From: a bacterium | GTDB lineage: Bacteria > Electryoneota > Electryoneia > Electryoneales > Electryoneaceae | DNA length: 64,000 bases | Assembly: GCA_963675295.2 (NCBI GenBank) | Contig: CAXXKJ010000002.1 | Location: 3,488,001-3,552,000 of the forward strand | Direction: 5' to 3' | Part shown: in pieces, positions 1 through 64,000 of the stretch | Position numbering within the stretch: position 1 is the first letter of the stretch | Layout: every line of letters begins with the position of its first letter | Made by a program: the position numbers and the translations under genes | Notes under the pieces: model-generated | The model's input: only the letters and a program-made list of their open reading frames with translations | Database searches by the model: none | What the model was told of the DNA's origin: nothing

Positions 1-1699
1 GAGGATCACTGAGATCGTAGCATCGAAGTTCGGACTCGTCCCAACCCCATTCAATGTGACGTCTCCAGACAGTTGCGTAGGCACGATTGGCCTCAATCGT
101 GGCCGAGGTGAATGAAATCACAACATAGGGATCTGGATCTTCAACCTGCTGTGAAAATCGAAGTACCGGGTTCAGGGGATCGGCGAGCGAATGGATCTGC
201 GTGTAATCAGAGCCTGTCGTGATCATCCAGTCATCATTGACCTCGACCTGGGCCACCCCGATCCCGTCCGCACGGGTAATCTCCACTGGCGAGCGGGACC
301 AGGTTACATCATAGATAACGACGCAGTTCCATGCGGCAACGTACAGCATGTGATTTTGGAAATCGGCATCGAACGGCTGATAGTCAAGCTGTATGTCACG
401 GATTAAGGTCAGATTTGACGGGTCGGACGAATCGATCAGATGAAACACCGGGCAGTCTTCGTCGAAAACGTACAACGTGTGGTACATGGCGACAACGTGA
501 TCGCCAGCAATTGGCAGGTGACTCAACATCACAGGATGTGCCGGGTCGGACACGTCAATCGCGTCCAGACCGTCCCAAGCGTCGACGACAAACGCGATAT
601 CGTCTTTGATATCGAACTGACCAATTTGACTCATGCCATGGTAATGATACAACAACCTTAGATCACTCAGGTCGCTTGTATCGAGCCCCATCAGTCCATA
701 GCCGTTGCGTCCACCGGGTAGAGCGGAGAGGCCATTTTCCGGATTCCGAACCATGTAGTCGATCGGCTGGATGGTGTTCAACGTATCCAACAGAATCGGC
801 TCGGAAGGATCTGAGAACGAATAGCTGGCCAGGTAGTACTCGGACCCGTCCCACCGCCGTGCGAGCCCGCCTACACCGTCGGGGGTATCAAAGGTTTGCA
901 GATCGATTGGAGTCTCATCCTCGTCAAATTGATACAGCAGCACCGGATTGGTGGGGTCGGATACGTCATGGACGTACACGGTATACATTTCCGCCGTGAA
1001 CAGAAGGTTGTCCCGGTAAGAAAGCAGATAAGGGGAAGACCAATCGGGGAATATGTTCTCGTAAATGACGGGATTGTTCAGATCGGTCAGGTCGATCACA
1101 TTGATCTGGTCCCAGTCTGTTTCATAAACGATCCGGTTATCGTCGCAATAGAGCTGCCACGAATCGATGGCCATCAGATCGTGATCCAGGACGACGAAAT
1201 CCTGCAGGAATACGGGCTGGAGCGGATCGCTGACATCCATGATTCGTAGCGTGTCATCATCGACTCCAGACTCACCCACACAGTAAACTAGGATTTGATT
1301 CTCGTCTTGGAAGATTTTAACCGGGGTTGTGGGCAATTCATGGTTGTCTACAAACTCAGGGTTAGCCGGATCGATTATATCCCAGATTTGCAATGAATCG
1401 CCGTCCAGCGTATTCGTGATCTGATAAAACGCGTTGCCGACTCTGATGGGTGAACGACCCGTCATGTAGTTTGTCGGAATTGATCGCTCCAAACGAATCC
1501 AGTCTGGATCCTGTGTGTTCAACACATCCAGCACATAGTCTTCCGGTACCAACGTAATATCTGCTGATACTGGATAGGCCGCGTATGGCATCGACCAGGC
1601 GGGATACGTGGCGGATAACAGTTGCAATTCTTCCTGAGCGTGGGCGGTGGGTGTTGCGAGGAAGGTCAGTACAAGAAGAACACCGATGATTCGTGGCAT
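1..1699 (-). CDS. Secreted LVIVD-like repeat protein, partial (runs off the window start)
   Basis: Not in the ORF track. Manual translation from ATG at 1699 gives MPRIIGVLLVLTFLATPTAHAQEE (signal peptide), then repeats such as LQIWDIIDPANPEFV and LRIMDVSDPLQPVFL. Only about the first 170 codons were translated by hand. Confidence 0.75.
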   Translation of the reverse strand, partial: MPRIIGVLLVLTFLATPTAHAQEELQLLSATYPAWSMPYAAYPVSADITLVPEDYVLDVLNTQDPDWIRLERSIPTNYMTGRSPIRVGNAFYQITNTLDGDSLQIWDIIDPANPEFVDNHELPTTPVKIFQDENQILVYCVGESGVDDDTLRIMDVSDPLQPVFLQDFVVLDHDLMAIDSWQLYCDDNRIVYETDWDQINVIDLTDLNNPVIYENIFPDWSSPYLLSYRDNLLFTAEMYTVYVHDVSDPTNPVLLYQFDEDETPIDLQTFDTPDGVGGLARRWDGSEYYLASYSFSDPSEPILLDTLNTIQPIDYMVRNPENGLSALPGGRNGYGLMGLDTSDLSDLRLLYHYHGMSQIGQFDIKDDIAFVVDAWDGLDAIDVSDPAHPVMLSHLPIAGDHVVAMYHTLYVFDEDCPVFHLIDSSDPSNLTLIRDIQLDYQPFDADFQNHMLYVAAWNCVVIYDVTWSRSPVEITRADGIGVAQVEVNDDWMITTGSDYTQIHSLADPLNPVLRFSQQVEDPDPYVVISFTSATIEANRAYATVWRRHIEWGWDESELRCYDLSDP

Positions 1700-1842
1700 G
1701 AATCCGGGAGAGGAAACAGTCGTAGTTGTCAACATCGTGCCCCCCAGCAGTCGTTGTGAACATTGGTATAGAGAATTGATCTACTCTTTAACCTAGTCGG
1801 GAAAGCGGACGGGCGCAATGAAATGGGGAAACCTGGAGGATT

Positions 1843-3315
1843 TTACACCTGCCGTCTCAGGCGTTTGACGGGGATGTTGAGTTGTTCGCGGTATTTCTGG
1901 ACGGTGCGGCGGGCGATCTCGTAGCCGAATGTCTTCAGCTGGTCGGCGATGGCCTGGTCGCTGAGCGGCTTCTTTTTGTTTTCGGCGGCGATGATTTCCT
2001 TTAGCTTTTCCTTGATCGCGCGGGTGGAGACGTCGTCGCCGGACTCGGTGGTCATCTTGTCGTTGAAGAAGAACTTCAGTTCACGGACGCCGTACGGAGT
2101 CTGAACGTATTTCTCGCGGCTGACACGGCTGATGGTGGAGATATCCATGCTGATATCTTCGGCGATATCCTGCAGGATCATCGGCTTGAGGTCGGCGTCC
2201 CGGCCGGTCAGGAACCACGGTTTCTGGCGTTCGACAATCGCACGCATGGTGCGCAGCATGGTGGTCCGGCGCTGCATGATGGCGTTAATGAACCAGCGTG
2301 CGCTCTCTGCCTTCCGCATCGCGAACTCACGCGCTTCCTTGTCGGAGTTACGCTTCAGGATCAGCTTTTTCAGCTCGTCGTTGACGTAGAAGCTGGGGAT
2401 GTTGCCATCGTTCAGCATGACGGCGAATTCGGGTTCCTCGTCCTCGTCGTGCTGGATGATTTCGACGACAAGGTCCGGGAGGATGTAGTTCGTCTTCTCG
2501 TCAATGACACCCTCGCCCGGACGTGGGTTGAGCGTGGCGATCACCTCGAACGCGCTTTGCACTTCCTGCGGGGTGATCCCGAGCGCGGAAGCGATTGGTT
2601 CGAAGCGGCGGTTGACGAATTCGTCGAAATGGTCGCGGAGGATCAAGTACGCGGGCTCATTCTGCTTTTTCCGCACCTCGAGCTGGATCAGCAGGCATTC
2701 GCGCAGGTCGCGTGCGGCGACACCGGCGGGCTCGTACCGTTGGACGGCGTGCAGGACCGTTTCCACTTCCTCGCGTGAGGATTCGGTGAGGCCGGCGATC
2801 AGGTCGAGCGGAGCGTCCAGGTAGCCGCGCACATCGAGGCTGCCGATGATGTATTCGCCGATCAGCATCTGCTTGTCGGTAAAATGGTCCATCCGCAGCT
2901 GTTCGATCAGGTCTTCGCCGAGGGTCTGAACGTCGGCCTGCGGGATCTCGACCGCTTCGGCGAGGGATTGGTTCGACTTGTACATCCGGCGGTCGTCCGC
3001 GCGGGCGTCTTCCTGATCGTCAAAGAACGCCTCCCAGTCAGGTTCGCGTTCCTCGGACTCGGCTTCCTTCGCTTCACGATCCTCAGACTCTTCCCGGGCT
3101 TCCTTGACCGCGCTCGACTCGAGGGTCTCCCCTTCCGGCTGGACCTGGTCCATTTCCCGTTCATCGGCGATTTCAAGCAGCGGATTCTGCTCGAACTCCT
3201 GCTGGAAGCGGGCTTCCAGTTGAAGCAGCGGGGTCTGGATAAGCTCCGACCGCAGAATCTGCTGCGGCTGGGCGACCATCTCCTGCTTGAGGCCGATGAC
3301 TTGGGAAAGTTGCAC
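1843..3315 (-). CDS. rpoN: RNA polymerase sigma-54 factor
   Basis: RpoN box ARRTVQKYREQLNIP; HTH region DIAEDISMDISTISRV; downstream of lptB. Confidence 0.97.
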   Translation of the reverse strand: MQLSQVIGLKQEMVAQPQQILRSELIQTPLLQLEARFQQEFEQNPLLEIADEREMDQVQPEGETLESSAVKEAREESEDREAKEAESEEREPDWEAFFDDQEDARADDRRMYKSNQSLAEAVEIPQADVQTLGEDLIEQLRMDHFTDKQMLIGEYIIGSLDVRGYLDAPLDLIAGLTESSREEVETVLHAVQRYEPAGVAARDLRECLLIQLEVRKKQNEPAYLILRDHFDEFVNRRFEPIASALGITPQEVQSAFEVIATLNPRPGEGVIDEKTNYILPDLVVEIIQHDEDEEPEFAVMLNDGNIPSFYVNDELKKLILKRNSDKEAREFAMRKAESARWFINAIMQRRTTMLRTMRAIVERQKPWFLTGRDADLKPMILQDIAEDISMDISTISRVSREKYVQTPYGVRELKFFFNDKMTTESGDDVSTRAIKEKLKEIIAAENKKKPLSDQAIADQLKTFGYEIARRTVQKYREQLNIPVKRLRRQV

Positions 3316-3319
3316 TCGC

Positions 3320-3600
3320 TAGTCCTGAGTTATGAGTCCTGAGTCTTGAGTCACTGACAGTTCAGCTGTGAGCTGTGAGCTCAAAATAAACTGCCAACAC
3401 CTAAATCCTTCAGTTCGTTCCGGATGACACCTTAAAACCAGTTGTGAGTGATGAGTTATGAGTTTTGAGTCAAAGACAATTGACAACCGATCACTGATCC
3501 CCGGTCATTGATCACTGACTACCGGCACTGCTGATCAGACTGCTAGAGTTGATGTGTGTCTTTTGAGCCCTGAGCCCCAAGCCCAGAGCCCGTGTTCTAC
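3320..3600. repeat. Degenerate heptamer tandem arrays in the lptB-rpoN spacer
   Basis: GTCCTGA/GTTATGA/GTCTTGA, AGCTGTG, CACTGAT and GAGCCC(T/C/A)-type 7-mers. Confidence 0.75.
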
Positions 3601-3664
3601 ACTGACAGTAATATAACACATTCTCGGAGAATTATAACTATCTATTCTCCGTTTTAAGGTACGG

Positions 3665-4429
3665 CTACGCCTGGGCCCGTTTCAGTTCAAATGTCTCGCC
3701 GAGGTAGAGTTTCCGGGCCTCGGGGTCGACCGCCAGTTCCTCGCTGGACCCTGACTTGAGGATGCGTCCCTCGTACAGCAGGTAGGCGCGGTCGGTGATT
3801 GCCAGAGTTTCGTGCACGTTGTGGTCGGTGATCAGCACTCCGATCCCGCGTTTGACCAGGTTGCGCACGATGTCCTGAATGTCCGCGACGGCGATCGGGT
3901 CGATCCCGGCGAACGGTTCATCCAGCAGGATGAATTTGGGATCGGTAACGAGGCAGCGGGCGATTTCGGTACGCCGCCGTTCTCCGCCGGACAGGTTGAA
4001 CGCCTTGCTCTTGCGGATGTGCGTGATCGACAGTTCTTCCAGCAGGCGTTCGACAATCTCGCGGCGTTCCGACCGGCTGGCGGGCATGGTCTGTGCGATC
4101 GCCATCAGGTTGTCCTCGACGCTCAGTTTGCGGAAGACGCTGGCCTCCTGCGCGAGATAGCCGATGCCCATGCGTGCCCGCTGGAACATCTTCATCCGCG
4201 TGATATCCTTGTCGTCGAAGAGGATGCGGCCCTCGTTGGGCTGGATCATACCGACGGTCATGTAGAAGGATGTGGTCTTGCCGGCGCCGTTCGGGCCGAG
4301 CAGTCCGACGATCTCCTCCTGCTGAACCTCGATGGTGACATTATTGACCACCGTCCGGCGTCCGTACCGCTTGACGAGGTTCTCCGCCCGCAGACGGCTT
4401 CGTGTTGTACCCTGTTTATGGTCGTTCAT
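3665..4429 (-). CDS. lptB: LPS export ABC transporter ATP-binding protein
   Basis: [39 protein letters not shown]; start placed at ATG 4429. Confidence 0.96.
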
Positions 4430-5693
4430 TGCGCAGCTTTCCAGCGAGGTGTGGCGGGTAGAAGGTGCCTTCGGTGCCACCCAGGACACGCACGCTCTGC
4501 AAGTTGTTCTCTTCGATGTTCAGTTCGACGTGATCGCCGCTGACCTCGTTCGATCCCTGGTCGACGCCGTCCTGGAAAACGTGGTAGATGCCGACCGCCT
4601 GGCCGTAGCTGGCCATCTGGCTGATCTCGCCTTCGGTGAAGGTGAGCACGATCCGCTTGCCACGCAAGGAAGACCGCGGGGCGGTCTCGATGCTGTCGGA
4701 CGGTGTGTAGGCGACGGCGTTGCCCTTGACGACGGCGGAATCCAGTGTACCCTCGCGCATGTACATCCAGATCGAGTCGCCGAGGACTTCGTCCCGAATG
4801 TGCAGGATGCGCGGTTCTCCGACCAGCAACGCGAGATTGGAATCGGGGTAGAAGAACAGCTCGTCCCCCCACCCCTCGACGTCATGCCAGGTGATCTTGA
4901 CGTTGTCCCGGGCCAGCGCGAGGCCGTTCAGAGCGTCGTATTCCATGTATTCACCGACCACACGCGCCTCTTCCTGTTCGAGACTGTCGATCTGGATCAG
5001 GATTGGATTGGCCGGGATACGGGCGAACTGGCGCTCGGTGTCGTAGGTGCCGTTGTCGCCGGTGATGACGATCTTGCGGCGCAGATCCCGGCCGATGACG
5101 TTACGGTCAAAGGTGGCGACGTCGCTGACTTCGTCGTACTGGGCTTGTTCGCAGTACATGATCACGGAATCACGTTCAAGGATGACGTTTCCGCGCGCGA
5201 TGCTGCGGCGGTTGTTTTCGTAGTAGAAGACTTCGTCCGCCTTGAGGCTGCGTTCCGGGTCGATCATGACCACGTCGCCGTACATCTCAAGCAGGCCCTG
5301 CTGGCGGCGGTGACGTGCCCAGTCGCACCAGGTGGTCATGCTGTCCTGGATGATCTTGACATTGTTCTCGAGCAGGACGACTTCCTCGCCGCGTGCGTCC
5401 TCGATCTGCCGCAGCTCGCCGGCCCGGTCGAGGATGATTGCGCCGCCAGTGTCACGGCCCTGGCCGTGCCAGTCGCCCCGATCGTCCACACGATTCTGTC
5501 CGGAGACGATGGAATCTGACTCCATCTGCTGCCGCAGCTGTGCCTCTTCCGCACGTTTTTTTGCGATTGCCTTCGCCCGGGCCATCATTCCGGGGTCCGC
5601 TTCTTTCGTTTCGGTGCTGTCCTGACCGACCGCCGTGGTGAACAGGATGGCTAACGGCAACACGAGCAGCATGAGCAGACGTGGGATCCTCAT
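4416..5693 (-). CDS. lptA: LptA/OstA-like beta-jellyroll LPS transport protein
   Basis: Signal peptide; repeated OstA-like strands ([21 protein letters not shown]); lies between lptC and lptB. Confidence 0.75.
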
Positions 5694-6520
5694 GCCCCAC
5701 CTCCCCCGCTCGTAGCGGTGGTGTCGGTGGCGGAGGAATCCGTAACCGTGGAGTCAACGGCTGAGGTCTCGAACCGTTTCCCGAACGGCGACGCGGAGGG
5801 CGTGGCGGTGGAATCCTCGTCACCGTCTCCGCTGGGTCCGACGACGGACATGGTCTCTGACAACGGACGGTGCTGGCTTCGCTGGCGAGATGCGTCCAAC
5901 GCGGAATCGGCCTTGGTTTCTTCGCCGGGACGTGCTGGCGACAGCAGCATCCCGCCGCGTGGACCATCGCCATCAGAGTTGCGATGGCTGATGCCGGTCG
6001 GGTTGAGGATACGCTTCATCTTGAGGTCGTCGGTCGCGACCAGGCCGGTGCCGTGCAGCGTGTCGTAGTCGGTGATGATGGTGACGGTGGTGTCGTTGGT
6101 GATCAGCTTGCTGTCCCGTTCCCACCGCAGACGCGGGGTGAGGATGGTGGTTCCGGTGTCGGTTGTGACGACGACGTTGCCGATGGCGACCAGTTGTTCG
6201 CCATCTTCGAGCACCTGCCCGCTGTCGGCGGTGAGGTGGCTGGACTGGACACCGTCCTCGTAGAAAAAGATTTCGATACCGCCGTAGAAGATCGCCTTGT
6301 CCTTGCGGTCGTAGCGGTCAAGGTGCGGCGCGGTCAGCATGAACAGCTTCTCGCCGGCGTTGGAATGGGTCAGGGTAACGTCCTCGAATTCCTGCGACGG
6401 CAGGCCGAAACGGAGTTCATCCTCCGCCAGTTCGGTGCCGGTCTCGACATCCACGCAACCGTTGAGCGCGACGATCAGCGCCAGCAACAGGGGGATGGTG
6501 TGCAGGATGATCCGGTTCAG
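5690..6520 (-). CDS. lptC: LPS export periplasmic protein LptC (lipoprotein-like)
   Basis: LTADSG, AIGNVVV and LRWERDSKLITNDTTV are LptC-like; LNGC lipobox; start uncertain (CTG 6520 or TTG 6487). Confidence 0.8.
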   Translation of the reverse strand: MNRIILHTIPLLLALIVALNGCVDVETGTELAEDELRFGLPSQEFEDVTLTHSNAGEKLFMLTAPHLDRYDRKDKAIFYGGIEIFFYEDGVQSSHLTADSGQVLEDGEQLVAIGNVVVTTDTGTTILTPRLRWERDSKLITNDTTVTIITDYDTLHGTGLVATDDLKMKRILNPTGISHRNSDGDGPRGGMLLSPARPGEETKADSALDASRQRSQHRPLSETMSVVGPSGDGDEDSTATPSASPFGKRFETSAVDSTVTDSSATDTTATSGGGGA

Positions 6521-6523
6521 GAG

Positions 6524-7084
6524 TTACAACCCTCCCGCAGTGTCGTTTTCAATGCTGTCAAGCACCGCCTGGTACTTGTCCTGGGCTTTGACGATGGCTT
6601 CAACGGCGTCACGGATGACCCCGCGTCCGCCAGGTGTTTCGATGACGGCGTCCACTATCGCCTTGACGTCTTCGTGCGCATCGCTCGGGGCCATGGATAC
6701 GCCGACGCGTTTCAGCACCGGAATGTCGAACAGGTCGTCGCCGATGTAGACCGTCTCCTCCGCCGGGATGCCGGTTTCGTCGAGGATTTCCTGCAGGAAG
6801 CCGGTCTTGCGGAAATGGCCGCCCTTGATGCGGTCGATCTTGAATTTTTCCAGCCGGCGCTTGAGCAGGTCGACGACATTGCCGGTAATCACGGCGAACT
6901 CGAGACCGGCGAACTTGCCCATGACGAACCCGAAGCCGTCCCGCATCGAAAACGCCTTCATCGACATGCCGTTTTCGTTGTAGTAGGCGGTGCCGTCGGT
7001 CATCACACCGTCTACATCAAATATGACAAGCCGAATCGCTTTCAGTTTCTCCAGCACCGTTTCGTCACGAACGGTAAGTCCCAC
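6524..7084 (-). CDS. kdsC: KDO 8-phosphate phosphatase (HAD family)
   Basis: FDVDGVMTDG and YIGDDLFD motifs; upstream of lptC. Confidence 0.9.
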   Translation of the reverse strand: MGLTVRDETVLEKLKAIRLVIFDVDGVMTDGTAYYNENGMSMKAFSMRDGFGFVMGKFAGLEFAVITGNVVDLLKRRLEKFKIDRIKGGHFRKTGFLQEILDETGIPAEETVYIGDDLFDIPVLKRVGVSMAPSDAHEDVKAIVDAVIETPGGRGVIRDAVEAIVKAQDKYQAVLDSIENDTAGGL

Positions 7085-7461
7085 TCTTTCGCCCTCCGGG
7101 TTCCCCGGTGTATACGCTTGCGGGGACCGTGAAGATCCCGCGCCGTATCACATTTTGGTGTCTGGCCTGTTTTTTGCTCTGCAAAGCTACCCAAGCTCAC
7201 GGGTACGAAGCAAGGGCAATCTTTCCGAGCTCAGCAGGCTCATGGAAACAGCAGGATGCAAGGTGTGGAATCACAGAAGGATCGTTGCCCCAGTCAGCGG
7301 GCAGGAGTACCTCCCGGGACAGAGAGAGTAGCCGGCATTATCTCGGCAACTCCGCCCCGTCCTGCCGCGTGCACACGATACCCGGCAGCTCATTCGCGCC
7401 AGCCTGGCAGCTGTGTGGCAGGTGCCAGGCAGACGCCCCATCATGACGATAAGGATTTCTG

Positions 7462-8994
7462 ATGACCGAGAATTTTGCGAAGCAACCCTCCCCCGAAGAA
7501 CTACAGCGGGATATCCAGAACTTTCTCAAGGACAAGTACGGTGCGGACGCAGTCCATGCCGAAGTCGACACCCTCGGCGCGAAGGAAATGGAAAGCACGC
7601 CGAAGGATGACGAAGAGATCGTCATCGATTTCGACATGACCCCGCGTGAACTGGAAGAATACCTCAAGGAGTATGTCGTCCGGCAGGAGGACGCGATCGA
7701 GGTGCTGGCGACCAAGGTCGCGACGCACTTCAACCGCATGCGTTGGGAACGGGAAGAAGGCAAGACGTGGAAACGCATTCCCGGGCAGATCAAGCCGAAC
7801 GTGCTGATGATCGGTCCAACCGGCGTCGGTAAGACCTACATCATCAAGCTGATCGCGGATCGATTGGGTGTGCCGTTCGTCAAGGGTGACGCGACCAAAT
7901 TCAGCGAAACGGGGTATGTCGGCGGTGATGTCGAGGATATGGTGCGCGACCTGGTGCGCGCGGCCGGCGGCAACATCAAGCAGGCCGAATATGGCATCAT
8001 CTACATCGATGAGATCGACAAGATCGCAGCAAGCCAGGGGCTGGCCGGGCCGGATGTCAGCCGCTCGGGCGTGCAACGCAACCTGCTCAAGCTGATGGAA
8101 GAAACCGACGTCGAACTGCGTGTGCCGCACGACCTCGCCTCGCAGATGGAAGCGGTGATGGAAGCGCAGCGAACCGGCAAGGCGCCGCGAAAGAAGGTCA
8201 ACACGCGCAACATCCTGTTTATCGTCAGCGGTGCGTTCAACGGGCTCGACGACATTGTGAAACGGCGGATGAACCGTCAGCCGATTGGCTTCGGCGGAGA
8301 TGTCGACACTCAGGTGAAGCACCGTGACGACCTGCTCAGCTTCGTCACCACGCAGGACCTGATCGATTACGGCTTCGAGTCGGAATTCATCGGCCGGTTG
8401 CCGGTGCTGGCACGGCTGGAGGATCTGGACACGGACGGCCTGTACGAAATCCTCTCCAACGATTTCAACGCCGTCACGCAGGGTAAGATCCGTGACTTCG
8501 CGGCGTATGGCATCGAGCTGAAGTTCGAGGATGACGCGTTGCAGCTGATCGCGCGGCAGGCGTACGACGAGAAGACCGGCGCGCGTGGGCTGACCCGTGC
8601 GGCAGAACGGGCGTTGATCACGTTCGAGAAACACCTGCCGTCAACCAGCGTGCGCGAATTCACGTTGACCGCGGAGGCGGTGAAGAATCCGAAGCCGGTG
8701 TGCGCAGAGCTGGTGTTCAATGCGACAGTGCGGGACGCGGTGCTCGAATTCAAGGAACAGACGGGGATTATCCTCTCCCTGACATCGGCTGCAAAAAAGT
8801 GGTTGAGCGAGGAAGCGAATCGTGTCAACAAGACACCGGGCGAGCTGCTACTGAATACCTTCGCGCCGCTGCACTACGCGTTCAACCTGCTGAACCAGGA
8901 ACAGGTGCGCGTGACGAAAACCTTGCTGCAGCAACCGAAACAGACCATCGAAGCGATGATCAAGAAGAGCTATCAGCCAAGCAAAGATGACTGA
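7462..8994 (+). CDS. clpX: ClpX-like AAA+ ATPase lacking the N-terminal zinc finger
   Basis: GPTGVGKT, GYVGGDVE, IYIDEIDK, IGF loop (PIGFGG), EFIGRLP, TGARGL. Confidence 0.75.
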   Translation: MTENFAKQPSPEELQRDIQNFLKDKYGADAVHAEVDTLGAKEMESTPKDDEEIVIDFDMTPRELEEYLKEYVVRQEDAIEVLATKVATHFNRMRWEREEGKTWKRIPGQIKPNVLMIGPTGVGKTYIIKLIADRLGVPFVKGDATKFSETGYVGGDVEDMVRDLVRAAGGNIKQAEYGIIYIDEIDKIAASQGLAGPDVSRSGVQRNLLKLMEETDVELRVPHDLASQMEAVMEAQRTGKAPRKKVNTRNILFIVSGAFNGLDDIVKRRMNRQPIGFGGDVDTQVKHRDDLLSFVTTQDLIDYGFESEFIGRLPVLARLEDLDTDGLYEILSNDFNAVTQGKIRDFAAYGIELKFEDDALQLIARQAYDEKTGARGLTRAAERALITFEKHLPSTSVREFTLTAEAVKNPKPVCAELVFNATVRDAVLEFKEQTGIILSLTSAAKKWLSEEANRVNKTPGELLLNTFAPLHYAFNLLNQEQVRVTKTLLQQPKQTIEAMIKKSYQPSKDD

Positions 8995-9031
8995 CGGGCT
9001 CTGGGCTCTGGGCGAAAAGGAAGCCAAAAGA

Positions 9032-9061
9032 ATGGCCGTGTCAACTTGAAGACACGGCCAT
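9032..9061. terminator. Hairpin between convergent genes
   Basis: ATGGCCGTGTC-8nt-GACACGGCCAT, perfect 11-bp stem. Confidence 0.7.
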
Positions 9062-9095
9062 CTATTTACTCAAAAACTCACCACTCACAACTGCG

Positions 9096-10463
9096 TTACT
9101 TCTTCATCTCCTCCTGCACTTCGATGCGTTCGACGAACTTGATGTCGAGACCTTCGAGTTCCTTGAGGATCGGGGTGTAGATGGCGGCGTGGATCGGGAT
9201 ATGTGACCCCGTGAGCTTCAACTGATCGGTGAGAATCAGCTTGACCGCGATTGCGGCGGGCAGGCCGACGGTTTTGCTCATGGCGGTTTCACCGCCGGCG
9301 TCCCCGTACTTGATCATCGTGCTGATGATCTTCTCGCTCGGGCGTGGCTTGGCAGCGTCCGGGTAGTCGACCAGCATCTTGTGGACGAGGATGACCATGT
9401 CGCGGCCATTTTCGGGCAACGCGAGTTTCTTCGAGATGAGGTGGACCATGGCATCGGCCGGAGTCTTGCCGGTGCAGCCGCATTTTTCGTCGTCGAAGAG
9501 CCCGAGCCACTCGAGCTTTTTCATCGTGTAGCCGGTCGCATTGATGCGCAGGTAGTTGGCGACACGCAACTTGATGTCGGACCCGTTCACATGGGGCGGC
9601 AGGCACATTTCGACAATGTCCCGCATACTGCGATCGTGCAGGTTGGGGATGGTCAGCTCGTCGTTGGTCAGGCCGAGGTTGATGATCGGCAGCCAGCTTT
9701 CCGCAAAGGACGGATTGCGCAACGTGCCCCGGATCATGGTGACAGCGTGCTGCAGGCCGAACAGGTCTTTGTAGGCGAGGCTGTCGCGGTTCGGGTAGGC
9801 TTCCAGGGTGCCGATACCGTCCACATCCACCGGCCACGTCTGGCGGAACACCTGATGGTAGGGCAGGATCTTGATCATCCCGTCCTCGAGGTACTGTGCG
9901 CCATTTCCGCCGGCGACAACGACGTTGTACGGATTCCACGTGATGACGTATTCGAACGGATTCGGGTCTTCGTCGTTGGCGGGTAAGCCGGACCCGTAGG
10001 AGACGAACTTGCGGATGACGCCGCCATCGGAACGGACGCGTGAAATAATCTCCTGGGCGCTCATCAAGTCGATGCCGGGATCGAGGCCGGTTTCATTGAG
10101 GATGAGCACGCCTTCCCTTTTCGCGGTCACGTCCAGCTCACGGATTTCCTTGCTGCGATAGGACGCGCTGACCATGTGCACGCCGTGCTGCACGCACTCA
10201 TAGGCTACCTGGTACTGGAAACGCGGGGCGAGGAAGTTGACGACGACGTCCGCATTCTTCACCTGGTGCTCGACCATCGACGGGTCAGTCACATCGAAAA
10301 AGATCGCAGTACCCTTGGGATGGTCGCCGACGCGTTCTTTGGCGGCTTCCTGATTGTAGTCGCCGACGGTGACGAACCAGTCGTTTTCCGCCGCGTTTTC
10401 GAGCAGGTAGCGAATCAGGCTGGGCGAGCTCTTGCCCGCGCCAAGGACGAGGATGTGCTTCAT
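9096..10463 (-). CDS. Saccharopine dehydrogenase family protein
   Basis: ILVLGAG Rossmann motif, GLDPGIDLM, EAYPNRDS, RGTLR, AMSKTVGLP. Confidence 0.92.
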   Translation of the reverse strand: MKHILVLGAGKSSPSLIRYLLENAAENDWFVTVGDYNQEAAKERVGDHPKGTAIFFDVTDPSMVEHQVKNADVVVNFLAPRFQYQVAYECVQHGVHMVSASYRSKEIRELDVTAKREGVLILNETGLDPGIDLMSAQEIISRVRSDGGVIRKFVSYGSGLPANDEDPNPFEYVITWNPYNVVVAGGNGAQYLEDGMIKILPYHQVFRQTWPVDVDGIGTLEAYPNRDSLAYKDLFGLQHAVTMIRGTLRNPSFAESWLPIINLGLTNDELTIPNLHDRSMRDIVEMCLPPHVNGSDIKLRVANYLRINATGYTMKKLEWLGLFDDEKCGCTGKTPADAMVHLISKKLALPENGRDMVILVHKMLVDYPDAAKPRPSEKIISTMIKYGDAGGETAMSKTVGLPAAIAVKLILTDQLKLTGSHIPIHAAIYTPILKELEGLDIKFVERIEVQEEMKK

Positions 10464-10645
10464 CGGAGTGGCCTTTGCAAGTCCGTACAACGTTCAGAAC
10501 AACGATTTGGCGAAGGTAGCGAACGCGTAGAATGCGGACAAACAAGGTCGCTCCAAGGGCTTGTCCTGATGTGGCTAGATCCCCTTGCCAGTTGCCTGGG
10601 AGGTATCTACGTTATTGGAAACTGGACCTGCCTGGGGGAATGACG

Positions 10646-11299
10646 ATGATCCGTGCCATGCACTGCCTGCTCGCCCTTTTGCTCCTGCTGACGCCAGCCC
10701 TCTCATTGGCTGAAACCCACTCGCCGCTTGGCATCCGTGTCGAACGATCGCTGGAACAGACCGGCGACTCTGCGACAGCCGCAGTGGCAATCACTGTTGA
10801 AAACATCGAGGAACGACGGGCTGCTGTAGACGACCTGCCGACACGTCTGCGGTTGGCGTTGATGGTCGAACATGGGCGGTTGATCGAAGGTGTGGATCTG
10901 GACGAATCGTTGTCGGGGTATGAAGCCGGGCGGGAATTGAGCGCGGATGAGACCCGGTTTCACTGGTTTTTGCTGCCGATTGCGATGACAGTGCCGCTGT
11001 ACCTGTACTGGACGGGAAACCCGTACGCGCTGGCCCTGGGGGCTCTATTCACCCCGATTGCGTTGGTGACGGTGTTCATCACCAGTGCGAAGACACCGTT
11101 GCCGGATCTGCCGGAAAGCTTTCAGAACTCATTGCTGGACCGGTCACCCGACTTTACCGACGGTGCACAGATCGGATTCTCCATCTCGATGAAAAACCGG
11201 CGCATGAACCTGGTGTTGCTGGGGACACTGACCGGCGCGGCACTGTTCGGGCTCGCCCTGGGTACATTGGACGAGCCCGAATTCGGCGAACAAGACTAG
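10646..11299 (+). CDS. Hypothetical exported membrane protein (paralog of 41196-41801)
   Basis: Signal peptide and 3 hydrophobic segments; GGGGGA RBS before ATG 10646. Confidence 0.65.
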   Translation: MIRAMHCLLALLLLLTPALSLAETHSPLGIRVERSLEQTGDSATAAVAITVENIEERRAAVDDLPTRLRLALMVEHGRLIEGVDLDESLSGYEAGRELSADETRFHWFLLPIAMTVPLYLYWTGNPYALALGALFTPIALVTVFITSAKTPLPDLPESFQNSLLDRSPDFTDGAQIGFSISMKNRRMNLVLLGTLTGAALFGLALGTLDEPEFGEQD

Positions 11300-11314
11300 C
11301 CTGTGACAGCCGGG

Positions 11315-11941
11315 TCAGTCCTTCCCAGGCTCGAAGCGTTCGGTGTGGACGATGTCGTCATAGCCCAGCCGTTTGACACGATCCGGTGGCGGAGTCTTCT
11401 CATAGCCGACGGTCAGCAGCATCACCGGCATGTAATTCTCCGGAATCTCGAACGCCTCGATCACCTCCGGCGGACGAAAGCCGATGATCGCGGCGGTGTC
11501 GAGCCCGCGTTCCTTCGCGGCGAGCATCATCATCCCGATCATGATCGACGTCGAACGGATCGCCTCATCGCGCTGTACAACCGGATTCAGGCCGTAGAAC
11601 TTGCCGGATACGACGCGCAGGTGCTTGTCATCCGGGTAGTAGCCTTTCTCGATCCAGTCAGGGATGAAGCGGTCGACGTCGGTGTGGGCGTCAATCTTGC
11701 CGAGCACGATCAGCACGGCGGATGCGTCCTTGATGTGCTTCTGGTTCAGCGACGCGTCGTGCAGCTTCGCCTTGCCCTCCTCAGAACGCACGACGATAAA
11801 CCGCCAGTGGTTGAGGTTGAATGATGAGGGCGCGAGGGTCGATACCTCGATCAGCTCGCGGAGTTGTTCGTCGCTGACATGCTTGTCGGGATCGTACGAA
11901 TGCACGGACCGGCGTGCGGTGATGGCTTCGGAAACGGTCAT
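11315..11941 (-). CDS. Nitroreductase family protein
   Basis: ARRSVHSY, APSSFNLNHWRF, VMLLTVGY. Confidence 0.92.
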   Translation of the reverse strand: MTVSEAITARRSVHSYDPDKHVSDEQLRELIEVSTLAPSSFNLNHWRFIVVRSEEGKAKLHDASLNQKHIKDASAVLIVLGKIDAHTDVDRFIPDWIEKGYYPDDKHLRVVSGKFYGLNPVVQRDEAIRSTSIMIGMMMLAAKERGLDTAAIIGFRPPEVIEAFEIPENYMPVMLLTVGYEKTPPPDRVKRLGYDDIVHTERFEPGKD

Positions 11942-12064
11942 CGGTCGTGGAACTCCTGGTGGTTCAACGGATTGTGTTTGTTTGGGTCAACTAACTGATA
12001 GACTGGCAAACGTAGGGCCGGTTTCGGGGATGGGCAACTACGACTCATGTCTCTCGTGGTTGAA

Positions 12065-12985
12065 TCAAGCCCGGTGGATGGATTTCCAGATGCGGCCCGC
12101 AAGGCCGGTGGAGATGGCGACGCCGATGACGGTGATGGTTCCGCCGAGCAGCAGGGGCAAGTCGAGCGGCTCGTCCAGCATGAAGTAGCTTCCCAGCGCG
12201 GCGATCAGCGGCACGAGGTAAATGAACATGGCGGCGGTTGATGCTTCCACACGTTTCAGGACGTACCCCCACATCACGAATCCGTACACGGTGCAGCCGA
12301 GCGAGAGGAACATCAGCGCCCAGAAGAGGTCACTGGACATGGTGGAGACGACCTGCATCAGTTCCGGTCCGATGAAGAACACCAGCGGCAGGCTGCCAGC
12401 GGTGATCGCGGAAACGGTCGATCCGACCGCGCCCAGTCTCGGGGCGGTGTTGCGGATGACGGAGGTGTAGAGTCCGATGCTGAGCGGCGCGCCGAGGGTG
12501 ATCACCATGCCGAGCAGGTTTTGTGCGCGCAGTTCCGGGGTGCCGTATCGGGCGAAGACGACGAACACCAGTCCGGCCAGCGCGAGAACGAGTCCGATCC
12601 AGGTGCGCGGGCGTGGGCGTTCACGCAGGAACAGCATCGCGACGATGGTGATCATCGCGGGATTCAGCGCAATCACGAGGGCGCCGAGTGACGCCGGAAG
12701 CATGGAAAGGCCGGTGTTGAGCGAGAGGTTGTAGAGGCTGACCATGAACAGACCGGCGATCAGCAGTTCGAGGGTCATGCGGCGCGTGAGGCGAAGCTGG
12801 CCCCGGACGGCTTTAACCAGTAGCATGACGGCGAATACGGCGGCGGCGGGGATGTAGCGCAGCAGCACCATCTGCCATGGTGATGCTTCCCGCAGTCCGA
12901 CTTCGATTGCGATAAACGACAAACCCCACAGCACCATCACGCTCAGGGCGATCAATGCTGTGGGGATGCTCAGTCCGGATTTCAA
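12065..12985 (-). CDS. DMT/EamA family transporter
   Basis: About 10 TM segments, two EamA halves, LWGLSF motif. Confidence 0.9.
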   Translation of the reverse strand: MKSGLSIPTALIALSVMVLWGLSFIAIEVGLREASPWQMVLLRYIPAAAVFAVMLLVKAVRGQLRLTRRMTLELLIAGLFMVSLYNLSLNTGLSMLPASLGALVIALNPAMITIVAMLFLRERPRPRTWIGLVLALAGLVFVVFARYGTPELRAQNLLGMVITLGAPLSIGLYTSVIRNTAPRLGAVGSTVSAITAGSLPLVFFIGPELMQVVSTMSSDLFWALMFLSLGCTVYGFVMWGYVLKRVEASTAAMFIYLVPLIAALGSYFMLDEPLDLPLLLGGTITVIGVAISTGLAGRIWKSIHRA

Positions 12986-12990
12986 GGCTG

Positions 12991-13317
12991 TTAGTTCAAG
13001 TTGCGGTCAACGAACATGGACAGGTGCTGCTTCGGCACAGCGCCCACCACGCGGTCCGCTTCCTGGCCGTTCTTGAACAGAATCAGCGTCGGGATGCCAC
13101 GGATGCCGAGGGCGTTCGCGTGCATCGGGTTCTCATCGGTGTTGACCTTGGCGACCTTGATCTTGCCTTCGTAGTCACCGGCGATTTCTTCCACGATCGG
13201 GCCGACGATACGGCACGGCGCACACCACGGCGCCCAGAAGTCCACCAGTACGGGGACGTCAGACTGCAAGACTTCCTGTTCGAATGTCGCGTCAGAAACG
13301 TGCGTCGGTTCTGCCAT
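12991..13317 (-). CDS. trxA: Thioredoxin
   Basis: [16 protein letters not shown]. Confidence 0.95.
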
Positions 13318-13566
13318 CTTGACTGCTCCTTCTCTTCCTTCGCGAATGCAAACGTCGCGAATTGTTTATGTATTCAGTGTTGCGAATCTACTTACGGGTT
13401 TGTGAGCGGCAAAGGGCTCAGAGACAAACACTGTCACTGTTCGAGCGCTCCACGATCGTTGACGCTGCTTCCTATCTGCAGCGAATCGTCTACCAGGTGC
13501 GCTCATCTCGTTGGATGCACGACGGAAAAAAGGTTGCAACGGGGGACTCCGGGACGGAGCTCCGGG

Positions 13567-15342
13567 TCAGCGTATCAGCTCGTGGATGGTCATGTTGCCC
13601 TTTGCGAACACGGGCTGCAGCGATTCCAGCGCGCTGGAGTCGAGATCCGCTTCGGCGAGCTCAACCGGAATTTCCCGGTTGCGATCATGGATGAAGAACA
13701 CGCGTCCAGTGGGGGTTTCGTCCCGGCTGTACAGCACCTGGCGGCCGTCCCCGTAGCGATCGAGATAGAAGCCGATCACCGGGAAGCTCATGTTCCAGCG
13801 CACGAAATCGTCCGGTTCGAGGTTGGTGTTGAACCACTCCGCCGCCGCGATCATGCCGGTCTCGTAGGTCTGGCGGTGGTTCAGCGTGCGGGCGTAGTTG
13901 CCGATTTCCGCCACGGTCATGTTGAGCAGCAGCAGGATGCCGACCAGGACACCGCCGACACGCAGCAGTCGCGGAGAGGGGATCAGCTTCGTCAGCAACA
14001 GGCTGAATCCGGAGGCCGCCGCGATGGCGAGGAACGGCACCACCCAGGTCCAGACCCGGGTAAACGGGTGCACCTGCTGGATCACGACCAGCGCCAAGGT
14101 GACCACAACCAGCGGCACGATGAATGGCCACGGTTTCTTCTTCCACGGATGCAGGACCAGGCTGACGAGGATCGAAACGGCAAGAACGAGCTGCAACCAC
14201 AGCGGCAATGTGCCGGCGAGGTAGTCGTGGAAGCCGGATATCCATTCCGGCATCTGGGTGCGCCACTGGGCGGAGGTGATCGCGACGACATACTGGTTCG
14301 CGTACACCGATTCCGGCCCGGAGACGACGAACACCGGCAGGTACAGCAGCAGCGTCAACGCCACCGCGACCCAGCCGTAGATCGCGAGGTACTTGAACCG
14401 CACCTTGAGCGGGTGACCGTTGGTGAACAGCAGCCACACCCAGAGGAACGCGACGGGATACACTCCGGTGGGGATGGTGTGCACGCTGAGCGCGGCGAGC
14501 AGGGCGAACATCAGCCACGCCGCCCGGTTGCGGGAATGGATCAGCGTGAAGGCGAGCAGCGCCATCAGCAACACGAGCAGCAACTGCAACGAATAACCGC
14601 GGCCCTGCGTCGAGTAGCGGATCATCCAGTGGCTGGCGGTGACCAGCGTCGCCGCGAAGAGGCCGGTCTGGATGTTGAGCACCCGTCGTCCGAGCAGGTA
14701 TGTCAGGGGGATCGTCAGCACGCCGAAGATCAGCGCGGGCAGGCGTACCGCCCACGCGGACGCGCCGAACAGTTCGATTGTGCCGTGCATGAACACGTTG
14801 TACAGGATGTGGTTGTTCGGCGCCTGGTAGTAGCTGAGGATGACATACAGCGGCCGTGAGGCGAAGAACAGGTAGCTGTAAGATTCGTCGTACTCGAGGC
14901 CGTCATTGAAGTACAGCATTCGCAGCACGACCCCAGCGAGGGTCAATCCGATCAGCGCCAGTTGCTGCCAGAGAGAGAGTTCGGCCCACGCCGCGCGTGC
15001 CGCCTGCCCCAGCGACCGCACGTAGATGCGCAGATCCTCGCCGAACCGGTCCAGCCCAAGCGCAAACCGCCGGCGGAACACGATCAACGCGGTCGTCAGC
15101 AGGCTGAGGATCGCGAGGCCGTATGCCAACTTGTGCTGCAGGTTGGCGTGAAACGCGGGCGTGAAGAATTCGACTTCGTCATCCGAGACCGCGTCCGCCT
15201 GCGCTTTCAGGGTTTCATACGGGACCAGCGCGACGGTCAACCCGGCCGCGATGATCAGCAGCAGCACGATGAAGGTGGTCGCGAGCAGGGTTCGGGCGGT
15301 TCGCGACGCGGGCAGGCGAATGTCGTCGTTGTCGGTGGCCAT
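13567..15342 (-). CDS. GT-C fold membrane glycosyltransferase (ArnT/PMT, GT39-like)
   Basis: Multi-TM; DE motif (YDESY), PNNHILY, WAVRLP, STQGRGY. Confidence 0.85.
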   Translation of the reverse strand: MATDNDDIRLPASRTARTLLATTFIVLLLIIAAGLTVALVPYETLKAQADAVSDDEVEFFTPAFHANLQHKLAYGLAILSLLTTALIVFRRRFALGLDRFGEDLRIYVRSLGQAARAAWAELSLWQQLALIGLTLAGVVLRMLYFNDGLEYDESYSYLFFASRPLYVILSYYQAPNNHILYNVFMHGTIELFGASAWAVRLPALIFGVLTIPLTYLLGRRVLNIQTGLFAATLVTASHWMIRYSTQGRGYSLQLLLVLLMALLAFTLIHSRNRAAWLMFALLAALSVHTIPTGVYPVAFLWVWLLFTNGHPLKVRFKYLAIYGWVAVALTLLLYLPVFVVSGPESVYANQYVVAITSAQWRTQMPEWISGFHDYLAGTLPLWLQLVLAVSILVSLVLHPWKKKPWPFIVPLVVVTLALVVIQQVHPFTRVWTWVVPFLAIAAASGFSLLLTKLIPSPRLLRVGGVLVGILLLLNMTVAEIGNYARTLNHRQTYETGMIAAAEWFNTNLEPDDFVRWNMSFPVIGFYLDRYGDGRQVLYSRDETPTGRVFFIHDRNREIPVELAEADLDSSALESLQPVFAKGNMTIHELIR

Positions 15343-15349
15343 GGTCGGC

Positions 15350-16048
15350 TCAGCGCATCAGGTTGTATTTGAGGATGCAGTACAGGTGCCGGAACGCGTC
15401 CTTGAAGCGGATTTTCTTCCCCTCCTGGTACGTGCGGCCATAATAGGAGATCGGGACTTCGTACACCCGCCAGCGCGAGGTAACAGTCTTTGCAGTCAAC
15501 TCCGGGTCGATGCCGAAGCCGTTCTCGTACAGTGTGATCGAGTCCAGCACCTCGCGGCGGAAGGCTTTGTAGCAGACGTTGATGTCGGTCAGGTTGACGT
15601 TCGTCAGCAAATTGCTGAGGAAGGTCAGCGCCTTGTTCGCGAGGTAATGCCAGTAATAGAGAACGCGGTGCGCGCCGATGGAGAGGAAGCGGCTGCCGTA
15701 GACAACGTCCGCGATGTCATCCTGGATAAGGTGGACGAGCCGTGGGATCTCGGCGGGATCGTACTCGAGGTCGGCGTCCTGGATGACGACGACATCGCCG
15801 GTGGCGTATTTGAAGCCAGTGCGCAAGGCGCCGCCCTTGCCCCGGTTCTGCGCGTGACGGATGAATTTGACCCGCTCATGCGCGGTTTCCAGCTCCCGTC
15901 CGATCCGTGGGCTGTCGTCACGCGAATGATCGTCCACCAGGATCACTTCCAGCTCGTCGAACCCGTAATCCACCGCAAGCACTCGGCGGACCAGTTCGCT
16001 GAGAGTCGCTGCTTCGTTGTAGATGGGAATGACGATGGACAGTTTCAT
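15350..16048 (-). CDS. GT2 polyprenol-phosphate glycosyltransferase
   Basis: LSIVIPIYNE, VDDHSRD, QDADLEYDP, VYGSRF. Confidence 0.92.
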   Translation of the reverse strand: MKLSIVIPIYNEAATLSELVRRVLAVDYGFDELEVILVDDHSRDDSPRIGRELETAHERVKFIRHAQNRGKGGALRTGFKYATGDVVVIQDADLEYDPAEIPRLVHLIQDDIADVVYGSRFLSIGAHRVLYYWHYLANKALTFLSNLLTNVNLTDINVCYKAFRREVLDSITLYENGFGIDPELTAKTVTSRWRVYEVPISYYGRTYQEGKKIRFKDAFRHLYCILKYNLMR

Positions 16049-16202
16049 TGCCGCTCCGTGTGCCGCGTGTCTCGTTCGTGTTGAAACTACACGCTGAGAT
16101 GCAGGAGGCAAGAGGGAATTGAGAGACGGGGGGCGAAGAGATTTAAATGGCTCAATGAGATTTGTGAGTCGATTTTCGCATTTCAGAGGTGCAGCAGAGA
16201 TC

Positions 16203-17528
16203 CTACTCTTTTTTTGTCGGATACGGCGATTCACCAACTAGCTCAATGCTGTAGGACCGAACGCCGATCAAACTGCTCAATGCAAGTTCAAGATCGACCA
16301 GCGACCTTCGACTCTCATCAGCGGAATGAATCAACTTAGAAATCCAGACCGTCATTGTCCTTTGACGCTTTAAATTGCCAAATCCCGGTTTGAGTACAAG
16401 GTCAACTATATTAAAATACTGCCGAAGTAAAACACGTGTCACGGCATAGATCTGACCCGGGACATCGATGGTAACAATTTCAAGGATTAGCTCTTCGAAT
16501 TTTCCTTCCGTACTGGACTTCGGAATCAGTTTCCGTACGGTTGTTGTAAGATCCCACTTTCGTTTATAAAGATTTAACATCTTTTTTTCTTCCTTATCCG
16601 GCTTGTACACTTCCATTTTAAAATCTGTCGGCTTATTTGTGTCTACCGAATCCTTACTAAACAACTTTGCCATAAATGCGGCCAGATCTAAATCAGATGG
16701 CGGGTTATATTTTGACTTGAAAGTAACATAGATCGATGCCATAGATGTATATATAGAGGAAGAATGAGATACATGCAAAATATTGATGTTATTTGAAAAG
16801 AAATACATAGATAGATAGTGTATTAGACCAATAAAGTCAGGCCCATTGTAACGAGCCACATGTATATTATTAAATTCAGTATGATCATCGTCAACATATT
16901 CTTTATATTTTTTGAAATCTATATCTATTCTGTCCATAATTTCCCTTCTTTTTCTTATTATCGTTAATTTTATAGCCTTATCTTTACTATAATAGACTAA
17001 CGGTTCTTTTTCATCTGTTGTTGCATCTTTAGCCATCAACCTACCAACCGTTTTAGCGTTTATAGTATTTTCAAATTCTTTTAGAATCCATTCAGGAAGG
17101 AAATCATTAAGGTACGGATGTTTTTTATCCTTATCCTCGAATTTCCACAACGATGAATCCGGAACTTTCCAGTAAATATTGACAACAGGCTCATCATAAG
17201 CACGATCGACATCGGTTTCAGAATAGTTGTATTTTTTGAAGGTTTTGTACTCGTATTGAATAGGTGTTTCGTTCGTATTATTGTACGGGATACTTCTTTC
17301 TCCCTCTGTCAGGTAGTACAGTAGCACGAGGCGATCCGCGTTTTTCAGCAGATTGTCCACCACATCCTTCAGTTTCGTTTTATTCTCATCTCTATCGTCA
17401 ATTTCTCTGGGATCGGCTTCGAAGAACAGGGGACGATACCCATTCATACACAGCATGTGGACTGTATCCTTCCGTTCCTGTAGGAGCTCAGATACTCGTG
17501 AACTAACGAACACACTGATCGGATCCAT
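16203..17528 (-). CDS. DUF4062 (TIR/NDT-like) domain plus two C-terminal ACT-like domains
   Basis: VFVSSRVSELLQER...TPIQYEY (DUF4062 pattern); GPDFIGLIHYLSMYFFSNNINI and TIDVPGQIYAVTRVLLRQYFNI (ACT pattern); AT-rich. Confidence 0.7.
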   Translation of the reverse strand: MDPISVFVSSRVSELLQERKDTVHMLCMNGYRPLFFEADPREIDDRDENKTKLKDVVDNLLKNADRLVLLYYLTEGERSIPYNNTNETPIQYEYKTFKKYNYSETDVDRAYDEPVVNIYWKVPDSSLWKFEDKDKKHPYLNDFLPEWILKEFENTINAKTVGRLMAKDATTDEKEPLVYYSKDKAIKLTIIRKRREIMDRIDIDFKKYKEYVDDDHTEFNNIHVARYNGPDFIGLIHYLSMYFFSNNINILHVSHSSSIYTSMASIYVTFKSKYNPPSDLDLAAFMAKLFSKDSVDTNKPTDFKMEVYKPDKEEKKMLNLYKRKWDLTTTVRKLIPKSSTEGKFEELILEIVTIDVPGQIYAVTRVLLRQYFNIVDLVLKPGFGNLKRQRTMTVWISKLIHSADESRRSLVDLELALSSLIGVRSYSIELVGESPYPTKKE

Positions 17529-17614
17529 CGTTATACTCCCTGATGAAAGACTGATAACATATCTCTAATGAATAATCAACACAAAGTAAATAGAAGGTTT
17601 AAAAGAAAATAAAC

Positions 17615-18140
17615 TACCCCGCAGCAAGCTACGGGGTATCGACTACTCACAGCTCAAGTCGACTTTGATGTAGCGGCTGGTAGTTAGCTTCTGTACCTTG
17701 GTTCATAACGTATTTTCTGATTGTATTTTCGTCACCGTGCGGACCTACGGTGGATATATAATAACCTTTTGTCCAAAATTCCCCACCCCAGAGCTGCTTT
17801 TTAACTTTGGGTTGTCGGATAAACATCTCTCGTGCTGTTATGCTCTTTATAGTTCGTACTAATTTTGTAGCACTCATGGTTGGCACGGATTGCACTAAGA
17901 AATGCACATGATCTCTATCTATTCCAATTTCTATAAATTCTATTTCATAACGTTTTTGGATTTCAAAGCAGATATCCTTTAATGTTAAATCTATCTCAGG
18001 TTCATCAAATACAACACGACGGTATTTCGCTACACATACAAGATGGTATAGCAATATCGATACGTTGTGTTGTTTTCGGATCAGCTCAGACATTCCACAA
18101 GAAACCAACTGCAGCTGGCCGAAGCAAGCTTCGGGGCATC
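17615..18140 (-). mobile_element. IS200/IS605-family element, tnpA only
   Basis: Y1 transposase flanked by related hairpins TACCCCGCAGCAAGCTACGGGGTA (17615-17638) and CCGAAGCAAGCTTCGG (18119-18134). Confidence 0.88.
17647..18093 (-). CDS. tnpA: IS200-family HUH (Y1) transposase
   Basis: YHLVCVAKYRR, DHVHFL (HUH), FWTKGYY, IRKYVMNQ. Confidence 0.95.
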   Translation of the reverse strand: MSELIRKQHNVSILLYHLVCVAKYRRVVFDEPEIDLTLKDICFEIQKRYEIEFIEIGIDRDHVHFLVQSVPTMSATKLVRTIKSITAREMFIRQPKVKKQLWGGEFWTKGYYISTVGPHGDENTIRKYVMNQGTEANYQPLHQSRLEL

Positions 18141-18451
18141 AACCGCACTGGAGTGAAATTCATATGCGCTTTCACAAATACCAGATGATGTTAGTCTATA
18201 AATAACAGATGTCTAGCACATAGTTTAGACTCTCCTAATAATATTGGCATGCAGTGAATGGCCATTCACAAGATAATTGGACCTGCAGCGAATATGGTTT
18301 TCTGAGGATCATAAATAGAAGTATATCCCCACAAGTCATGTAAAATATTCGGTATGGTCAGCCAATTCCTACCAGTCGAAGCTGCACAGAGTACCGGGGA
18401 CACTTAACGGAGTAAGTGTCCCCGGTTGCGGATAACAAATTGATTACGTGA

Positions 18452-19231
18452 TCAGCACTCGATGCCGTGAGCTTCGGCGACACCGGTAAGCAGGCCGTTG
18501 ATGGCGTCGAGGGCCTCGCTGGTGGCGGCGAGGACTTTTTGCGCCTCATCGGCAGATTCCCGACCCACGGACTGAAGTCCGTGGTAATTGCCATTGGATT
18601 CCACCTCCACGGACTGAAGTCCGTGGTAAGACTCTGCCGGATTCGACGTGACGCGTTCCAGCATCGCGCGTTCGGCGGCGGAATGTTCGACGTCCGCGAC
18701 GATATGCTCGGTGAAATACTCCCACGCGCGTTCGTCGGTGAACCCGTAGAACTCCTTCAGGCCGTCGATTTTCGACTGCGACACCGCCGGGATCTGGGAC
18801 TCGTAGGCATACAATGCGGCCAAACCTTCGGCGACGGAGCGGTTCGCGCAGATCTCCCGGAACGTGCGGATGGTGGCCTGAGTGTGCGAGTTGGCGGCGG
18901 TGGATTCGGCGTCCTGCGCAGTCATGCCCAGCCCCTCGGCAAACTGCAGCCACAGCTCGGGGTGGGTCGGGGCAGAACCCTCTTCGTCGTTGAGGTTCTC
19001 GGTCAGGTGGCGGCGGACGTCGAGGTCCTCGGTGTGGGCGTGCAACGCGCTGATGTAGGTCGGGAACGCCTTGACGTGCTGGTAGTACTGGCCGGCATAG
19101 TCGCGGAGGGCGTCGAGGCTGAGTTCGCCGGCGGTCCACGCCTGGTAGAACGGGTGCTTGAGCAGGTGCTTGGCCTGAATCAGGTCGTCGATCCGGTCAA
19201 TCAAACGGGTCGCTTCGAGGGTTGCGGGCAT
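18452..19231 (-). CDS. CADD/PqqC/TenA-like heme-oxygenase-fold di-iron protein
   Basis: HLLKHPFYQAW, NLNDEEG, HPELW, YAYESQ, YFTEHIVADVEH. Confidence 0.88.
   Translation of the reverse strand: MPATLEATRLIDRIDDLIQAKHLLKHPFYQAWTAGELSLDALRDYAGQYYQHVKAFPTYISALHAHTEDLDVRRHLTENLNDEEGSAPTHPELWLQFAEGLGMTAQDAESTAANSHTQATIRTFREICANRSVAEGLAALYAYESQIPAVSQSKIDGLKEFYGFTDERAWEYFTEHIVADVEHSAAERAMLERVTSNPAESYHGLQSVEVESNGNYHGLQSVGRESADEAQKVLAATSEALDAINGLLTGVAEAHGIEC
18565..18629. repeat. Two identical REP-like palindromes inside the CADD gene
   Basis: CCACGGACTGAAGTCCGTGGTAA at 18565 and 18607 (42-bp spacing, 9-bp perfect stem). Confidence 0.85.
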
Positions 19232-19420
19232 GGCGGTTCCTCAATCGGTTGTGTAGTCTCTGGCTGGAGTTTGGTTCTCCTAACACAGGGAAGGTACACG
19301 GCGGAGAGGGTTGTTGCAACGCTTGCCGTTTCCTCCGCCTCAGCCTACCTTTCGGCGGTCGGTGGGCTATGGGCTATGGGCTGTGGGCAATGGGCTACCG
19401 GCTATAGGCTATTGGCTCAT

Positions 19421-19515
19421 GTGTCATTCTGACGATTGCGAAACGATCGGAAGAATCTCCAGCTCTGATTCAGGTTGGATGAGTTGGAGATCCTTCACTT
19501 CGTTCAGGATGACAC
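19421..19515. repeat. Long palindromic REP/MITE-like element between heptamer arrays
   Basis: GTGTCATTCTGA...TCAGGATGACAC termini and inner GAAGAATCTCCAGCTC/GAGTTGGAGATCCTTC; half copies at 3403-3430 and 55251-55289. Confidence 0.75.
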
Positions 19516-19590
19516 CCCTTTGCCTCTGCACACGGTACACGGTACTTCAGGACTCAAGACTCAGAACTCATGACTCAGGACTTTCCTTCG

Positions 19591-20946
19591 ATGGCTTCTC
19601 CGAAACCGCGCTCGTTCAAGGGCACACGTGACTTCACCCCGCGCGAGATGATTCCGCGTGAACAGATCATCGGCACGATGAAGCGGGTGTTCCGGTTGTA
19701 TGGCTTCAGTCCGTTGGAAACTCCGGCGCTGGAAATGCTCTCGGTGTTGACCGGCAAGTACGGCGACGAGGGCGAAAAGCTTCTCTACAAGCTGGATTAC
19801 AAGAACGATGATTTCGAGAACCGGGTCGCGTTACGCTATGACCTGACGGTTCCGCTGGCACGTGTGATCGCGTCGCATCCGGAATGGCCGGTCCCGTTCA
19901 AGCGCTACCAGATCCAGCCGGTGTGGCGCGCGGACAAGCCGCAGACACGGCAGGGGCGATTCCGTGAATTCTACCAGTGTGACATCGACACCATCGGCGC
20001 GCCGGAGGGGTTGGCGGACGCGGAGATTCTCGCATTGACGGTCGCGATGCTGGACGAACTTGGCTTCAAGGACGGCGACAAGCGGGCGGTCGTGCAGCTC
20101 AATCACCGCAAGGTGCTGGAGGGAATCACGGTTCTGGCCGGGCATCCGCGTGAGGATCTCGCCGGGTTCTGCCGCGCGTTGGACAAGCTTGACAAGATCG
20201 GCCGCGAGGGGGTTGACGCCGAGCTGAAGCAGATCGGTGTCACCGATGACGGGCTGCGTCGTCTCGATGACGTGCTGCCGTTGGGCGAAGGCGGCAAGAA
20301 TCCGCATGAAGTGATCGAAGCGTTGCGCGGTGTGTTCGCGGACGAACCGGTCGCGTTGGAGGGGCTGGACGGACTGGCGTTGATCCTGACCAACCTTGAG
20401 CAGCTGGGGACGCCGTTGGACCGCATCAACCTCAACCCTGCGCTGGCGCGTGGGCTGGACTACTACACCGGCGCGGTGTTTGAATCGACGTTGCCCGAGC
20501 AGCCGCACATTGGCTCGTTGACCGGCGGCGGACGTTACGACAAGCTGATCGGCCTGTACGGCGGCGGTGACAAGCCGGCGGTCGGTACGACGATCGGTCT
20601 CGACCGCATGTTCGCCGCGATGGAACAGCTCGGCATGGCGGACACGGAAGCGCAGACGGTTACTCGTGTGCTGCTGGCGGCGTGGTCGGACGATCAGTTC
20701 GGCGCGTGCCTGCGGGCGGTGCGGGTGTTCCGTGAGGCGGGTGTCCCGGCGGAGGTATTCCCGACGACCGGAAAGTTGAAGAAACCGTTCTCGCACGCTG
20801 ACAAGCTGAACATTCCGTTCGTCGCGGTGATCGGTCCGGACGAGGCCGACCATCCGGACGGTCTGCATGTGTCGTTGAAGGATTTGCGCGCGGGGACGCA
20901 GGAGACGGTGCCAGTCGGAAAAGCGGTTGAGCTGGTGAACACGTAG
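19591..20946 (+). CDS. hisS: Histidine--tRNA ligase
   Basis: KGTRDF, LRYDLTVP, GRFREFYQCD, LARGLDYYTG, GGGRYD. Confidence 0.97.
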   Translation: MASPKPRSFKGTRDFTPREMIPREQIIGTMKRVFRLYGFSPLETPALEMLSVLTGKYGDEGEKLLYKLDYKNDDFENRVALRYDLTVPLARVIASHPEWPVPFKRYQIQPVWRADKPQTRQGRFREFYQCDIDTIGAPEGLADAEILALTVAMLDELGFKDGDKRAVVQLNHRKVLEGITVLAGHPREDLAGFCRALDKLDKIGREGVDAELKQIGVTDDGLRRLDDVLPLGEGGKNPHEVIEALRGVFADEPVALEGLDGLALILTNLEQLGTPLDRINLNPALARGLDYYTGAVFESTLPEQPHIGSLTGGGRYDKLIGLYGGGDKPAVGTTIGLDRMFAAMEQLGMADTEAQTVTRVLLAAWSDDQFGACLRAVRVFREAGVPAEVFPTTGKLKKPFSHADKLNIPFVAVIGPDEADHPDGLHVSLKDLRAGTQETVPVGKAVELVNT

Positions 20947-21039
20947 TATTTCCCTCCAGGGGAAATCGTACCAGAATTTCCGGATGAACCGGGGTACAGG
21001 GGGTATCTGCCGGACGTCCTTGTTGAGAGGAAACCGTCC

Positions 21040-22014
21040 ATGAAAGCCATTGTCTGTACCCGGTATGGGAGTCCGGACACACTCGAGCTGCGTGAAGTGG
21101 ACCAACCGGTGCCGCAGCCGGATGAGGTCCTGATTCGGGTTCGCGTCGCAACGATTTCTCCCGCCGACATTGCGGCGCGCACCGGCCAGCCGTGGTTCGC
21201 TCGTCTCGCCTTTGGCCTCACCAAACCGAAGAAAACGGTTCTCGGCTCTGAGTTTTCCGGCGTCATCGAAGCGGTGGGCGCGAACGTGGACAATTTCGCA
21301 CCTGGCGATGAAGTGTTCGGCGCGTCCGGCGACGATTTCGGCTGCCACGCCGAGTTTGTATGCATGTCGAAGGACGAAGCGATTGTCCGCAAGCCCTCCT
21401 CCCTGTCCCATGAAGATGCCGCGGCACTGGGCGACGGCGCATTGACCGCGTTGCCGTTCCTGCGTGATCTCGGAAAATTGCACAGCGGCCAGGATGTGTT
21501 GATCAACGGTGCGTCCGGCGCGGTCGGATCGGCGGCGGTGCAGTTGGCGAAGCACTACGGCGCGATGGTGACCGGTGTCTGCAGCACGGCGAACGTCGAG
21601 TTTGTCACTTCGCTCGGCGCGGACCATGTGATCGACTACCGCAAGGAAGACTTCACGGCCTTAAGCCGCCGGTATGATATCGTGTTTGACACGGTCGGCA
21701 AGAGTTCGTTTTCGCAGAGCCGGCGTGTGCTCAAACCGGGCGGAATCTACTTGCGAACCATACCAACCTTCGCGGTGTTGTTGCAGATGTTGACGACGAA
21801 ACGGTTCGGCCAGAAAAAGGCGGCGATCGGGTTCATGGGACTGCGTCCGCCGCACAAGAAGATTGCCGACCTGCGGCTTTTGGCGGAGTTGTTTGACCAG
21901 GGCACCGTGAAGCCGTTTATCGGCAAACGCTTCCCGATGACCGAATATGTCCGGGCGCATGAGTTGGTGGAATCCGGACACAAGCAGGGCAATGTGGTTC
22001 TGACAATGACGTGA
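21040..22014 (+). CDS. NAD(P)-dependent zinc-independent MDR oxidoreductase (quinone reductase-like)
   Basis: MKAIV..RYGSP, INGASGAVG, VIDYRKEDF. Confidence 0.9.
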   Translation: MKAIVCTRYGSPDTLELREVDQPVPQPDEVLIRVRVATISPADIAARTGQPWFARLAFGLTKPKKTVLGSEFSGVIEAVGANVDNFAPGDEVFGASGDDFGCHAEFVCMSKDEAIVRKPSSLSHEDAAALGDGALTALPFLRDLGKLHSGQDVLINGASGAVGSAAVQLAKHYGAMVTGVCSTANVEFVTSLGADHVIDYRKEDFTALSRRYDIVFDTVGKSSFSQSRRVLKPGGIYLRTIPTFAVLLQMLTTKRFGQKKAAIGFMGLRPPHKKIADLRLLAELFDQGTVKPFIGKRFPMTEYVRAHELVESGHKQGNVVLTMT

Positions 22015-22087
22015 TCAGGGACTCAACGGGTCGCGTCGAGGTCAATGGAGTGAACCTGGCAGGCTTTTTCACCCCCCGGAGTTGACC

Positions 22088-22972
22088 ATGATCAAGACGG
22101 ACAAGAACATTTCGTCGTGGAAAGCGATTCGAACCTTCATGAAGGTCGGATCGTGTTCCGAGACGATGTGCAACGTGCTCAACCGTGCGTACGAGCAACC
22201 GCTGGAAACGGAAGAGAACGCCGCGATGCCATTGGCCGGCGGGCTGATGCAGCAGGGGTACCAGTGCGGCCTGATCTGGGGCGCGTCGCTGGCGGCCGGC
22301 GCGCAGGCCTACCGGCAGTATGGAGCGGGACCGCAGGCGGAATCGATGACGATCCGTGCCGCGCAGAAGGTGATGGGATCCTTTCGCACCCACAGCAAGG
22401 ACACCAATTGCTTTGAGATCACGGAAGTGGACTGGCGTGTGCCGAAAGAAATGCGCAAGTTCATGCTGAAGGGCGGCCCGATCCGTTGTTTCCACCGTGC
22501 AGGCCGGGCGGTACCGTTGGCTCATCGTGAACTGAAGGACACGTTCGCAGGAGCTGCGGAGGAATCGCCCGATGCGCCGGAGGGCCCGGTCAGTTGCGCG
22601 GCGGAGCTGGTCCGGAAGCTGGGTGGCAGCGAGCTACACCAGACGATGGCGTCCGGATTTGCAGGCGGGATCGGGCTTAGCGGTGGTGGCTGCGGAGCGT
22701 TGGGCGCGGCGATCTGGCTGTATGCGATGAAAGCGAAGGATGCCAACGGCGGCAAGTTGGATTACAACGACCCGAAGCTACGGCAGTTGGTCGAAGGATT
22801 CGCGAAACACAGCGGCTTTGAGTACGAGTGTGAGCAGATTGCCGGGCGGACGTTCAAGGACACGAGCGACCACGCCGCGTACCTGCGACAGGGTGGTTGC
22901 ACCGACCTGATTAACCAGCTGGCTGCGGATGTTGACGCCGGGCCGGCCACCACGGAGTCACCGGGCACGTGA
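22088..22972 (+). CDS. Tandem C-GCAxxG-C-C putative redox protein
   Basis: Two copies of the C...GG..CG...C...C pattern (QCGLIWG; GCGALGA). Confidence 0.8.
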   Translation: MIKTDKNISSWKAIRTFMKVGSCSETMCNVLNRAYEQPLETEENAAMPLAGGLMQQGYQCGLIWGASLAAGAQAYRQYGAGPQAESMTIRAAQKVMGSFRTHSKDTNCFEITEVDWRVPKEMRKFMLKGGPIRCFHRAGRAVPLAHRELKDTFAGAAEESPDAPEGPVSCAAELVRKLGGSELHQTMASGFAGGIGLSGGGCGALGAAIWLYAMKAKDANGGKLDYNDPKLRQLVEGFAKHSGFEYECEQIAGRTFKDTSDHAAYLRQGGCTDLINQLAADVDAGPATTESPGT

Positions 22973-23682
22973 CAGAACGAATTATACCACCATCACCCCG
23001 TACCCTCGCCCGGGTGACGGGAATCCTCTACCTGGTCATCTTCATCACCGCCGGCTTTGCAGAAGGGTTTGTCCGTGGTGGGCTGGTGATCCCCGGTGAT
23101 GCGGCAACCACGGCGGCGAACATCCAGGCGTCGGAAGGGTTGTGGCGCGCGGGATTCGTGGCCGATCTGATCGCATTCACCTGCGACGCGCTGGTCGGAA
23201 TCCTGTTCTACGTGCTGCTCAAACCGGTGAACTCGACGTTGGCGCTGGTGGCGTTGGTGCTGCGTCTGCTGGGTCATCCGGTGGTCGCGACGGTGAATCT
23301 GCTCAACCATTTCGCCGCGTTGCACGTACTGGGTGGAACCGGCACCCTGGCTGCGTTCAGCCCTGAACAGTTGCAGGCGTTGATGATGGTTTTCCTCGAC
23401 CTGCACGGAACTGGCTATTTGATCGCGGGCGTGTTCTTCGGCCTGCATCTGGCGTTGCTCGGGCACCTGATGTTCAGATCGGACCGTTTCCCGCGTTGGG
23501 TCGCGTTGCTGGTCGGACTGGCGGCGGTGGGCTACCTGATCGAGAGTTTCGGTACCTTCCTCGCGCCGGGTGGGGCAGATGTCTACGCGATGATTGTGCT
23601 TGCCAGCGCGGTGCTCGGAGAAATGGTGTTGACGCTGTATCTTCTGATCAAGGGCGTGAAAACGGTACCGGCGGACGCGTAA
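22969..23682 (+). CDS. DUF4386-like membrane protein
   Basis: ARVTGILYL, GDAATTAANI, FFGLH, LYLLIKG. Confidence 0.8.
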   Translation: MTERIIPPSPRTLARVTGILYLVIFITAGFAEGFVRGGLVIPGDAATTAANIQASEGLWRAGFVADLIAFTCDALVGILFYVLLKPVNSTLALVALVLRLLGHPVVATVNLLNHFAALHVLGGTGTLAAFSPEQLQALMMVFLDLHGTGYLIAGVFFGLHLALLGHLMFRSDRFPRWVALLVGLAAVGYLIESFGTFLAPGGADVYAMIVLASAVLGEMVLTLYLLIKGVKTVPADA

Positions 23683-23723
23683 GCCGGTTGGCGTGCTACC
23701 ATCCAGCAAGCCTGGGGAGATGA

Positions 23724-25232
23724 GTGGATCTATACGCGATACCGGTGCTGATTTCGGGGATTCTGACCGGGTTGCTGTCGATCATCACGTGGCTGTTCCG
23801 GCGGCGTGAACGCATCAACCGTGCCTTCTCATTTTTCACTGCCGCGATTGCGATTGACAGTTTTACCTACTTCGCCTGGTTCCAGGTTGGCAGCATTGAT
23901 CTGATGCAGACGTGGATGCGATTCATTTTCGTCGTCGGCTTCCTCGTGCCGATCGGGCTGATCGTGTTTTTCTTCGCGTTTACGGGTTATGACAAACGGA
24001 TGGACGAAAAGGTCCTCGGTATCAAGGTGCGGCATTACGCCTGGTTTTATTACTCCCTGTTTGCCGCGTGCATCCTGATGTCAATCTTCACCGACTGGTT
24101 GATCGCGCTCCCGGAACACCCGCAGAATATCTGGGATCATGAGGCGGGACCGTTTACCTATGCCATCTTCCCGCTGTTCGCGATGACGTCGTTTTACATG
24201 CTGATGCTCGCCTACCGTGCCTATCGCGATTCCGAAAACCGGCCGGACAAACGCTTCATCCAGCTGGTCAGCGTGGGGACGGTGTTGTGGATTGTTGTCG
24301 GCCTGACCAGCTCTGCGCTGACAACCCCTTCCAGCATCGTTGGCCTGTCCCTTACCTACTTCGGCAGCAGCGTGATGGCGGTTTTCTACTTCATCGCGAT
24401 TGTCAATTACCAGTCGGACAAGGTGCACGAGCTGAATGTCGGGCTTGAGCGGAAGGTCGAGGAGCGCACCCGTCACCTCGAAGAAACACGCGCTCAATTG
24501 GTGCAGAGCGAGAAGATGGCTGCGTTGGGCCACCTGGTCGCCGGTGTCGCGCATGAGATGAACACCCCGGTCGGTGCGGTCTACAGCACGCACAGCACAT
24601 TGACCGCCGCCGCCAACAAGTTGCGCAAGACGCTCGCGGATGAGCACGCGATCAACGTGGACGAGTCGAAAAACCTGGCGAAGGTGCTGAAGGTGCTGGG
24701 CAATGTCAGCGAAGTGATCCGTACCAGCGGGGAACGCATCACCGGGATCGTGAAACGGCTGAAAACGTTCGCCCAACTGGACGAAGCGGACGTGCAAACG
24801 GTCGACTTCAACGCCACCATCGAGAACACGCTGGAGATGTTCTCGTTCCACCTCAAGCCGGGGGTCACGGTTCGCACCGAGTTCGCCGAGCTGCCGCCGA
24901 TCACCTGTTATCCGGCTCAGATCAACCAGCTCGGGTTCCAGTTGCTGGCGAACGCGAACATGGCGATCGTCGGCGAGGGCGAGATCGTGCTGCGGACGGA
25001 GCAGCGTGAGGGCGAGCTGCGCTTCAGTGTGCAGGACAGCGGTCGTGGGATCCAGCCGGACCATGTGCCGCGATTGTTCGATCCGGGATTCACCGCGTGG
25101 ACGCTGAATGTCGGCACCGGGCTCGGCCTCGCGATTTGCTACCAGATCGCGCAGGAACACAAGGGCCGGATTGAAGTGCAGACGGAGGTTGGTACGGGAA
25201 GTACGTTCACGCTAATCTTTCCCATAAACTGA
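23724..25232 (+). CDS. 7TM sensor histidine kinase (NtrB-like core)
   Basis: N-terminal TM segments; QSEKMAALGHLVAGVAHEMNTP (H-box), DSGRGI, GTGLGL. Confidence 0.92.
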   Translation: MDLYAIPVLISGILTGLLSIITWLFRRRERINRAFSFFTAAIAIDSFTYFAWFQVGSIDLMQTWMRFIFVVGFLVPIGLIVFFFAFTGYDKRMDEKVLGIKVRHYAWFYYSLFAACILMSIFTDWLIALPEHPQNIWDHEAGPFTYAIFPLFAMTSFYMLMLAYRAYRDSENRPDKRFIQLVSVGTVLWIVVGLTSSALTTPSSIVGLSLTYFGSSVMAVFYFIAIVNYQSDKVHELNVGLERKVEERTRHLEETRAQLVQSEKMAALGHLVAGVAHEMNTPVGAVYSTHSTLTAAANKLRKTLADEHAINVDESKNLAKVLKVLGNVSEVIRTSGERITGIVKRLKTFAQLDEADVQTVDFNATIENTLEMFSFHLKPGVTVRTEFAELPPITCYPAQINQLGFQLLANANMAIVGEGEIVLRTEQREGELRFSVQDSGRGIQPDHVPRLFDPGFTAWTLNVGTGLGLAICYQIAQEHKGRIEVQTEVGTGSTFTLIFPIN

Positions 25233-25239
25233 CAGGGGG

Positions 25240-25466
25240 AACCACGGAATACACGGAAAAGCAACTGACGTCCACGAAAACCGCGAAAATGAAACGAAAA
25301 AACAAAAGAAACATCTTTATGAATAAATCATAATGGATCGAATTATGCAGCATTATTTATATTTATCATTATCTGTATTATCAATTATTATAGGTTGTTT
25401 TCGCTTATTTTCGTGCATTTTGTGGACTATCATCTTTTTTCCGTTTATTCCGAGTATTCCGTGGTT
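25240..25466. repeat. Nested imperfect inverted repeat around an AT-rich core
   Basis: AACCACGGAATACACGGAA / TTCCGAGTATTCCGTGGTT and inner GTCCACGAAA..GCGAAAAT / ATTTTCGT..TTTTGTGGAC. Confidence 0.7.
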
Positions 25467-25481
25467 GAGGAGAGGTATTTG

Positions 25482-26474
25482 ATGGCATACAAAACGCTTA
25501 TTCTCGGTGGAACGGGTTTCATCGGGCATCATATCGCGCGTGAGTTGCTCGCGAAGGGTCATACGGTCCGTGTGCTGGCGCGTGCGGGCGGCGACCGGTC
25601 GTTGCTCAAGGGGATGGATGTCGAGATCGTGGACGGCGACCTCAGCGACTCGTCCTCCCTGCTCGCGGCGCTGGAGGGCTGTGACGCGTTGATCCACGCC
25701 GCCGCGCACTACCCGGTGTGGTCGTTGGACGCCGACCGTGAGGCGGAACTCGGGCGTCAACAGATCCTGCGTGTGCACGAGGCGTTGGCGAAACATCCGG
25801 TCGAACGCTTTGTCTACGTTTCCGGGCCGGCTGCGGTCGGGCGCTATCCGGACGGGCGTCCGGCGGACGAAGACGCGCCGTGGCCGGAGGAACGCCGCAA
25901 GTCGGCGTATGCACGGGTGAAACGTGAGATGCAGGACCTGGTGCTGTACAACGCGCGGCGGACGAATGCGACGGTGGTTGTCCCGACCGGCACCTTCGGC
26001 CCGGGGGATCGCAAGCCGACGACCGGCCAGTTGATCGTGGACATCGCGGCCAACCGTGTGCCGGTGGCGTTGCACGGACGCACGAACGCGGTGTCGGTGT
26101 TCGCGGTGGCGGACGGTGTGCGGCGGACGTTGGAACAGGGCGCGGTCGGGCGGCTGTATGTGCTCGGGGACGAAAACCTGACGGTGCTCGAGCTGTGCAC
26201 ACGGATCGCGGATATCGTCGGCGTGCGCGCGCCACGGCTGGGCCTGTCGCCGGACATTCTGCGGCCGGTCGCGGTGATCGGGGAACACCTGGCGCGGCGG
26301 ATGCGGAAAGACCGTCCCGCGGTGCCCGTGGTCGGCCTCGACTTCGCGCTGTTCGGCACGCACCTCAGCAGCGACGTCGCGCGGAACGAACTGGGCTATG
26401 ATCCGTCGGCGTATCCGCTGGACGCGGCGCTGAAGGACGCGTGGGAGTGGTTCAAGGATCAGGAGATGGTGTAA
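25482..26474 (+). CDS. NAD-dependent epimerase/dehydratase (HpnA/dihydroflavonol reductase-like)
   Basis: GGTGFIG, HAAA, YARVK (YxxxK), FGPGDRKPT. Confidence 0.9.
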   Translation: MAYKTLILGGTGFIGHHIARELLAKGHTVRVLARAGGDRSLLKGMDVEIVDGDLSDSSSLLAALEGCDALIHAAAHYPVWSLDADREAELGRQQILRVHEALAKHPVERFVYVSGPAAVGRYPDGRPADEDAPWPEERRKSAYARVKREMQDLVLYNARRTNATVVVPTGTFGPGDRKPTTGQLIVDIAANRVPVALHGRTNAVSVFAVADGVRRTLEQGAVGRLYVLGDENLTVLELCTRIADIVGVRAPRLGLSPDILRPVAVIGEHLARRMRKDRPAVPVVGLDFALFGTHLSSDVARNELGYDPSAYPLDAALKDAWEWFKDQEMV

Positions 26475-26581
26475 GTTCATGGGTCGGTACAGGTTCAGGG
26501 ATTGGCCGGACCCGTTGCGCGGCGTCTCCGTTCCCCGGAACGGATTCTGCGTGGTAGCAGCGAATACAAGGGGGGATGATC

Positions 26582-26695
26582 ATGGCACAGCTGGTGATGT
26601 TAGGCGATTTCTTTCTGGGGCTGGGCGTTTTGCTGATCGGCCTCGCGGCGTTGTGGGGCGTGGCGGTGTGGAACGAAAAGGGGAAGAAGGGGTAG
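26582..26695 (+). CDS. Small single-TM protein (37 aa), below the ORF-track cutoff
   Basis: MAQLVMLGDFFLGLGVLLIGLAALWGVAVWNEKGKKG*; G-rich RBS 6 nt upstream. Confidence 0.55.
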   Translation: MAQLVMLGDFFLGLGVLLIGLAALWGVAVWNEKGKKG

Positions 26696-26763
26696 CACGT
26701 TTAGCTTTATATAAAACTAATATTATATAATATCTAAAAATACATTATCAATATAACCGGTTA

Positions 26764-27723
26764 TTAAAATTCGATGTATTGAAACAATTTTTGTTCAGAT
26801 TCTGGTAGCCGAGATATCAGTTTAACGTAATAACGCCGATTTATCGGCTTTATAAACGAAAGATACCCATATATTTTCATCCTCATCATTTTTTTGTCAT
26901 CAGTATCATTTTCTAACTTATTGTAGTGATATATCATTGATCGTATTGTACGGTATTTTCTCCTACCAACACTAACTTTATCATCATGTACTATTAAACC
27001 AGTTACTAATTTTCTCATTCCCGGCCCCATGATCCTTGTTTTCTCACTGTTTATTTTAAATTCTTCATCATTTACTATTTTTCCTACACCAATTCTTGCT
27101 TTACAAATCAGTTTTATATTATTTCCAGATATTGACATATCATCCGCGTATCTGCTATACGAAAGGCCTCTGGTTTTACAGTATCTATCTATTCTCTTAT
27201 CCATTATTTTAACTACTAAATTTGAAATCGCTGGTGATGTGGGAGCACCTTGAGGGAGCACTCCATTTCTTGTACAAAGTTTTGAAAGCATAAATGCAGC
27301 TTTATTACTGTATCCTAAATATCTGAATAGTAAGAATACGCGTTTTAAAGTAATACTGGGAAAAAAATCCTTTATATCAAGACATAATACAAATTTATTT
27401 CCCATATGAGCCTCTGCATTATCTATTATTGAGTATCCATATCTAAACCCTGTTGCATTATCGGGTAAATATATGCCAACTGGATCTAATACTCGTCTTA
27501 ATATCCATTTTTGTATCCCCTTCAACGTTGTTAATGGCGCATCTATGGCTCTATTTCCTCCGTTCTTTTTTTCAATATTAAAATGTATATAATATCTTGA
27601 TGAATCTTTAATAATATTAAATAATAAATATTTTGAAACACGTAATAAATAACTTAGCTCTTCCAAGGAATCGAAATCTGGAAGTTCCTCTACCTGGGCA
27701 ATATGTTCTGCAATCGGATCCAT
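26764..27723 (-). CDS. Retron-type reverse transcriptase
   Basis: YADD catalytic motif, LPQGAPTSPAISN, retron region X NAEAH (NAxxH), region Y VTGL; 319 aa. Confidence 0.95.
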   Translation of the reverse strand: MDPIAEHIAQVEELPDFDSLEELSYLLRVSKYLLFNIIKDSSRYYIHFNIEKKNGGNRAIDAPLTTLKGIQKWILRRVLDPVGIYLPDNATGFRYGYSIIDNAEAHMGNKFVLCLDIKDFFPSITLKRVFLLFRYLGYSNKAAFMLSKLCTRNGVLPQGAPTSPAISNLVVKIMDKRIDRYCKTRGLSYSRYADDMSISGNNIKLICKARIGVGKIVNDEEFKINSEKTRIMGPGMRKLVTGLIVHDDKVSVGRRKYRTIRSMIYHYNKLENDTDDKKMMRMKIYGYLSFIKPINRRYYVKLISRLPESEQKLFQYIEF

Positions 27724-27738
27724 GACTGTTTAAAAAAG

Positions 27739-27892
27739 GGATCGGAGTGAACTTTCCTAACTCTGAGAAATCCGTCAACTAAGCGACAGCCGAGCGAAGG
27801 CTGTCGCTTAGTTGAACGAGAGATGCTACATAACCTCATGGACGGCGCAACACCATCCGTAGTGTTCTAAGGAAGTGTAAACACTCCGATCC
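27739..27892 (-). ncRNA. Retron msr-msd non-coding RNA
   Basis: Perfect 11-bp a1/a2 repeats (GGATCGGAGTG at 27739-49, CACTCCGATCC at 27882-92); 17-bp msd stem 27775-27815; msr stem GGAUGGUG-UUG-CGCCGUCC; CCUUAG candidate branching G at 27867. Confidence 0.88.
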
Positions 27893-27899
27893 GCAGCCC

Positions 27900-28787
27900 T
27901 CAATAAGCATCTAGAATGTAGTTGCTTCGAATTAAATCAAAAGATGTAGAATGTTGTATTGTCTTTTTAACCAATCCTGACACAAAAGCATACCCTTGAC
28001 TTGTAATTTCATAATTATACCCCTGTACTTTTAAATACAAATCATTTATTAAAATATTTAACGATATAGGGATATTTTCATCTGCAACTTTTTGTGAATC
28101 AGGTATATTATGCAAATCAAGTAAGTATTTATACGCATCTATCAATATAGGTTCCGGAAACATATCAACAAATGAAGAGAAAAACAAGACAAAAAACTTT
28201 ATCTCAAGAGGATTTGATATAAAATCTTCTAATGATGTCTTCTTATCTCCAACAATTTTCCTTACTGCACTATGAATGTTTTTTATGATCTGCTTGCTGT
28301 ATTCATCGCTTAATATATTATCAAGATCATAGTATATAATTATGGAATCAGTATGTTTATCAAGATATCTAACGGGACCTTGCATTATAAAACTATTAGC
28401 ATTTTTGTATTGTTCATCAACTAAAACTATTAATTTATCTTTAAGTTTTTCATGATTTGTGAAGGATCCTAGCTCTGTAAAAGATCCAGGACTCTCTGGT
28501 ATGATTAAAACTGACTCCACACTTGACGCTAGTGTATTTTCTAATTCTAGTAGATTATATTTTTTACCTCTATATAGTAGATCTGTAAAAATATGTTCAG
28601 GATAATACACTTCTACATCAAAACCATATGCCTTTATTTCTAAAAGCCTATTTTTTATAATTTTTCTGATTGATTCTTGTTCATTAATGCTTTTACCAAC
28701 AATAAATAATTTTATCCTTTTTTCTATTAGGCTAGGATATATAAGGTCTAATGTATCCCTTGCTATATTTCGAGTCGTCGAATTCAT
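27900..28787 (-). CDS. Retron effector, NDT-like N-terminus plus wHTH-like C-terminus (Ec86/St85-like)
   Basis: YYPEHIF, NLLELENTLA, IIPESPGSFTELGSF, SFIMQGP; C-terminal YEITSQG; abuts the ncRNA. Confidence 0.85.
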   Translation of the reverse strand: MNSTTRNIARDTLDLIYPSLIEKRIKLFIVGKSINEQESIRKIIKNRLLEIKAYGFDVEVYYPEHIFTDLLYRGKKYNLLELENTLASSVESVLIIPESPGSFTELGSFTNHEKLKDKLIVLVDEQYKNANSFIMQGPVRYLDKHTDSIIIYYDLDNILSDEYSKQIIKNIHSAVRKIVGDKKTSLEDFISNPLEIKFFVLFFSSFVDMFPEPILIDAYKYLLDLHNIPDSQKVADENIPISLNILINDLYLKVQGYNYEITSQGYAFVSGLVKKTIQHSTSFDLIRSNYILDAY

Positions 28788-29072
28788 GTCTTTGGCTCAC
28801 TTTTCTTGCATCCATCCCGAAGAGGACTGACGTGAAAACGCTGACAAGAGGAACCTATGGTAAGATATGCTCAATTAGTCGAGAAATCAATACTCTGAAC
28901 TTTACTTATATAAACCTATCAGGAATAGTTTTCGAAGGCCCTTTACCTAGCCTTCATTTGATTTACATCGAATTGAACTTTTCCTCTCCTCGTGGCCTCT
29001 ACTGGTAGACGGGTGCATGGGACGTCGTGTGGGTCGGCGTGCCTGTGTGGATCTGAAGCTGGAGAGGAAACC

Positions 29073-30794
29073 ATGAAGCAACCACGTTTGAATCGCACAT
29101 CCAGGCCGCACAGGGCCAGTACGTCTGAGCCGCACAGAGCCAGTACGTCGAAGCCGCGCAAAGCCGGTACTTCAGTGCCGTATAAGTCCACCGTTACCGA
29201 ATCCGCGTTTGCGAGCAAACACGGCCACGTATCAATGCACGGGCGGCTGACCCGCACCAGCCAGCTGGTACGGGCACACACACCAAGGGCGTACAACCTC
29301 CTCGCGTCCGCGTCTGCAAGCAGACACGGCCACGTATCAATGCACGGGCGGCTGACCCGCACCAGCCAGCTGGTACGGGCACACACACCAAGGGCGTACA
29401 ACCTCCTCGCGTCCGCGTCTGCAAGCAGACACGGGCACGTATCTCACGGGCACATATCTCACGGGCACGTATCTCACGGGCACATATCTCACGGGCACGT
29501 ATCTCCCCGGAACATGCCTAGCGGATCAGCCGCGTTTGCAAGCAAACACGGGCACTTATTTATCCACCCCATCCTGACGATCGTGTTGCTGCTGATGCTG
29601 ATCGCGGCGATACCGGGCTGCACACCGCGTGCGTCCGAAGAGATTCCGCGGCCGGAGGAGATTGTAAGCAAGCGGGTGATCGTGTATGACCAGCCGACGT
29701 ACGACGACCTGTCGCAGAAGTGGTCGGCGTATTATGACGCGTTCCCGTCGGAATACGCGTACGCCAACTGGATGTACGCCGCGCGGTATGCGAAGTGGGA
29801 CGATTACGAGACGTTGCTGAAGCGTGGGCTCAGCCTCTACCCTGCCAACCCGACGTTGCTGTACCTGATGTCGATGACGTTCGGCAACGGGTCGGAGGAC
29901 GCGCTGGCGTACACCGAGCGTGCGATCTACCTCGATCCGGGGTATACCGACCCGTATTTCAACCTCGTCGGCGAGGCGATGGCACGTGGCGACGACGAAC
30001 GCACGCGGACGGCGTTGGCGAAACTGCTCGAGCAGGGCGCGGTGGACGACCTCGTGCTGGATTACGGTTACAACATGCTGGCGACGTTGCAGCCGGACGC
30101 GATCCTGATCACGAACGGCGACAATGATACGTACCCGTGCTGGATTCTGCAGCAGGAGCTGGGGATTCGCACGGATGTGAACGTGATCAACCGGTCGTTG
30201 CTGAACACGGCGTGGTACCCAGGGTATGTGATCGAGCGTGGCGCGCCGCCGTTCATTCCGTTGGGCGAGGTAGACGCGTTCCAGGCGGAACACAAGGCGG
30301 AGTCCGGCGATCAACTGATTCTGCGGATCGTTGATGCGGCGGAGAAGCAGGGCCGGCCGGTGTATTTCGCGGCGACGATGTATGAAACTCCCGCGATCCA
30401 GCCGTTGATGGAGGATGCGCCGTTGTTCGGGCTGTCGCTGCTGGTCAGCGATCCAGGGCGGGACACGGATATCGACGCTGAACGGGAACGAGCCGCGCGG
30501 GTTATTCTGGACGAGTATCGCACGCAGGCGTTGCAAAGTTGGCGGACCCGGTACGCGTCGAAAACGGTCGCGGCGGGAGTGTCGATCTCGCGGAATTATT
30601 TCTACGCGACGTACGATCTGGCGACACATCTGGACTCGCGTACCTTGCAGCGTGACCTGTTCTTCTGGAATCGGGACAACACGTTCGGGCTGTTCGACGC
30701 GACCTCGGAGGACAACATGAAACGGGCGTGGTGCCGGATCGAGGGAGTCCCGGAAATCCGGGCGTGGTGCGAAGGTGAAGGCTACGAGGAGTAG
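29073..30794 (+). CDS. TPR-like protein with DUF2723/TMEM260-like soluble domain; repeat-expanded N-terminus
   Basis: AILITNGDNDTYPCWILQ..GIRTDVNVINRSLLNTAWY motif; hydrophobic stretch ending IPGC; GGAGAGG RBS before ATG 29073 (alternative start 29514). Confidence 0.65.
   Translation: MKQPRLNRTSRPHRASTSEPHRASTSKPRKAGTSVPYKSTVTESAFASKHGHVSMHGRLTRTSQLVRAHTPRAYNLLASASASRHGHVSMHGRLTRTSQLVRAHTPRAYNLLASASASRHGHVSHGHISHGHVSHGHISHGHVSPRNMPSGSAAFASKHGHLFIHPILTIVLLLMLIAAIPGCTPRASEEIPRPEEIVSKRVIVYDQPTYDDLSQKWSAYYDAFPSEYAYANWMYAARYAKWDDYETLLKRGLSLYPANPTLLYLMSMTFGNGSEDALAYTERAIYLDPGYTDPYFNLVGEAMARGDDERTRTALAKLLEQGAVDDLVLDYGYNMLATLQPDAILITNGDNDTYPCWILQQELGIRTDVNVINRSLLNTAWYPGYVIERGAPPFIPLGEVDAFQAEHKAESGDQLILRIVDAAEKQGRPVYFAATMYETPAIQPLMEDAPLFGLSLLVSDPGRDTDIDAERERAARVILDEYRTQALQSWRTRYASKTVAAGVSISRNYFYATYDLATHLDSRTLQRDLFFWNRDNTFGLFDATSEDNMKRAWCRIEGVPEIRAWCEGEGYEE
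29104..29556. repeat. Compound repeat cluster: 24-bp x3, 105-bp period REP-like hairpins, 15-bp x5
   Basis: CCGCGTYTGCRAGCARACACGG at 29203, 29308, 29413, 29530; CACGGGCACRTATCT x5 at 29430-29504. Confidence 0.88.
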
Positions 30795-30796
30795 CC

Positions 30797-31345
30797 GTGG
30801 ACGACTGGACGCTGTACCGGCAGGCAAAACGTGGCAACGAGGCGGCGTGGCGGATGTTGATCGCGCGGCACGGGCCACGTCTGCTCAACCTGGTCGCGTT
30901 CACGACAGGATCGCCGGAAGCGGCGCAGGACGCGGTGCAGGAGGTGTTTCTCGATTTGTACAAGCGTCCGCCGAAGCATCAGAAAGGGAGCCTGGCGTCG
31001 TACCTGAGCACGGCGGCGTGGCGGCTGGCGTTGAAGGCGAAGAAACGGCACGCGCGGGTGGTGCGGTTGCAGGTGGACGAAGATCATGCCGGTGGGATTG
31101 AAGATGAACAACCGTCGGCGCTGGACACGGTGCTCAAGTCGGAGCGGGATGTGTACGTGATGCGGGCGATCAACCGTCTCGAAGACGATCTGCGTGATGT
31201 GGTGTTGCTGCGGTTTTACGGCGGGTTGGCGTACGACGCGATCGCACGGGAAGTGGGCGTGCCGTTGGGGACGGTGAAGTCGCGGCTGTTCCGGGCGGTT
31301 CGGCTGTGTGGTGAACAGTTGAAGCAGATCGGGTGGCTGGACTGA
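30797..31345 (+). CDS. ECF RNA polymerase sigma factor
   Basis: DAVQEVF; YDAIAREVGVPLGTVKSRLFRA. Confidence 0.93.
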   Translation: MDDWTLYRQAKRGNEAAWRMLIARHGPRLLNLVAFTTGSPEAAQDAVQEVFLDLYKRPPKHQKGSLASYLSTAAWRLALKAKKRHARVVRLQVDEDHAGGIEDEQPSALDTVLKSERDVYVMRAINRLEDDLRDVVLLRFYGGLAYDAIAREVGVPLGTVKSRLFRAVRLCGEQLKQIGWLD

Positions 31346-31577
31346 CAGGTGTGAGGTATGAGGTGTGAGGAACGGATGGCTGCGGATGATTCGCGGTAGT
31401 CTTCACTGTACTGCGGGCATCGGTCGGGGACGGAAAAGCCGCGATAGCCGTCGAAACAGACCGGCGGACAATCACGGGCACCGATCCACCAACCGCTGAC
31501 AGTACGAGAGACGAAGGACCAGAGACGAGAGACCAGTGGTGAGTTGTGAGTGATGAGGAACTGATCAGGATATAAAG

Positions 31578-31961
31578 ATGAATCACATTTCAGACGATCA
31601 GGTGCTGGCGTTTGTGCTCGGCACATTGGATGAGAAGGAACGCGCGCAAGTGGCGGAACATGTCACCGTTTGCAACGACTGCGCGGCGCGGGTTGAGGAA
31701 GCGCGGCGTGAAGTGAATGCGCTGGGCGGTGTGCAGACCGTGATTCCGGTGCCGGAAATACCGTTGCCGGTGAACCGTGGCACGGTGTGGCGGGAGATTG
31801 TGAAGGCGGCGGCGGTGCTGCTGGTCGGGTTCGCGATCGGGTGGGCCGTGACATCCCAGCGTGCGCCCGAGGTGGTGACCGTGGTGCCGTATGCGGTGAA
31901 CGCGTCCGCGCCGGTGGACAGCGGGCTGGTGGCGTCGGAGGCAGTGGATTTGCGGATCTAG
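31578..31961 (+). CDS. Zinc-finger (zf-HC2) anti-sigma factor
   Basis: HVTVCNDC (HxxxCxxC) followed by a TM helix; downstream of the ECF sigma. Confidence 0.85.
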   Translation: MNHISDDQVLAFVLGTLDEKERAQVAEHVTVCNDCAARVEEARREVNALGGVQTVIPVPEIPLPVNRGTVWREIVKAAAVLLVGFAIGWAVTSQRAPEVVTVVPYAVNASAPVDSGLVASEAVDLRI

Positions 31962-32133
31962 GCAGATGACTTGCTATTGAAATCGGACGAATTCTCGTGA
32001 ATCGTATCGAATTCTCACAGCGATGTACTCCATGATATGGCGTGTCTTTTTGTCTTGCTAACAAGTTGTATTTCTTGCCAGTTGGAGCTAATTTACATAG
32101 GTACTTACACAATCACCCAATCAAGAGGTCGAC

Positions 32134-33759
32134 ATGAAACACGTATGGTCGTTGCTACTCCTCCTTTTTCTCTGCTTCCCTTCCCTTGCTCAACCACCTG
32201 AGATCGCCTGGTCTGTCAACGTCGGTGTGGTCATGGAGAGTGTCCGTCCGATAGAACGGGAAGGAGTGATCTGTGCGGGCAGTGGACAACTGGTCCGTCT
32301 GGACGATGACGGAAACATTCTCTGGACTCACGATCTCGCGCTATCGCGCTCACTCGACATGGAAGTCTGCATGGACGGTGGTTTCATCATCGGTGGTAGT
32401 GCGATGGGTGGCGATAATGCAGGCCGGATCATCAAAACCGACCGGTTCGGAGAAGAAGAATGGCGTTATGATTATGATGGACTCTGGGGTGAATGGTTTT
32501 ATGAGGTGACTCAGAATGCGAACGGTAGCATTACAGCTTTGGTAAACGGCGAAAACTCTGCTCAATATGTATTTCGACCAGACGGGACGTTGATTACCAG
32601 TTATAGCACCAATAATCATTATATTAAATCTTATCAAAACTGTAATATTGTATTTAATTATTATAGAAACGATTATTATGGTGTTTACTATGATGATATT
32701 TGGAAAACAAGTTTTTACGGAAACTCCTGGACACACAGTTTCTCGTTCAGCAATGATTCAAGGTGTTATTCGGCGATACAGACGTCAAATTATCACATCA
32801 TTCTGGCTGTCCGCTACGATTCCGAGCAACAGCTGGTCGTGTTCAATCCATGGGGACAGGTTCTTCGCGAACATCCAATCACTGATTTTCCTGGAACCAT
32901 CTTTTGGATGCATGAGACAGCCGATCACAAGCTGGTCCTCGCCGGAAGTCGGTCCTATCCCACGCCGGCGACCATGTACATGATGAAAATTGACCAGAAC
33001 TATGAGGTGGAGTGGTCGACAAATCACGTATTTCAGGCCGGGACAACTATAGTGGCCGATTTCTGTGCGACGAGTGACGGTGGGTATGTATTCACCAATG
33101 GCACATCCATTCTCAAATACAGTCCTGAGTTGACGGTCAACATTTCGCCGGAGACGAACGTCGTGCCGTCGAGTGGCGGTACAATCGTCTATGATGTCAC
33201 GTTGAACAGCCGGTTGAACGACGAGGAAACACTCGACCTGTGGCTGCGGGTGTACGGCCAGCATCGCCGAGCACATGTCAGCCATCTCGGCGAGATGACG
33301 ATTGAACCGGGCACAGTGGAAACATACACGGATTCGGTATTGATTCCCGCCTCCCTGCTGGATGGGGAGTATTTCTGTCGTTTCCACGCCGGCAGTTTTG
33401 AACCGAAGATCGTGATGGGATCGAACCGATTTGCCTTCACGAAGGGCGGGTCGGGTGTTGCTTCAGACGATCAGCTTGAGGTGAAGGTTGACCTGCCGCG
33501 TGTGATGTCAGTGGAAAGTTATCCGAACCCGTTCAATGCGATGACGACAGTGCTTGTTGACTTGGCGCGACAAACGGATTTACGTGCTGAAGTGGTCAAC
33601 GTCATGGGGCAGCGGGTGGCGGTGCTCGCGGCTGGACGGTTCGAAGCGGGCGAGTACCGGTTCGAGTTCGATGGCACCGGGCTGAGCAGCGGGATTTACC
33701 TGGTGAATGTTCAGGCCGGACGTGAACGGATACAGCAGAAGGTCATGCTGCTGCGTTGA
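32134..33759 (+). CDS. Secreted propeller-like protein with T9SS/Por-type C-terminal domain
   Basis: Signal peptide; DGGFII/DGGYV repeats; SYPNPFNAMT...LSSGIYLV...QKVMLLR. Confidence 0.85.
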   Translation: MKHVWSLLLLLFLCFPSLAQPPEIAWSVNVGVVMESVRPIEREGVICAGSGQLVRLDDDGNILWTHDLALSRSLDMEVCMDGGFIIGGSAMGGDNAGRIIKTDRFGEEEWRYDYDGLWGEWFYEVTQNANGSITALVNGENSAQYVFRPDGTLITSYSTNNHYIKSYQNCNIVFNYYRNDYYGVYYDDIWKTSFYGNSWTHSFSFSNDSRCYSAIQTSNYHIILAVRYDSEQQLVVFNPWGQVLREHPITDFPGTIFWMHETADHKLVLAGSRSYPTPATMYMMKIDQNYEVEWSTNHVFQAGTTIVADFCATSDGGYVFTNGTSILKYSPELTVNISPETNVVPSSGGTIVYDVTLNSRLNDEETLDLWLRVYGQHRRAHVSHLGEMTIEPGTVETYTDSVLIPASLLDGEYFCRFHAGSFEPKIVMGSNRFAFTKGGSGVASDDQLEVKVDLPRVMSVESYPNPFNAMTTVLVDLARQTDLRAEVVNVMGQRVAVLAAGRFEAGEYRFEFDGTGLSSGIYLVNVQAGRERIQQKVMLLR

Positions 33760-33786
33760 GGTAATCCAACATCCTGCCGCTAACAC

Positions 33787-33832
33787 AAACACATCGGGGA
33801 TACCTGCATCCAGGTATCCCCGACGTGTTTTT
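33787..33832. terminator. Probable bidirectional terminator between convergent genes
   Basis: AAACACATCGGGGATACCTG-CATC-CAGGTATCCCCGACGTGTTT. Confidence 0.75.
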
Positions 33833-33887
33833 CTCAAGTCTCAAATCTCATGTTTCAAGACTTAAGACTCAGGACTCAGGACTGTTT

Positions 33888-35714
33888 TTACTGCACCAGC
33901 ATCACCTTGCGGACCTGGTTCAGCTTGCCCGGCACGGTGGCGTGGATGAAATACAGTCCGCTTGCCAGAGTCGACGCGTCAAAGCTGAGGGTGTGCGTAC
34001 CAGCGGACGTCGACCCATTCGCCAGTATCGCGACCTGTTGACCCATGGTGTTGAAGACGGTGACGGTCAGCTCAGCAGATTCCGGCAGGGTGACCTCGAT
34101 GGAGGTGGCGGCGTTGAACGGATTCGGCCACGCATTCGTGAGGGTAAACGCTTGTGGAAGATCCGGTGTGGACGCGAGATCCGGCACCTCGATCTTGCCA
34201 CCAGCCGTCCAATCCGTCACGACCGGACCGTCCGTGGCATCGGCGTGCTTCATGAACCAGAACGAGCTCGTGACATATGGGCCGGCGAAGTAGCCAGCGT
34301 ACCCGTGGAACGTGTAGTCGCCCGCGGGAGCGGTGCCTGGAATATCCTGAGTCAGGTCGGAAACGTGGAAATTCGCCCCCGCCGGCAGGTTAAACGTCTG
34401 CTGGAACAGCGGACCGATAACGTTGCCATTCGGCAACGTGATTTTGGTCCAGTAGGTTGCCCCGTAGAACGGGCGATCGAGGTTGTTGGTCAGATGCACG
34501 TCGTATTCGAGCGTGGCGCCGTACGCCGGAATCGTGACATCGTCGTCGGGAGCAAGCACGAAATCAATGGGGACAAATTCATTTGTCTGGCGGTACCAGG
34601 AAATGCCGGCGGGATTGTAGTCGTGGGCCAACAGCACATCGAATAGCCCGTCGCCATCGACGTCTGCGATATCGGTATCACCGCAGTAATCCAGTCCTGC
34701 GTCGATCACCTGCAATTGCCACAGTGAACCGGTTCCGGTGAGGTTGTCGATCCAATACAGCACACCGTCCAATGAGGATGTCACACTCAGATCGAAATCG
34801 CCATCCTGGTCAATATCCTTCACATCCATCGCGCTGGGGTGGCTGATGAAGTCAGTGATCAGGTGTTCGGTCCAGTTTGCGCCACTGCCATCATTTTCCC
34901 ACCAGATCACTTGGTCCAGGAAAGTCAGAGTGGATACGATGTCGAGATGGCTGTCACCATTCACATCAACCACTTCGATCCCGCCGAAGCTATTATACTC
35001 CTGTGTCGGATCGATCTCATGCTGGGTGAAGACAAGACCATTGCCGGAATTCTCCCACCAATAAAGCCTACTCTCTGTGATGGTGGTAAAGTCGAGGTCA
35101 TTGTCGTGATCGAAGTCGGCAATCCGGATTTGTCCCGGCATGGATGCTTGTTCCAGCACCATGTGCTGGACCCAATCCTGGCCGAGACCGTCGGTGTTCT
35201 CCATCCAGTAGATCTTGTGATCCCAGAACCAGTGCGAGATGACGGCGTCGTTGTCACCGTCGCCATCCATGTCACCGATACCAACAAAGCGACCGTTCGC
35301 TTCGCGCACCAGATCGGTGATGATCCACTGCTGCCAACTGGTACCGGTGCCATCCACGTTCTCGTACCAGGTGACCAGTAGAGTCGGGTAGTCGGACGTG
35401 GCAACCATGTCGATGTCGCCGTCCAGGTCGACGTCCACGCATTGCGTCGAGATCACATCGTCCAGCGTGCTGGTCACGACATGTTCCACCCAGTCGATCT
35501 CGTTGCCTGTCATCACCTGTTCGTACCAGGACACGGTGCCTCTGGTAGTCGTTCCACCGGCAGCGATATCCATATCACCGTCGCCGTCCACATCGGCAGT
35601 CTGGATCTGGCGTGGAACTTCAGTGAATTGGGCTACGGAATTGGCTTCCCAGGTCTGGGCAGTTACGAGGAAAGGAACAAGCAGCACAACGAGGTACATC
35701 CAGAAACGTTTCAT
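33888..35714 (-). CDS. Secreted FG-GAP/VCBS repeat protein with T9SS/Por-type CTD
   Basis: About 7 DxDGDGDxD repeats with WYEN/WWEN; WPNPFNAAT...LASGLYF; GGAGG RBS. Confidence 0.9.
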   Translation of the reverse strand: MKRFWMYLVVLLVPFLVTAQTWEANSVAQFTEVPRQIQTADVDGDGDMDIAAGGTTTRGTVSWYEQVMTGNEIDWVEHVVTSTLDDVISTQCVDVDLDGDIDMVATSDYPTLLVTWYENVDGTGTSWQQWIITDLVREANGRFVGIGDMDGDGDNDAVISHWFWDHKIYWMENTDGLGQDWVQHMVLEQASMPGQIRIADFDHDNDLDFTTITESRLYWWENSGNGLVFTQHEIDPTQEYNSFGGIEVVDVNGDSHLDIVSTLTFLDQVIWWENDGSGANWTEHLITDFISHPSAMDVKDIDQDGDFDLSVTSSLDGVLYWIDNLTGTGSLWQLQVIDAGLDYCGDTDIADVDGDGLFDVLLAHDYNPAGISWYRQTNEFVPIDFVLAPDDDVTIPAYGATLEYDVHLTNNLDRPFYGATYWTKITLPNGNVIGPLFQQTFNLPAGANFHVSDLTQDIPGTAPAGDYTFHGYAGYFAGPYVTSSFWFMKHADATDGPVVTDWTAGGKIEVPDLASTPDLPQAFTLTNAWPNPFNAATSIEVTLPESAELTVTVFNTMGQQVAILANGSTSAGTHTLSFDASTLASGLYFIHATVPGKLNQVRKVMLVQ

Positions 35715-35990
35715 GATCAAGCCTCCCGTTTGGATCTGGATACTCATGTGGTGGCACAGTGCGCCGTCCAGCCGACAAAGATCCACCCCCCAAAAACCGG
35801 AAGTTAGCACATTCCCCCGGCTAACTCAAAGCGATACCCGCAGTTTATTGACAATTTACTTGTTGCAATACCCAGAAAACCTCCGGAGACAAGATAAACC
35901 TGAAGCGACGATTTTTCCACGAGTACAACGGGGAAATGCCGTGCGGACATTTCCCCGTAAGTAAATCATATCCAGAAGTTCAGGCAATCG

Positions 35991-38174
35991 CTACCGGACG
36001 AGCGTGATCTTGTTCGTTTGGATGGCCTCGCCGCCCATGCTGGCTTGCAGGAAGTAGGTTCCGCTGGCCAGGGAGGGTGCGTTGAAGGACAAACGGTGCT
36101 GCCCGGCCTGCATGCGGTTATCCACGAGGACGGCGACCTGTTGGCCCGCGAGGTTGTAGACCGTGACCTGCACGTCCGCGGGCGTGGGCAGAAACAGGGT
36201 CGCAGTCGTGGCGGCATTGAACGGGTTGGGGTAGGCTGGGGACAGGGTGAATTCGCCTGGCACAAAGCGAGTTTCAGACTCGGCTACCGGAAGGGCAAGG
36301 CGTCCGCTGTATACATTTACCATCCATGATTCGGCGGTATAGATATAATCTCCCTGAATCGCGACACCAAGCGTGATGCCGGGTGTGGGATAGTATCCAC
36401 GCAGAATCGGACTGGTTGGATTTTGTACGTCAATAATCCGCATCCCGATATCTTCCCTTGTGTTGCAGAGAAATCCATCCTGGAATGCCAGATTGTCGGT
36501 TGAGTAACTGTGATGATATATCTCTTCGGGGTAGTACGGGTCAGTGACATCAAAGATATAGTAACCATAATGCCGGTCGGCCAGAAACAGAATGCCGTCG
36601 TTCAGAACGAGATCCTCTCCATAGTAGGGCGCGTTGTGTTCACTGACGAGGACTGGATTTGCCGGATCCTGAACATCAAATATTCGTAATCCCCAATGCG
36701 GCACAACGAAGTATATATAATTGCCCGCTGCCACAATACATCTGGGGGCGAAATAATAGGAAACGGTCGCCACTTCCATTGGATTGGCTGGATCAGAAAT
36801 ATCAACGATGCTGATCCCTTCGAGGTCGGCTGTTCCGAGGTAGGCGTGTGTTCCTTGCACGGTCACGGATCTGGCTGTTCCACGGGTACTGCAGTGTCCG
36901 ATCTGCGTGATTGAAGCCGGATCTGAAATGTCAAGGATGAGCAGGTCACCCTCCCAATCTGCCAGGAAAGCGGTATTGCCATCGATGCAGACGTCCTGCG
37001 TGTAATTTGGCGTGTCAAACGACCCGACAAAGTGTGGATTTTCTGGATTGCTGATATCCAGTACGCGTAGTCCGCCGTCGTCATCCGTAATGTACGCAAG
37101 GTCGCCCTCAACGATGATTCCATTTGCTTCACCCGGTTTCTCAAACGTACCAATCTGTTCGAATGTGTTTTGATAATTGAGATCAAAGACATGTAACGCC
37201 TTGGGAACGTTTTCGGTAAAGTATAGTTCTTCTTCATAAACACAAACATCCCCAGGGTAATATTCAGTGTAATGTGATGTAATCATAGTTGGATTATCGG
37301 GATCTGCTACGTTAATCATTAGTAGAGCGTTTTCATGGTAACCAGTGCCACTTGTTCGGACAAAAACCCTGTAGTCTGAAGTTTTTATAGATTCGGGACA
37401 ACCAGATAAGCTTATATTTCCTCTGACAAGAGGAAAGTTAGGATTTGTTACATCAACAACTTCCATTCTGTAATCTAATATATCTATTTCCCCAATATAA
37501 ACATAGTTGTCTTGCTTTGCAAGACGCAAAGGACAATATTCCAGTTCAACATATCCAACAGAGACAAGATCATAGGGATCGCTGATATCAACAACCACAA
37601 GATGTTGATTGGTAGAGTCAGTCAAATAGGCATAATCGTCATCTATGACCGCGTCATATATATTTGCATTTGTTGAATACACGCCAATAACCTGTGGGTA
37701 TTCGGGATCACTGACATCAATGATCTGCATTGCATTCTGGCCATCTGCAAAGGCAAACAAGAGGTTATCGCGGATGATGAGTTTATACACATATCCAAGT
37801 GCATAGCTGTATCCAATCTCGACAGGGTTCGCGGGATCGGAGATATCGAACACATAGATATCGCCTTCATACAAACCGACATAGGCATAGCCAGCTGATC
37901 CGGTGGCTGAATATGTGTTTCCCTGAATGGGAACATGACCAATTTCCGTGATCGCAGTGGGGTCCGAAACGTCAAGCAGATACAATCCCGATCGACCAGT
38001 TGTGAGGTATCCGATATCATCGACAACTGAAATTCTGCCCATTCTATAGAGGTAGTCGTCGTACGAACCGACTTGCCTTACCCGCAGGCTGTCCTGTGCA
38101 GAAGAAGGTGAGGTGAACGTGAGGAATACGAAGGCGAACAGAAACGCTGCTGTGGACAAGGTCAACCGATTCAT
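35991..38174 (-). CDS. Secreted LVIVD-repeat protein with T9SS/Por-type CTD
   Basis: Many LxIxDISDPxNP repeats; AYPNPFNAAT...LASGTYF. Confidence 0.9.
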   Translation of the reverse strand: MNRLTLSTAAFLFAFVFLTFTSPSSAQDSLRVRQVGSYDDYLYRMGRISVVDDIGYLTTGRSGLYLLDVSDPTAITEIGHVPIQGNTYSATGSAGYAYVGLYEGDIYVFDISDPANPVEIGYSYALGYVYKLIIRDNLLFAFADGQNAMQIIDVSDPEYPQVIGVYSTNANIYDAVIDDDYAYLTDSTNQHLVVVDISDPYDLVSVGYVELEYCPLRLAKQDNYVYIGEIDILDYRMEVVDVTNPNFPLVRGNISLSGCPESIKTSDYRVFVRTSGTGYHENALLMINVADPDNPTMITSHYTEYYPGDVCVYEEELYFTENVPKALHVFDLNYQNTFEQIGTFEKPGEANGIIVEGDLAYITDDDGGLRVLDISNPENPHFVGSFDTPNYTQDVCIDGNTAFLADWEGDLLILDISDPASITQIGHCSTRGTARSVTVQGTHAYLGTADLEGISIVDISDPANPMEVATVSYYFAPRCIVAAGNYIYFVVPHWGLRIFDVQDPANPVLVSEHNAPYYGEDLVLNDGILFLADRHYGYYIFDVTDPYYPEEIYHHSYSTDNLAFQDGFLCNTREDIGMRIIDVQNPTSPILRGYYPTPGITLGVAIQGDYIYTAESWMVNVYSGRLALPVAESETRFVPGEFTLSPAYPNPFNAATTATLFLPTPADVQVTVYNLAGQQVAVLVDNRMQAGQHRLSFNAPSLASGTYFLQASMGGEAIQTNKITLVR

Positions 38175-38364
38175 GGCGAGTCCCCCTGGTGACCGGATTG
38201 ATAGATCGATGCAGATTTCAGAGTAGCAAACACTTTCTATTAACTTATCCGGCGTATCCCCGATCCGCAACTTCCGAGCGCTCCCTCCCCTTCTCCGTTG
38301 CCGGATTCGGCAGGCTTCAGTATCTTCCGGACCCATCCCACCTGCTGAATGGAGGACTGCACAA

Positions 38365-41067
38365 ATGGCTGGTACCTACAAAGACCCCTACGGCGCGAAA
38401 TCCACGCTGAGCACGAAGTCTGGTGAGTTCAAATACTGGCGTCTGGCGGCGCTGGAAGAGAAAGGGCTTGGCACAGTATCCAAGTTGCCTTATTCGATCC
38501 GTGTGCTGCTGGAAGCGGTGTTGCGCAACAACGACGATTTCATCGTCAACGACAACCACATCAAAGCGCTGGCGGCGTGGGATCCGACGTCGAAAGATCG
38601 CGGCGAGATCCCGTTCAAACCGGCCCGCGTGATTCTGCAGGACTTCACCGGCGTTCCGGCGGTGGTCGACCTCGCGGCGTTGCGTTCAGCGATGGAACGG
38701 ATGGGCGGCGACCCGAAGAAGATCAACCCGCAGGTTCCGGTCGATCTGGTGATCGACCACAGCGTGCAGGTGGATTTCTTCGGCATCGCGGACGCGTTAC
38801 AGAAGAACGAAGCGAAGGAATTCGAACGCAACAAGGAACGGTACGAGTTCCTCAAGTGGGGCGCGAGTGCATTTGATAATTTCCGCGTCGTACCGCCGGC
38901 AACCGGTATCGTGCACCAAGTCAACCTCGAGTATCTCGCGAAAGTCGTGTTCCAGTTCGAACATGATGGCGAACCGACCTTGCTGCCGGACAGCCTCGTC
39001 GGCACCGACTCGCACACCACGATGATCGACGCGCTCGGCGTGGTCGGCTGGGGTGTTGGCGGGATCGAGGCTGAAGCGGTGATGCTCGGGCAGCCGATTT
39101 ACATGCTCGCGCCGGATGTCATCGGCGTGCGCCTGAGTGGCGAACTGCAGGACGGTGTCACCGCGACCGATCTCGTGCTGCGTGTCACCGAGATGCTGCG
39201 GAAGTATGGCGTCGTCGGCAAGTTTGTCGAATTCTTCGGTCCGGGCGCGATCAACTTGAGCCTCGCCGACCGTGCGACAATCTCGAACATGTCGCCGGAA
39301 TATGGCGCGACGATGGGCTTCTTCCCCGTTGACGACGAAACGCTTCGCTACCTGCGCTTCACCGGCCGTGACGAAGAGGCGGACATCACCGAAGCCTACT
39401 GCAAGGCGAACATGCTGTTCCGCACCGACGATGCGCCGGAACCGGAATTTACCGACGTGCTCGAGCTCGACCTGAACTCGGTGGATGCGTCGTTGGCGGG
39501 CCCGAAACGTCCGGCCGACCGGATCGCGTTGCGGGACATGAAGCAGACGTTCAACGAGCAGATTGTCGCTCCGGCGGGAGTGCAGGGTGTCGGGCTCGAT
39601 CCGTCCAAGCTGGGCGACACCGGCACGTACAAGGATAACGGGCACGAGATCGATCTCAAGCACGGCAGCCTGGTGATCGCGGCAATCACGTCATGCACGA
39701 ACACCAGCAACCCGAGCGTGTTGATCGGTGCCGGCCTCGTTGCGAAGAAGGCGGTGGAAAAGGGGCTGAGCGTGCATCCGTACGTCAAGACCAGCCTCGC
39801 GCCGGGTTCGCAGGTGGTGACGGAATATTTGCGCAAAGCCGGCCTCGACAAGCCGCTGGACGCACTCAAGTTCAACCTCGTCGGGTATGGTTGCACAACC
39901 TGTATCGGCAACTCCGGCCCGTTGCCGGAACCGGTGCTCGACGCGATCAATGACGGCGACCTGGTCGCGGCGGCGGTACTCAGCGGCAACCGCAACTTCG
40001 AGGGTCGTGTCAGCCCGCACACGAAGATGAACTATCTCGCCAGTCCGCCGCTGGTGGTGGCGTACGCGTTGGCCGGACGTGTCGACATCGACTTCGAGAC
40101 CGAGCCGATCGGGCAGGATCCGAATGGACAGGATGTGTTCCTGCATGACATCTGGCCGTCAACGCAGGAAGTGAAGGATGCGGTCAAGGCGGCGATTTCG
40201 CCGGAGATGTACCGCGAGCAGTACAGCAACGTCTGGGATGGATCGGAACACTGGCAGGCGATTACGCCACCGAGCGGCGCCATTTATCAGTGGGATGCGA
40301 CGTCCACGTACGTCCAGGAACCGCCGTTCTTTGTCGATATGACGCCGGACCTGCCGCCGTTCGAGGATATCAAGGACGCGCGATGCCTCGCGTTGCTCGG
40401 CGACACGATCACCACCGACCACATCAGCCCGGCAGGTGTGATTTCACGGACCAGCCCGGCGGCGAAGTATCTCACCGATAACGGCGTCGAACCGGCGCAG
40501 TTCAACAGTTACGGCAGCCGTCGCGGGAACGACCGGGTGATGGTGCGTGGAACATTCGCGAATATCCGGCTCAAGAACCGGCTTGCGCCGGGAACCGAAG
40601 GCGGAATCACCCGTCACCAGCCCAGCGACGAAGAGATGACGATTTACGACGCGTCGCTGAAGTACAAGGCGGACAAGACGCCGCTGGTCATCTTCGCGGG
40701 CAAGGAATACGGGACCGGCTCGAGCCGTGACTGGGCGGCGAAGGGAACGTACCTGCTCGGCGTCAAGGCGGTGATCACGCAGTCGTACGAACGCATCCAC
40801 CGCAGCAACCTCGTCGGGATGGGCGTGCTGCCACTGCAGTTCAAGGACGGCGACAGCTACGAATCGCTCGGCATCACCGGCAAGGAACAGTACGATATCG
40901 TGCTGCCGGATGAGGTGACGCCGATGTGCGACGCGACGCTGGTTGTCAAGGGTGACGGCGGGACGAAGGAGGTCAAGCTGACAGTGCGTCTCGATACGCC
41001 GGTGGAAGTCGTCTATTACAAGAATGGCGGCATTCTGCACACGGTGCTAAGGCAGCTGGCGAAGTGA
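38365..41067 (+). CDS. acnA: Aconitate hydratase A
   Basis: [46 protein letters not shown]. Confidence 0.98.
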
Positions 41068-41110
41068 AGCCAGTGCTGAGTGATGAGTCGTGAGTGGTGA
41101 GTAAAACAAC

Positions 41111-41140
41111 ACCCCCACAGGTGAAAACCGGTGGGGGTTT
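41111..41140 (+). terminator. Intrinsic terminator after acnA
   Basis: ACCCCCAC...GTGGGGGTTT hairpin. Confidence 0.65.
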
Positions 41141-41195
41141 GCTATCGGCGCAATTGAACTGTGCTTCAGGGTGCTGCAGGTGCGCGCCTGACTGC

Positions 41196-41801
41196 TCACT
41201 CTCCGTCGCTGATCGGTTCTGTCTGCGATGCGACGAGCGCCATCAGGCCCACCGACAGGGCGATCCCGGCAACGGTTGACAGGATGCGTTGATTCTTGAC
41301 CCGGGTGCCGTACCCTTCCGCGAAGCCGATCTGAAAGTCAACGCCCTGGCCCGCCGTTTCAGACCATAAGCGGTCGGGCGGCTCGGGTTTGCCCTTGACG
41401 AAGGTGCTGATCAGCGTTGTCAGCAGCAGTGTCAACGACAACGGCGCACCGAGCAGAATGATCGCGAGGGCACTAGGCAGGACCAGGGTCACGGGAACCA
41501 TGGTCAGCGTTCCCATCAGGAACCAGCCCCACGTCGGCCAGCCGATATCGCTCGCCATGCCGACGTCGTACCCCAGTGTGAACTCGTGTTCGTCCGTGAT
41601 CTGCCAATGGGTCTGAATGGTGGTCTCGGTACGGTTGGAAGTATCGAAGTTGGTCATGCCCGGTTGGCTGGAATCCGCGAGCAGGATGTCCAGCTGGACA
41701 TTGTCTTCGATCTGAATGTGGAAGGAATGGTTGTCGGCAAAGGATGCCACGGGTGTGAACAGCAGAAGCAGTGCGAGTGGTACAGACAGCGCCCGGATCA
41801 T
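41196..41801 (-). CDS. Hypothetical exported membrane protein (paralog of 10646-11299)
   Basis: Signal peptide and 3 hydrophobic segments; GGGGAG RBS. Confidence 0.65.
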   Translation of the reverse strand: MIRALSVPLALLLLFTPVASFADNHSFHIQIEDNVQLDILLADSSQPGMTNFDTSNRTETTIQTHWQITDEHEFTLGYDVGMASDIGWPTWGWFLMGTLTMVPVTLVLPSALAIILLGAPLSLTLLLTTLISTFVKGKPEPPDRLWSETAGQGVDFQIGFAEGYGTRVKNQRILSTVAGIALSVGLMALVASQTEPISDGE

Positions 41802-42196
41802 GTTCTCCCCCACAAGTCAGCCGCGTGCTATTGATGGATATGAATAACCTAGAGCTGAACAATTGACAGAGCAAGGTGTTGCGACCACCCAGCGCATGCG
41901 ACAGCCTGGACTGGACTCCGAGGGAACAAGATCGCCGGTGGCAGACGTGAAACCAACGCGTGCAATGGCTACCAATCTCTGGTCAGCCCCAAGGTCCTCT
42001 CATTTTCAATCGCTGGAGGTTTTCCCACATCTCACTCACATTCCGTGCTAGATTGTTGGGACGACTTAACTGAAATGCCATCAACCAGCGCCAGCGTCTC
42101 CCCAGCCACGGAAGCCCTCGCGCCCACCCCTGCTTTACCAGACCCGACCTCGGCAGGTACGAGCCTGCAGACACGAAGACGACAAGGATTTAGTGG

Positions 42197-43198
42197 ATGA
42201 ACATGAAAGACCTGCAGGTTGCAGTGCGCAAATACACGCAGCCTGATGTGACAAGATCAACCTGGCAGTTGTTGAATACCGTGTTGCCGTATTTCATGTT
42301 GTGGGGAATGATGGTCGCGTCCGTGATTCTCGGCCTGCCTTTATGGGTGACGCTGCTCTTGATTCCGGTGACGACGATTTTCCATATCCGCAGTTTCATC
42401 ATTTTTCACGATTGCTGCCACCGCTCGTTCTTCAAGTCGCAGGCGGCGAATCGTTGGCTCGGCACGATCATCGGGGTGATGACGTTTACGGCCTACGACG
42501 CATGGGCGGGCGAACACCTGACACATCATTCGAGCGTGGCAGATCTCAGCCGTCGTGGCACGGGCGATATCTGGACGATGACGGTCAACGAGTACCAGGC
42601 CGCCTCGAGGTGGAAGCGGTTACTCTACCGGGCGTTCCGGAATCCGTTCGTGCTGTTCGGACTCGGCCCGATCTGGGTGTTCTTCATTTTCAATCGAACG
42701 TTCCAGAAAGGCATGAGCAAGCGGGAACGGTGGAGCATCGCCTTCACCAATATCGCGATTGTTGGCGTGGCGTTGATCCTGAGCCTGGTGATCGGGTGGC
42801 AGAACTACCTGTTAATCAAATTACCGGTGATTTACCTCTCCGGCGTCTTCGGGATCTGGCTGTTTTACGTGCAGCATCAGTTCGATCCGACGCACTGGTA
42901 TGACCCGGAGGATTGGGATTTCTTCACGGCGTCGTTGCACAGCAGCTCCTATTATAAGCTGCCGAAGGTGTTGCAATGGATCTCGGGAAATATCGGACTG
43001 CATCACGTGCATCACGTCAACGCACGCATCCCGAACTATCACCTGCAGGCTTGCCTCGACAACACGCCGGAATTGCAGACCGTGAAGCCGATGACGCTAC
43101 TCGACAGCCTGAAGACGATCCGGATGAATTTGTGGGACGAGGAAAAGCAGAAGCTGGTCAGCTTCGGGTCGCTGCGGACGGTTGGACAAGCGACCTGA
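42197..43198 (+). CDS. Membrane fatty acid desaturase
   Basis: His boxes HDCCH, HLTHH, HHVHH. Confidence 0.93.
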   Translation: MNMKDLQVAVRKYTQPDVTRSTWQLLNTVLPYFMLWGMMVASVILGLPLWVTLLLIPVTTIFHIRSFIIFHDCCHRSFFKSQAANRWLGTIIGVMTFTAYDAWAGEHLTHHSSVADLSRRGTGDIWTMTVNEYQAASRWKRLLYRAFRNPFVLFGLGPIWVFFIFNRTFQKGMSKRERWSIAFTNIAIVGVALILSLVIGWQNYLLIKLPVIYLSGVFGIWLFYVQHQFDPTHWYDPEDWDFFTASLHSSSYYKLPKVLQWISGNIGLHHVHHVNARIPNYHLQACLDNTPELQTVKPMTLLDSLKTIRMNLWDEEKQKLVSFGSLRTVGQAT

Positions 43199-43288
43199 CA
43201 GTTCGCTGACTGTACGATTCATTCTGAGATTAAATGCCCGACGGCGATACGCTATCGGGCATTTCTGTTGATAAGTCTGGATCGCCGG

Positions 43289-46195
43289 TTACTTCATCAA
43301 CGTCACCTTGCGCACGGCGTTGAACTGGCCGGGTACGGACGCGTGAACGAAGTACAACCCGCTGGTCAGGGTAGACGCGTCGAAGGTGAGGCGATGGGTG
43401 CCAGCGGAGAAGGTGTCATGCGCCAGTGTCGCGACCTGCTGGCCGGTGATGTTGTAGACGGTGATGGTCAGGTTCGCTGTCTCCGGCAGGTCAACCGCGA
43501 CCGTGGTTTCCGGGTTGAACGGATTTGGATACGCCGCGCTGAGGTCGAATGTCACCGGTAACGAAGAGCTGCTGGTTCCAGAATGGTGTTCCTCGCCGGA
43601 TTCATCGAGCAGCGCTGTGCCGGGCACGCCGGGGTTGCCGTCGATCATGCCGGTGACCGGCCCGAGGCTGATGCTGTCGAAGCCTGGCTCGTCAATTGGG
43701 ATCGAGCTCGGGTTCTTGGTAAAGTCGAAGCTGTCTGAATTTGTCACCAGCGACGGGAAGATGCCGGTATAGACGCTGATCCGGTAGTCGCCTGCCGGCG
43801 CCACCTGCGGCACGTTCTGGTGCAGCAGGAAGTTGTGCACACCCGGTCCGGGATTGACATTGTGGAACACACGCTTGACATGCGGAACACCGCCGGTGAG
43901 GTAGGTGACGGTGATCCACGCATCAAAGCTCTCCACCGGTGAAGCGATGTCCAGCGAGGCGAAGTAGCTTAGCAACCCACCGATTGCAGGCACCTCAATC
44001 GGCGGAATCTGCAGCGGGGTGACGGTCAACGTGATCGGATCGGCCGGGATCGCGAAGGTGTTTTCCCACCACTGAATCTGCGATTCCTTGTTCGCGGAGG
44101 CGATCAGGTCGAGGCGACCGTCGCCGTTGAGGTCGGCCAGGTCGAGTCCGCGGGGCTTCTCGTAATCGCCGTGGATCAGGTGCATGGTGAAATTGCCGAA
44201 GCCGTCGTTCGCACACCAGCCAAGCGAATCCAGCTCCTCAGACGAAACGGCGAGATCCATCGTGCCGTTCCCGTCGATATCCCCCGCGACAACGTCGAAC
44301 GCGAGCGTGAAGTTCTGGATGATTTCGTGACGGGCGAAGTCCATCTGGCCGTCATTCTCGTACCACGCAATCAAGCCGCCGGCATACAACGCGCCCGCGA
44401 CATCGAGGTCGCCGTCATCGTCAATGTCAACCGGAACCGCCGAACGCATCCCATTCTGGCCAGACGCGATAATCTGCTTGCTGAACTGCTGCGCGCCATC
44501 ATTTTCGTACCAGACCAGCTCGTCCATGATCTGGCCGCAGGCGAGGATGTCGGTGTCGCCGTCCTGGTCGAGGTCGACCCCAACCGCGTCCGTCGCACGC
44601 GCGAATTCGGCGTCCACGGTGTGACGGGTGTAGCTGTTGTTGACATTCTCGTACCAGATGACGTCGTCGTCCGAGCGCGCGGTCGCAACGATGTCCATGT
44701 CGCCGTCAGAATCGATGTCGGCGGCGTGAACGGATCGGGCCTGGAAGGTGGTTTCGTCAATGATCAGCTCAGTGAATGTGAGGTCGCCGTTGTTGGTGTA
44801 GAGGCGAACATCATTCATCTCGCTGGCGGCGGTGAGGATGTCGGGGTACCCGTCCGCGTCCATGTCCTCGATCCAGAGGGCGTACACCCCCGGAAGGAAC
44901 CTGATTTCACTCTCTTCGTAGAGCTGATCGCCGGTGTTTTCGTACAGCAGCAGTCGATCGCCGGTTTTGGCTGCGCCGACGAGGTCAATATCGCCATCCA
45001 GGTCGAGGTCGCCGGCCTTCACGTCGGAGGCACCCCAAACACTGTTGTCCACGGCATGTTCGGTCCAATAGTCGTTGCGGGCACCGTACCAGACATGGAT
45101 TTCGTTCTGATCGCCGAGATTGCTCACCATCGCGAGCAGGTCCGGGACATCGTCCCCGTTCAGGTCGCCAACATCGAGCCCATAGAAACCAATCAGTGAA
45201 TCATCGACCGAATGTTCGATGTAGGCGTCATTGGCATCGTACTCATACCAGTAGATATCGTGATTGAAGCGTGACCAGCCGAAAACGTCCTCGTCGCCAT
45301 CATTGTCGATATCGATCATCAGTACGTCGTACGAACTGGGCGTGTTGTTCTCGAGGACCGTCGGGTACAGGTTACCGTTGCCATCGTTCTTGAAGATGGT
45401 GTAGGAATCATCCCCGTCAACAGCGGCGGCGATGTCGATGTCGCCATCGTTCTCGAAATCGCCGGTGGAAATGCCGCGCACATTATCGACATCCTCAGAG
45501 ATGATGTGCGTGGTGAACGGGAAGCTGCCTTCGTTCTCAAACCAGTAGAGTGTGCTGTTCTGGTTGCCAGCCGCGGCGACGTCCAGATCGCCGTCCCCAT
45601 CAAAGTCGGCGGCTTCCACATTGGTCACACCTTCGCAGGAATCGGAGATTACTTCCGCGGTGAAGATCTGATAGCCATTGTTCCAGAAATAGACGACTCG
45701 GTCGCCGTCGAACGAACCGGTGAGCACGTCAATGTCGCCGTCAAAATCGAAGTCGATGCACTGAACGCTGTAGATTTCGGACGAATTGGCGGCAATGATG
45801 TGCGTGGTAAACAGGTTGCCGCCGTCATTGTGATACCATTTGACGCGGTTGGTGCCGGAGACGGCGAGGTCGAGGGCGCCGTCACCGTCGATATCGGAGA
45901 CTTCGACATCAGTCGCGCCGATGAAGTTTCCATCAATGACCAGCGGGACATAATCTCCGAAGCCAACGTTGACCAGCAGGACGACGTTGCCGAAATCGTC
46001 ATTTCGTGAGGTGTAAACCAGGTCGAGATCGCCGTCATTGTCGATGTCGACGGTGGTCACATCGCGGCCGTCGTGGATGCCATCGACAAGCAATTGCGGT
46101 TCACCGAACCAGGTGGTGCTTGCGAAACCGGCGGGTGTCAGCGCGAGGATGGAGAGCAATGCGAGCCATCCGAGCACGTTAAGATGCCGATTCAT
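43289..46195 (-). CDS. Large secreted FG-GAP/VCBS repeat protein (probably two propellers) with T9SS/Por-type CTD
   Basis: About 14 DxDxDGDxD repeats; AYPNPFNPET...LTSGLYF. Confidence 0.9.
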   Translation of the reverse strand: MNRHLNVLGWLALLSILALTPAGFASTTWFGEPQLLVDGIHDGRDVTTVDIDNDGDLDLVYTSRNDDFGNVVLLVNVGFGDYVPLVIDGNFIGATDVEVSDIDGDGALDLAVSGTNRVKWYHNDGGNLFTTHIIAANSSEIYSVQCIDFDFDGDIDVLTGSFDGDRVVYFWNNGYQIFTAEVISDSCEGVTNVEAADFDGDGDLDVAAAGNQNSTLYWFENEGSFPFTTHIISEDVDNVRGISTGDFENDGDIDIAAAVDGDDSYTIFKNDGNGNLYPTVLENNTPSSYDVLMIDIDNDGDEDVFGWSRFNHDIYWYEYDANDAYIEHSVDDSLIGFYGLDVGDLNGDDVPDLLAMVSNLGDQNEIHVWYGARNDYWTEHAVDNSVWGASDVKAGDLDLDGDIDLVGAAKTGDRLLLYENTGDQLYEESEIRFLPGVYALWIEDMDADGYPDILTAASEMNDVRLYTNNGDLTFTELIIDETTFQARSVHAADIDSDGDMDIVATARSDDDVIWYENVNNSYTRHTVDAEFARATDAVGVDLDQDGDTDILACGQIMDELVWYENDGAQQFSKQIIASGQNGMRSAVPVDIDDDGDLDVAGALYAGGLIAWYENDGQMDFARHEIIQNFTLAFDVVAGDIDGNGTMDLAVSSEELDSLGWCANDGFGNFTMHLIHGDYEKPRGLDLADLNGDGRLDLIASANKESQIQWWENTFAIPADPITLTVTPLQIPPIEVPAIGGLLSYFASLDIASPVESFDAWITVTYLTGGVPHVKRVFHNVNPGPGVHNFLLHQNVPQVAPAGDYRISVYTGIFPSLVTNSDSFDFTKNPSSIPIDEPGFDSISLGPVTGMIDGNPGVPGTALLDESGEEHHSGTSSSSLPVTFDLSAAYPNPFNPETTVAVDLPETANLTITVYNITGQQVATLAHDTFSAGTHRLTFDASTLTSGLYFVHASVPGQFNAVRKVTLMK

Positions 46196-46503
46196 GATTC
46201 CTCCCTATCCCTGTCATTGCGCACAGTCTGCTGATCCGGTGCATATTTGAAGCTATGTCTGCACAGTATGCACGCAGTTCTCATGCATCCAGGATCATCA
46301 CCCCCGGGCTGAAGACCGTAGCAATCCCCTGTAATAAAAGAGATTACGGTTTGCGCAATGTTATGACCACATCAGTACTGCGCAAGATCCGCGCCTGAAT
46401 TGTAGAATTCAGGATACTGCGGGTGTTGTCAGCTTGGAGTATGGCCAGAATTGCACGAGAAAACTACAACTCAATCCGTAAAAAGAGAAAAAACGCGCTC
46501 CGA

Positions 46504-46851
46504 TCAGAGCGGCAGGATGAGATCGGCTGCCAGCATGGTTTCGGTGATTTCGACCATGTTGGACGTATTCCCGACGGCAAGGTCGCCGTTGAGCTCAAAA
46601 TGGTTCAGGCAAGTGCCGCAGCAGAGCAGCTTGACCCCGCGCGCCTCGAACTCCCGCAGGATGTCGAGCACCGGCGAGTCGGCGATGCAGAGGTAGACGC
46701 CACGGTTGAAAAACACGATTGCGGCGGGATCGGGGTGGATTTCGGCAAGTACATTGACGAAGCTTGCGGCCAGACGTGCGCCCAATTCATCGTCGCCACG
46801 GCCCATTGTGTCACTGCTGAATCGAACGACCACCTGCTTGTCTGCGCTCAA
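46504..46851 (-). CDS. DsrE/YedF-like sulfurtransferase-related protein
   Basis: MGRGDDELGARL, FFNRGV, CGTCL, SNM. Confidence 0.8.
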   Translation of the reverse strand: MSADKQVVVRFSSDTMGRGDDELGARLAASFVNVLAEIHPDPAAIVFFNRGVYLCIADSPVLDILREFEARGVKLLCCGTCLNHFELNGDLAVGNTSNMVEITETMLAADLILPL

Positions 46852-46899
46852 CTCGACGTCCCCCCGTGCTGATGTGATTTGATGATGATCTGCTGTGGA

Positions 46900-47652
46900 T
46901 TATGTCGCAGCGGTCGCTGTTTGCGGATCGGCCAGCGAGAAAAACGCCTGCTCGAGATCTTCGGTGCCGGTCTGGCTGAGGATTTCGGCAAGTGTGCCGG
47001 TCGCCTTGATCTCGCCGTCATGCATGATCGCGATCCGGTCACAGAGGTTCTCTGCCTCGCGCAGGTAGTGCGTTGAAAACAGTAGCGTCACCCCCCCGCT
47101 GCGGCCTTCCCGGATGAATTCGGTGATGTGCCGCGCACTGATCGGATCAAGCCCGGCAGTGGGTTCGTCGAAGATCATCAGCTCCGGCTGCTGGATCACC
47201 GCCCGTGCGATGCTTGTCCGCTGGCGCTGCCCGGTTGACAGCTTGCCGATCTTGGTGTCGATGAATTCGTCAAGGCCGAAGCGTTTCGCGACCCGGTCGA
47301 TGGCAGCGAGACGGTCGACTTTGCTCAGGCCGAACAGGTTTGCGTAATAGGTCAGCATCTCACGCGGTGTGAGCCGGGTATAGAGGTTCGTATCGCCGGT
47401 GAGGTAGCCGATGTGTTCCCGGACCTTGGCGGGTTCGGCGGTGACGTCATGACCGGCGACGACGGCCGTTCCCGTGGTCGGCTGAAGGATGGTCGCGAGC
47501 ATGCGCAGGGTGGTGGTTTTGCCCGCGCCGTTGGTGCCGAGCAGGCCGAAAATCTCACCCTTGCGAACCTCGAAGCTGATGGATTTTACCGCTTCGATCT
47601 TGCCCCGTTTGCGGTCCTCGAAGGTTTTGCTCAACCCGCGCACGTCAATCAT
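46900..47652 (-). CDS. ABC transporter ATP-binding protein (NatA-like)
   Basis: GTNGAGKTT, LSTGQRQR, FDEPTAGLD. Confidence 0.9.
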   Translation of the reverse strand: MIDVRGLSKTFEDRKRGKIEAVKSISFEVRKGEIFGLLGTNGAGKTTTLRMLATILQPTTGTAVVAGHDVTAEPAKVREHIGYLTGDTNLYTRLTPREMLTYYANLFGLSKVDRLAAIDRVAKRFGLDEFIDTKIGKLSTGQRQRTSIARAVIQQPELMIFDEPTAGLDPISARHITEFIREGRSGGVTLLFSTHYLREAENLCDRIAIMHDGEIKATGTLAEILSQTGTEDLEQAFFSLADPQTATAAT

Positions 47653-47720
47653 GGGAAGTCCGTCTCTCGTCTCTGGTCTTTGGTCTCTCGGAAAACAAAC
47701 TGCGTTGTTCGCGTTACGGT

Positions 47721-47885
47721 ATGTGCCCCTGATGGCTACGCCAGCAGGGATGAACAACCTGATACAAACTGTGAAGTGCCGGAGTATCCGCGTTTGCAAG
47801 CAAACACGGGCACTTCCTCAGGTGTAGTCTACCCCTATCGGCTTGCTGGTCGGGATGATCCGCGTTTGCAAGCAAACACGGGCAC
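47721..47885. repeat. REP-like hairpin cluster
   Basis: CCGCGTTTGCAAGCAAACACGGGCAC at 47788 and 47860 (same as 29530); ATGTGCCCCTGATGGCT.CGCCAGCAGGGAT at 47721 (also at 61453). Confidence 0.85.
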
Positions 47886-47935
47886 TTCAGACTTTCTTTA
47901 TCAATACCCTACAGCCCGCAGCCCGCAGCCCGAAA

Positions 47936-49354
47936 CTACCGTGAAAACTCGATCTCGTACCAGTAGGGGTTGTTCACCTCGCCCTTCTTCGTCGAATGCA
48001 CTTGGGTGTACTCACTCAGGTTGTTGCGGTCGACGAAGACGTAGATGATGCCGCCCTCGATCTGGTGGTATTCCCACACCTGCCACGCGCCGTTGGTGGT
48101 GCCGTCGAATGGGTGGTCGTCGATGTAGTCCGGCTCACCGTGCAGCAGCAGAACGCGTCCGCGGTCGGTGCTCCAGCCTTCGCGTTGCAGGCTGCCGTAG
48201 CGATCATTCGCAATCTGGAGCCGCCGCAGGTATTCCTGGCGGAATTCGTTGATCGCGGTGGTGGTATCCGGATCGTTGGCAGACCAGAACCGGCCGAGGA
48301 AGGATCGTTTCGCACTTGGTCCTTCGAGATCCTTCATCGCCTTGCGGACACGATCATTCAGCAGATACCGGATCGCGGACAACTCCTGTTCGAGCTCTTC
48401 CTCGGTAAGAGCGTCAACATCGAAACCCGGATCAATGCGCGGCACGATGGCGATATCCTCATCCGGCCGGTAGACCCAGAAGTTACGATCAGCGGTCGCC
48501 TGCGTACCGGTCATGATGTCCGTCGCGACAATGCGCAAGGTGTAGACGCCGGTGCGCAACGTGGCCGCACTGAATGCGTCCACATCGACGACCGCCGCGC
48601 CCGGGACATTACGGACTCGGCGTTCGAAACGCCGCAGCACGGCACCTCGGTCATCCAGCAGGGCACGGTCGATCCAGTAGGTGGCAGTGTCTTCCTGGGT
48701 CAGGTTGTACACCTCGACATAATAGAATATCTGCGGGTTGGAGGTGCCGAACATGCGTTCCGCGTTCGGGAGCACCAGCAGGCCATTGTGGTTGAATTCA
48801 GCGACATCACCCTCGGCCTTCTCGATGCGTGACGCGAGCAGGATGTCGGAAATCTGGATACCGTCCGTCGGGATCGCCTCCGCACTGATCGCGTATTCCT
48901 CGACATAGTACTGGTTGTTGACTTCGTCCACGACTCGCACCGCGATGCGGTAGTCGCCCGGCTGGATCATGTATTTCACCAGTTCGGGGATTTTCTGTCC
49001 GTAGGAACGAAGGGAATCGTTCTGCGACCAGTCGGTGCGCACCCAGGAATCGCCAATCAGCAGGCTGTCGTTGTGCAGCACCTGGAACGTGATTTCGTAG
49101 CGGGCCTGCACACCGTTATCGTGGGCGGGCTCGAGGCCGAGGTAGCTGCGGTCGATCAACGCGTAGACTTCGAGCTGGAGATGCTCGTCGTCGTAGCGGA
49201 AAACCGAGTGATCGACGGTAAAGAACTTCAGGTCGCTGCGCTCGGGACCGGTCGTAGTTTCGTCGGCCATCTCGTCTTGCGCCATGACCATCGGGACTGT
49301 GACGATCAGCATCAGGATCAAAGCGGGCAATAGCAGGTTCAGCGTGCGTCTCAT
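47936..49354 (-). CDS. GWxTD domain-containing secreted protein
   Basis: FWSANDP...GWSTDRGRVLLLHGEPD; signal peptide. Confidence 0.9.
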   Translation of the reverse strand: MRRTLNLLLPALILMLIVTVPMVMAQDEMADETTTGPERSDLKFFTVDHSVFRYDDEHLQLEVYALIDRSYLGLEPAHDNGVQARYEITFQVLHNDSLLIGDSWVRTDWSQNDSLRSYGQKIPELVKYMIQPGDYRIAVRVVDEVNNQYYVEEYAISAEAIPTDGIQISDILLASRIEKAEGDVAEFNHNGLLVLPNAERMFGTSNPQIFYYVEVYNLTQEDTATYWIDRALLDDRGAVLRRFERRVRNVPGAAVVDVDAFSAATLRTGVYTLRIVATDIMTGTQATADRNFWVYRPDEDIAIVPRIDPGFDVDALTEEELEQELSAIRYLLNDRVRKAMKDLEGPSAKRSFLGRFWSANDPDTTTAINEFRQEYLRRLQIANDRYGSLQREGWSTDRGRVLLLHGEPDYIDDHPFDGTTNGAWQVWEYHQIEGGIIYVFVDRNNLSEYTQVHSTKKGEVNNPYWYEIEFSR

Positions 49355-52300
49355 GAGTCCACCTCTTCAGGCTCGGTTCGTCCGATTTCGACCGCCACCA
49401 GTTTGGACACACCTTCTTCTTCCATGGTGACGCCGTACAGCCGGTCGGCGCGTTCCATCGTCAATTTGTTGTGCGTGACGACGAGGAACTGGGTCCGGTC
49501 GGTAAATTCTCGGAGGAGCCGGTTGAATCGTATCACATTCACGTCATCCAACGGCGCATCGACTTCGTCGAGGAAGCAGAAGGGTGACGGTCTTTCAAGG
49601 TACAACGCGAACAGCAGCGCGATGGCAGTCATCGCTTTTTCGCCGCCGGACAGGAGGTCAATGCTCGACAGCTTCTTGCCTTTCGGACTGGCGAAAATGT
49701 GAATCCCGGCCTCGAGCGGGTCGCCTTCCGCCAATGACAATGCCGCTTCTCCCCCGCCGAAAAGACGGCTGAAGAGACCGACAAAGTGGCCTTCGACACG
49801 GCTGAAGGTTTCGAGGAAACGTTTCCGCGCGATGCTGTTGATCTCGCGAATGGTGTCCTCGAGAGCGTTGACCGCGCGTTCGAGGTCGTCGTTCTGTTCG
49901 GTCAGCTGCTTCCAGCGGCGGTCAACGACTTCGTATTCCTCGAGCGCCATCTGGTTGACCGGGCCGAAATCGCGCACCTGTTCACGCAATTCACCGAGCG
50001 GAAGCTCGAGGTACGGGTTGTCATCATCGACGGCGAGCGGCAACTCTTCCTGCTTTTTTGTCATCAGGTCGATGTCGTACGCTTCAAGGATGCGTTCCCG
50101 CACCGAACTCAGCCGGTGCAGCATGTCCTTGCGTTCGAGCTCACGGTTGTGTACACGGTCGCTGAGCCGGGTTTGTTCTTCGCGGCGTTGCGAGAGGAAG
50201 CCGTCAATCTCGGAGCGTTGCTGCTGCAGCTTTTCGTACTGCTTGCGTTGCTTCGACAGCTCGGCCCGCTGCTGCTCAACTTCCTTCTCCAGCAATTCGG
50301 CTTCGCCCTGCAGGCGGCGGAGACGGTCGAGCGCGTCTTCAAGCGCGCCACCGGCGGTGTCGCGTTCCTGGCGCAACCGTTCCAGCTGATGTTCGTATTC
50401 TTCCTGCAACGCCAGCTGACGGGACAGTTCACCACGAACTCGTGCAAGTGCGGACGACGCCTCGACCTGCTTCTCACGAAGCTGGTCGCGGGCAGTGCGC
50501 AACGCTTCGCCTTCCTGCCGCAGATCTTCGCCCTGGGCACGGATTTCAGCGTACAACGCGTTGGCGTCCTTCAATGTCGCGACAACACCGGCCAGTTCCT
50601 TACGCAATGTGGTCTGCTGCGTTTCGAGGTCCGATTTTTCCTGCTGCAGACGGGCGGTTTCTTCTTCCGCGCGTTGAACACGGGACTGGTAGTCGCGCCA
50701 CTCGGTTTCCACCTTGCGCAAGATTGATTCCTGCGCCTTGACCGCTTCCCGCAGCCGGGTGTGTTCGGTCTCGGCCTTGATGCGAGCGTCACGGGTGGCT
50801 TCGGCGTCCTGGCGTGCGACGGTAAGTTCGGCCTGCATTGCGTCGTGCGCGCGTTCGAGGTCCTGCGTCAGCCGAGTTGCATCGTCGAGCAGACCCGACG
50901 CGCCGAGGTCGTCCACACTGGCCTGACCAGCAGAAATCCGGCCATCCGGGTGCAATGCGCAGCCTTCCGGCGTGACCAGCCCAAAGCTACCGCGGGCCTG
51001 TTCCGCCAGATCGAGCAGCGTCGCGAGATCAGGTACAAGCCCGTAGCGTTGCAGGTGCGCCCGGGCGGCCTCCCCCGCCGCACCGCGAATTTCGACGTGA
51101 TCCACCAGCGGTGCGACTCGTGAATCGTCCGGCAGGTTCACCGGCCCGGGTGATGATTTCGGTGCCAGCGCCAGCGCGGCGCGGCCCTTGTCGCGGTTCT
51201 GTAGAAACTCAACGGCCTGGTTCACGCTTCCTGCCGCCACGACGATCGCGTCCGCGAAGGACTCAATTGCCGCCGCAACAGCAGCCTGGTGCTGCTTCTT
51301 CTTGACGACGACGGCGTCGCCCAGCCGACCGTGGACCTCGTCAAACCCGGCGGTCAGCAAGGCCTGCACCGCTTCCGAACGGCCGACGCCACCACGCACG
51401 ATTCCCTCGAGGAACTTGACCCGTTCGCGGGCACTGTTCAGGTCGCGCGCGAGGCCGACGGCGTTCTTCTCGGATTCGCCGAGCTCATTGCGTTTCGTCT
51501 CTTCAATTGCACGCGCGTCGCCAACTGCGGTTTCGGCACTGGCCAGCTTCTGCTGCAACGTTTCCAGGGCGGCGGTCGCGGAATCCGGCGATTCTGGCGC
51601 GTTCGGCGCTTTGGCCTGTTCGGCGGTAGCCAGCAGGTTGTTGATCGCGAGCAGACGCTGGTCCGCGCGTTTCAGGTCACCGTCCACGCGGGCCTGTTCG
51701 CGTTCCGCCTTGACCCGTTCCCGTTCGGCGTTGTCGCGACGCTGGTTGTAGTTGCGTTGCCGGCCCTGCAGATCGTCCCACGTGTCCCGCATGCCCTCGA
51801 GGCGTTGCTCGATCTCACGGGCGCGATCACCGGCGCGTTCGTCCTTCTCGGCCAAGTCACGCAGGGCTTCGCCGACATCGACCAACCGCTGGCTGAGCGT
51901 CTCTTCCTCGGTTTCCCGTTGCTCGCTGCGAGCTCGCACCGAACGGATGCGCTCGTTCAGCACCTCGATCTCGCTACGGGCGTTGGTCAGCCGGTCCTCG
52001 GCCTGGGCCTTGTCTGCGCCAAGAGATTGCAGCGTTTCTTCCTGCGCGGACAGCTTGCCATGAATTTCACGCAGCGAACGCGCTTCCTTGTCGAGCACGG
52101 TCGTCAGTTCATCCCGCCGCTTTGTGTCCTGCGCGATGGATTGCTCGAGTGGCGCGATTTTCGCCTGCAGTTCAAGGATTTCGGCGGACGAGGCTTTCAA
52201 CTCGATGACACGCAACGCCTCACGCAGGAAGCGGTACCGCCGCGCCTTGTTCACCTGGCGTTTAAGCGAGTTGCGGCGTGTGGTGACTTCATTCAGCAGG

Positions 52301-52878
52301 TCGGCGAGACGGACGAGATCGGAGCGGGTTTCGTTGAGCCGGTAACGGGTCGTTTTCAACTTCGCCTTGTACCCGGTGACCCCGGCGGCTTCCTCGAACA
52401 GGCGTCGGCGTTCATCGGTGCGGGCCGAGAGGATCGTCTCGACCATCTTCAGTTCGATGATGCTGTAGCTGTCCGGCCCGAGGCCGGTATCGGCGAAAAG
52501 ATTGCGGATGTCTTTGAGACGGCTGGGCCGGCGGTTGATGAGGTAGCCGGAATCGCCTTCACGGTCGAGACGGCGGGTGATGGCGATTTCGGTATACTCT
52601 TCCGGGAGTACGCCACGATCATTCTCGAGCACGAGGGTTACTTCCGCCCGGCCCGATTGCTTCTGCCGTAACGACCCGGAGAAGATGACGTGTTCCATCT
52701 TGTCGCTGCGGAGCACGGTGGAACGCTGTTCGCCGAGTACCCAGCGGACGGCGTCGACGATGTTCGTCTTGCCGCAGCCATTGGGACCGACGATTGCCAT
52801 AACACCGGGCGTGAAGGTCAGCTTGGTCTTATGGGGAAAGGATTTGAAACCGTGAATCTCAAGCCCGCTGAGGTGCAC
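49351..52878 (-). CDS. smc: Chromosome segregation protein SMC
   Basis: GFKSF, GPNGCGKTN, coiled coils and hinge, LSGGEK, LDEVDAPLD. Confidence 0.97.
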   Translation of the reverse strand: MHLSGLEIHGFKSFPHKTKLTFTPGVMAIVGPNGCGKTNIVDAVRWVLGEQRSTVLRSDKMEHVIFSGSLRQKQSGRAEVTLVLENDRGVLPEEYTEIAITRRLDREGDSGYLINRRPSRLKDIRNLFADTGLGPDSYSIIELKMVETILSARTDERRRLFEEAAGVTGYKAKLKTTRYRLNETRSDLVRLADLLNEVTTRRNSLKRQVNKARRYRFLREALRVIELKASSAEILELQAKIAPLEQSIAQDTKRRDELTTVLDKEARSLREIHGKLSAQEETLQSLGADKAQAEDRLTNARSEIEVLNERIRSVRARSEQRETEEETLSQRLVDVGEALRDLAEKDERAGDRAREIEQRLEGMRDTWDDLQGRQRNYNQRRDNAERERVKAEREQARVDGDLKRADQRLLAINNLLATAEQAKAPNAPESPDSATAALETLQQKLASAETAVGDARAIEETKRNELGESEKNAVGLARDLNSARERVKFLEGIVRGGVGRSEAVQALLTAGFDEVHGRLGDAVVVKKKQHQAAVAAAIESFADAIVVAAGSVNQAVEFLQNRDKGRAALALAPKSSPGPVNLPDDSRVAPLVDHVEIRGAAGEAARAHLQRYGLVPDLATLLDLAEQARGSFGLVTPEGCALHPDGRISAGQASVDDLGASGLLDDATRLTQDLERAHDAMQAELTVARQDAEATRDARIKAETEHTRLREAVKAQESILRKVETEWRDYQSRVQRAEEETARLQQEKSDLETQQTTLRKELAGVVATLKDANALYAEIRAQGEDLRQEGEALRTARDQLREKQVEASSALARVRGELSRQLALQEEYEHQLERLRQERDTAGGALEDALDRLRRLQGEAELLEKEVEQQRAELSKQRKQYEKLQQQRSEIDGFLSQRREEQTRLSDRVHNRELERKDMLHRLSSVRERILEAYDIDLMTKKQEELPLAVDDDNPYLELPLGELREQVRDFGPVNQMALEEYEVVDRRWKQLTEQNDDLERAVNALEDTIREINSIARKRFLETFSRVEGHFVGLFSRLFGGGEAALSLAEGDPLEAGIHIFASPKGKKLSSIDLLSGGEKAMTAIALLFALYLERPSPFCFLDEVDAPLDDVNVIRFNRLLREFTDRTQFLVVTHNKLTMERADRLYGVTMEEEGVSKLVAVEIGRTEPEEVDS

Positions 52879-53154
52879 ACTCCTCCTCGTCCATCGGTTG
52901 GTAGGTTGAACAACGATCCCGCGCCCGTGGGAACCTCTGGTTTGTTAAAATAGAGTGTGGAGAGGACGGTATTCAACGTGGATGCGAGGGTTTGACGATC
53001 TCGCTCCCTTTTGTGTCGATGAAGTTCGCGGCTGGAGTTCCGGGAGCAGGATCGCTCCGGGAGGACACAACCAAGCTGCCGGTTTTGCATCAATAACGGG
53101 GAGAGGGTACCCTCTCGACGACGTGTTAACCGTTAACGGAAACCGATAGAAACC

Positions 53155-53361
53155 ATGCCAACGTATACGTACGCTTGCCCGGAGTGTGGCAGCCGCTTCA
53201 ACCTGTTTCATTCGATCAGCGATGACAGCGCGAAACAGTGCCCGGAATGCGGCGCAACGGCTCAGCGTCAGATGGGCGGAGGGTCCGCCTGGAGTGGTGG
53301 CAGCAAAACCGGCTTGTCCTCCGCACCAGCGCCGTCCATCCCGCGCGGCGGCTTCACGTGA
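53155..53361 (+). CDS. FmdB-family zinc ribbon protein
   Basis: MPTYTYACPECG...CPECG. Confidence 0.85.
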   Translation: MPTYTYACPECGSRFNLFHSISDDSAKQCPECGATAQRQMGGGSAWSGGSKTGLSSAPAPSIPRGGFT

Positions 53362-53564
53362 GCGGGCGGATGCTGATCCACCGGGTGTGGATCGTTTCAG
53401 AATGTCGAGCGTCTACGCGCTCAGAGCTGACGGGGTGATTCGAGCATCTGGATCAACCCCGTTTTTACTGAGTCTCCACTGGAACCAGGATGGTTTGGGC
53501 GCATGCAAGATTGTGCGTAGGTTGTCCCAGTGGGCAGCCCGGGAGGGAAAACAACATCCGGATC

Positions 53565-53987
53565 ATGAACCAGAAACAGATCGCTTCCGTTGTGATCGCG
53601 GTTCTGCTGATGGCTGTGCTGGCCGTGTTTCCGCCGTGGAAATACGTGGACGGCACGTTCATCGGCTTCGCGCCGGTGTACGACCAGCCGGAACCGCAGC
53701 CGGATTCGCTTTTCACCGGTGAGGTTGCTCCGGAACATGTCGAGATCAAGATTGTCCCCTCCACCCTCGCACCCTCCGAGGACCGGAACACCGACATGAA
53801 CGACGAGCAGAAGAAGCTTCCCGTGGTCGACGTGCGGAAGATGCTGACCGTCGGCACGATCATCTTTCTCGCGGCGATTGTCGCGGTGTTCGCGTTCGAC
53901 GACCGCACCCGCAGCGCGTCGGAACAGCAAGCCCGTGCCGCCCTGGAACGTTCAACACAGGCGAACAAGCTGGATCGCGACAAGTAG
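53565..53987 (+). CDS. Hypothetical membrane protein
   Basis: N-terminal TM ending FPPW and a second TM segment. Confidence 0.6.
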   Translation: MNQKQIASVVIAVLLMAVLAVFPPWKYVDGTFIGFAPVYDQPEPQPDSLFTGEVAPEHVEIKIVPSTLAPSEDRNTDMNDEQKKLPVVDVRKMLTVGTIIFLAAIVAVFAFDDRTRSASEQQARAALERSTQANKLDRDK

Positions 53988-54001
53988 TCACGCAATCCGG
54001 C

Positions 54002-55147
54002 CTACTTTTCTCGCAACCGTATCAGCGCCAGCTCGATCCGTTCAGCTGAGGTTGTGACCGCCGCTCGCACGAACCCTTCACCCGCTTCACCGAAGCCCCG
54101 GCCCGGGGTCAGGATCACACCCTTCTCCATCGCGTGTTCGACAAACGCGACATCATCATCCACACTCGCCCAGACGAAGAACGTCGCCGGGCTCGGGTAC
54201 ACCTGCTTCACTCCCGGCACATCCTTCAAACCCGTTTCGAGCAATTCTTTCCGACGGCCGTACTCATTGTGAGATTTTTGTGCGTCAGCGGGTGGGTTGA
54301 CTCCGTCGTAAGCTGCGAGTGCTTCCGCCATCGCCCGCTGGATGAACACCGGCGCGCCGCTGTCAAGTTGCGTCTTGATCTTGACCAGTGCCGCGATCGC
54401 CTCGGCCTGCCCCGCCGCGAACCCGATCCGGTAGCCGGTCACATTCATCATCTTCGACAGGCTGTGAAACTCAATCACATTCTTGCTGAACTGCAGCAGG
54501 GACGGCGGTTTCGGCGGCAGGAAGCTGAGTTCGCAGTAGGCGGCATCCATGATGACCAGGGTGTCCGGGTGAGCGTCCGCGAACGCCGCGACCTCACGGT
54601 AGAACGACTCGTCCGCCACCGCGCCGGTCGGGTTGTTCGGGTAGTTCAGGTACAGCAACCGTGCCCCCTCGGCGAGGGCCAGGTCGGGCATGAACTTGTT
54701 GTCCGGTGTCAACGGCAGCGCGCGGAAATCCGCACCGTTGAGGATTGCGCCGGCGTTGGCGTACACCGGATAGCCGGGATCGGTCGCGGCGACAACCGTG
54801 CCCGGTTCGGCATAGGCGCGCGACAGATTCGCCAGTCCCTCTTTGGATCCGCTGGTGATGCAGATTTCCGTTCCCGGATCAACAGTCACGCCGAACCGTG
54901 AGTGCATCCACCCTGCCACGGCCTTGCGCACCTCGAGATCGCCGACGCTACTCGGGTATTGATGCGCGTCCGGATCATCCAGGTGACGGATCAGGCTCTG
55001 TTTGACGATGTCCACCGGCGGCAGATCAGGATCCGCGATGCCGAGATCGATCAGGTCGACACCCTTGTGGCGTAGTTCAGCTGTCTTCGCTTCGAGGCCG
55101 GCGAACAGGTAGGATGGGAGGTTGTGGATGCGTTGCGCGAGGGGCAT
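54002..55147 (-). CDS. dapL: PLP aminotransferase class I/II, LL-diaminopimelate aminotransferase-like
   Basis: LPSYLFA, DLGIADPD, GSKEG, NYPNNPTG, EFHSLSK, GYRIG. Confidence 0.75.
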   Translation of the reverse strand: MPLAQRIHNLPSYLFAGLEAKTAELRHKGVDLIDLGIADPDLPPVDIVKQSLIRHLDDPDAHQYPSSVGDLEVRKAVAGWMHSRFGVTVDPGTEICITSGSKEGLANLSRAYAEPGTVVAATDPGYPVYANAGAILNGADFRALPLTPDNKFMPDLALAEGARLLYLNYPNNPTGAVADESFYREVAAFADAHPDTLVIMDAAYCELSFLPPKPPSLLQFSKNVIEFHSLSKMMNVTGYRIGFAAGQAEAIAALVKIKTQLDSGAPVFIQRAMAEALAAYDGVNPPADAQKSHNEYGRRKELLETGLKDVPGVKQVYPSPATFFVWASVDDDVAFVEHAMEKGVILTPGRGFGEAGEGFVRAAVTTSAERIELALIRLREK

Positions 55148-55306
55148 GGGTTTCTCGTCTCTCGTGGTTCGTCTTTAGTCTCTCGGGGGCGATGTAATGT
55201 AAAAGATAGCAACTGATGCAAAAGACGCAAAGGAAGCAAAAGATAACGGCTAGATTCTTCACTTCGCTGCGCTACGTTCAGAATGACACGCGTTGTGAAC
55301 ATTATT

Positions 55307-55390
55307 GTTACTGATTACTGATTACTGATTACTGATTACTGATTACTGATTACTGATTACTGATTACCGAGTACCGAGTACCGATTACCG
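55307..55390. repeat. ATTACTG heptamer array
   Basis: 7 perfect ATTACTG units (55314-55362) decaying to ATTACCG/AGTACCG. Confidence 0.95.
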
Positions 55391-55400
55391 GCCACCGACC

Positions 55401-56369
55401 TCACGCATACGACCGTTTGATCAGCAGTTCACGTGCCCAGTTGACCGCGCCGTGGACAGCATCAGCTTCCGGTTCCACCAGCTGCGGGCACTCGTCGGAG
55501 GTTTCGTGCGGATCGCAACCGTACGCTTCGTGCATCGCCGGCACGATCAGATCCGCCGCACCGGTCGCAACCCCGCCGAGCAGAGCGACCTTCAGGCCGG
55601 CCAGCGGAATCTCCAGCGCCTGCGCGTTGCGGATCGCCAGGTTCGCCAACTCCCGGCCAACGCGTTGATAGATCTCACGCGCGACTTCATCCCCCTCCCG
55701 CGCGATCGTTGCATACGCTTCACCCAGCGTGATCAGCTCGTCCCGTTGCAGCTTGCCGGCATACAGCTTCGGGATCAACGCGTACACGTCATTGATGTGG
55801 AAGTGGTCGAGCAGCAGATCGGTCAGTTTTGTTGCCGGGCCGGTGCCTTCCCACTGGGCGAGGCAGGCGCGCAGGACTTCGCGTGCAATCCACCAGCCGC
55901 CGCCTTCGTCGCCGAGCATCCAGCCCCAGCCTCCGGAACGTGCTTCCCGGCCCTCGGCGTTACGGCCGTACGCGATGGTGCCGGTTCCGGCGGTGACCAT
56001 CACCCCCGGTTGTCCGGAAAAGGCACCGAAATGTGCGATGAAGGCGTCATGGTGAACAAACACGTGTTGTGTGTGGAAACGTTCGAGCAGGACGTCCCGA
56101 ACCTTCTCGCGTTCCTCGGTTGTGCCGATTCCCGCGCCACCGACGGCGATCGCCTTGACACGAATGTCGACACGGCGGTCGGGCGGAATGATCCGGTGGA
56201 TGGCGTCGTCGATGAAGTCCCGTAACTCGCGGGGTTTGTTGACACGCAGGTTAAACGCGGGCCCCTGGACCTGATCGAAGTCCTTGCGGTTGGGTGCGGA
56301 AAGCAGTGCGCGTGAACGTGTGGCGCCGGCGTCTATGCCGACAACGTAGACGGCAGCTGGATCATTCAC
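55401..56369 (-). CDS. BadF/BadG/BcrA/BcrD-family N-acetyl-sugar kinase
   Basis: GIDAGATRS, AGTGTIAYG, GGWGWMLGDEGGG. Confidence 0.88.
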   Translation of the reverse strand: MNDPAAVYVVGIDAGATRSRALLSAPNRKDFDQVQGPAFNLRVNKPRELRDFIDDAIHRIIPPDRRVDIRVKAIAVGGAGIGTTEEREKVRDVLLERFHTQHVFVHHDAFIAHFGAFSGQPGVMVTAGTGTIAYGRNAEGREARSGGWGWMLGDEGGGWWIAREVLRACLAQWEGTGPATKLTDLLLDHFHINDVYALIPKLYAGKLQRDELITLGEAYATIAREGDEVAREIYQRVGRELANLAIRNAQALEIPLAGLKVALLGGVATGAADLIVPAMHEAYGCDPHETSDECPQLVEPEADAVHGAVNWARELLIKRSYA

Positions 56370-57835
56370 GACTCATACCCGTTGATGCGTCTGCGGCGTT
56401 CAATCGCCCAGGTGCGGGCGAGGGTTTTCGCGCGGATCTTGTCTACCGGCAGGCGGAGCGCGTCGGTGTTGCCTGGATGACGGCGATAGCGGTACAACAC
56501 GTCGTGCACGCGGTCGACCTGGTACTTCTCCCCTATTTTCAACACTAGGTCGTAGTCTTCACCGTAGTTTGGGAAGTCGTTCTCGTTGAAGCCACCCATC
56601 TCGAGGATCGCGGCTTTGCTCCAGCAACGGAGCGCTCCGGCGCCATCGACTCGCAGGATGTTGTTCACGTTGTACTCGAGGTGTTTTATGATACCGAAGT
56701 CCTCGAGAGTAGTTCCGCCCTCATCCATCAGCTCGTAGTAGCTGATCGCGAGCGCACATTTCGGATGCGAATCGAGGTGGTCCACCATCGCCTGCAACGT
56801 GTGCGGCACGTATTCGTCGTCGCTGTCGAGCTGGGCGATGTAACGTCCCCGCGCGGCCTTTACGCCCATGTTCAACGCCCGTGCGATCAGGTTGACCTCA
56901 CTGACCAGCACACGCACGCGGTTGTCCCTGGCGGCGTACTCTTCGGCGACCTCGCGGCTGTTGTCGCGGGAGGCGTTGTCGATGACAATGACCTCGAAAT
57001 CCTGCAACGTATTCGCGAGAACAGAGTCCAACGCCTTGCCGAGCAACCGTCCCCGGTTATGTACCGGGATGACGACAGTCACGATCGGGTCGCCGTCGTT
57101 GACCTCGCTGCGTGGCGCGTCGTTATCCGGCAGCTCAAGGAACGCACCCCGGCGTTTCAGGCAATCGTAGAAGACACGTTCGGTTTCCGCTTCCTCGTCC
57201 TTGTCCATGAACAGGTAGCTGAACCCGCCATAGGCGCCGCCACCGGGGTAAAAGAGGACATCGGAGGCGACGTTTTCGTCGTCGTTCGGCGGGAAAATGG
57301 TGTGTGTTGGAGTCTCGATCCGAGCGACCGACCCGTGTTCCATCAACTTCAGGCGCAGATCGTAGAACGTGGTGAACTTCAGGTCGGGGTCCGCGCCACC
57401 GACGGTCGCTAGGAACGATTTCGGCAGCGCCCAGATCGCGCCGAAATCCTCGCGTTCAGTCAGATCCCCGGCGAACGGGTGAATCTCGACGTGCCGGCCC
57501 TTGAGGTTATAGTCCGACACGATCAAGGCCGCATCTGGATCCGCCACATGCTTCTCGAGGAACACCTGCATGCCGTTCGGTTCGACTTCGACTCCCGGCG
57601 GAATCCAGATGTAGAGATCAACGTCAATCTGTTCCCGGACGGTTTCCAGCATCGCGCCAAGCGTGGTCGCATCAGTCTCGATCGCGGTCACATCGGGACC
57701 GCGCGGCGGTTCGTCGTCCGGCCCGTGCAGGTAGACGATCTGCAGCTGGGTCCGGCGCAACGCCATCAGGGTGCGTACGACGGCCTCGGGCGAAGCCTGG
57801 ATACTCGTTAGAATGGAAACCGCGGAAGCAGGCAC
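56366..57835 (-). CDS. GT2 glycosyltransferase with a degenerate N-terminal GT-A domain
   Basis: VVIPVHNR, IDNASRD, QLDSDD, YGEDYDL. Confidence 0.85.
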   Translation of the reverse strand: MPASAVSILTSIQASPEAVVRTLMALRRTQLQIVYLHGPDDEPPRGPDVTAIETDATTLGAMLETVREQIDVDLYIWIPPGVEVEPNGMQVFLEKHVADPDAALIVSDYNLKGRHVEIHPFAGDLTEREDFGAIWALPKSFLATVGGADPDLKFTTFYDLRLKLMEHGSVARIETPTHTIFPPNDDENVASDVLFYPGGGAYGGFSYLFMDKDEEAETERVFYDCLKRRGAFLELPDNDAPRSEVNDGDPIVTVVIPVHNRGRLLGKALDSVLANTLQDFEVIVIDNASRDNSREVAEEYAARDNRVRVLVSEVNLIARALNMGVKAARGRYIAQLDSDDEYVPHTLQAMVDHLDSHPKCALAISYYELMDEGGTTLEDFGIIKHLEYNVNNILRVDGAGALRCWSKAAILEMGGFNENDFPNYGEDYDLVLKIGEKYQVDRVHDVLYRYRRHPGNTDALRLPVDKIRAKTLARTWAIERRRRINGYES

Positions 57836-57909
57836 AGGAATCTCGCTGCAATCCAGTCAACATGCTGGAGAGTTGGATGATTGACGGCTACCGTACGGAA
57901 ACGGTTCGC

Positions 57910-58266
57910 TCAGATGTCGAACGAATCCTTGTCGTAATCGCTGACTTCCGGCCGTGGGATGCCGCGCCTTTCGTCGAACTTCCAGATGAGGTCGAGGACT
58001 TCCCGTCCGACGTCCGGCGTCACGCGAACATAGCGGAAGTACTTTCCGGCCCAGACCGCGACAAGCTGGCCCTGTGTCAGTGCATATTCCACTTCGACCG
58101 GAGTCGAGAGCCTGCGCGTCGCTTTGCCGACAACGTATGTTGCCGCACTGAATTCGTTGCGTTTCACGATATAGTTCGCGCCTTCGATGCGCTTGTAATC
58201 GTTGGCACGAATCCAGAGGGGCTTGTTCTTCTTACGCTTGTAGAGCTTCTTTTCTTTTTCAGGCAT
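57910..58266 (-). CDS. Hypothetical protein
   Basis: 118-aa ORF with natural composition, co-oriented with the GT2 gene. Confidence 0.55.
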   Translation of the reverse strand: MPEKEKKLYKRKKNKPLWIRANDYKRIEGANYIVKRNEFSAATYVVGKATRRLSTPVEVEYALTQGQLVAVWAGKYFRYVRVTPDVGREVLDLIWKFDERRGIPRPEVSDYDKDSFDI

Positions 58267-58358
58267 CGTCGTATCCCGTTATCCTGTACGCAACGTACAC
58301 ACAAGCCGTCAACATTTCAACAGCGTCATCCCGGCGCTCGCAATCGGGGGATTTACCC

Positions 58359-59102
58359 ATGTCACGTAAAGTTCTCGTCACCGGAGCCACCTCCGGCATC
58401 GGCAAAGCCACAGCGATCCTGCTCAGCGAACGCGGCTATGAGGTCGTCGCGACAGGCCGGAATGTGGATGCATTGAACGCCCTGAAGCAAGCAGGTTACG
58501 CGAGTTCGACGGTCACCGCCGACCTCGCCGAGCCGGAGGCTGCACAAGCTGTCTACGCTGAAGCCAGCCAGGGCGGACCGCTCTCCGGCCTCGTTCACGC
58601 CGCCGGCATCATCGGTACCGGAGGAATGGACAACGAAACCGACGCCGGTTTCGATCACATGATGAACGTCAATGTGCACGCCAGCTGGCGGATCATGAAG
58701 GCTGTGTGGGACGATCTGAAGCAGACGAAGGGGTCGGCGGTGCTGGTCAGCAGCGCGACCGGCCTGCGCGCTTCCGCGAATTTGCTCACCTACTGTGTCA
58801 GCAAGGCGGCGGTGGACCACATGGTGCGTTGTGCGGCGCTTGATGGTGCTCCGTATGGCGTGCGCGTCAACGGTGTCAACCCGGGCGTGGTGGTCACTGA
58901 GCTGCACAAACGCGGCGGGATGGATGTCGATGCGTATGCGGCGTTCCTCGAGCGCAGCAAGGAAACACATCCGCTTGGACGTCCCGGCCAGCCGGAAGAG
59001 ATCGCGGAGGCGATTGAATGGCTGCTCAGCGAAAAGACCGGCTGGATTACGGGTGTGAATCTGCCGACGGATGGCGGGCGGCAGTTGACGAGTTTGAGGT
59101 AA
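58359..59102 (+). CDS. SDR family oxidoreductase
   Basis: TGATSGIG, YCVSK, RVNGVNPG, DGG. Confidence 0.93.
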   Translation: MSRKVLVTGATSGIGKATAILLSERGYEVVATGRNVDALNALKQAGYASSTVTADLAEPEAAQAVYAEASQGGPLSGLVHAAGIIGTGGMDNETDAGFDHMMNVNVHASWRIMKAVWDDLKQTKGSAVLVSSATGLRASANLLTYCVSKAAVDHMVRCAALDGAPYGVRVNGVNPGVVVTELHKRGGMDVDAYAAFLERSKETHPLGRPGQPEEIAEAIEWLLSEKTGWITGVNLPTDGGRQLTSLR

Positions 59103-59105
59103 AAG

Positions 59106-59195
59106 GGGCTCAGGGCTCAGGGCTCAGGGCTCAGGGCTCAGGGCTCAGGGCTCAGGGCTCAGGGCTCAGGGCTCAGGGCTCAGGGCTCAGGGCTC
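59106..59195 (+). repeat. (GGGCTCA) array, about 13 units
   Basis: 12 perfect units plus 6 nt. Confidence 0.97.
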
Positions 59196-59280
59196 GAAAA
59201 TAAGAAAATCCAAGAGAAGTGTTGGCAAACGGCGTTTCAACGAGCGTCGACGCCAACTGCGCTGTAGCTGAAGGGAAGCC

Positions 59281-59643
59281 ATGCGCGATTACAGGAAACT
59301 GCAGGCATTCCAACTGGCGAACCAGTTGGCGTTGGCTGTCTATGCCGCAACCCGGGATTATCCCAGGGACGAGCTGTTTGGGTTGACGTCTCAAATGAGA
59401 CGGGCTGCGGTATCCATTGGGTCAAACATCGCGGAGGGAGCAGCGCGTTCAACGGAACGAGATTATCTGCGGTTCCTTGATATTGCACTGGGTTCTTCGC
59501 TGGAATTGGAATACCAGATTACGTTGTCTGCTCAACTTGGATTTTTGAACAGTGACGTTCAGGAACATAACCTGAAGGACCTGTCTGCCAGGACATCCAA
59601 GGCGCTTCACGGATTGATTCAGTCCTATCGAGCCAAACACTGA
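59281..59643 (+). CDS. Four-helix-bundle protein (23S rRNA IVS protein / Avd-like fold)
   Basis: YPRDELFGLTSQMRRAAVSIGSNIAEG, FLDIALGSSLELEYQ. Confidence 0.93.
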   Translation: MRDYRKLQAFQLANQLALAVYAATRDYPRDELFGLTSQMRRAAVSIGSNIAEGAARSTERDYLRFLDIALGSSLELEYQITLSAQLGFLNSDVQEHNLKDLSARTSKALHGLIQSYRAKH

Positions 59644-59712
59644 GACCGCAAAATCTGCGATCTCAGATCGGTGACAGGCTTATCATCCTGTTACATTTCA
59701 GGTTCATTCGCT

Positions 59713-59819
59713 GAGCCCAGAGCCCAGAGCCCAGAGCCCAGAGCCCAGAGCCCAGAGCCCAGAGCCCAGTGACTAGAGACAAGAGACTAAAGACAAGAGA
59801 CTAAAGACGATAGACGAGG
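59713..59819 (+). repeat. (GAGCCCA)x8 array followed by GAC-initial degenerate heptamers
   Basis: 8 perfect units at 59713-59768, nearly the reverse complement of the upstream array. Confidence 0.95.
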
Positions 59820-59827
59820 AACACCCC

Positions 59828-60610
59828 ATGCGCATCGCCTCATGGAATGTGAACGGCTACCGTGCCGTGTGGAAGAAGAATTTCCAGGAGTGGTTACCGG
59901 ATGCGAAACCGGATGTCCTGTGCCTGCAGGAGACGAAATCGTGGCCGGAACAGTTGACGAAAGATCAGCTGAATCCGTTTGGCTACCACTCGGCGTTCGC
60001 GCAGGCGGAAAAGAAAGGCTACAGCGGAGTTGGAACCTTCAGCGTGGTCGAGCCGGATTCGGTGCAGGTCGGGTTCGCGGACGGATCGCGGTTTGACAGC
60101 GAGGGGCGTGTCGTCATCACCGAGCATCTCGGCGGCAAGCTGCTGGTCGCGAACATTTACTTCCCCAACGGCAAGGCGCGCAAGGAACGTCTCGATTACA
60201 AAATGGACTTCTATGCGCACACGTACGAATATTTCAACAAGCTGAAGGACGAAGGACGCAACATCATCGTCTGCGGCGACTACAACACCGCGCACAAGGA
60301 AATCGACCTCGCGAATCCGAAGCAGAACGAAAACACGTCCGGCTTCCTCCCGATCGAGCGCGAGTGGATGGATCAGTGGGTGGACGCCGGCTGGCTCGAC
60401 ACATTCCGCCTGTTCGACCCGTCCCCGGGGAAGTATTCGTGGTGGGATATGCGCACGAGAGCCCGCGAACGCGACATCGGCTGGAGAATCGATTATCATT
60501 TTGCGACGGAGGGGATGAAGCACGCGATCACCTCCGCGTCCATCAGCTCCGAGGTGATGGGGTCCGACCATTGCCCGATCTGGATCGAGGTTGACGAAAA
60601 CGCACTCTAA
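59828..60610 (+). CDS. xth: Exodeoxyribonuclease III
   Basis: SWNVNG, CLQETK, GYSGV, CGDYNTAH, GWRIDY, GSDHCP. Confidence 0.96.
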   Translation: MRIASWNVNGYRAVWKKNFQEWLPDAKPDVLCLQETKSWPEQLTKDQLNPFGYHSAFAQAEKKGYSGVGTFSVVEPDSVQVGFADGSRFDSEGRVVITEHLGGKLLVANIYFPNGKARKERLDYKMDFYAHTYEYFNKLKDEGRNIIVCGDYNTAHKEIDLANPKQNENTSGFLPIEREWMDQWVDAGWLDTFRLFDPSPGKYSWWDMRTRARERDIGWRIDYHFATEGMKHAITSASISSEVMGSDHCPIWIEVDENAL

Positions 60611-60627
60611 ACCTACGAGATGTGACC

Positions 60628-61428
60628 ATGAAATCCCGCGCTGGTATCCTGCATCTGCTGACTATCATCGTTGCTCTGAGCTGCCTTGCCCTGCCCGCGA
60701 CCGCGCAGCCGCCACGCACCGGCTGGTTTATCGGGGGCTCGTTCAACGCGTTCGAGTTTGCCGGTAGCGGTGATATTGTGACGATTGACGGGGATGTGAC
60801 CTTCGATGTCCAGGCCCGCAGCGCGTACGGTCTGGTGACGAACTACGTCAGTACATCGTATGAGGATATCGGCTTCGCGTGGACCAACAACCAGATGCCG
60901 GGCGGGAAACTGTCGATCGGTTATCGTTCCGGCTTCCACTTCGTGACTCATCTCGACATGTTCTGGGCGTGGCCTAAGAGCGAAGAACTGCAAGGCTACA
61001 AGCCGGACGGTCTGCCCTCCGGACGCGAGTACGCCTACCTAGAGCAGCAGGCGACGCATTTTTCGATGAAGACGACTCGCCTGATGCTGGATTGGCGTCC
61101 GTTCCGGCCGTTGCCGCTGTGGTTCTTCACCGCCGGTGTGGAATATGTGGAATTCACCTCACGGCTGGAATTCCGCTGGCAGTTTGAGGATAACGACACC
61201 ACCTATCGTGAGTATGAAGCGTACGAGGATGACGGGACGGCGTTCGGCGGCGTGATCGGCACCGGCCTGCAGTTCACCGGCGAGCCGGGCTCACGGTCAG
61301 AATGGTTTGTCGTGTTCACCTACAGCTACAGTCCATTCACCGGACCGTTGTTCGCGTGGGACGGCGACTTCCTCGTCGGCGGCATGGGGCTGGAAGGCGG
61401 CTTCCGGGTGTATCTCGGGGATGAGTAA
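60628..61428 (+). CDS. Probable outer-membrane beta-barrel protein
   Basis: Signal peptide, amphipathic aromatic strands, C-terminal GLEGGFRVYL. Confidence 0.65.
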   Translation: MKSRAGILHLLTIIVALSCLALPATAQPPRTGWFIGGSFNAFEFAGSGDIVTIDGDVTFDVQARSAYGLVTNYVSTSYEDIGFAWTNNQMPGGKLSIGYRSGFHFVTHLDMFWAWPKSEELQGYKPDGLPSGREYAYLEQQATHFSMKTTRLMLDWRPFRPLPLWFFTAGVEYVEFTSRLEFRWQFEDNDTTYREYEAYEDDGTAFGGVIGTGLQFTGEPGSRSEWFVVFTYSYSPFTGPLFAWDGDFLVGGMGLEGGFRVYLGDE

Positions 61429-61625
61429 AAGCCGGGCTGCGGGCTGCGGACAATGTGCCCCTGATGGCTCCGCCAGCAGGGATTCGCAGCCGCCGGATAA
61501 ACCGCGGCAGCGAACAGAAGCTTCCGCGGGCATCAGTGTTGATCCGCCTCCGGGGTGGGCGTGGCCCGACTTGACGTGTTTTCTCAAGTCGGGTGTCCTG
61601 TGTGCGGACTGCGGACTGCGAGAAC

Positions 61626-63149
61626 TTACCGCACGTCAGCGGTCACATTCCACGTATCTGGTTTGATCCGCAGGGTGTAGTCGGACGGACGCGGTACGAC
61701 ACTTATGTCCGCAGGCTGCTCCTCCGCAGGCGAATCCACCACCGTCAACTCGAAATGGTGCTGAAACTGCGGGTTGGGGTAATCGCCGACTCGCACGATG
61801 TAGTTGTACCCGCCCAACGGCGCGTCCAACGGCACACCCTGGCGAACCGTCGCGGTGATGTGCCCGTTCGCCGGGATCTCGAGATCTGACCACAACGCCA
61901 GCGCGCCACTCAACGACCCGTCCGGCTTGCGCGCCTGCACCCAGACGTCGCGTGTCACCGGCGACGCGGTGTTGTTGCGCACCTCGCCGTACCAGTAAAA
62001 CACCCCCTGCCGCCGGATGAATAACGGCTGGCGGTAGGCTTCAATGTTGATTTCGACGTCGGTCGGGGGGAGAGTGAAATGCGTGACGAAGGCGGACAAC
62101 CGATTGAATAGTTCGTTTCCACATCTTCCACAGACAGCAAATGAGGAGTCGCCAGTGATTTCTACGTCTACCATTCGTTGTTGAAACACAGGTGGATTGT
62201 TGAACTCGTAGCCAAACACATTGATAAGCTGTCCAGACGCATCATACCAATAGATACTGCTGACTTCGGGGTCTGTTTTTTCCACATTTATGATGGAACC
62301 ATCACCCATTTCCAGTGATTGACCATACACCCCTTCACTCATGAACATGAATTGGCCTTCATTGTCGAATTTGACCGCACCTATTCTACTATCGTTGTTT
62401 TCGATGTATCCAGAAATTATAAACCCGCCATCAATCAAATATTCAATGTTTGCAGGACTTGGAGTATGCGCATCAGTGAATATATAATTTGTAATCCATT
62501 CCTGCCCTCCTGTATGATTAATTTTCATTATTACAAGCTCGGTTGCGAAATGTCCTGTCGCTATAATAAATCCACTATCCGCAGTAACTGCTACATCCGA
62601 ATTTGAATCGAAGAAATCTGGATACTCAATCGTGATTGACCAAACAGTTTGGCCCCATCTATCCAATAAATGCAGTTCAGGATCACTATTAGCATTAACA
62701 ATGGGCACTACGATATTATGGTCGCCTGCCGAATGAGATTCTCCAACGTATCCGTCAAAAAACCTCAGCCATTTGAATTGATAGTTTTCATCCATATATC
62801 TAACCACGCCATTACTAGTGTTCGGATTTGTCAACAAAATATAGTTCCCATTAGAATCTTCTTCTATATGCGACCCAATAGATACTGAAGAATGATTAAT
62901 ATGCGATATGTAGCCTCCATCTAGATCAAGTTTGATAGCCAAAAAACGGTAATCAAAATATCCTGAGTACTCATAGCCAACGACCGTCAATCGTTGATCA
63001 GATGTAAGTTCCAGTGAATTTGCAGAACTCACAAGGTTGAAAGAATCGTTAAATATGTACTCCCAGTCAGTTATCAATTGGGCTACAGCTGATAATGTAA
63101 ATAGTAGCAAAAGCATGGTTACTAGTAGCACAAGTCTCCGGAATTTCAT
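61626..63149 (-). CDS. Secreted propeller-like protein lacking a recognisable YPNPFN CTD
   Basis: Signal peptide; DSGFII/DGGFII repeats; Ig-like module (DVWVQARKPDG..APLGGYNY) shared with the CTD proteins. Confidence 0.75.
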   Translation of the reverse strand: MKFRRLVLLVTMLLLLFTLSAVAQLITDWEYIFNDSFNLVSSANSLELTSDQRLTVVGYEYSGYFDYRFLAIKLDLDGGYISHINHSSVSIGSHIEEDSNGNYILLTNPNTSNGVVRYMDENYQFKWLRFFDGYVGESHSAGDHNIVVPIVNANSDPELHLLDRWGQTVWSITIEYPDFFDSNSDVAVTADSGFIIATGHFATELVIMKINHTGGQEWITNYIFTDAHTPSPANIEYLIDGGFIISGYIENNDSRIGAVKFDNEGQFMFMSEGVYGQSLEMGDGSIINVEKTDPEVSSIYWYDASGQLINVFGYEFNNPPVFQQRMVDVEITGDSSFAVCGRCGNELFNRLSAFVTHFTLPPTDVEINIEAYRQPLFIRRQGVFYWYGEVRNNTASPVTRDVWVQARKPDGSLSGALALWSDLEIPANGHITATVRQGVPLDAPLGGYNYIVRVGDYPNPQFQHHFELTVVDSPAEEQPADISVVPRPSDYTLRIKPDTWNVTADVR

Positions 63150-63512
63150 ACCCGCCTCCGCGTCAAGTTTGCCTCTCAATATGATACAAAACTTGCATCC
63201 AAAAAAGTCAGATAGTACGAACAACGACTTTGTTGCGGACAGCTCTCGCCCGTGCTGGTTCGACAACGCGGGTCATCGGTTACCCGTTTCGCTTCGTCGC
63301 CAAAACCTGATCGACGCAAAAAGACCACGGACACTAGTTCGTGGTCTTCTCTCTGGCAATTAGCTTGTATGTTCATCAACCGGTGTTTGCCCATGGCTGC
63401 AAGGATCTGGAATCAGGCCCTATACTTGCGTTTGGCGTTCGGTGTTCTGGCTTTGGTCTTGGTGTTGGTTTTTGTTTTGCTCATGCCTCACACCTCATCC
63501 CTCACACCTGCC

Positions 63513-63935
63513 TTAATTGACCGACGGTCCCTGGGCGGCGCGGAGCCAGGCGGCGGTGACGGCTTCAGCCTGCCGGCGTGCGGTCTCCGAGCTGGACGGA
63601 CGTTGCGGGCGTGCGAGCAGTTGTTGCGGAACGGCGTCGAGGAAGCTGTCCGCCTGTCCGAGGGTCAATTGTTGGCCGTTTTCCAGCGGCAGAAAGCCAG
63701 GCGCGGGCAGGATAGTGTTGCGGCGCATGGTCCGTGGCAGGGTGCGCCGGCCAAAACGACGGTTGCGTGATCTCATCAGTCGGGCTCCTGTCGACAGGTG
63801 AACGTCTTCGGTCGTCGGGGCGGATGATGGATTTGAGCTCGGCGGGAAGAACAGATGCTCGTTCCCAATGGGCCAGGGGAGGCGTTGGGATCGGTCACCA
63901 CGTTCGACGGGTTTCCCGCCGATGCTCTCCTCCAT
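63513..63935 (-). CDS. Hypothetical protein
   Basis: 140-aa ORF ending just before a heptamer tract; no family recognised. Confidence 0.35.
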   Translation of the reverse strand: MEESIGGKPVERGDRSQRLPWPIGNEHLFFPPSSNPSSAPTTEDVHLSTGARLMRSRNRRFGRRTLPRTMRRNTILPAPGFLPLENGQQLTLGQADSFLDAVPQQLLARPQRPSSSETARRQAEAVTAAWLRAAQGPSVN

Positions 63936-64000
63936 TCCGCACTTCTCTCATCGGCAACCTGAAGTGGAACTTGAGCCTTTCTTTGCTCTCCGAGCTAATG

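Follow-up and report, generated by a model that had tools for sequence, protein, structure and literature searches.

The DUF4062 domain has been described in three 2026 preprints as the TIR-like NADase effector of the Swarozyc, Evangelion, Avs, Vulcan and Vesta systems (10.64898/2026.05.01.722283, 10.64898/2026.09.04.749371, 10.64898/2026.06.25.731849). According to the main text of these reports the tested DUF4062 members cleave NAD+, with NAD+ depletion and glutamate-dependent defence documented for KpSwz, PsAvs2, Vulcan, VstA, Eva01 and TEP1, and DUF4062 genes were located near defence genes in 20.0% of cases against 3.9% expected (10.64898/2026.05.01.722283, 10.64898/2026.09.04.749371, 10.64898/2026.06.25.731849). 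Only in 2026 was DUF4062/NIR recognised as a TIR-like NADase effector that bacterial defence systems share with human TEP1. The systems characterised there sense phage proteins or processes and not metabolites, as far as these main texts describe them. The Swarozyc trigger is the phage portal (10.64898/2026.05.01.722283), the Vulcan trigger is lambdap79 (10.64898/2026.09.04.749371) and the escape mutations for Eva01 point to phage replication proteins (10.64898/2026.06.25.731849).

The window, a stretch of 64,000 nucleotides, carries a gene in which a DUF4062/NIR domain is followed by a tandem ACT module (Table 1). The sequence-only reading of this DNA had taken DUF4062 to be an NAD-cleaving domain of conflict systems, a view which the main text of the 2026 preprints now backs experimentally. 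It had further not recognised the architecture among named defence systems, and this held in part. An ACT fusion is without mention in the main text of the Swarozyc, NIR and Evangelion preprints, as distinct from their figures and supplements, but single-gene systems consisting of DUF4062 and an auxiliary region have been named there (Evangelion, Swarozyc and Vulcan), so that the ACT auxiliary module is the one part undescribed in those texts. The 2023 PADLOC library gave no match for the window protein and none for Eva01, and its null result is uninformative because Eva01 is also missing from that library. We tentatively read the gene as a one-protein DUF4062/NIR conflict system, an Evangelion-like abortive-infection NADase with an ACT-tandem sensor, and assign this reading a probability of roughly 0.45.

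Table 1. Position of the DUF4062-ACT gene, its domains and the surrounding inserted DNA, in window coordinates.
Feature	Position	Strand	Remarks
DUF4062/NIR–tandem ACT protein gene	16203..17528	-	intact ORF, 441 aa
DUF4062/NIR TIR-like (flavodoxin-like) domain	16908..17528	-	residues 1-207; Pfam DUF4062 spans residues 6-93
Glu93 GAG codon (in TPIQYEY), predicted catalytic glutamate	17250..17252	-	sequence and family invariance
ACT domain 1	16605..16865	-	residues 222-308; beta1-alpha1 loop GPDFIG
ACT domain 2	16230..16502	-	residues 343-433; beta1-alpha1 loop IDVPGQ
Inserted AT-rich island, ~2.26 kb	16134..18394		1.71-kb single-gene cassette and IS200
IS200 copy, 551 bp	17607..18157	-	tnpA 17647-18108; ends fixed by genome copies

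Profiles, homologous clusters, AlphaFold2 models and fold searches identified residues 1-207 as a DUF4062 (NIR) TIR/NDT-like domain and residues 214-441 as a tandem ACT module, and the agreement with DUF4062 and ACT is far beyond chance expectation. The query itself scored below the curated Pfam cut-offs for DUF4062 (PF13271; 21.5 bits, E 2.6e-4, cut-off 24.7) and for ACT (16.5 bits, E 7.4e-3, cut-off 27), yet both assignments were settled because the family members match, including 30 of the 36 aligned homologues for DUF4062 (best E 5.5e-11) and 33 of 36 for ACT (best E 2e-10). Several homologues exceeded the DUF4062 cut-off, among them P0006 (33.0 bits), L010 (29.4 bits) and L011 (28.0 bits), and L040 reached 44.5 bits against Pfam ACT (PF01842 clan; cut-off 27). 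For the window protein NCBIfam returned a sub-threshold ACT match only, and only weak DUF4062 leads (score 0.76) were obtained from a protein atlas.

Conservation across the family in the N-terminal domain was concentrated at F7, R19, E37, G76, P89 and E93. F7 and the E93-Y94 pair were invariant within the DUF4062-ACT family, with E93 present in 36/36 and 34/34 aligned sequences. The family profile aligned with Eva01 (pMW2) at an hhalign probability of 95% (E 3.8e-8) and placed F7 opposite Eva01 F11. This local alignment paired Eva01 E87-Y88 with Q91-Y92, a displacement of two residues from E93, and a gap came next. As the hhalign register is off at the glutamate, the register of the catalytic motif was taken from the Pfam end coordinates (good to about 1 residue), which located E93 of the query, E82 of P0006 and E87 of Eva01 at profile position 78. 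The glutamate that had been called at the usual position is invariant and, by the Pfam coordinates, placed as in Eva01. For the Q/W/E motif described for Evangelion and other DUF4062 cores, taken here from the text of its source, Eva01 Q50-W51-E52 was opposite a K..MD stretch in which only the acidic position (D55) was kept. The profile of 36 sequences also matched the KpSwz DUF4062 structure 10wc_A (E 1.2e-4; profile positions 2-69) and was a better PDB test than a 5-sequence profile limited to the N-terminal part, for which chance ankyrin-repeat matches dominated and KpSwz was found at E 0.064.

The AlphaFold2 model of the full-length protein (pLDDT 78, pTM 0.82) and the Foldseek searches were in line with the folds that had been anticipated, a TIR-like fold in residues 1-207 and a tandem ACT in residues 214-441. 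The fold searches drew on two AlphaFold2 models, and TIR domains were the top Foldseek matches of the N-terminal domain. In VIA-align this domain was superposed on the TIR domains of RRS1 (Z 11.1), SPARTA (Z 11.0) and TIR-1 (Z 10.9), on NDT (Z 11.9) and on DNPH1 (Z 13.7, rmsd 2.2, 127 aligned), and CMP glycosidase folds also matched. The earlier DUF4062 call was upheld by these TIR, NDT and DNPH1 folds together with the homologue matches and the Eva01 alignment described above. DNPH1, a dNMP N-hydrolase, outranks TIR structurally, so that to judge from the model the N-terminal substrate could be a nucleotide other than NAD+. By homology to the tested DUF4062 proteins, the window protein would be an NADase with a role in defence.

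The model showed a beta-alpha-beta-beta-alpha-beta pattern in residues 222-308 and again in residues 343-433, and the family profile matched the AHAS small subunit (E 6.9e-8). VIA-align superposed the C-terminal half on, among others, the ACT tandem of aspartate kinase (Z 13.2), the regulatory domain of IlvA (Z 12.8) and AHAS regulatory subunits (Z 10.0-10.3). ACT2 superposed on the valine-bound AHAS regulatory subunit (Z 10.0, rmsd 1.5, 78 aligned, 24% identity) and on the Ser33 ACT domain (Z 10.7, rmsd 1.6). These tandem-ACT regulators, along with the 33 of 36 members matching ACT, bear out the two ACT-like C-terminal units that the sequence-only reading had noticed. The family's ACT tandem was found only in fusion with DUF4062, with 26 matches near the family lengths and 2 longer, query included.

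The beta1-alpha1 ligand loops contain the most conserved residues of the C-terminal half, with D231 and G234 nearly invariant in ACT1 and P357 and G358 invariant in ACT2; N249 was nearly invariant too. From what is known of ACT-domain biology, the tandem would be expected to confer small-molecule gating and control of oligomerisation. Dimerisation is commonly mediated by ACT domains. A homodimer prediction for two full-length copies, made with alignment A1, scored 0.11 against a mark of 0.42 and weighs neither way on self-association. It is conceivable that the protein is a defence NADase whose ACT tandem reads no metabolite and instead provides a scaffold for oligomerisation or autoinhibition, or a binding surface for a phage protein, in the manner of the auxiliary domains in characterised DUF4062 systems. 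The phage-derived triggers reported in the main texts for Swarozyc (portal), Vulcan (lambdap79) and Eva01 (replication proteins) would agree with this, as would the common role of ACT domains in dimerisation. The positions most conserved in the C-terminal half are nevertheless those of the two loops (D231/G234 and P357/G358) with which ACT-regulated enzymes bind their ligands, the fit of ACT2 to the valine-bound subunit is close (rmsd 1.5, 24% identity), and a phage-recognition surface would be expected to diversify and not to hold invariant loop glycines. We regard such a scaffold or recognition surface as unlikely.

An exhaustive phmmer search returned 50 clusters at E <= 1e-3 and 29 at E <= 1e-10, query included, and most family members were 350-390 aa in length and shared three conserved blocks. 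The window protein formed the longest branch of the family tree (28-33% identity to the others) and was the most divergent member, carrying extra insertions. The gene was not found in 40 relatives (0/40), the full architecture occurred only in G000 among the 79 genomes of its phylum, and Acidobacteriota genomes with DUF4062-ACT numbered 2/401 and 1/151. The gene was poorer in GC than its flanks at 11 of 12 metagenome loci, and likewise at L010, L011 and L013. Homologous loci were recovered with the narrower alignment A3 and not with the broad alignment A1, which had no conserved stretch, and the loci are accordingly biased towards one subfamily. On viral contigs 16 stretches matched the search patterns and none was confirmed as a homologue. 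The DUF4062-ACT family is rare, patchy and small, and its hosts are largely uncultured soil and sediment bacteria, so that screens in model organisms have probably missed it.

The window gene is a single copy in its genome, within an open frame of 453 aa without internal stops, and its ATG has a GGGAG ribosome-binding site upstream. The GC content was 0.31-0.44 across approximately 16200-18400 and about 0.60 on both sides, and the GC3 of the gene was 0.40 compared with 0.73-0.87 for its neighbours. The motifs PLFFEAD, ADRLVLL and TPIQYEY were all present in the 441-aa translation, as were VFVSSRVSELLQERK, GPDFIGLIHYLSMYFFSNNINI and TIDVPGQIYAVTRVLLRQYFNI. The initial description of an AT-rich 441-aa gene adjoining IS200 was confirmed by the ORF, the GC drop and the neighbouring Y1 transposase, and every motif quoted in it was recovered from this minus-strand ORF. 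The window copy is flanked by a TenA-like gene and a glycosyltransferase gene.

To one side of the island is the terminator hairpin of the TenA-like gene, to the other the GT2 promoter region. The site was empty in the same-genus genomes G001 and G002, and a metagenome contig of run X6 joined position 16133 to 18450, which again represents an empty site. The island has no flanking direct repeats of at least 12 nt. The single-gene, mobile character that had been proposed is supported by these empty sites. The gene arrived recently as a single-gene cassette of about 1.7 kb, and the IS200 inserted secondarily into the upstream region of the cassette. The ORF of the element encodes an IS200-type Y1 transposase (Pfam Y1_Tnp, E 4.1e-36). 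The genome contains eight copies with an identity of 100% or close to it, which fix the ends of the element, and no obvious target motif was shared across the flanks of the eight copies.

Between the IS200 and the ATG downstream of it are 78 bp, and the right-end hairpin and T-run of the element (17638-17615) are terminator-like and face the DUF4062-ACT gene. The element with this terminator-like end separates the gene from what is probably its native promoter region, so that expression of the window gene may be reduced by the IS200. The gene could even be silenced or decaying here, cut from its promoter and contributing nothing whatever the family does elsewhere. In addition to the position and the facing terminator of the IS200, this would be consistent with the result that a scan for the sigma-70 consensus only found no sigma-70-like site between IS200 and the ATG, with the identical placement of the IS200 in another sample from this organism, and with the divergence and extra insertions of the window protein. 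The ORF is however intact with every family-invariant residue, the promoter scan was limited to the sigma-70 consensus, and silencing or decay was judged very improbable.

Gene neighbourhoods were compared in 18 distinct loci, with L024, L032 and L034-L037 left out as too short or partial. Known or candidate defence genes were nearby in 6 of the 18 loci, and a recognisable defence neighbour was absent in the other 12. In the window a type II-A retron was located 9 kb from the gene and within ten genes of it (RT E 3.9e-104, NDT E 2.2e-60); Rfam models run on the whole window gave no family at threshold and hence no msr/msd RNA for this retron. A GmrSD/HEC-06 gene (E 1.6e-132) adjoined in L026 and a HEPN_AbiU2 gene in L029, and further nearby genes were a TIR/ThsB-like one in L033, one for PDC-S09 in L020 and, in L031, those for a TIR protein and for PDC-S33 (E 1.4e-124). 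Mobile-element genes adjoined in the window, L010, L026 and L031. Association of the gene with defence genes and mobile genes is partial. Two further candidates were rejected as defence genes: RecQ of L011, which matches DpdF models and has the RQC and HRDC domains of a housekeeping RecQ, and an NHL-repeat protein of L010, whose match to PD-T4-6 was read as repeat similarity.

An alanine dehydrogenase gene directly adjoined in 3 of the 18 loci (L011, L023 and L028), separated by a gap of 53 bp in L023. A class I/II aminotransferase was encoded upstream in L021, L022 and L023, and an Ala_racemase_N protein two genes upstream in L013. The members next to alanine dehydrogenase were spread over two or more distinct clades in the tree, two being well supported, and the neighbouring dehydrogenases shared only 56-58% identity with one another. 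This adjacency to alanine dehydrogenase and aminotransferase would fit a tie to amino-acid metabolism. It is imaginable that the protein is not antiviral at all and is instead an ACT-gated NAD+ or nucleotide N-glycosidase acting as an accessory metabolic or stress regulator of amino-acid status, possibly of alanine/pyruvate, for example in starvation dormancy or in tuning the NAD pool alongside alanine dehydrogenase. These gene neighbourhoods speak for such a regulator, as does DNPH1 as the best structural match. Against it are the extremely patchy distribution, the foreign GC at nearly all loci and the window copy itself, which sits between the TenA-like and glycosyltransferase genes. In G079, moreover, the gene is an insertion, given that alanine dehydrogenase was followed directly by a response regulator in 8 of the 12 relatives analysed, among them the closest one (alanine dehydrogenase 94% identical); L048, which comes from an unpublished genome, was left out of this comparison. 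An adjacent alanine dehydrogenase was lacking in 15 of 18 loci. The homologues are not confined to the vicinity of alanine dehydrogenase or an aminotransferase, and one such case is demonstrably an insertion, so the pattern that the sequence-only reading had set against a defence role, homologues only in housekeeping amino-acid operons, is not what was seen. A purely metabolic function appears improbable to us.

In the preferred reading of a one-protein conflict system, the prediction is that the TIR-like domain (residues 1-207) uses Glu93 to hydrolyse NAD+ and that the ACT tandem (residues 214-441) keeps the enzyme inactive. Binding of a ligand to the two ACT beta1-alpha1 loops, or its leaving them, would release or assemble the enzyme, and the resulting NAD+ depletion would arrest growth of the infected cell as an abortive infection. 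Alanine or a related metabolite is a candidate ligand because the gene repeatedly landed beside alanine dehydrogenase. That the ACT tandem is a true receptor which reads the host amino-acid pool and directly gates assembly of the TIR-like NADase is, taken by itself, doubtful. If true, this would be the first antiviral system with a primary amino-acid metabolite as the infection signal, sensed by an ACT domain. An ACT-tandem sensor would bring a ligand-binding module with a classical role in the feedback control of amino-acid biosynthesis into the set of immune sensors. It would broaden the idea of immunity by metabolite sensing that is now taking shape, of which Metis is an example, and would allow ligand, oligomeric state and NAD+ cleavage to be studied together in one small protein (about 360-440 aa).

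Among the enzymes compared, DNPH1/Rcl, MilB/BcmB and the nucleoside 2-deoxyribosyltransferases gave the best N-terminal superpositions (Z 13.7 to 10.1, and 11.9 for the last), but they have no sequence-level family match and the profiles place the domain in DUF4062. The ACT-regulated enzymes (IlvA, aspartate kinase, AHAS small subunit, 3PGDH and SerB2) resemble the C-terminal half in their paired or tandem ACT domains with glycine-containing beta1-alpha1 loops (Z 10-13.2), whereas in those enzymes ACT controls a biosynthetic domain in a housekeeping operon and here it is joined to a TIR-like glycohydrolase in a mobile cassette. As a precedent, the defence NADase Metis MisA is, as far as the available text of its report goes, directly activated by the small molecule m6dAMP (10.1101/2025.11.05.686725), although its PUA-like sensor and metallophosphatase NADase are both unrelated to the domains found here.

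In Vulcan and Vesta, according to the main text, an NIR/DUF4062 effector is likewise fused directly to a sensor (10.64898/2026.09.04.749371). Vulcan differs by its HEAT repeats. For VstA of Vesta, compared by description only, the authors suggest a C-terminal ligand-binding domain (10.64898/2026.09.04.749371), but Vesta is a two-gene operon with the alkaline phosphatase VstB, and no alkaline phosphatase was found among the neighbours scanned in the 18 loci. Swarozyc (KpSwz, PDB 10wc) has a DUF4062 TIR-like domain followed by a C-terminal auxiliary domain as seen here, and its main text describes the KpSwz NADase as autoinhibited until triggered (10.64898/2026.05.01.722283). The C-terminal domain of KpSwz is however a portal sensor, and the family match ends at residue 72 of the KpSwz chain; the C-terminal half of the present family is a tandem ACT. 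Evangelion (Eva01, S. aureus pMW2) is also a single gene on mobile DNA, in which the DUF4062 core at the N-terminus is followed by an auxiliary region that its main text reports to be required for function in Eva01 (10.64898/2026.06.25.731849). Eva01 and the family have in common a conserved Phe in the N-terminal part as well as a Glu-Tyr motif. Only the first ~117 columns align, and where the auxiliary region described for Eva01 is a short segment without recognised domains, that of the present family is a tandem ACT.

The 441-aa open reading frame proved to be real and contained all of the motifs quoted in the sequence-only reading, and the ORF just upstream encoded an IS200-type Y1 transposase (Pfam E 4.1e-36), as had been proposed. 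GC content around the gene was 0.31-0.44 relative to approximately 0.60 for the genome, and its GC3 was 0.40 compared with 0.73-0.87 for its neighbours. Scanned alone, the protein scored below the curated Pfam cut-offs for DUF4062 (21.5 bits, cut-off 24.7) and ACT (16.5 bits, cut-off 27), gave only a weak ACT match in NCBIfam and none in PADLOC, and a word-indexed search returned one homologue. When 1.84 billion cluster representatives were searched exhaustively with phmmer, 50 proteins were identified at E <= 1e-3 and 29 of them at <= 1e-10, query included, mostly of 350-390 aa. The greater length of the window protein, the most divergent member (28-33% identity, long branch), was due to insertions both following the putative catalytic core and between ACT1 and ACT2. 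An alignment of 36 members featured three conserved blocks, with R19, E37, G76, P89, E93, P357 and G358 invariant and K20, P33, D231, G234, N249, E414, G422 and V423 nearly so. When homologues were scanned singly, 30 of the 36 matched DUF4062 (best E 5.5e-11) and 33 matched ACT (best E 2e-10), bearing out both domain assignments.

A full-length AlphaFold2 model was built with the family alignment (mean pLDDT 78, pTM 0.82). Best Foldseek matches of the C-terminal half were the IlvA regulatory domain, 2nyi, GcvR, SerB2 and aspartate kinase, as expected of the tandem ACT domains claimed from sequence. VIA-align scores were Z 13.2 against the aspartate kinase ACT tandem (173 residues aligned), Z 12.8 against the isoleucine-bound IlvA regulatory domain and, for ACT2 alone, Z 10.0 against the valine-bound AHAS regulatory subunit (rmsd 1.5, 24% identity), and the family profile matched the plant AHAS small subunit (E 6.9e-8). 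The TIR/NDT-like character of the N-terminus was upheld by a separate model of residues 1-215, whose best Foldseek matches were TIR domains and which in a wide VIA-align search scored Z 11.9 against NDT and Z 10.9 against TIR-1. Residues 1-207 aligned with DNPH1 (Z 13.7, rmsd 2.2) and with the TIR domains of RRS1 (Z 11.1), SPARTA (Z 11.0) and RUN1 (Z 10.2), and also matched CMP N-glycosidases and NDTs. The family profile matched the solved 'TIR/DUF4062' chain 10wc_A of the Swarozyc protein KpSwz (E 1.2e-4).

Glu93 is the proposed catalytic residue of the putative DUF4062 NADase. The family profile aligned with Eva01, the DUF4062 Evangelion protein of S. aureus plasmid pMW2, over 117 columns (hhalign probability 95%, E 3.8e-8), with F7 facing Eva01 F11; F11 and E87 are conserved residues picked for study in the Evangelion preprint (10.64898/2026.06.25.731849). 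By Pfam end coordinates, E93, E82 of the aligned family member P0006 and Eva01 E87 all fell at profile position 78 and the next Tyr at 79, a mapping good only to about one residue since the end coordinates of another DUF4062 protein (L016) were off by one. The local hhalign alignment set Eva01 E87-Y88 against Q91-Y92 followed by a three-residue gap, an offset attributed to ambiguity of register, since E93 is constant throughout the family whereas Q91 varies.

Conservation within the ACT module peaked at D231/G234 and P357/G358, in the beta1-alpha1 loops of the two units, and in the ACT2 alpha2-beta4 region. In ACT-regulated enzymes the beta1-alpha1 loops are amino-acid ligand binding sites, and this is the main argument for ligand binding over a purely structural role. 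A defence protein in which the ACT module serves as scaffold or protein sensor is therefore considered unlikely. When the ACT tandem was used by itself as a profile, all matches had the same DUF4062-ACT architecture, 26 at near lengths and two longer including the query; the putative ACT sensor was thus never seen joined to a different effector.

Mobility of the family was apparent in its distribution and insertion sites. A protein query of 40 relatives gave no match to the window protein, and a family profile matched four of 79 genomes of its phylum, its own included, with the other three covering the DUF4062 part only. One of these (L016; Pfam E 3e-24) carries an SYVQMEY motif and a different, non-ACT C-terminal region, so further DUF4062 architectures exist in this phylum. 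Closer homologues were located in metagenome-assembled Acidobacteriota genomes, where the family occurred in 2 of 401 (E <= 1e-20); among 151 genomes from the taxonomic family of one carrier, the carrier alone had the gene. Gene GC was below that of the surroundings in L010, L011, L013 and L014 and in 11 of 12 metagenome loci, being equal in the twelfth.

The window gene was single-copy. In two same-genus genomes the TenA-like gene directly abuts a GT2 glycosyltransferase, separated only by a terminator hairpin and ~100 bp, and a freshwater-sediment metagenome contig joins window positions 16133 and 18450. These empty sites and the junction place the insertion at ~16134-18394, comprising a 1.71-kb cassette with the window gene alone and a 551-bp IS. 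Eight IS200 copies were found in the genome (the window and L003-L009), seven at 100% identity over their aligned length and one at 99.8%, which implies recent activity and fixes the ends of the IS, making it a separate element; no obvious common target sequence was seen in the flanks of the eight copies. The IS lies 78 bp upstream of the ATG, and another sample of this organism contained the gene at 100% identity and IS200 at the same site. At the right end of the IS a hairpin and then a T-run face the gene, no sigma-70-like promoter was found between hairpin and ATG, and expression may therefore be impaired. That the window gene is silenced locally by IS200, the reading these features favour, is judged very improbable.

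The terminator of the TenA-like gene is a perfect hairpin with 14-nt arms, and exactly there the inserted island has its left edge. The hairpin is itself repeated; two runs show depth spikes at this position (1286 and 2242), where loose contig ends are also numerous. Separately, the C-terminal coding region of this gene carries a 20-nt palindrome in two tandem, in-frame copies with 42-nt spacing, one of which is absent from a related metagenome contig (42 nt skipped). With <=1 mismatch the palindrome gave 108 strand-matches genome-wide and its reversed control none; the pair looks like a REP-like element tolerated within coding sequence.

Coordinates of the features discussed, by locus
Feature	Locus	Position	Strand	Remarks
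DUF4062-ACT gene	window	16203-17528	-	DUF4062 at residues 1-207, tandem ACT at residues 214-441
IS200	window	17607-18157
Y1 transposase ORF	window	17647-18108	-
TenA terminator hairpin	window	18393-18426
TenA/PqqC-like gene	window	18452-19231	-
Palindrome pair	window	18555-18629
Type II-A retron	window	26764-28787	-	second AT-rich island, GC3 0.20-0.24
Retron reverse transcriptase	window	26764-27723	-	PADLOC RT_II-A, E 3.9e-104
Retron NDT-like effector	window	27900-28787	-	NDT_II-A, E 2.2e-60
Tyrosine recombinase (phage integrase family), two overlapping ORFs	L010	8341-9881	+	directly upstream of homologue
Alanine dehydrogenase	L011	8132-9247		upstream of homologue
Alanine dehydrogenase	L023	1544-2656		downstream of homologue
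Alanine dehydrogenase	L028	1667-2782		downstream of homologue
Ordinary DUF4062 protein, 360 aa	L016 (genome G043)	1489-2571	+
Six consecutive ORFs	L040 (genome G174)	1514-9443		upstream of homologue

Neighbours were counted over 18 distinct loci (the window, L010-L014, 11 metagenome loci and L040), with the identical L022 and L023 counted once and the short or partial L024, L032 and L034-L037 excluded. No neighbour was conserved across the family. Known or candidate defence genes occurred in six of the 18, namely a retron 9 kb from the window gene and within ten genes of it (Rfam gave no msr/msd match in the window), a GmrSD/HEC-06 type IV restriction enzyme immediately downstream (L026), HEPN_AbiU2 immediately upstream (L029), PDC-S33 and a TIR protein (L031), a TIR/ThsB-like protein (L033) and PDC-S09 (L020). 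Transposase or integrase genes adjoin the gene in the window, L026, L031 and L010, a metagenome-assembled Thermoanaerobaculia locus. The six ORFs of L040 (115-829 aa) matched nothing in Pfam or PADLOC at E <= 1e-5 and may be an uncharacterised island.

Alanine dehydrogenase (ald) was the immediate neighbour in three loci (L011, L023, L028), at a gap of 53 bp in L023, and a class I/II aminotransferase was located upstream in L021, L022 and L023. These neighbours favour a non-immune, amino-acid-linked glycohydrolase, a reading that we regard as doubtful. The three alanine dehydrogenases were only 56-58% identical, and their carriers fell into two well-supported clades of a 16-sequence tree, so the association arose at least twice. 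Eight of 12 analysed relatives of the L011 carrier (one unpublished genome excluded), including the closest (ald 94% identical), have ald followed directly by a response regulator; in the carrier the DUF4062-ACT gene and a VanZ-like gene stand between the two, showing the former to be an insertion. Recurrence beside ald may reflect either a hot spot for insertion or some link in function.

The preferred reading, given a probability of about 0.45, is that the window gene constitutes by itself an Evangelion-like abortive-infection system that moves horizontally and in which a DUF4062 NADase would be under tandem ACT control. NADase chemistry and a defence role are suggested by homology. DUF4062 has been shown to be a TIR-like NADase and human TEP1 to be an NADase as well (10.64898/2026.05.01.722283), and the NIR preprint, NIR being the DUF4062 part, reports Glu-dependent NAD+ depletion by PsAvs2, Vulcan and Vesta, the last a small NIR protein with an alkaline phosphatase, and NIR genes near defence genes at 20.0% versus 3.9% expected (10.64898/2026.09.04.749371). 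By analogy with ACT-domain biology, the ACT module could, on taking up or releasing a small ligand, drive the change in oligomeric arrangement on which the activity of TIR-like NADases depends.

The term 'ACT domain' was absent from the main text of the Swarozyc, NIR and Evangelion preprints, whose figures and supplements may list architectures, and from the Metis paper (10.1101/2025.11.05.686725), and no publication was found tying an ACT domain to TIR anti-phage defence or NADase abortive infection. In a looser literature search, the three defence papers listed as mentioning it concerned toxin-antitoxin-chaperone, toxSAS and CapRel-type systems, where, to guess from their titles, it is that of RelA/SpoT-type proteins. 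The earlier view that the architecture lies outside named systems holds for the putative ACT sensor, the part that would be new here, but not for the general plan, as DUF4062 systems with an effector and a variable sensor are already described. As presented in the preprints, KpSwz, the DUF4062 relative matched by the family profile, forms a tetramer that stays autoinhibited until the phage portal activates it, and Vulcan shares the NIR part but joins it to HEAT repeats in place of the ACT tandem. Evangelion systems likewise are single genes with a DUF4062 core, their auxiliary region being diversified where the window gene has tandem ACT domains.

Follow-up and report, generated by a model that had tools for sequence, protein, structure and literature searches.

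A divergent and very probably intact type II-A3 retron of the Retron-Eco1 (Ec86) kind in a sparsely sampled bacterial phylum

Ec86 and retrons with related effectors

The binding of a retron reverse transcriptase (RT) to its effector is a textbook pairing for which structures have been solved. Retron-Eco1 (Ec86) of E. coli B/BL21, the retron to which the locus considered here is closest, is classed by Mestre et al. 2020 as type II-A3. Passages of one study (10.1101/2023.08.16.553469) name E106 of the Ec86 effector as catalytic, give as the trigger the methylation of the msDNA's stem-loop by phage Dcm, and report that adenine derivatives are depleted. Retron-Sen2 (St85) is activated when its own msDNA is Dam-methylated, according to a passage of another report (10.64898/2026.10.13.758329).

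An AT-rich island with two reading frames

The window, that is, the whole stretch of 64,000 nucleotides that was analyzed, contains an AT-rich island of about 2.3 kb (26700..28990) of which a retron is the only content. GC is 0.28-0.38 across 26750-28999 when taken in 500-nt intervals, compared with 0.67-0.68 at 25500-26499 and 0.62 at 29000-29499 in the flanks, so that in a host of 60% GC the drop at the island is abrupt and amounts to some 30 points. Both ORFs are on the minus strand and are full-length with all catalytic motifs present: an effector gene (27900..28787, 295 aa), a spacer of 176 bp (27724-27899) and an RT gene (26764..27723, 319 aa). An earlier note, made from the letters of the DNA, had reported a complete retron in an abrupt AT-rich island, with ORFs and a spacer of these sizes, RT motifs YADD, NAxxH and VTG, and an effector motif of the ESPGSFxELG type. 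Re-reading of the ORFs gives the same sizes, the interval-wise GC bears out the island, the motifs are there in the translations, and RT, msr-msd ncRNA and effector have all been identified. The retron is thus present in a real genome with its three parts identified, its ORFs and catalytic motifs intact and its gene order canonical; that the locus is a II-A3-type retron, intact and of the Ec86 kind, is very probable from the sequence comparisons that follow.

The two proteins

The best PADLOC profile for the RT is RT_II-A PDLC02941 (3.9e-104, 346 bits), likewise the top PADLOC profile for the Ec86 RT, with RT_III-A profiles coming second at 288-294 bits and retron RT profiles making up all of the best 25 matches. 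The curated NCBIfam cut-offs used are those of the "retron St85 family" (NF038233 for the RT, NF038232 for the effector), and the RT passes with 273.3 bits where 235 are needed for NF038233 (retron_St85_RT). Pfam RVT_1 also matches, and the closest solved structure is the Ec86 RT itself (PDB 7v9u_A, 8.8e-58), with 37% identity over 301 columns. The motifs are NAEAH (N102-H106), YADD (Y192-D195) and VTG (V240-G242). A quick tree computed from 77 RTs, from which reference RTs of the remaining retron clades were absent, has the window RT as a long basal branch of uncertain place that joins the outgroup side, and this was flagged as a possible long-branch artefact.

The effector, predicted to be NDT-like with a DNA-binding domain of the winged-helix type at its C-terminus, has NDT_II-A PDLC02930 as its best PADLOC profile (2.2e-60, profile positions 3-267 of 272), which is also the best PADLOC profile for Ec86's own effector, and it scores 137.5 bits with NF038232, passing the cut-off of 100. 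For both window proteins the other NDT_II-A and RT_II-A profiles of PADLOC score below the Ec86-type ones. The closest solved structure by sequence is the Ec86 effector (PDB 7v9x_C, 7.6e-27; 30% identity over 266 columns), and the same chain is the top structural match of the AlphaFold model (pLDDT 91.3), with Z 13.6 and rmsd 2.0 over 112 residues in a match that spans model residues 1-295; NDT, MilB and TIR folds rank next in this search (VIA-align wide search). The motif ESPGSFTELG occupies E98-G107, and within it E105 is the aligned counterpart of Ec86's catalytic E106 and is invariant in the 50 sequences of the family effector alignment. Residue T68 stands opposite Ec86 D69, with the neighboring acidic residue kept (Ec86 D70, window D69). 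The earlier note had read the protein as a type II-A NDT-like effector with a DNA-binding domain and had proposed a DefenseFinder/PADLOC run; PADLOC, now run, gives RT_II-A and NDT_II-A as best profiles, and for the effector NCBIfam, PDB and the structural match agree with it.

The msr-msd RNA

An ncRNA gene of 154 nt from a1 start to a2 end (27739..27892, minus strand, as are all its parts) is predicted from inverted repeats, folding, family alignment and covariation. The outer arm of a1 (GGATCGGAGTG, 27882..27892) is an 11-nt perfect complement of 27739-27749 and starts 7 nt past the effector stop codon (27900-27902), the very gap that the earlier note had given. The inner arm, with TTA at its end (27868..27876), pairs with 27751-27760 apart from a bulge and a single T.T mismatch (27869/27759); correspondingly a2 (27739..27760), placed by repeats, alignment and covariation, has its inner arm at 27751-27760 and its outer arm at 27739-27749. 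The G of TTAG at 27867 is the predicted branching (priming) guanosine, a role which we take to carry over from Ec86, and TTAG is invariant in all 44 spacers of the alignment (A2: the window, Ec86 and 42 other family spacers). Further along, the conserved msr stem-loop (GGATGGTG-TTGC-GCCGTCC region, 27840..27858) is a consensus hairpin of RNAalifold. The msd stem-loop (27775..27815), with a perfect stem of 17 bp (27775-27791 / 27799-27815) and a 7-nt loop, matches the Ec86 msd hairpin in position and by that analogy is the predicted template of the msDNA hairpin, within an approximate msd template of about 69 nt (27761..27829) whose ends, taken from the alignment with Ec86, are good to a few nt.

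The spacer region (191 nt) folds at -76.3 kcal/mol compared with -51.5 +/- 4.1 in 200 shuffles (z = -6.0), none of which folds as well. In the family the inner arms of a1 and a2 (A2 columns 42-50 / 317-325) are paired in 88% of cells with compensatory changes at 6 of the 9 pairs, and the msr hairpin in 96.9% with such changes at 7 of 8. Over the whole stated structure 92.3% of cells pair, versus 45-50% with slid partners; 13 of the 17 pairs have changed on both sides, and the covariation score was reached by 0 of 500 shuffles. A family msr model built without the window has its best match in the 64 kb at 27820-27876 on the minus strand (21.3 bits, E = 0.1), and genome-wide it has no match at E <= 1. 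The spacer matches no Rfam family at E <= 1, which is uninformative because Ec86's own ncRNA also goes unmatched there, save for a chance miRNA match on its msd hairpin. Family features found in the window are TTAG, the conserved msr hairpin, the a1/a2 repeats and a G at the inner end of a1, while a2 reads GTTAG where the family is GTAAG-like.

Relatives, gene order and alternative explanations

A full HMMER search for relatives gave 1508 matches at E <= 0.001; a word-index protein search returned 3 relatives only and a scan of genome contigs with a single protein confirmed none, and the relatives' loci were gathered via the HMMER search and an alignment-based scan. Spacer lengths at 76 loci are 100-456 nt with a median of 189.5, close to which lies the 176 of the window. 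The RT genes of 76 relatives have a GC of 0.25-0.53, mostly about 0.3-0.37 and 0.35 in E. coli; low GC is typical of the Ec86-type family whatever the host.

The earlier note had given the order of Ec86 as ncRNA-RT-effector and took the effector-first layout of the window, with its ncRNA internal to the operon, to be unusual, and it is solely from this statement that an architecture distinct from that of Ec86 could be argued. A search of literature text found no sentence giving the Ec86 gene order, for which the genome record itself was consulted instead. The effector CDS of E. coli BL21(DE3) (L090; 2324-3247, 307 aa), identified as that of Ec86 by E = 1.2e-203 to PDB 7v9x_C, is located upstream of the RT (CDS annotated at 3485-4372, with an ORF start candidate at 3410), and between the two comes the ncRNA with a1 (3235-3246) overlapping the effector stop, the msd hairpin at 3322-3375 and a2 at 3392-3403, so the order given in the note does not hold. 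A second E. coli retron is also effector-ncRNA-RT, the RT is downstream of the effector at 77 of the 80 relatives' loci, and a passage of Mestre et al. 2020 (PMC7736814) calls II-A3 'Nuc_deoxy+Retron'. As Ec86 and the relatives share it, the window's order of effector, msr-msd and RT on a single strand is canonical for the subtype, and a novel architecture is exceedingly improbable. Just as improbable is an RT of a non-retron class (group II intron, DGR, Abi, DRT) beside a chance ORF, for which generic RVT_1 homology and nothing more would speak: the 346 bits with a retron profile stand against 55 for a group II intron RT/maturase model and 22-40 for Drt2, Drt3a and Drt4, all of them far under their cut-offs, and retron-specific motifs and an msr-msd are present. 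The same 77 of 80 loci pair the effector with an RT, and the lack of linkage between effector homologs and retron RTs that the earlier note would have counted against a retron is not the case. The abrupt fall in GC could also come from an assembly chimera or contaminant, foreign AT-rich DNA having been joined into a GC-rich contig, but low GC is a trait of the family and both junctions are bridged, without differences, by short-read contigs of four runs from two samples of a single study, from which the window itself may derive. Logan contigs of three runs of one sample (X1-X3) cover 25300-29248 with 0 differences and at the depth of the flank, and in the run of the second sample (X4) separate contigs span the left junction (25665-27347) and the right one (28684-29053); an artefact of this sort has only the slightest probability.

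A decaying or inactive relic, in which the ORFs are intact but the ncRNA has ceased to support priming or the cassette is silent in its host, deserves more thought and is nevertheless unlikely. The T.T mismatch falls at the second pair from the predicted branching G, at a position unpaired in just 3 of the 44 family sequences, and so the efficiency of priming is uncertain. The first msr stem-loop, common to most relatives, is absent from the window, though five relatives (L011, L014, L018, L034, L036) likewise have nothing aligned at its columns and others little. A scan for sigma-70-type promoters found nothing upstream of the effector (9 sites versus 9.9 expected from shuffles) and no terminator-like site, so that no signal of either kind stands out, but promoters of other types are outside the reach of that scan. 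The island is AT-rich foreign DNA within a 60% GC host, and the depth of X4 contigs there is 2.2-7.7 compared with about 12 in the flank, which may be AT bias. Against decay are the two full-length ORFs with every catalytic motif, the perfect pairing of a1 and a2 over 11 bp and that of the msd stem over 17 bp.

Probable horizontal acquisition and neighborhood

The retron was most likely acquired horizontally, as the earlier note had supposed, since among 79 genomes from the phylum a single one was found to have the NDT_II-A effector family, and a same-genus genome (G001) lacks the region at its syntenic site. A stretch of 7.4 kb (26484..33846) is missing there, by blastn/tblastx of the window against its sequence (L008) and Pfam, and besides the retron it carries a cluster of REP-like repeats, a gene probably encoding a lipoprotein, an ECF sigma / anti-sigma pair and a secreted-protein gene whose product has a T9SS sorting domain. 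In three other genomes (G002, G003, G007) an epimerase gene is the sole match and the borders of the insertion are not narrowed. An RT_II-A-like RT at E <= 1e-25 occurs in 2 of the 79 genomes, the other one best matching type VI, and the window retron is the sole II-A retron found among the genomes of this sparsely sampled phylum. No convincing direct or inverted repeats flank the island, the 11-13-nt matches at its edges being of chance size for AT-rich DNA; no integrase or transposase domains were found by Pfam among 11 neighboring ORFs, and PADLOC has 0 matches in 17.

Proposed working and significance

By analogy with the work on Ec86 and Sen2, from which msDNA synthesis, complex formation, trigger and defense phenotype are all inferred, a single minus-strand transcript would carry the effector and RT genes and, between them, the msr-msd RNA. 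The RT would bind the folded ncRNA, prime from the 2'-OH of the TTAG G (27867) beside the a1/a2 duplex and copy about 70 nt of the msd into an msDNA with a hairpin. The complex that this msDNA would then form with the RT and the NDT-like/winged-helix effector, of the RcaT family, would restrain the effector until a phage product, by altering the msDNA, sets the effector free or activates it, whereupon an N-glycosidase-type activity on nucleoside derivatives may halt phage replication. The predicted msd has neither GATC (Dam) nor CCWGG (Dcm), and its stem-loop has none of 13 other short palindromic motifs searched for; therefore it might sense some other phage cue. A pared-down II-A3 retron, its msr minimal, its a1/a2 bipartite, its msd about 69 nt long and its cue different from the methylation triggers of Eco1 and Sen2, is a tentative and rather doubtful possibility.

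Judged by its 30-37% identity to Ec86, the locus is a divergent addition to the known II-A3 family, and neither its architecture nor its mechanism is a new one. As a compact Ec86-type retron from a little-sampled phylum it could have some modest value as a further scaffold for msDNA production, and it is a data point for the movement of AT-rich retron cassettes between very distant hosts. For type II-A3 the order effector-ncRNA-RT is to be regarded as normal, and so is low GC for the Ec86-type family.

Comparison with known retrons

Ec86 and the window retron have in common the gene order, the best PADLOC profiles for both proteins, an NDT-like and winged-helix effector with its catalytic Glu, the RT motifs NAxxH, YADD and VTG and, in the ncRNA, the position of a1 at the effector stop, the TTAG, the conserved hairpin of the msr and the long one of the msd. 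Identity is, however, just 37% for the RT and 30% for the effector. In the window a1 begins past the stop codon, whereas that of Ec86 overlaps it; a1/a2 is in two parts, of 11 bp and about 8 bp with an internal loop between them, unlike in Ec86, whose first msr stem-loop is also lacking here; and the msd is about 69 nt where the msDNA of Ec86 is presumably, from its name, 86. The msd has no CCWGG, the site that mediates the triggering of Ec86, the host belongs to a phylum distant from that of Ec86, and the retron is outside any P2-like prophage, again unlike Ec86. Type III-A retrons have RTs in clade 9 together with II-A3, but their effector is PRTase-like and not NDT-like. As to the II-A1 retrons Retron-Sen2 (St85), Retron-Vch2 and Retron-Eco3, according to passages of the relevant papers their RTs are of another clade, clade 1, their ncRNA is of the IA/IIA1 type (PMC7736814) and it is found upstream of the effector, in the order msr-msd, orf, ret (PMC11701397), in contrast to its place between effector and RT here. 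The predicted msd likewise has no GATC of the kind through which Dam would act on Sen2, yet the effector family (RcaT / STM3845) is shared, and the principle of a tripartite toxin-antitoxin-like complex is probably common to the II-A1 retrons and the window retron.

Protein identity and the island

The effector (27900-28787, 295 aa) and the reverse transcriptase (RT; 26764-27723, 319 aa) are both encoded on the minus strand, 176 bp apart, in an island whose GC content is 0.28-0.38 across about 26750-28999, against 0.67-0.68 immediately to its left and 0.62 immediately to its right. NAEAH (residues 102-106), YADD (192-195) and VTG (240-242) are present in the RT, and residues 98-107 of the effector read ESPGSFTELG. 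The earlier note, made from the sequence alone, had these coordinates and sizes exactly right, and the AT-rich island, the YADD, NAxxH and VTG motifs and the ESPGSFxELG-type effector motif that it described are all there. Short-read contigs from four public runs, which come from two samples of one study that is possibly the source of the window itself, bridge both composition junctions with 0 differences, and so an assembly chimera is excluded.

Its identification of a type II-A retron is also right. The top PADLOC profiles are RT_II-A (PDLC02941, 3.9e-104) for the RT and NDT_II-A (PDLC02930, 2.2e-60) for the effector, and the same two profiles come first for the proteins of Ec86 (Retron-Eco1) from E. 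coli BL21(DE3). Curated cut-offs for the NCBI retron St85 families are passed by both the RT (273.3 bits versus 235) and the effector (137.5 versus 100). Group II intron and DRT models score far below their own cut-offs on the RT. The nearest solved structures by sequence are those of the Ec86 RT (8.8e-58) and effector (7.6e-27), with pairwise identities to Ec86 of 37% and 30%, respectively. The effector was also modelled with AlphaFold (pLDDT 91.3, pTM 0.87), and among 48,161 representative chains the structure ranked first against this model is 7v9x_C, the effector of Ec86 (Z 13.6, rmsd 2.0 over 112 residues), the match covering model residues 1-295; TIR, MilB and 2'-deoxyribosyltransferase folds follow at about residues 22-183. 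Glutamate 105 aligns with Ec86 E106, named as the active-site glutamate by Wang et al. (10.1101/2023.08.16.553469), and does not vary across a family alignment of 50 sequences, comprising the window effector and 49 of 150 listed HMMER hits, picked for near-full length.

Gene order

Ec86 was assigned by Mestre et al. 2020 (PMC7736814) to type II-A3, there termed 'Nuc_deoxy+Retron'. The earlier note gave its order as ncRNA-RT-effector and from this drew the possible novelty of the window layout. Read directly from the BL21(DE3) record (NC_012971.2, locus L090), Ec86 has a 307-aa effector CDS at 2324-3247 (1.2e-203 to PDB 7v9x_C), then a1 at 3235-3246 overlapping the effector stop, the msd hairpin at 3322-3375 and a2 at 3392-3403, and then, on the same strand, the RT, annotated as CDS 3485-4372 in an ORF that permits a start at 3410. 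This order is identical to that of the window retron, and the claim of novelty fails because it rested on a wrong order for Ec86. The order recurs in a second E. coli retron (its RT matches that of Ec86 at 2.9e-124) and among relatives. A scan of one genome per species with the 50-sequence effector alignment confirmed 279 loci; in the best 80 the RT lies downstream on the same strand in 76 by tblastn, and in one more (L079) part of an RT is seen where the contig ends. In L031 the contig stops 283 nt past the effector match, and no RT lies within 3.5 kb in L073 or L084. The effector-RT gap in the 76 loci, from the best 80 of 279, is 100-456 nt (140-240 in 67 of them) with a median of 189.5, compared with 176 in the window. 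An effector-ncRNA-RT layout is the norm for the Ec86-type subtype, and the window element is a genuine, intact and divergent type II-A3 retron with canonical gene order.

The ncRNA

An 11-nt perfect inverted repeat (27882-27892 and 27739-27749) bounds the spacer's ncRNA and begins 7 nt past the effector stop, where the earlier note had placed the start of the ncRNA. The spacer also has a perfect 17-bp hairpin (27775-27815) and folds far more stably than shuffled sequence (z = -6.0). It was aligned with 43 others, namely the Ec86 spacer, that of the second E. coli locus and those of 41 loci out of the 76; these 44 are a selected set, since the 41 were required to have an evident TTAG and a1/a2 repeat, and in this set TTAG is invariant (44/44). 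Also conserved are a hairpin (GGRTGGTG-TTC-GCCAYCC in consensus) and, ahead of a2, a GTAAG-like element, and the window spacer has all three, with GTTAG replacing GTAAG. RNAalifold finds the conserved hairpin, 7 of its 8 pairs showing compensatory changes. For a specified structure of inner a1/a2 plus this hairpin (17 pairs), 92.3% of cells are paired versus 45-50% with partners slid by 1-3 columns; both sides change in 13 of the 17 pairs and the covariation score is reached by 0 of 500 shuffles.

By alignment, a1 is bipartite, with outer (27882-27892) and inner (27868-27876) arms on the minus strand, position 27867 (-) is the predicted branching G, a2 is at 27739-27760 (-), and the msd template of about 69 nt would occupy roughly 27761-27829 (-). 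Counted from the branch site, the second pair is mismatched (T.T) in the window, this position being unpaired in only 3 of the 44 sequences. Within the 64 kb of the window, an msr covariance model built from the 43 other sequences matches best at 27820-27876 (-), a weak, full-length hit (21.3 bits, E = 0.1), and it has no significant match across the whole genome; the low score is mainly due to the window msr lacking the variable first stem-loop.

Distribution and surroundings

The genome has one such RT. Among 79 genomes of the phylum the effector family was found in this one only (1 of 51 high-quality genomes), and a type II-A3 retron is otherwise unseen. A retron-like RT at E <= 1e-25 was found in two of the 79; the second (L092, G058:C8:5292-9152), the sole further RT of retron type among these genomes, best matches type VI (PADLOC RT_VI, 4.5e-68), and PADLOC matches none of the three ORFs beside it.

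In a genome of the same genus (G001) the flanks are collinear and window 26484-33846 (7.4 kb) is missing, the flanking blocks being 88 bp apart. The missing stretch also carries GC-normal genes beside the retron, namely a probable lipoprotein gene, a pair for an ECF sigma factor (30797-31345) and its zf-HC2 anti-sigma factor (31578-31961), and a gene (32134-33759) whose product has a C-terminal T9SS sorting domain, so that the retron's own borders are set by composition. A Pfam scan of 11 neighbouring ORFs showed neither an integrase nor a transposase, there was no sign of a tRNA-type target or of convincing terminal repeats around the island, and 17 neighbouring ORFs gave 0 matches to PADLOC models. 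RT-gene GC in the 76 relatives of many phyla, from the best 80 of 279, is 0.25-0.53, mostly 0.29-0.37, and is low almost whatever the host, Chloroflexota, Planctomycetota and E. coli (0.35) included. AT-richness is therefore a hallmark of the type II-A3 family and not a clue to a particular donor. A quick maximum-likelihood tree (77 RTs) puts the window RT on a long branch (1.33) at the base without resolving its position; the highest identity of this RT, 41%, is with that of an Enterobacter locus.

A REP-like dispersed palindromic repeat with a 24-nt core (stem GTTTGC-AA-GCAAAC) directly adjoins the retron at 29105-29560, its three copies (29205-29228, 29415-29438 and 29532-29555) lying within 105-, 24- and 15-nt tandem repeats. 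At <= 2 mismatches it has 63 copies genome-wide (30 forward, 33 reverse; 0 for a reversed-pattern control), variants preserve the stem by compensatory changes, and it is present in related genomes, one with 7 tandem 65-nt units. The first roughly 180 codons of the 600-aa 28992-30794 (+) ORF, which has no Pfam match, consist of these repeats and are probably non-coding; a lipoprotein-like signal (…LLMLIAAIPGC) beginning near 29560 suggests a true start near 29540. On the other side, at about 26578-26697 (+) and inside the stretch missing from G001, a GC-rich ORF of 39 codons, encoding the hydrophobic peptide MIMAQLVMLGDFFLGLGVLLIGLAALWGVAVWNEKGKKG, runs exactly up to the start of the AT-rich island. 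The region's top sigma-70-like promoter match (26722-26751 (-), TTGATA-18-TATAAT, 11/12) sits just past the RT stop, directed out of the island.

Relation to Ec86 and Sen2

What is new is a divergent type II-A3 member in this phylum, the effector-ncRNA-RT architecture being already known. Its parts are present and conserved; how they work we infer from Ec86 and from Sen2 (Retron-Sen2, St85, type II-A1). Ec86 is described as a filament of RT, msDNA and effector that is primed for activation, phage Dcm methylation of CCTGG in the msDNA stem-loop leading to depletion of adenine derivatives (10.1101/2023.08.16.553469). For Sen2, msDNA methylation by Dam is described as releasing the effector, RcaT, which then tetramerises, while Eco1-clade RcaTs are dimers and alone are non-toxic (10.64898/2026.10.13.758329). 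The predicted window msd contains none of GATC, CCWGG and 13 other short palindromic motifs searched for, and differs from the Ec86 msDNA stem-loop, which is methylated at CCTGG. It may be speculated from this that the window retron, if active, probably has a trigger unlike the methylation that activates Ec86 or Sen2.

Follow-up and report, generated by a model that had tools for sequence, protein, structure and literature searches.

Two adjacent genes on the minus strand of the analysed stretch of DNA (the window, 64,000 nt), one coding for an effector protein and one for a reverse transcriptase (RT), are separated by a gap of 176 nt. This gap contains a structured stretch of 154 nt (positions 27739–27892, minus strand), and the order of the locus is effector gene, structured gap, RT gene. 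From the letters of the DNA alone the stretch had been read as an msr-msd structure with a candidate branching G (termed the sequence-only reading in the following). The locus raises the question whether the gap harbors the noncoding RNA gene of a retron and, if so, of which type. We consider it highly probable that the stretch is the msr-msd RNA gene of an intact type II-A3 (Retron-Eco1/Ec86-like) retron. The retron is new and deep-branching; type II-A3, a kind of bacterial anti-phage system, is itself already known.

The RT open reading frame (26764–27723, minus strand, 319 aa) was identified by profile matches (Pfam RVT_1, 5.7e-24; PADLOC RT_II-A, 3.9e-104; NCBIfam NF038233, 273.3 bits, cut-off 235), by matches to solved structures and by its motifs. 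The best match to a solved structure is the RT of Ec86 (8.8e-58, 199 bits), compared with 118.9 bits for Ec67, 118 bits for Kva2, 94.5 bits for Ec83 and 93.3 bits for Ec78. The protein bears the sequence NAEAH (NAXXH of region X), YADD, and VTG in region Y, and the columns of H106, Y192–D195 and T241–G242 are invariant in alignment A1. NAXXH and VTG are described as retron-specific RT motifs in passages of PMC7736814. In a search of 5.8 billion proteins, with 8000 candidates scored, the nearest RT among the 7849 proteins at E <= 0.001 was 44% identical. Only weak partial matches (E 4.6e-7 or worse) were obtained in 40 related genomes, and no comparable RT was found in them.

The effector open reading frame (27900–28787, minus strand, 295 aa) had no match in the Pfam copy searched, but belongs to the family of the Ec86 effector and is NDT/RcaT-like. 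It was recognized by PADLOC NDT_II-A (2.2e-60) and NCBIfam NF038232 (137.5 bits, cut-off 100), and its best match in the PDB is the Ec86 effector (7.6e-27, residues 24–272 aligned with 29–273). This alignment spans residues 24–272 of 295, and the C-terminal DNA-binding part was judged from the alignment alone. The glutamate of the motif SFTELG (E105) aligns with the glutamate that is replaced by alanine in chain 8qbl_G, a variant in the PDB. In the search of 5.8 billion proteins the closest relatives of the effector were 39–46% identical, over part of the length only. Both open reading frames are full length and have kept their catalytic motifs.

We then considered the gap itself. The outer arms a1, GGAUCGGAGUG (27882–27892, minus strand), and a2, CACUCCGAUCC (27739–27749, minus strand), match as a perfect inverted repeat over 11 nt and are 132 nt apart; a1 is paired in both the minimum free energy and the centroid structure, and a2 ends 15 nt before the RT start codon. 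Further inward the arm ACUUCCUUA (27868–27876, minus strand) ends in the family motif CUUA, aligning with the YUUA of the relatives described below, and faces the arm UUAGGAAAGU (27751–27760, minus strand), for which the family consensus begins UAAG. The first base past a1 is G27867 (minus strand), the candidate branching (priming) G, which is position 29 of a 161-nt RNA starting at 27895 and falls into an invariant column of alignments A3 and A5. Opposite to it and directly 5' of a2 lies G27761 (minus strand), the G of the family motif G/UAAG (the slash marks the boundary of the arm); its column is invariant in A3, and its placement follows the register that keeps this motif. An msr hairpin, GGAUGGUG-UUG-CGCCGUCC (27840–27858, minus strand), with 8 bp including two G-U pairs and a 3-nt loop, is present in both the minimum free energy and the centroid structure. 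It is followed by an msd hairpin (27775–27815, minus strand) with a 7-nt loop and a perfect stem of 17 bp, whose arms 27775–27791 and 27799–27815 are 100% complementary; this hairpin was found by the inverted-repeat search as well as in the fold. The sequence-only reading had described the perfect a1/a2 pairing, the msr stem, the msd stem with its loop and the candidate G of CCUUAG, and all of these were recovered by the repeat search, the fold or the alignment to the invariant column.

The sequence-only reading had also proposed an imperfect inner extension of the a1/a2 helix. This extension is present but marginal, as it adds just 2–3.5 kcal/mol to the outer helix, and its register is ambiguous by 1 nt. 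The two registers differ little in energy (−63.6 to −65.1 versus −64.3 kcal/mol; outer helix alone, −61.6 kcal/mol). The ambiguity lies at the start of a2, which reads UUAGG in the window versus UAAGG in the family. In the register keeping the conserved G, U faces U at the second pair from the branch, a pair that is standard or G-U in 21 of 21 relatives; in the alternative register, shifted by 1 nt, pairs one to three are formed and the fifth is a C-A mismatch. A division of the a1/a2 helix into two parts, likewise proposed beforehand, recurs in the relatives L001, L020, L025/L040, L028 and L029.

Folding, which had been named as a check on the proposed structure, bore it out. The 161-nt RNA has a minimum free energy of −72.9 kcal/mol compared with −43.05 ± 3.99 kcal/mol for 200 dinucleotide shuffles (z −7.48), none of which folded as well. 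The predicted msd stretch folded as DNA gave −21.6 kcal/mol (z −6.45). We also considered the folding energy as a means to assign the strand and rejected it, as the plus strand folds equally well (z −7.84 versus z −7.48 for the minus strand). The minus strand is favored because of the two G-U pairs of the msr hairpin, which are lost if the hairpin is read on the plus strand, the orientation of the genes and the covariance-model match described below. Promoter-like sites were not above chance (9 versus 10.8 expected), and the host probably uses other promoter types. A terminator scan of the locus returned no terminator-like site, and Rfam gave no match at E <= 1 on either strand of 26000–30000.

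For comparison, 9 loci were gathered from genome contigs, 80 from metagenomes and 80 from viral contigs (loci are labelled L with a number). With tblastn, 40 of 175 loci showed a homologue of the effector lying upstream of the RT and in the same orientation; ten of these 40 were duplicates, leaving 30 distinct relatives. A common layout was present in 21 of the 30: a long-range a1/a2 helix ending in YUUA/G, an 8-bp hairpin, a long msd hairpin, and an a2 preceded by G. The 8-bp hairpin has a U-rich loop and begins 10–51 nt past the G in these 21 relatives. The scan did not find the layout in the remaining nine (L007, L027, L036, L039, L046, L058, L074, L078, L100), several of which have weak effector matches and gaps of more than 400 nt; L074 was later matched by a covariance model. 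The end of a1 varies to CUAA/G in L101 and to CUCA/G in L019, each with a matching change in a2. In L101 (1853–1946) the a1 end CUAA/G is combined with an a2 reading G/UUAG, a double compensatory change at the very pair that is U-U in the window. Judged by these letters, the a2 of the window looks like the L101 form, paired with a standard a1.

A MAFFT alignment (A2) of 16 loci, one of them the window, was analysed with RNAalifold, which found a 12-bp a1/a2 helix adjoining the G and the 8-bp hairpin, with compensatory changes in 16 of 23 pairs. Of the 296 cells in these two helices (a1/a2 and msr), 95.9% hold standard pairs, compared with 38.8–48.9% when the partner is slid by 1–3 columns, and both sides change in 14 of 20 pairs; in these pair counts the rows of L019 and L022, which are misaligned at a1, were counted as gaps. 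The covariation score was reached by none of 500 shuffles. For the msr hairpin alone, 98.4% of the cells of its 8 pairs are paired and 5 pairs show changes on both sides. In the aligned sequences the covariation supports the a1/a2 and msr helices. Structural conservation in homologous loci, on which the sequence-only reading had staked its proposal, was thereby seen across the 16 loci for the a1/a2 helix next to the G and for the msr hairpin.

The conserved UUAG could have been kept as a stop codon. Indeed, in nine of 22 loci, Ec86 included, the candidate branch G is the final base of the TAG stop codon of the effector gene (2311–2313 in L018), and in these nine loci the effector frame and a1 overlap. 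UUAG is not kept merely as a stop codon, because the G is not a stop base in 13 of the 22 loci; the window is one of these, its G lying 33 nt beyond the effector stop.

Covariance models across homologous loci, also named beforehand as a check, gave a divided result: the msr module was recognized in the window and the full-length RNA was not. The full-length model (R1) was built from 13 relatives with the window left out. Its best match in the window was the msr hairpin alone (10.1 bits, E 2.1; E 0.54 with filters off), and no significant full-length match was found there. Among the 169 other loci R1 found the loci it was trained on, near-duplicates and L022, which had been held out, but it missed five of six hand-identified members outside the training set (L019, L028, L029, L099, L101). 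R1 is too narrow a model, because hand-identified relatives were missed as well. The second model (R2), for which 16 relatives were used and the window was again left out, was confined to the msr module, running from 12 nt of a1 through the G and the spacer to the hairpin. Its top match in the window (27879–27834, minus strand) covered the whole model with 20.7 bits and E 0.0098, a rough value like all R2 E-values since the calibrations were shortened; the next match had 11.9 bits. R2 places G27867, within CUUAG, in the invariant branch-G column. In the 4.8-Mb genome this match was the sole one at E <= 10 (genome-wide E 0.74, equally rough). In the 169 other loci all 33 matches of R2 at E <= 0.1 were on the strand of the RT and upstream of it. 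The msr hairpin was the top match in the window with both R1 and R2.

By analogy with Ec86 we infer how the RNA would be transcribed and primed, where its msDNA would end and what part it would play in defence. The RNA would be transcribed from the minus strand, with or just after the effector gene. Its ends would pair through the 11-bp outer helix and the weak inner helix ending in CUUA, and the conserved 8-bp msr hairpin would be bound by the RT. The 2'-OH of G27867 would prime the RT, with the template beginning just 5' of a2 at about 27762. The RT would copy the 17-bp msd hairpin and halt a few nucleotides 3' of the msr hairpin, giving a branched msDNA of about 69 nt. As long as no phage disturbs the msDNA, its complex with the RT would keep the NDT/RcaT-like effector in an inactive state.

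The size of this putative msDNA was estimated from Ec86. We take Ec86 reverse transcription to end 10 nt 3' of the msr hairpin. With this offset applied to the window, an msDNA of about 69 nt (bounds 54–78 nt) is predicted; the predicted msd template would be 27762–27830 on the minus strand, with outer bounds 27762–27839 and its 3' limit set by the Ec86 analogy. The estimate agrees with the 60–80 nt given in the sequence-only reading. Between the msr hairpin and a2 lie 78 nt in the window versus 76–142 nt in the relatives, an interval among the shortest of the 22 compared, with only that of L019 shorter (76 nt). The msd letters contain no GATC, no CCWGG and no 4-bp palindrome.

The surroundings of the locus differ from the cassette in base composition. 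The cassette (about 26695–28990, about 2.3 kb) has a GC content of about 30% in a genome of about 62% GC and lies between an epimerase gene (25395–26474, plus strand) and an open reading frame of 600 aa (28992–30794, plus strand). No tRNA was found in the window, and no match to a mobility family was obtained for the two flanking genes. This low-GC islet between the two flanking genes, with no tRNA and no mobility match, suggests a recent horizontal acquisition of the cassette. A perfect 11-nt inverted repeat, AATTCGATGTA and TACATCGAATT (26768–26778 and 28964–28974), brackets the cassette; we rejected it as the end of a mobile element, as by our estimate 2.9 kb of sequence should contain about one repeat of this kind by chance. 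The flanking 600-aa protein had no close orthologue in three genomes of the same genus, and its best match elsewhere was 44%. Contigs from four sequencing runs of one study carry a stretch identical to the window and are possibly its source; they showed no variants, ends or depth signal at the stretch.

Some further features of the neighborhood were observed. The 600-aa open reading frame contains three tandem copies of a 24-nt unit (29105–29176), which are 71–100% alike. The nearest named matches of the epimerase are labelled as Bacteroidetes and Calditrichaeota MAGs. Antisense to the epimerase gene runs an open reading frame of 375 aa (25353–26480, minus strand) that has no family match and is rich in Arg, His and Pro; it most likely does not represent a gene. 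The GC content dips a second time (0.39–0.50) at 32000–32800, at the start of a 541-aa open reading frame with a T9SS C-terminal sorting domain. With this sorting domain and the epimerase matches, the host resembles an uncultured member of the FCB group.

We considered two alternatives to an intact, G27867-primed retron RNA. First, the RNA could be a real retron RNA that is primed elsewhere than at G27867, or it could belong to a copy that was acquired recently and has ceased to produce msDNA in this host. This might be due to the mismatch near the branch, to the absence of P2 (the additional msr hairpin of Ec86) or to the lack of a detectable RNase H1 in the host. The U-U at the second pair from the branch does set the window apart from all 21 relatives, the inner register is ambiguous by 1 nt, and the cassette stands out from the genome by its GC content as given above. 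Moreover, RNase H1 (PF00075) had no match in the genome of the window, which is 92.8% complete, and excerpts from PMC8989520 report that Eco1 needs RNase H1 for precise termination of its msDNA; a control search with PF00075 gave a match in 9 of 14 reference genomes. On the other hand, both open reading frames are full length with catalytic motifs, the invariant-G column aligns to G27867 and the outer helix is followed by UUUAC, there being no other G at any helix end. The genome also carries two genes of the RNase HII family. As to P2, the spacer between G and hairpin lacks it in L001 (10 nt) and L019 (13 nt) as it does in the window (8 nt), and P2 is dispensable in the family because these two P2-less relatives exist. 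We regard this first alternative as improbable. Second, it is very improbable that the stretch is no retron RNA at all and represents either a palindrome with a regulatory or terminator-like role between two co-transcribed genes or an inverted repeat that arose by chance in AT-rich DNA, since, although both strands fold equally well and neither Rfam nor the full-length model R1 gave a significant match, no terminator-like site is present, position, order and motifs match 21 relatives with covariation, the top R2 match lies inside the 176-nt gap, and the region upstream of the effector gene is unstructured (28788–28990; z −1.54, 15 of 200 shuffles as good).

The preferred reading remains that of an intact type II-A3 retron. 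The locus combines sequence features that define a retron: an RT with the retron motifs and, next to its gene, a structured RNA closed by a1/a2, with a conserved G, an msr hairpin and an msd hairpin. A reading that goes further, and that we regard as rather improbable, is that of a minimal deep-branching II-A3 retron without P2 and with a single-hairpin msd, in an FCB-group (Bacteroidota-like) genome with no detectable RNase H1, which, if active there, would respond to a phage cue other than the Dam or Dcm methylation known for Sen2 and Eco1 and would have its msDNA finished without RNase H1.

The case illustrates that a retron RNA, its candidate priming G and the approximate size of its msDNA can be called from raw sequence alone. 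The locus extends the Ec86-type retrons by a divergent member from the high-GC, Bacteroidota-like genome of an uncultured bacterium, on which one can test what the RNA of Ec86 could do without. The compact RNA (154 nt, with one msr hairpin and a single, perfect msd hairpin) could be of use as a small scaffold in retron-based DNA production. The known working of retrons is unchanged by this locus.

How the retron relates to known systems was assessed first for Retron-Sen2 (St85, type II-A1). Its effector and that of the window are both of the NDT/RcaT family and share their NCBI family names. The gene order of Sen2 is ncRNA, effector, RT, which the abstract of PMC11701397 supports. We tried this II-A1 layout, with the ncRNA 5' of the effector gene, on the window and rejected it, as the region 28788–28990 is not structured. 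Table 1 of PMC7736814 places the II-A1 RTs, like those of type I-A, in clade 1. The clade-1 RTs of Ec78 and Ec83 score about 93–94.5 bits against the RT of the window compared with 199 bits for Ec86, and by score ranking only, the RT of the window lies closer to that of Ec86 (clade 9) than to those of clade 1. The reported trigger of Sen2 is the Dam methylation site GATC (excerpts of bioRxiv 10.64898/2026.10.13.758329).

For the comparison with Ec86, the Ec86 locus was taken from E. coli BL21(DE3), where the RT was located with the RT of the window as query and annotation and sequence were read. Both loci have the order effector, ncRNA (about 170 nt in Ec86), RT. The sequence-only reading had likened the CCUUAG context and the GGAUG stem to the Ec86 msr, and this likeness was indeed seen in the BL21(DE3) locus. 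Ec86 carries CACCCUUAG, its a1 end reads UGCGCACCCUUA followed by G, and a1 thus ends in CCUUA/G as in the window. The G after CCCUUA is presumably the branching G of Ec86. In Ec86 as in the window a2 (UAAGGGUGCGCA in Ec86) is preceded by G, and it ends 6–15 nt before the RT start in the two loci. The msr hairpin of Ec86, GGAUGUUG-UUU-CGGCAUCC, is its P3, to which the msr hairpin of the window is equivalent with 16 of 19 nt identical. The RTs are 38% identical.

The two loci differ in several respects. The window lacks the P2 hairpin, and its G is separated from the hairpin by 8 nt versus 29 nt in Ec86. Its a1/a2 helix has two parts, whereas that of Ec86 has 12 continuous bp. The msd of the window is a single perfect 17-bp hairpin, with 78 nt between msr hairpin and a2 versus 95 nt in Ec86. 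The branch G is the last base of the effector stop codon in Ec86 but lies past the effector stop in the window. The msd of the window is also without CCWGG, the Dcm site that excerpts of bioRxiv 10.1101/2023.08.16.553469 give as the trigger of Ec86. The RT-DNA of Eco1 is given as 85–86 nt in passages of PMC8989520.

Type II-A3 is described in PMC7736814 (Table 1 and Discussion) as the combination of an NDT-like effector and a clade 9 RT, with Eco1 and Vc137 as examples, and its ncRNA class is labelled IIA3 and assigned there to Proteobacteria and Firmicutes. The window shares with this type the NDT-like effector, the gene order, the ranking of the RT and the msr module recognized by R2; the features of the type that were not found are recognition by the full-length model R1 and the presence of two msr hairpins (P2 and P3). 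Judging from the sequences of L001 and L019, which also lack P2, two msr hairpins are not universal in the II-A3 group, and P2-less forms may already be among the IIA3 consensus structures of PMC7736814.

L001, a II-A3-like locus in Rossellomorea sp., was compared with the window as well. It differs from the window by its msd stem, which is imperfect and longer, and by the start of its a2, which is the standard UAAG preceded by G (G/UAAG). Its RT is 37% and its effector 42% identical to those of the window. With an ncRNA of 163 nt, compared with 154 nt in the window, L001 has the same two-part a1/a2 helix, the same absence of P2, the same end CUUA/G of a1 and the same 8-bp hairpin.
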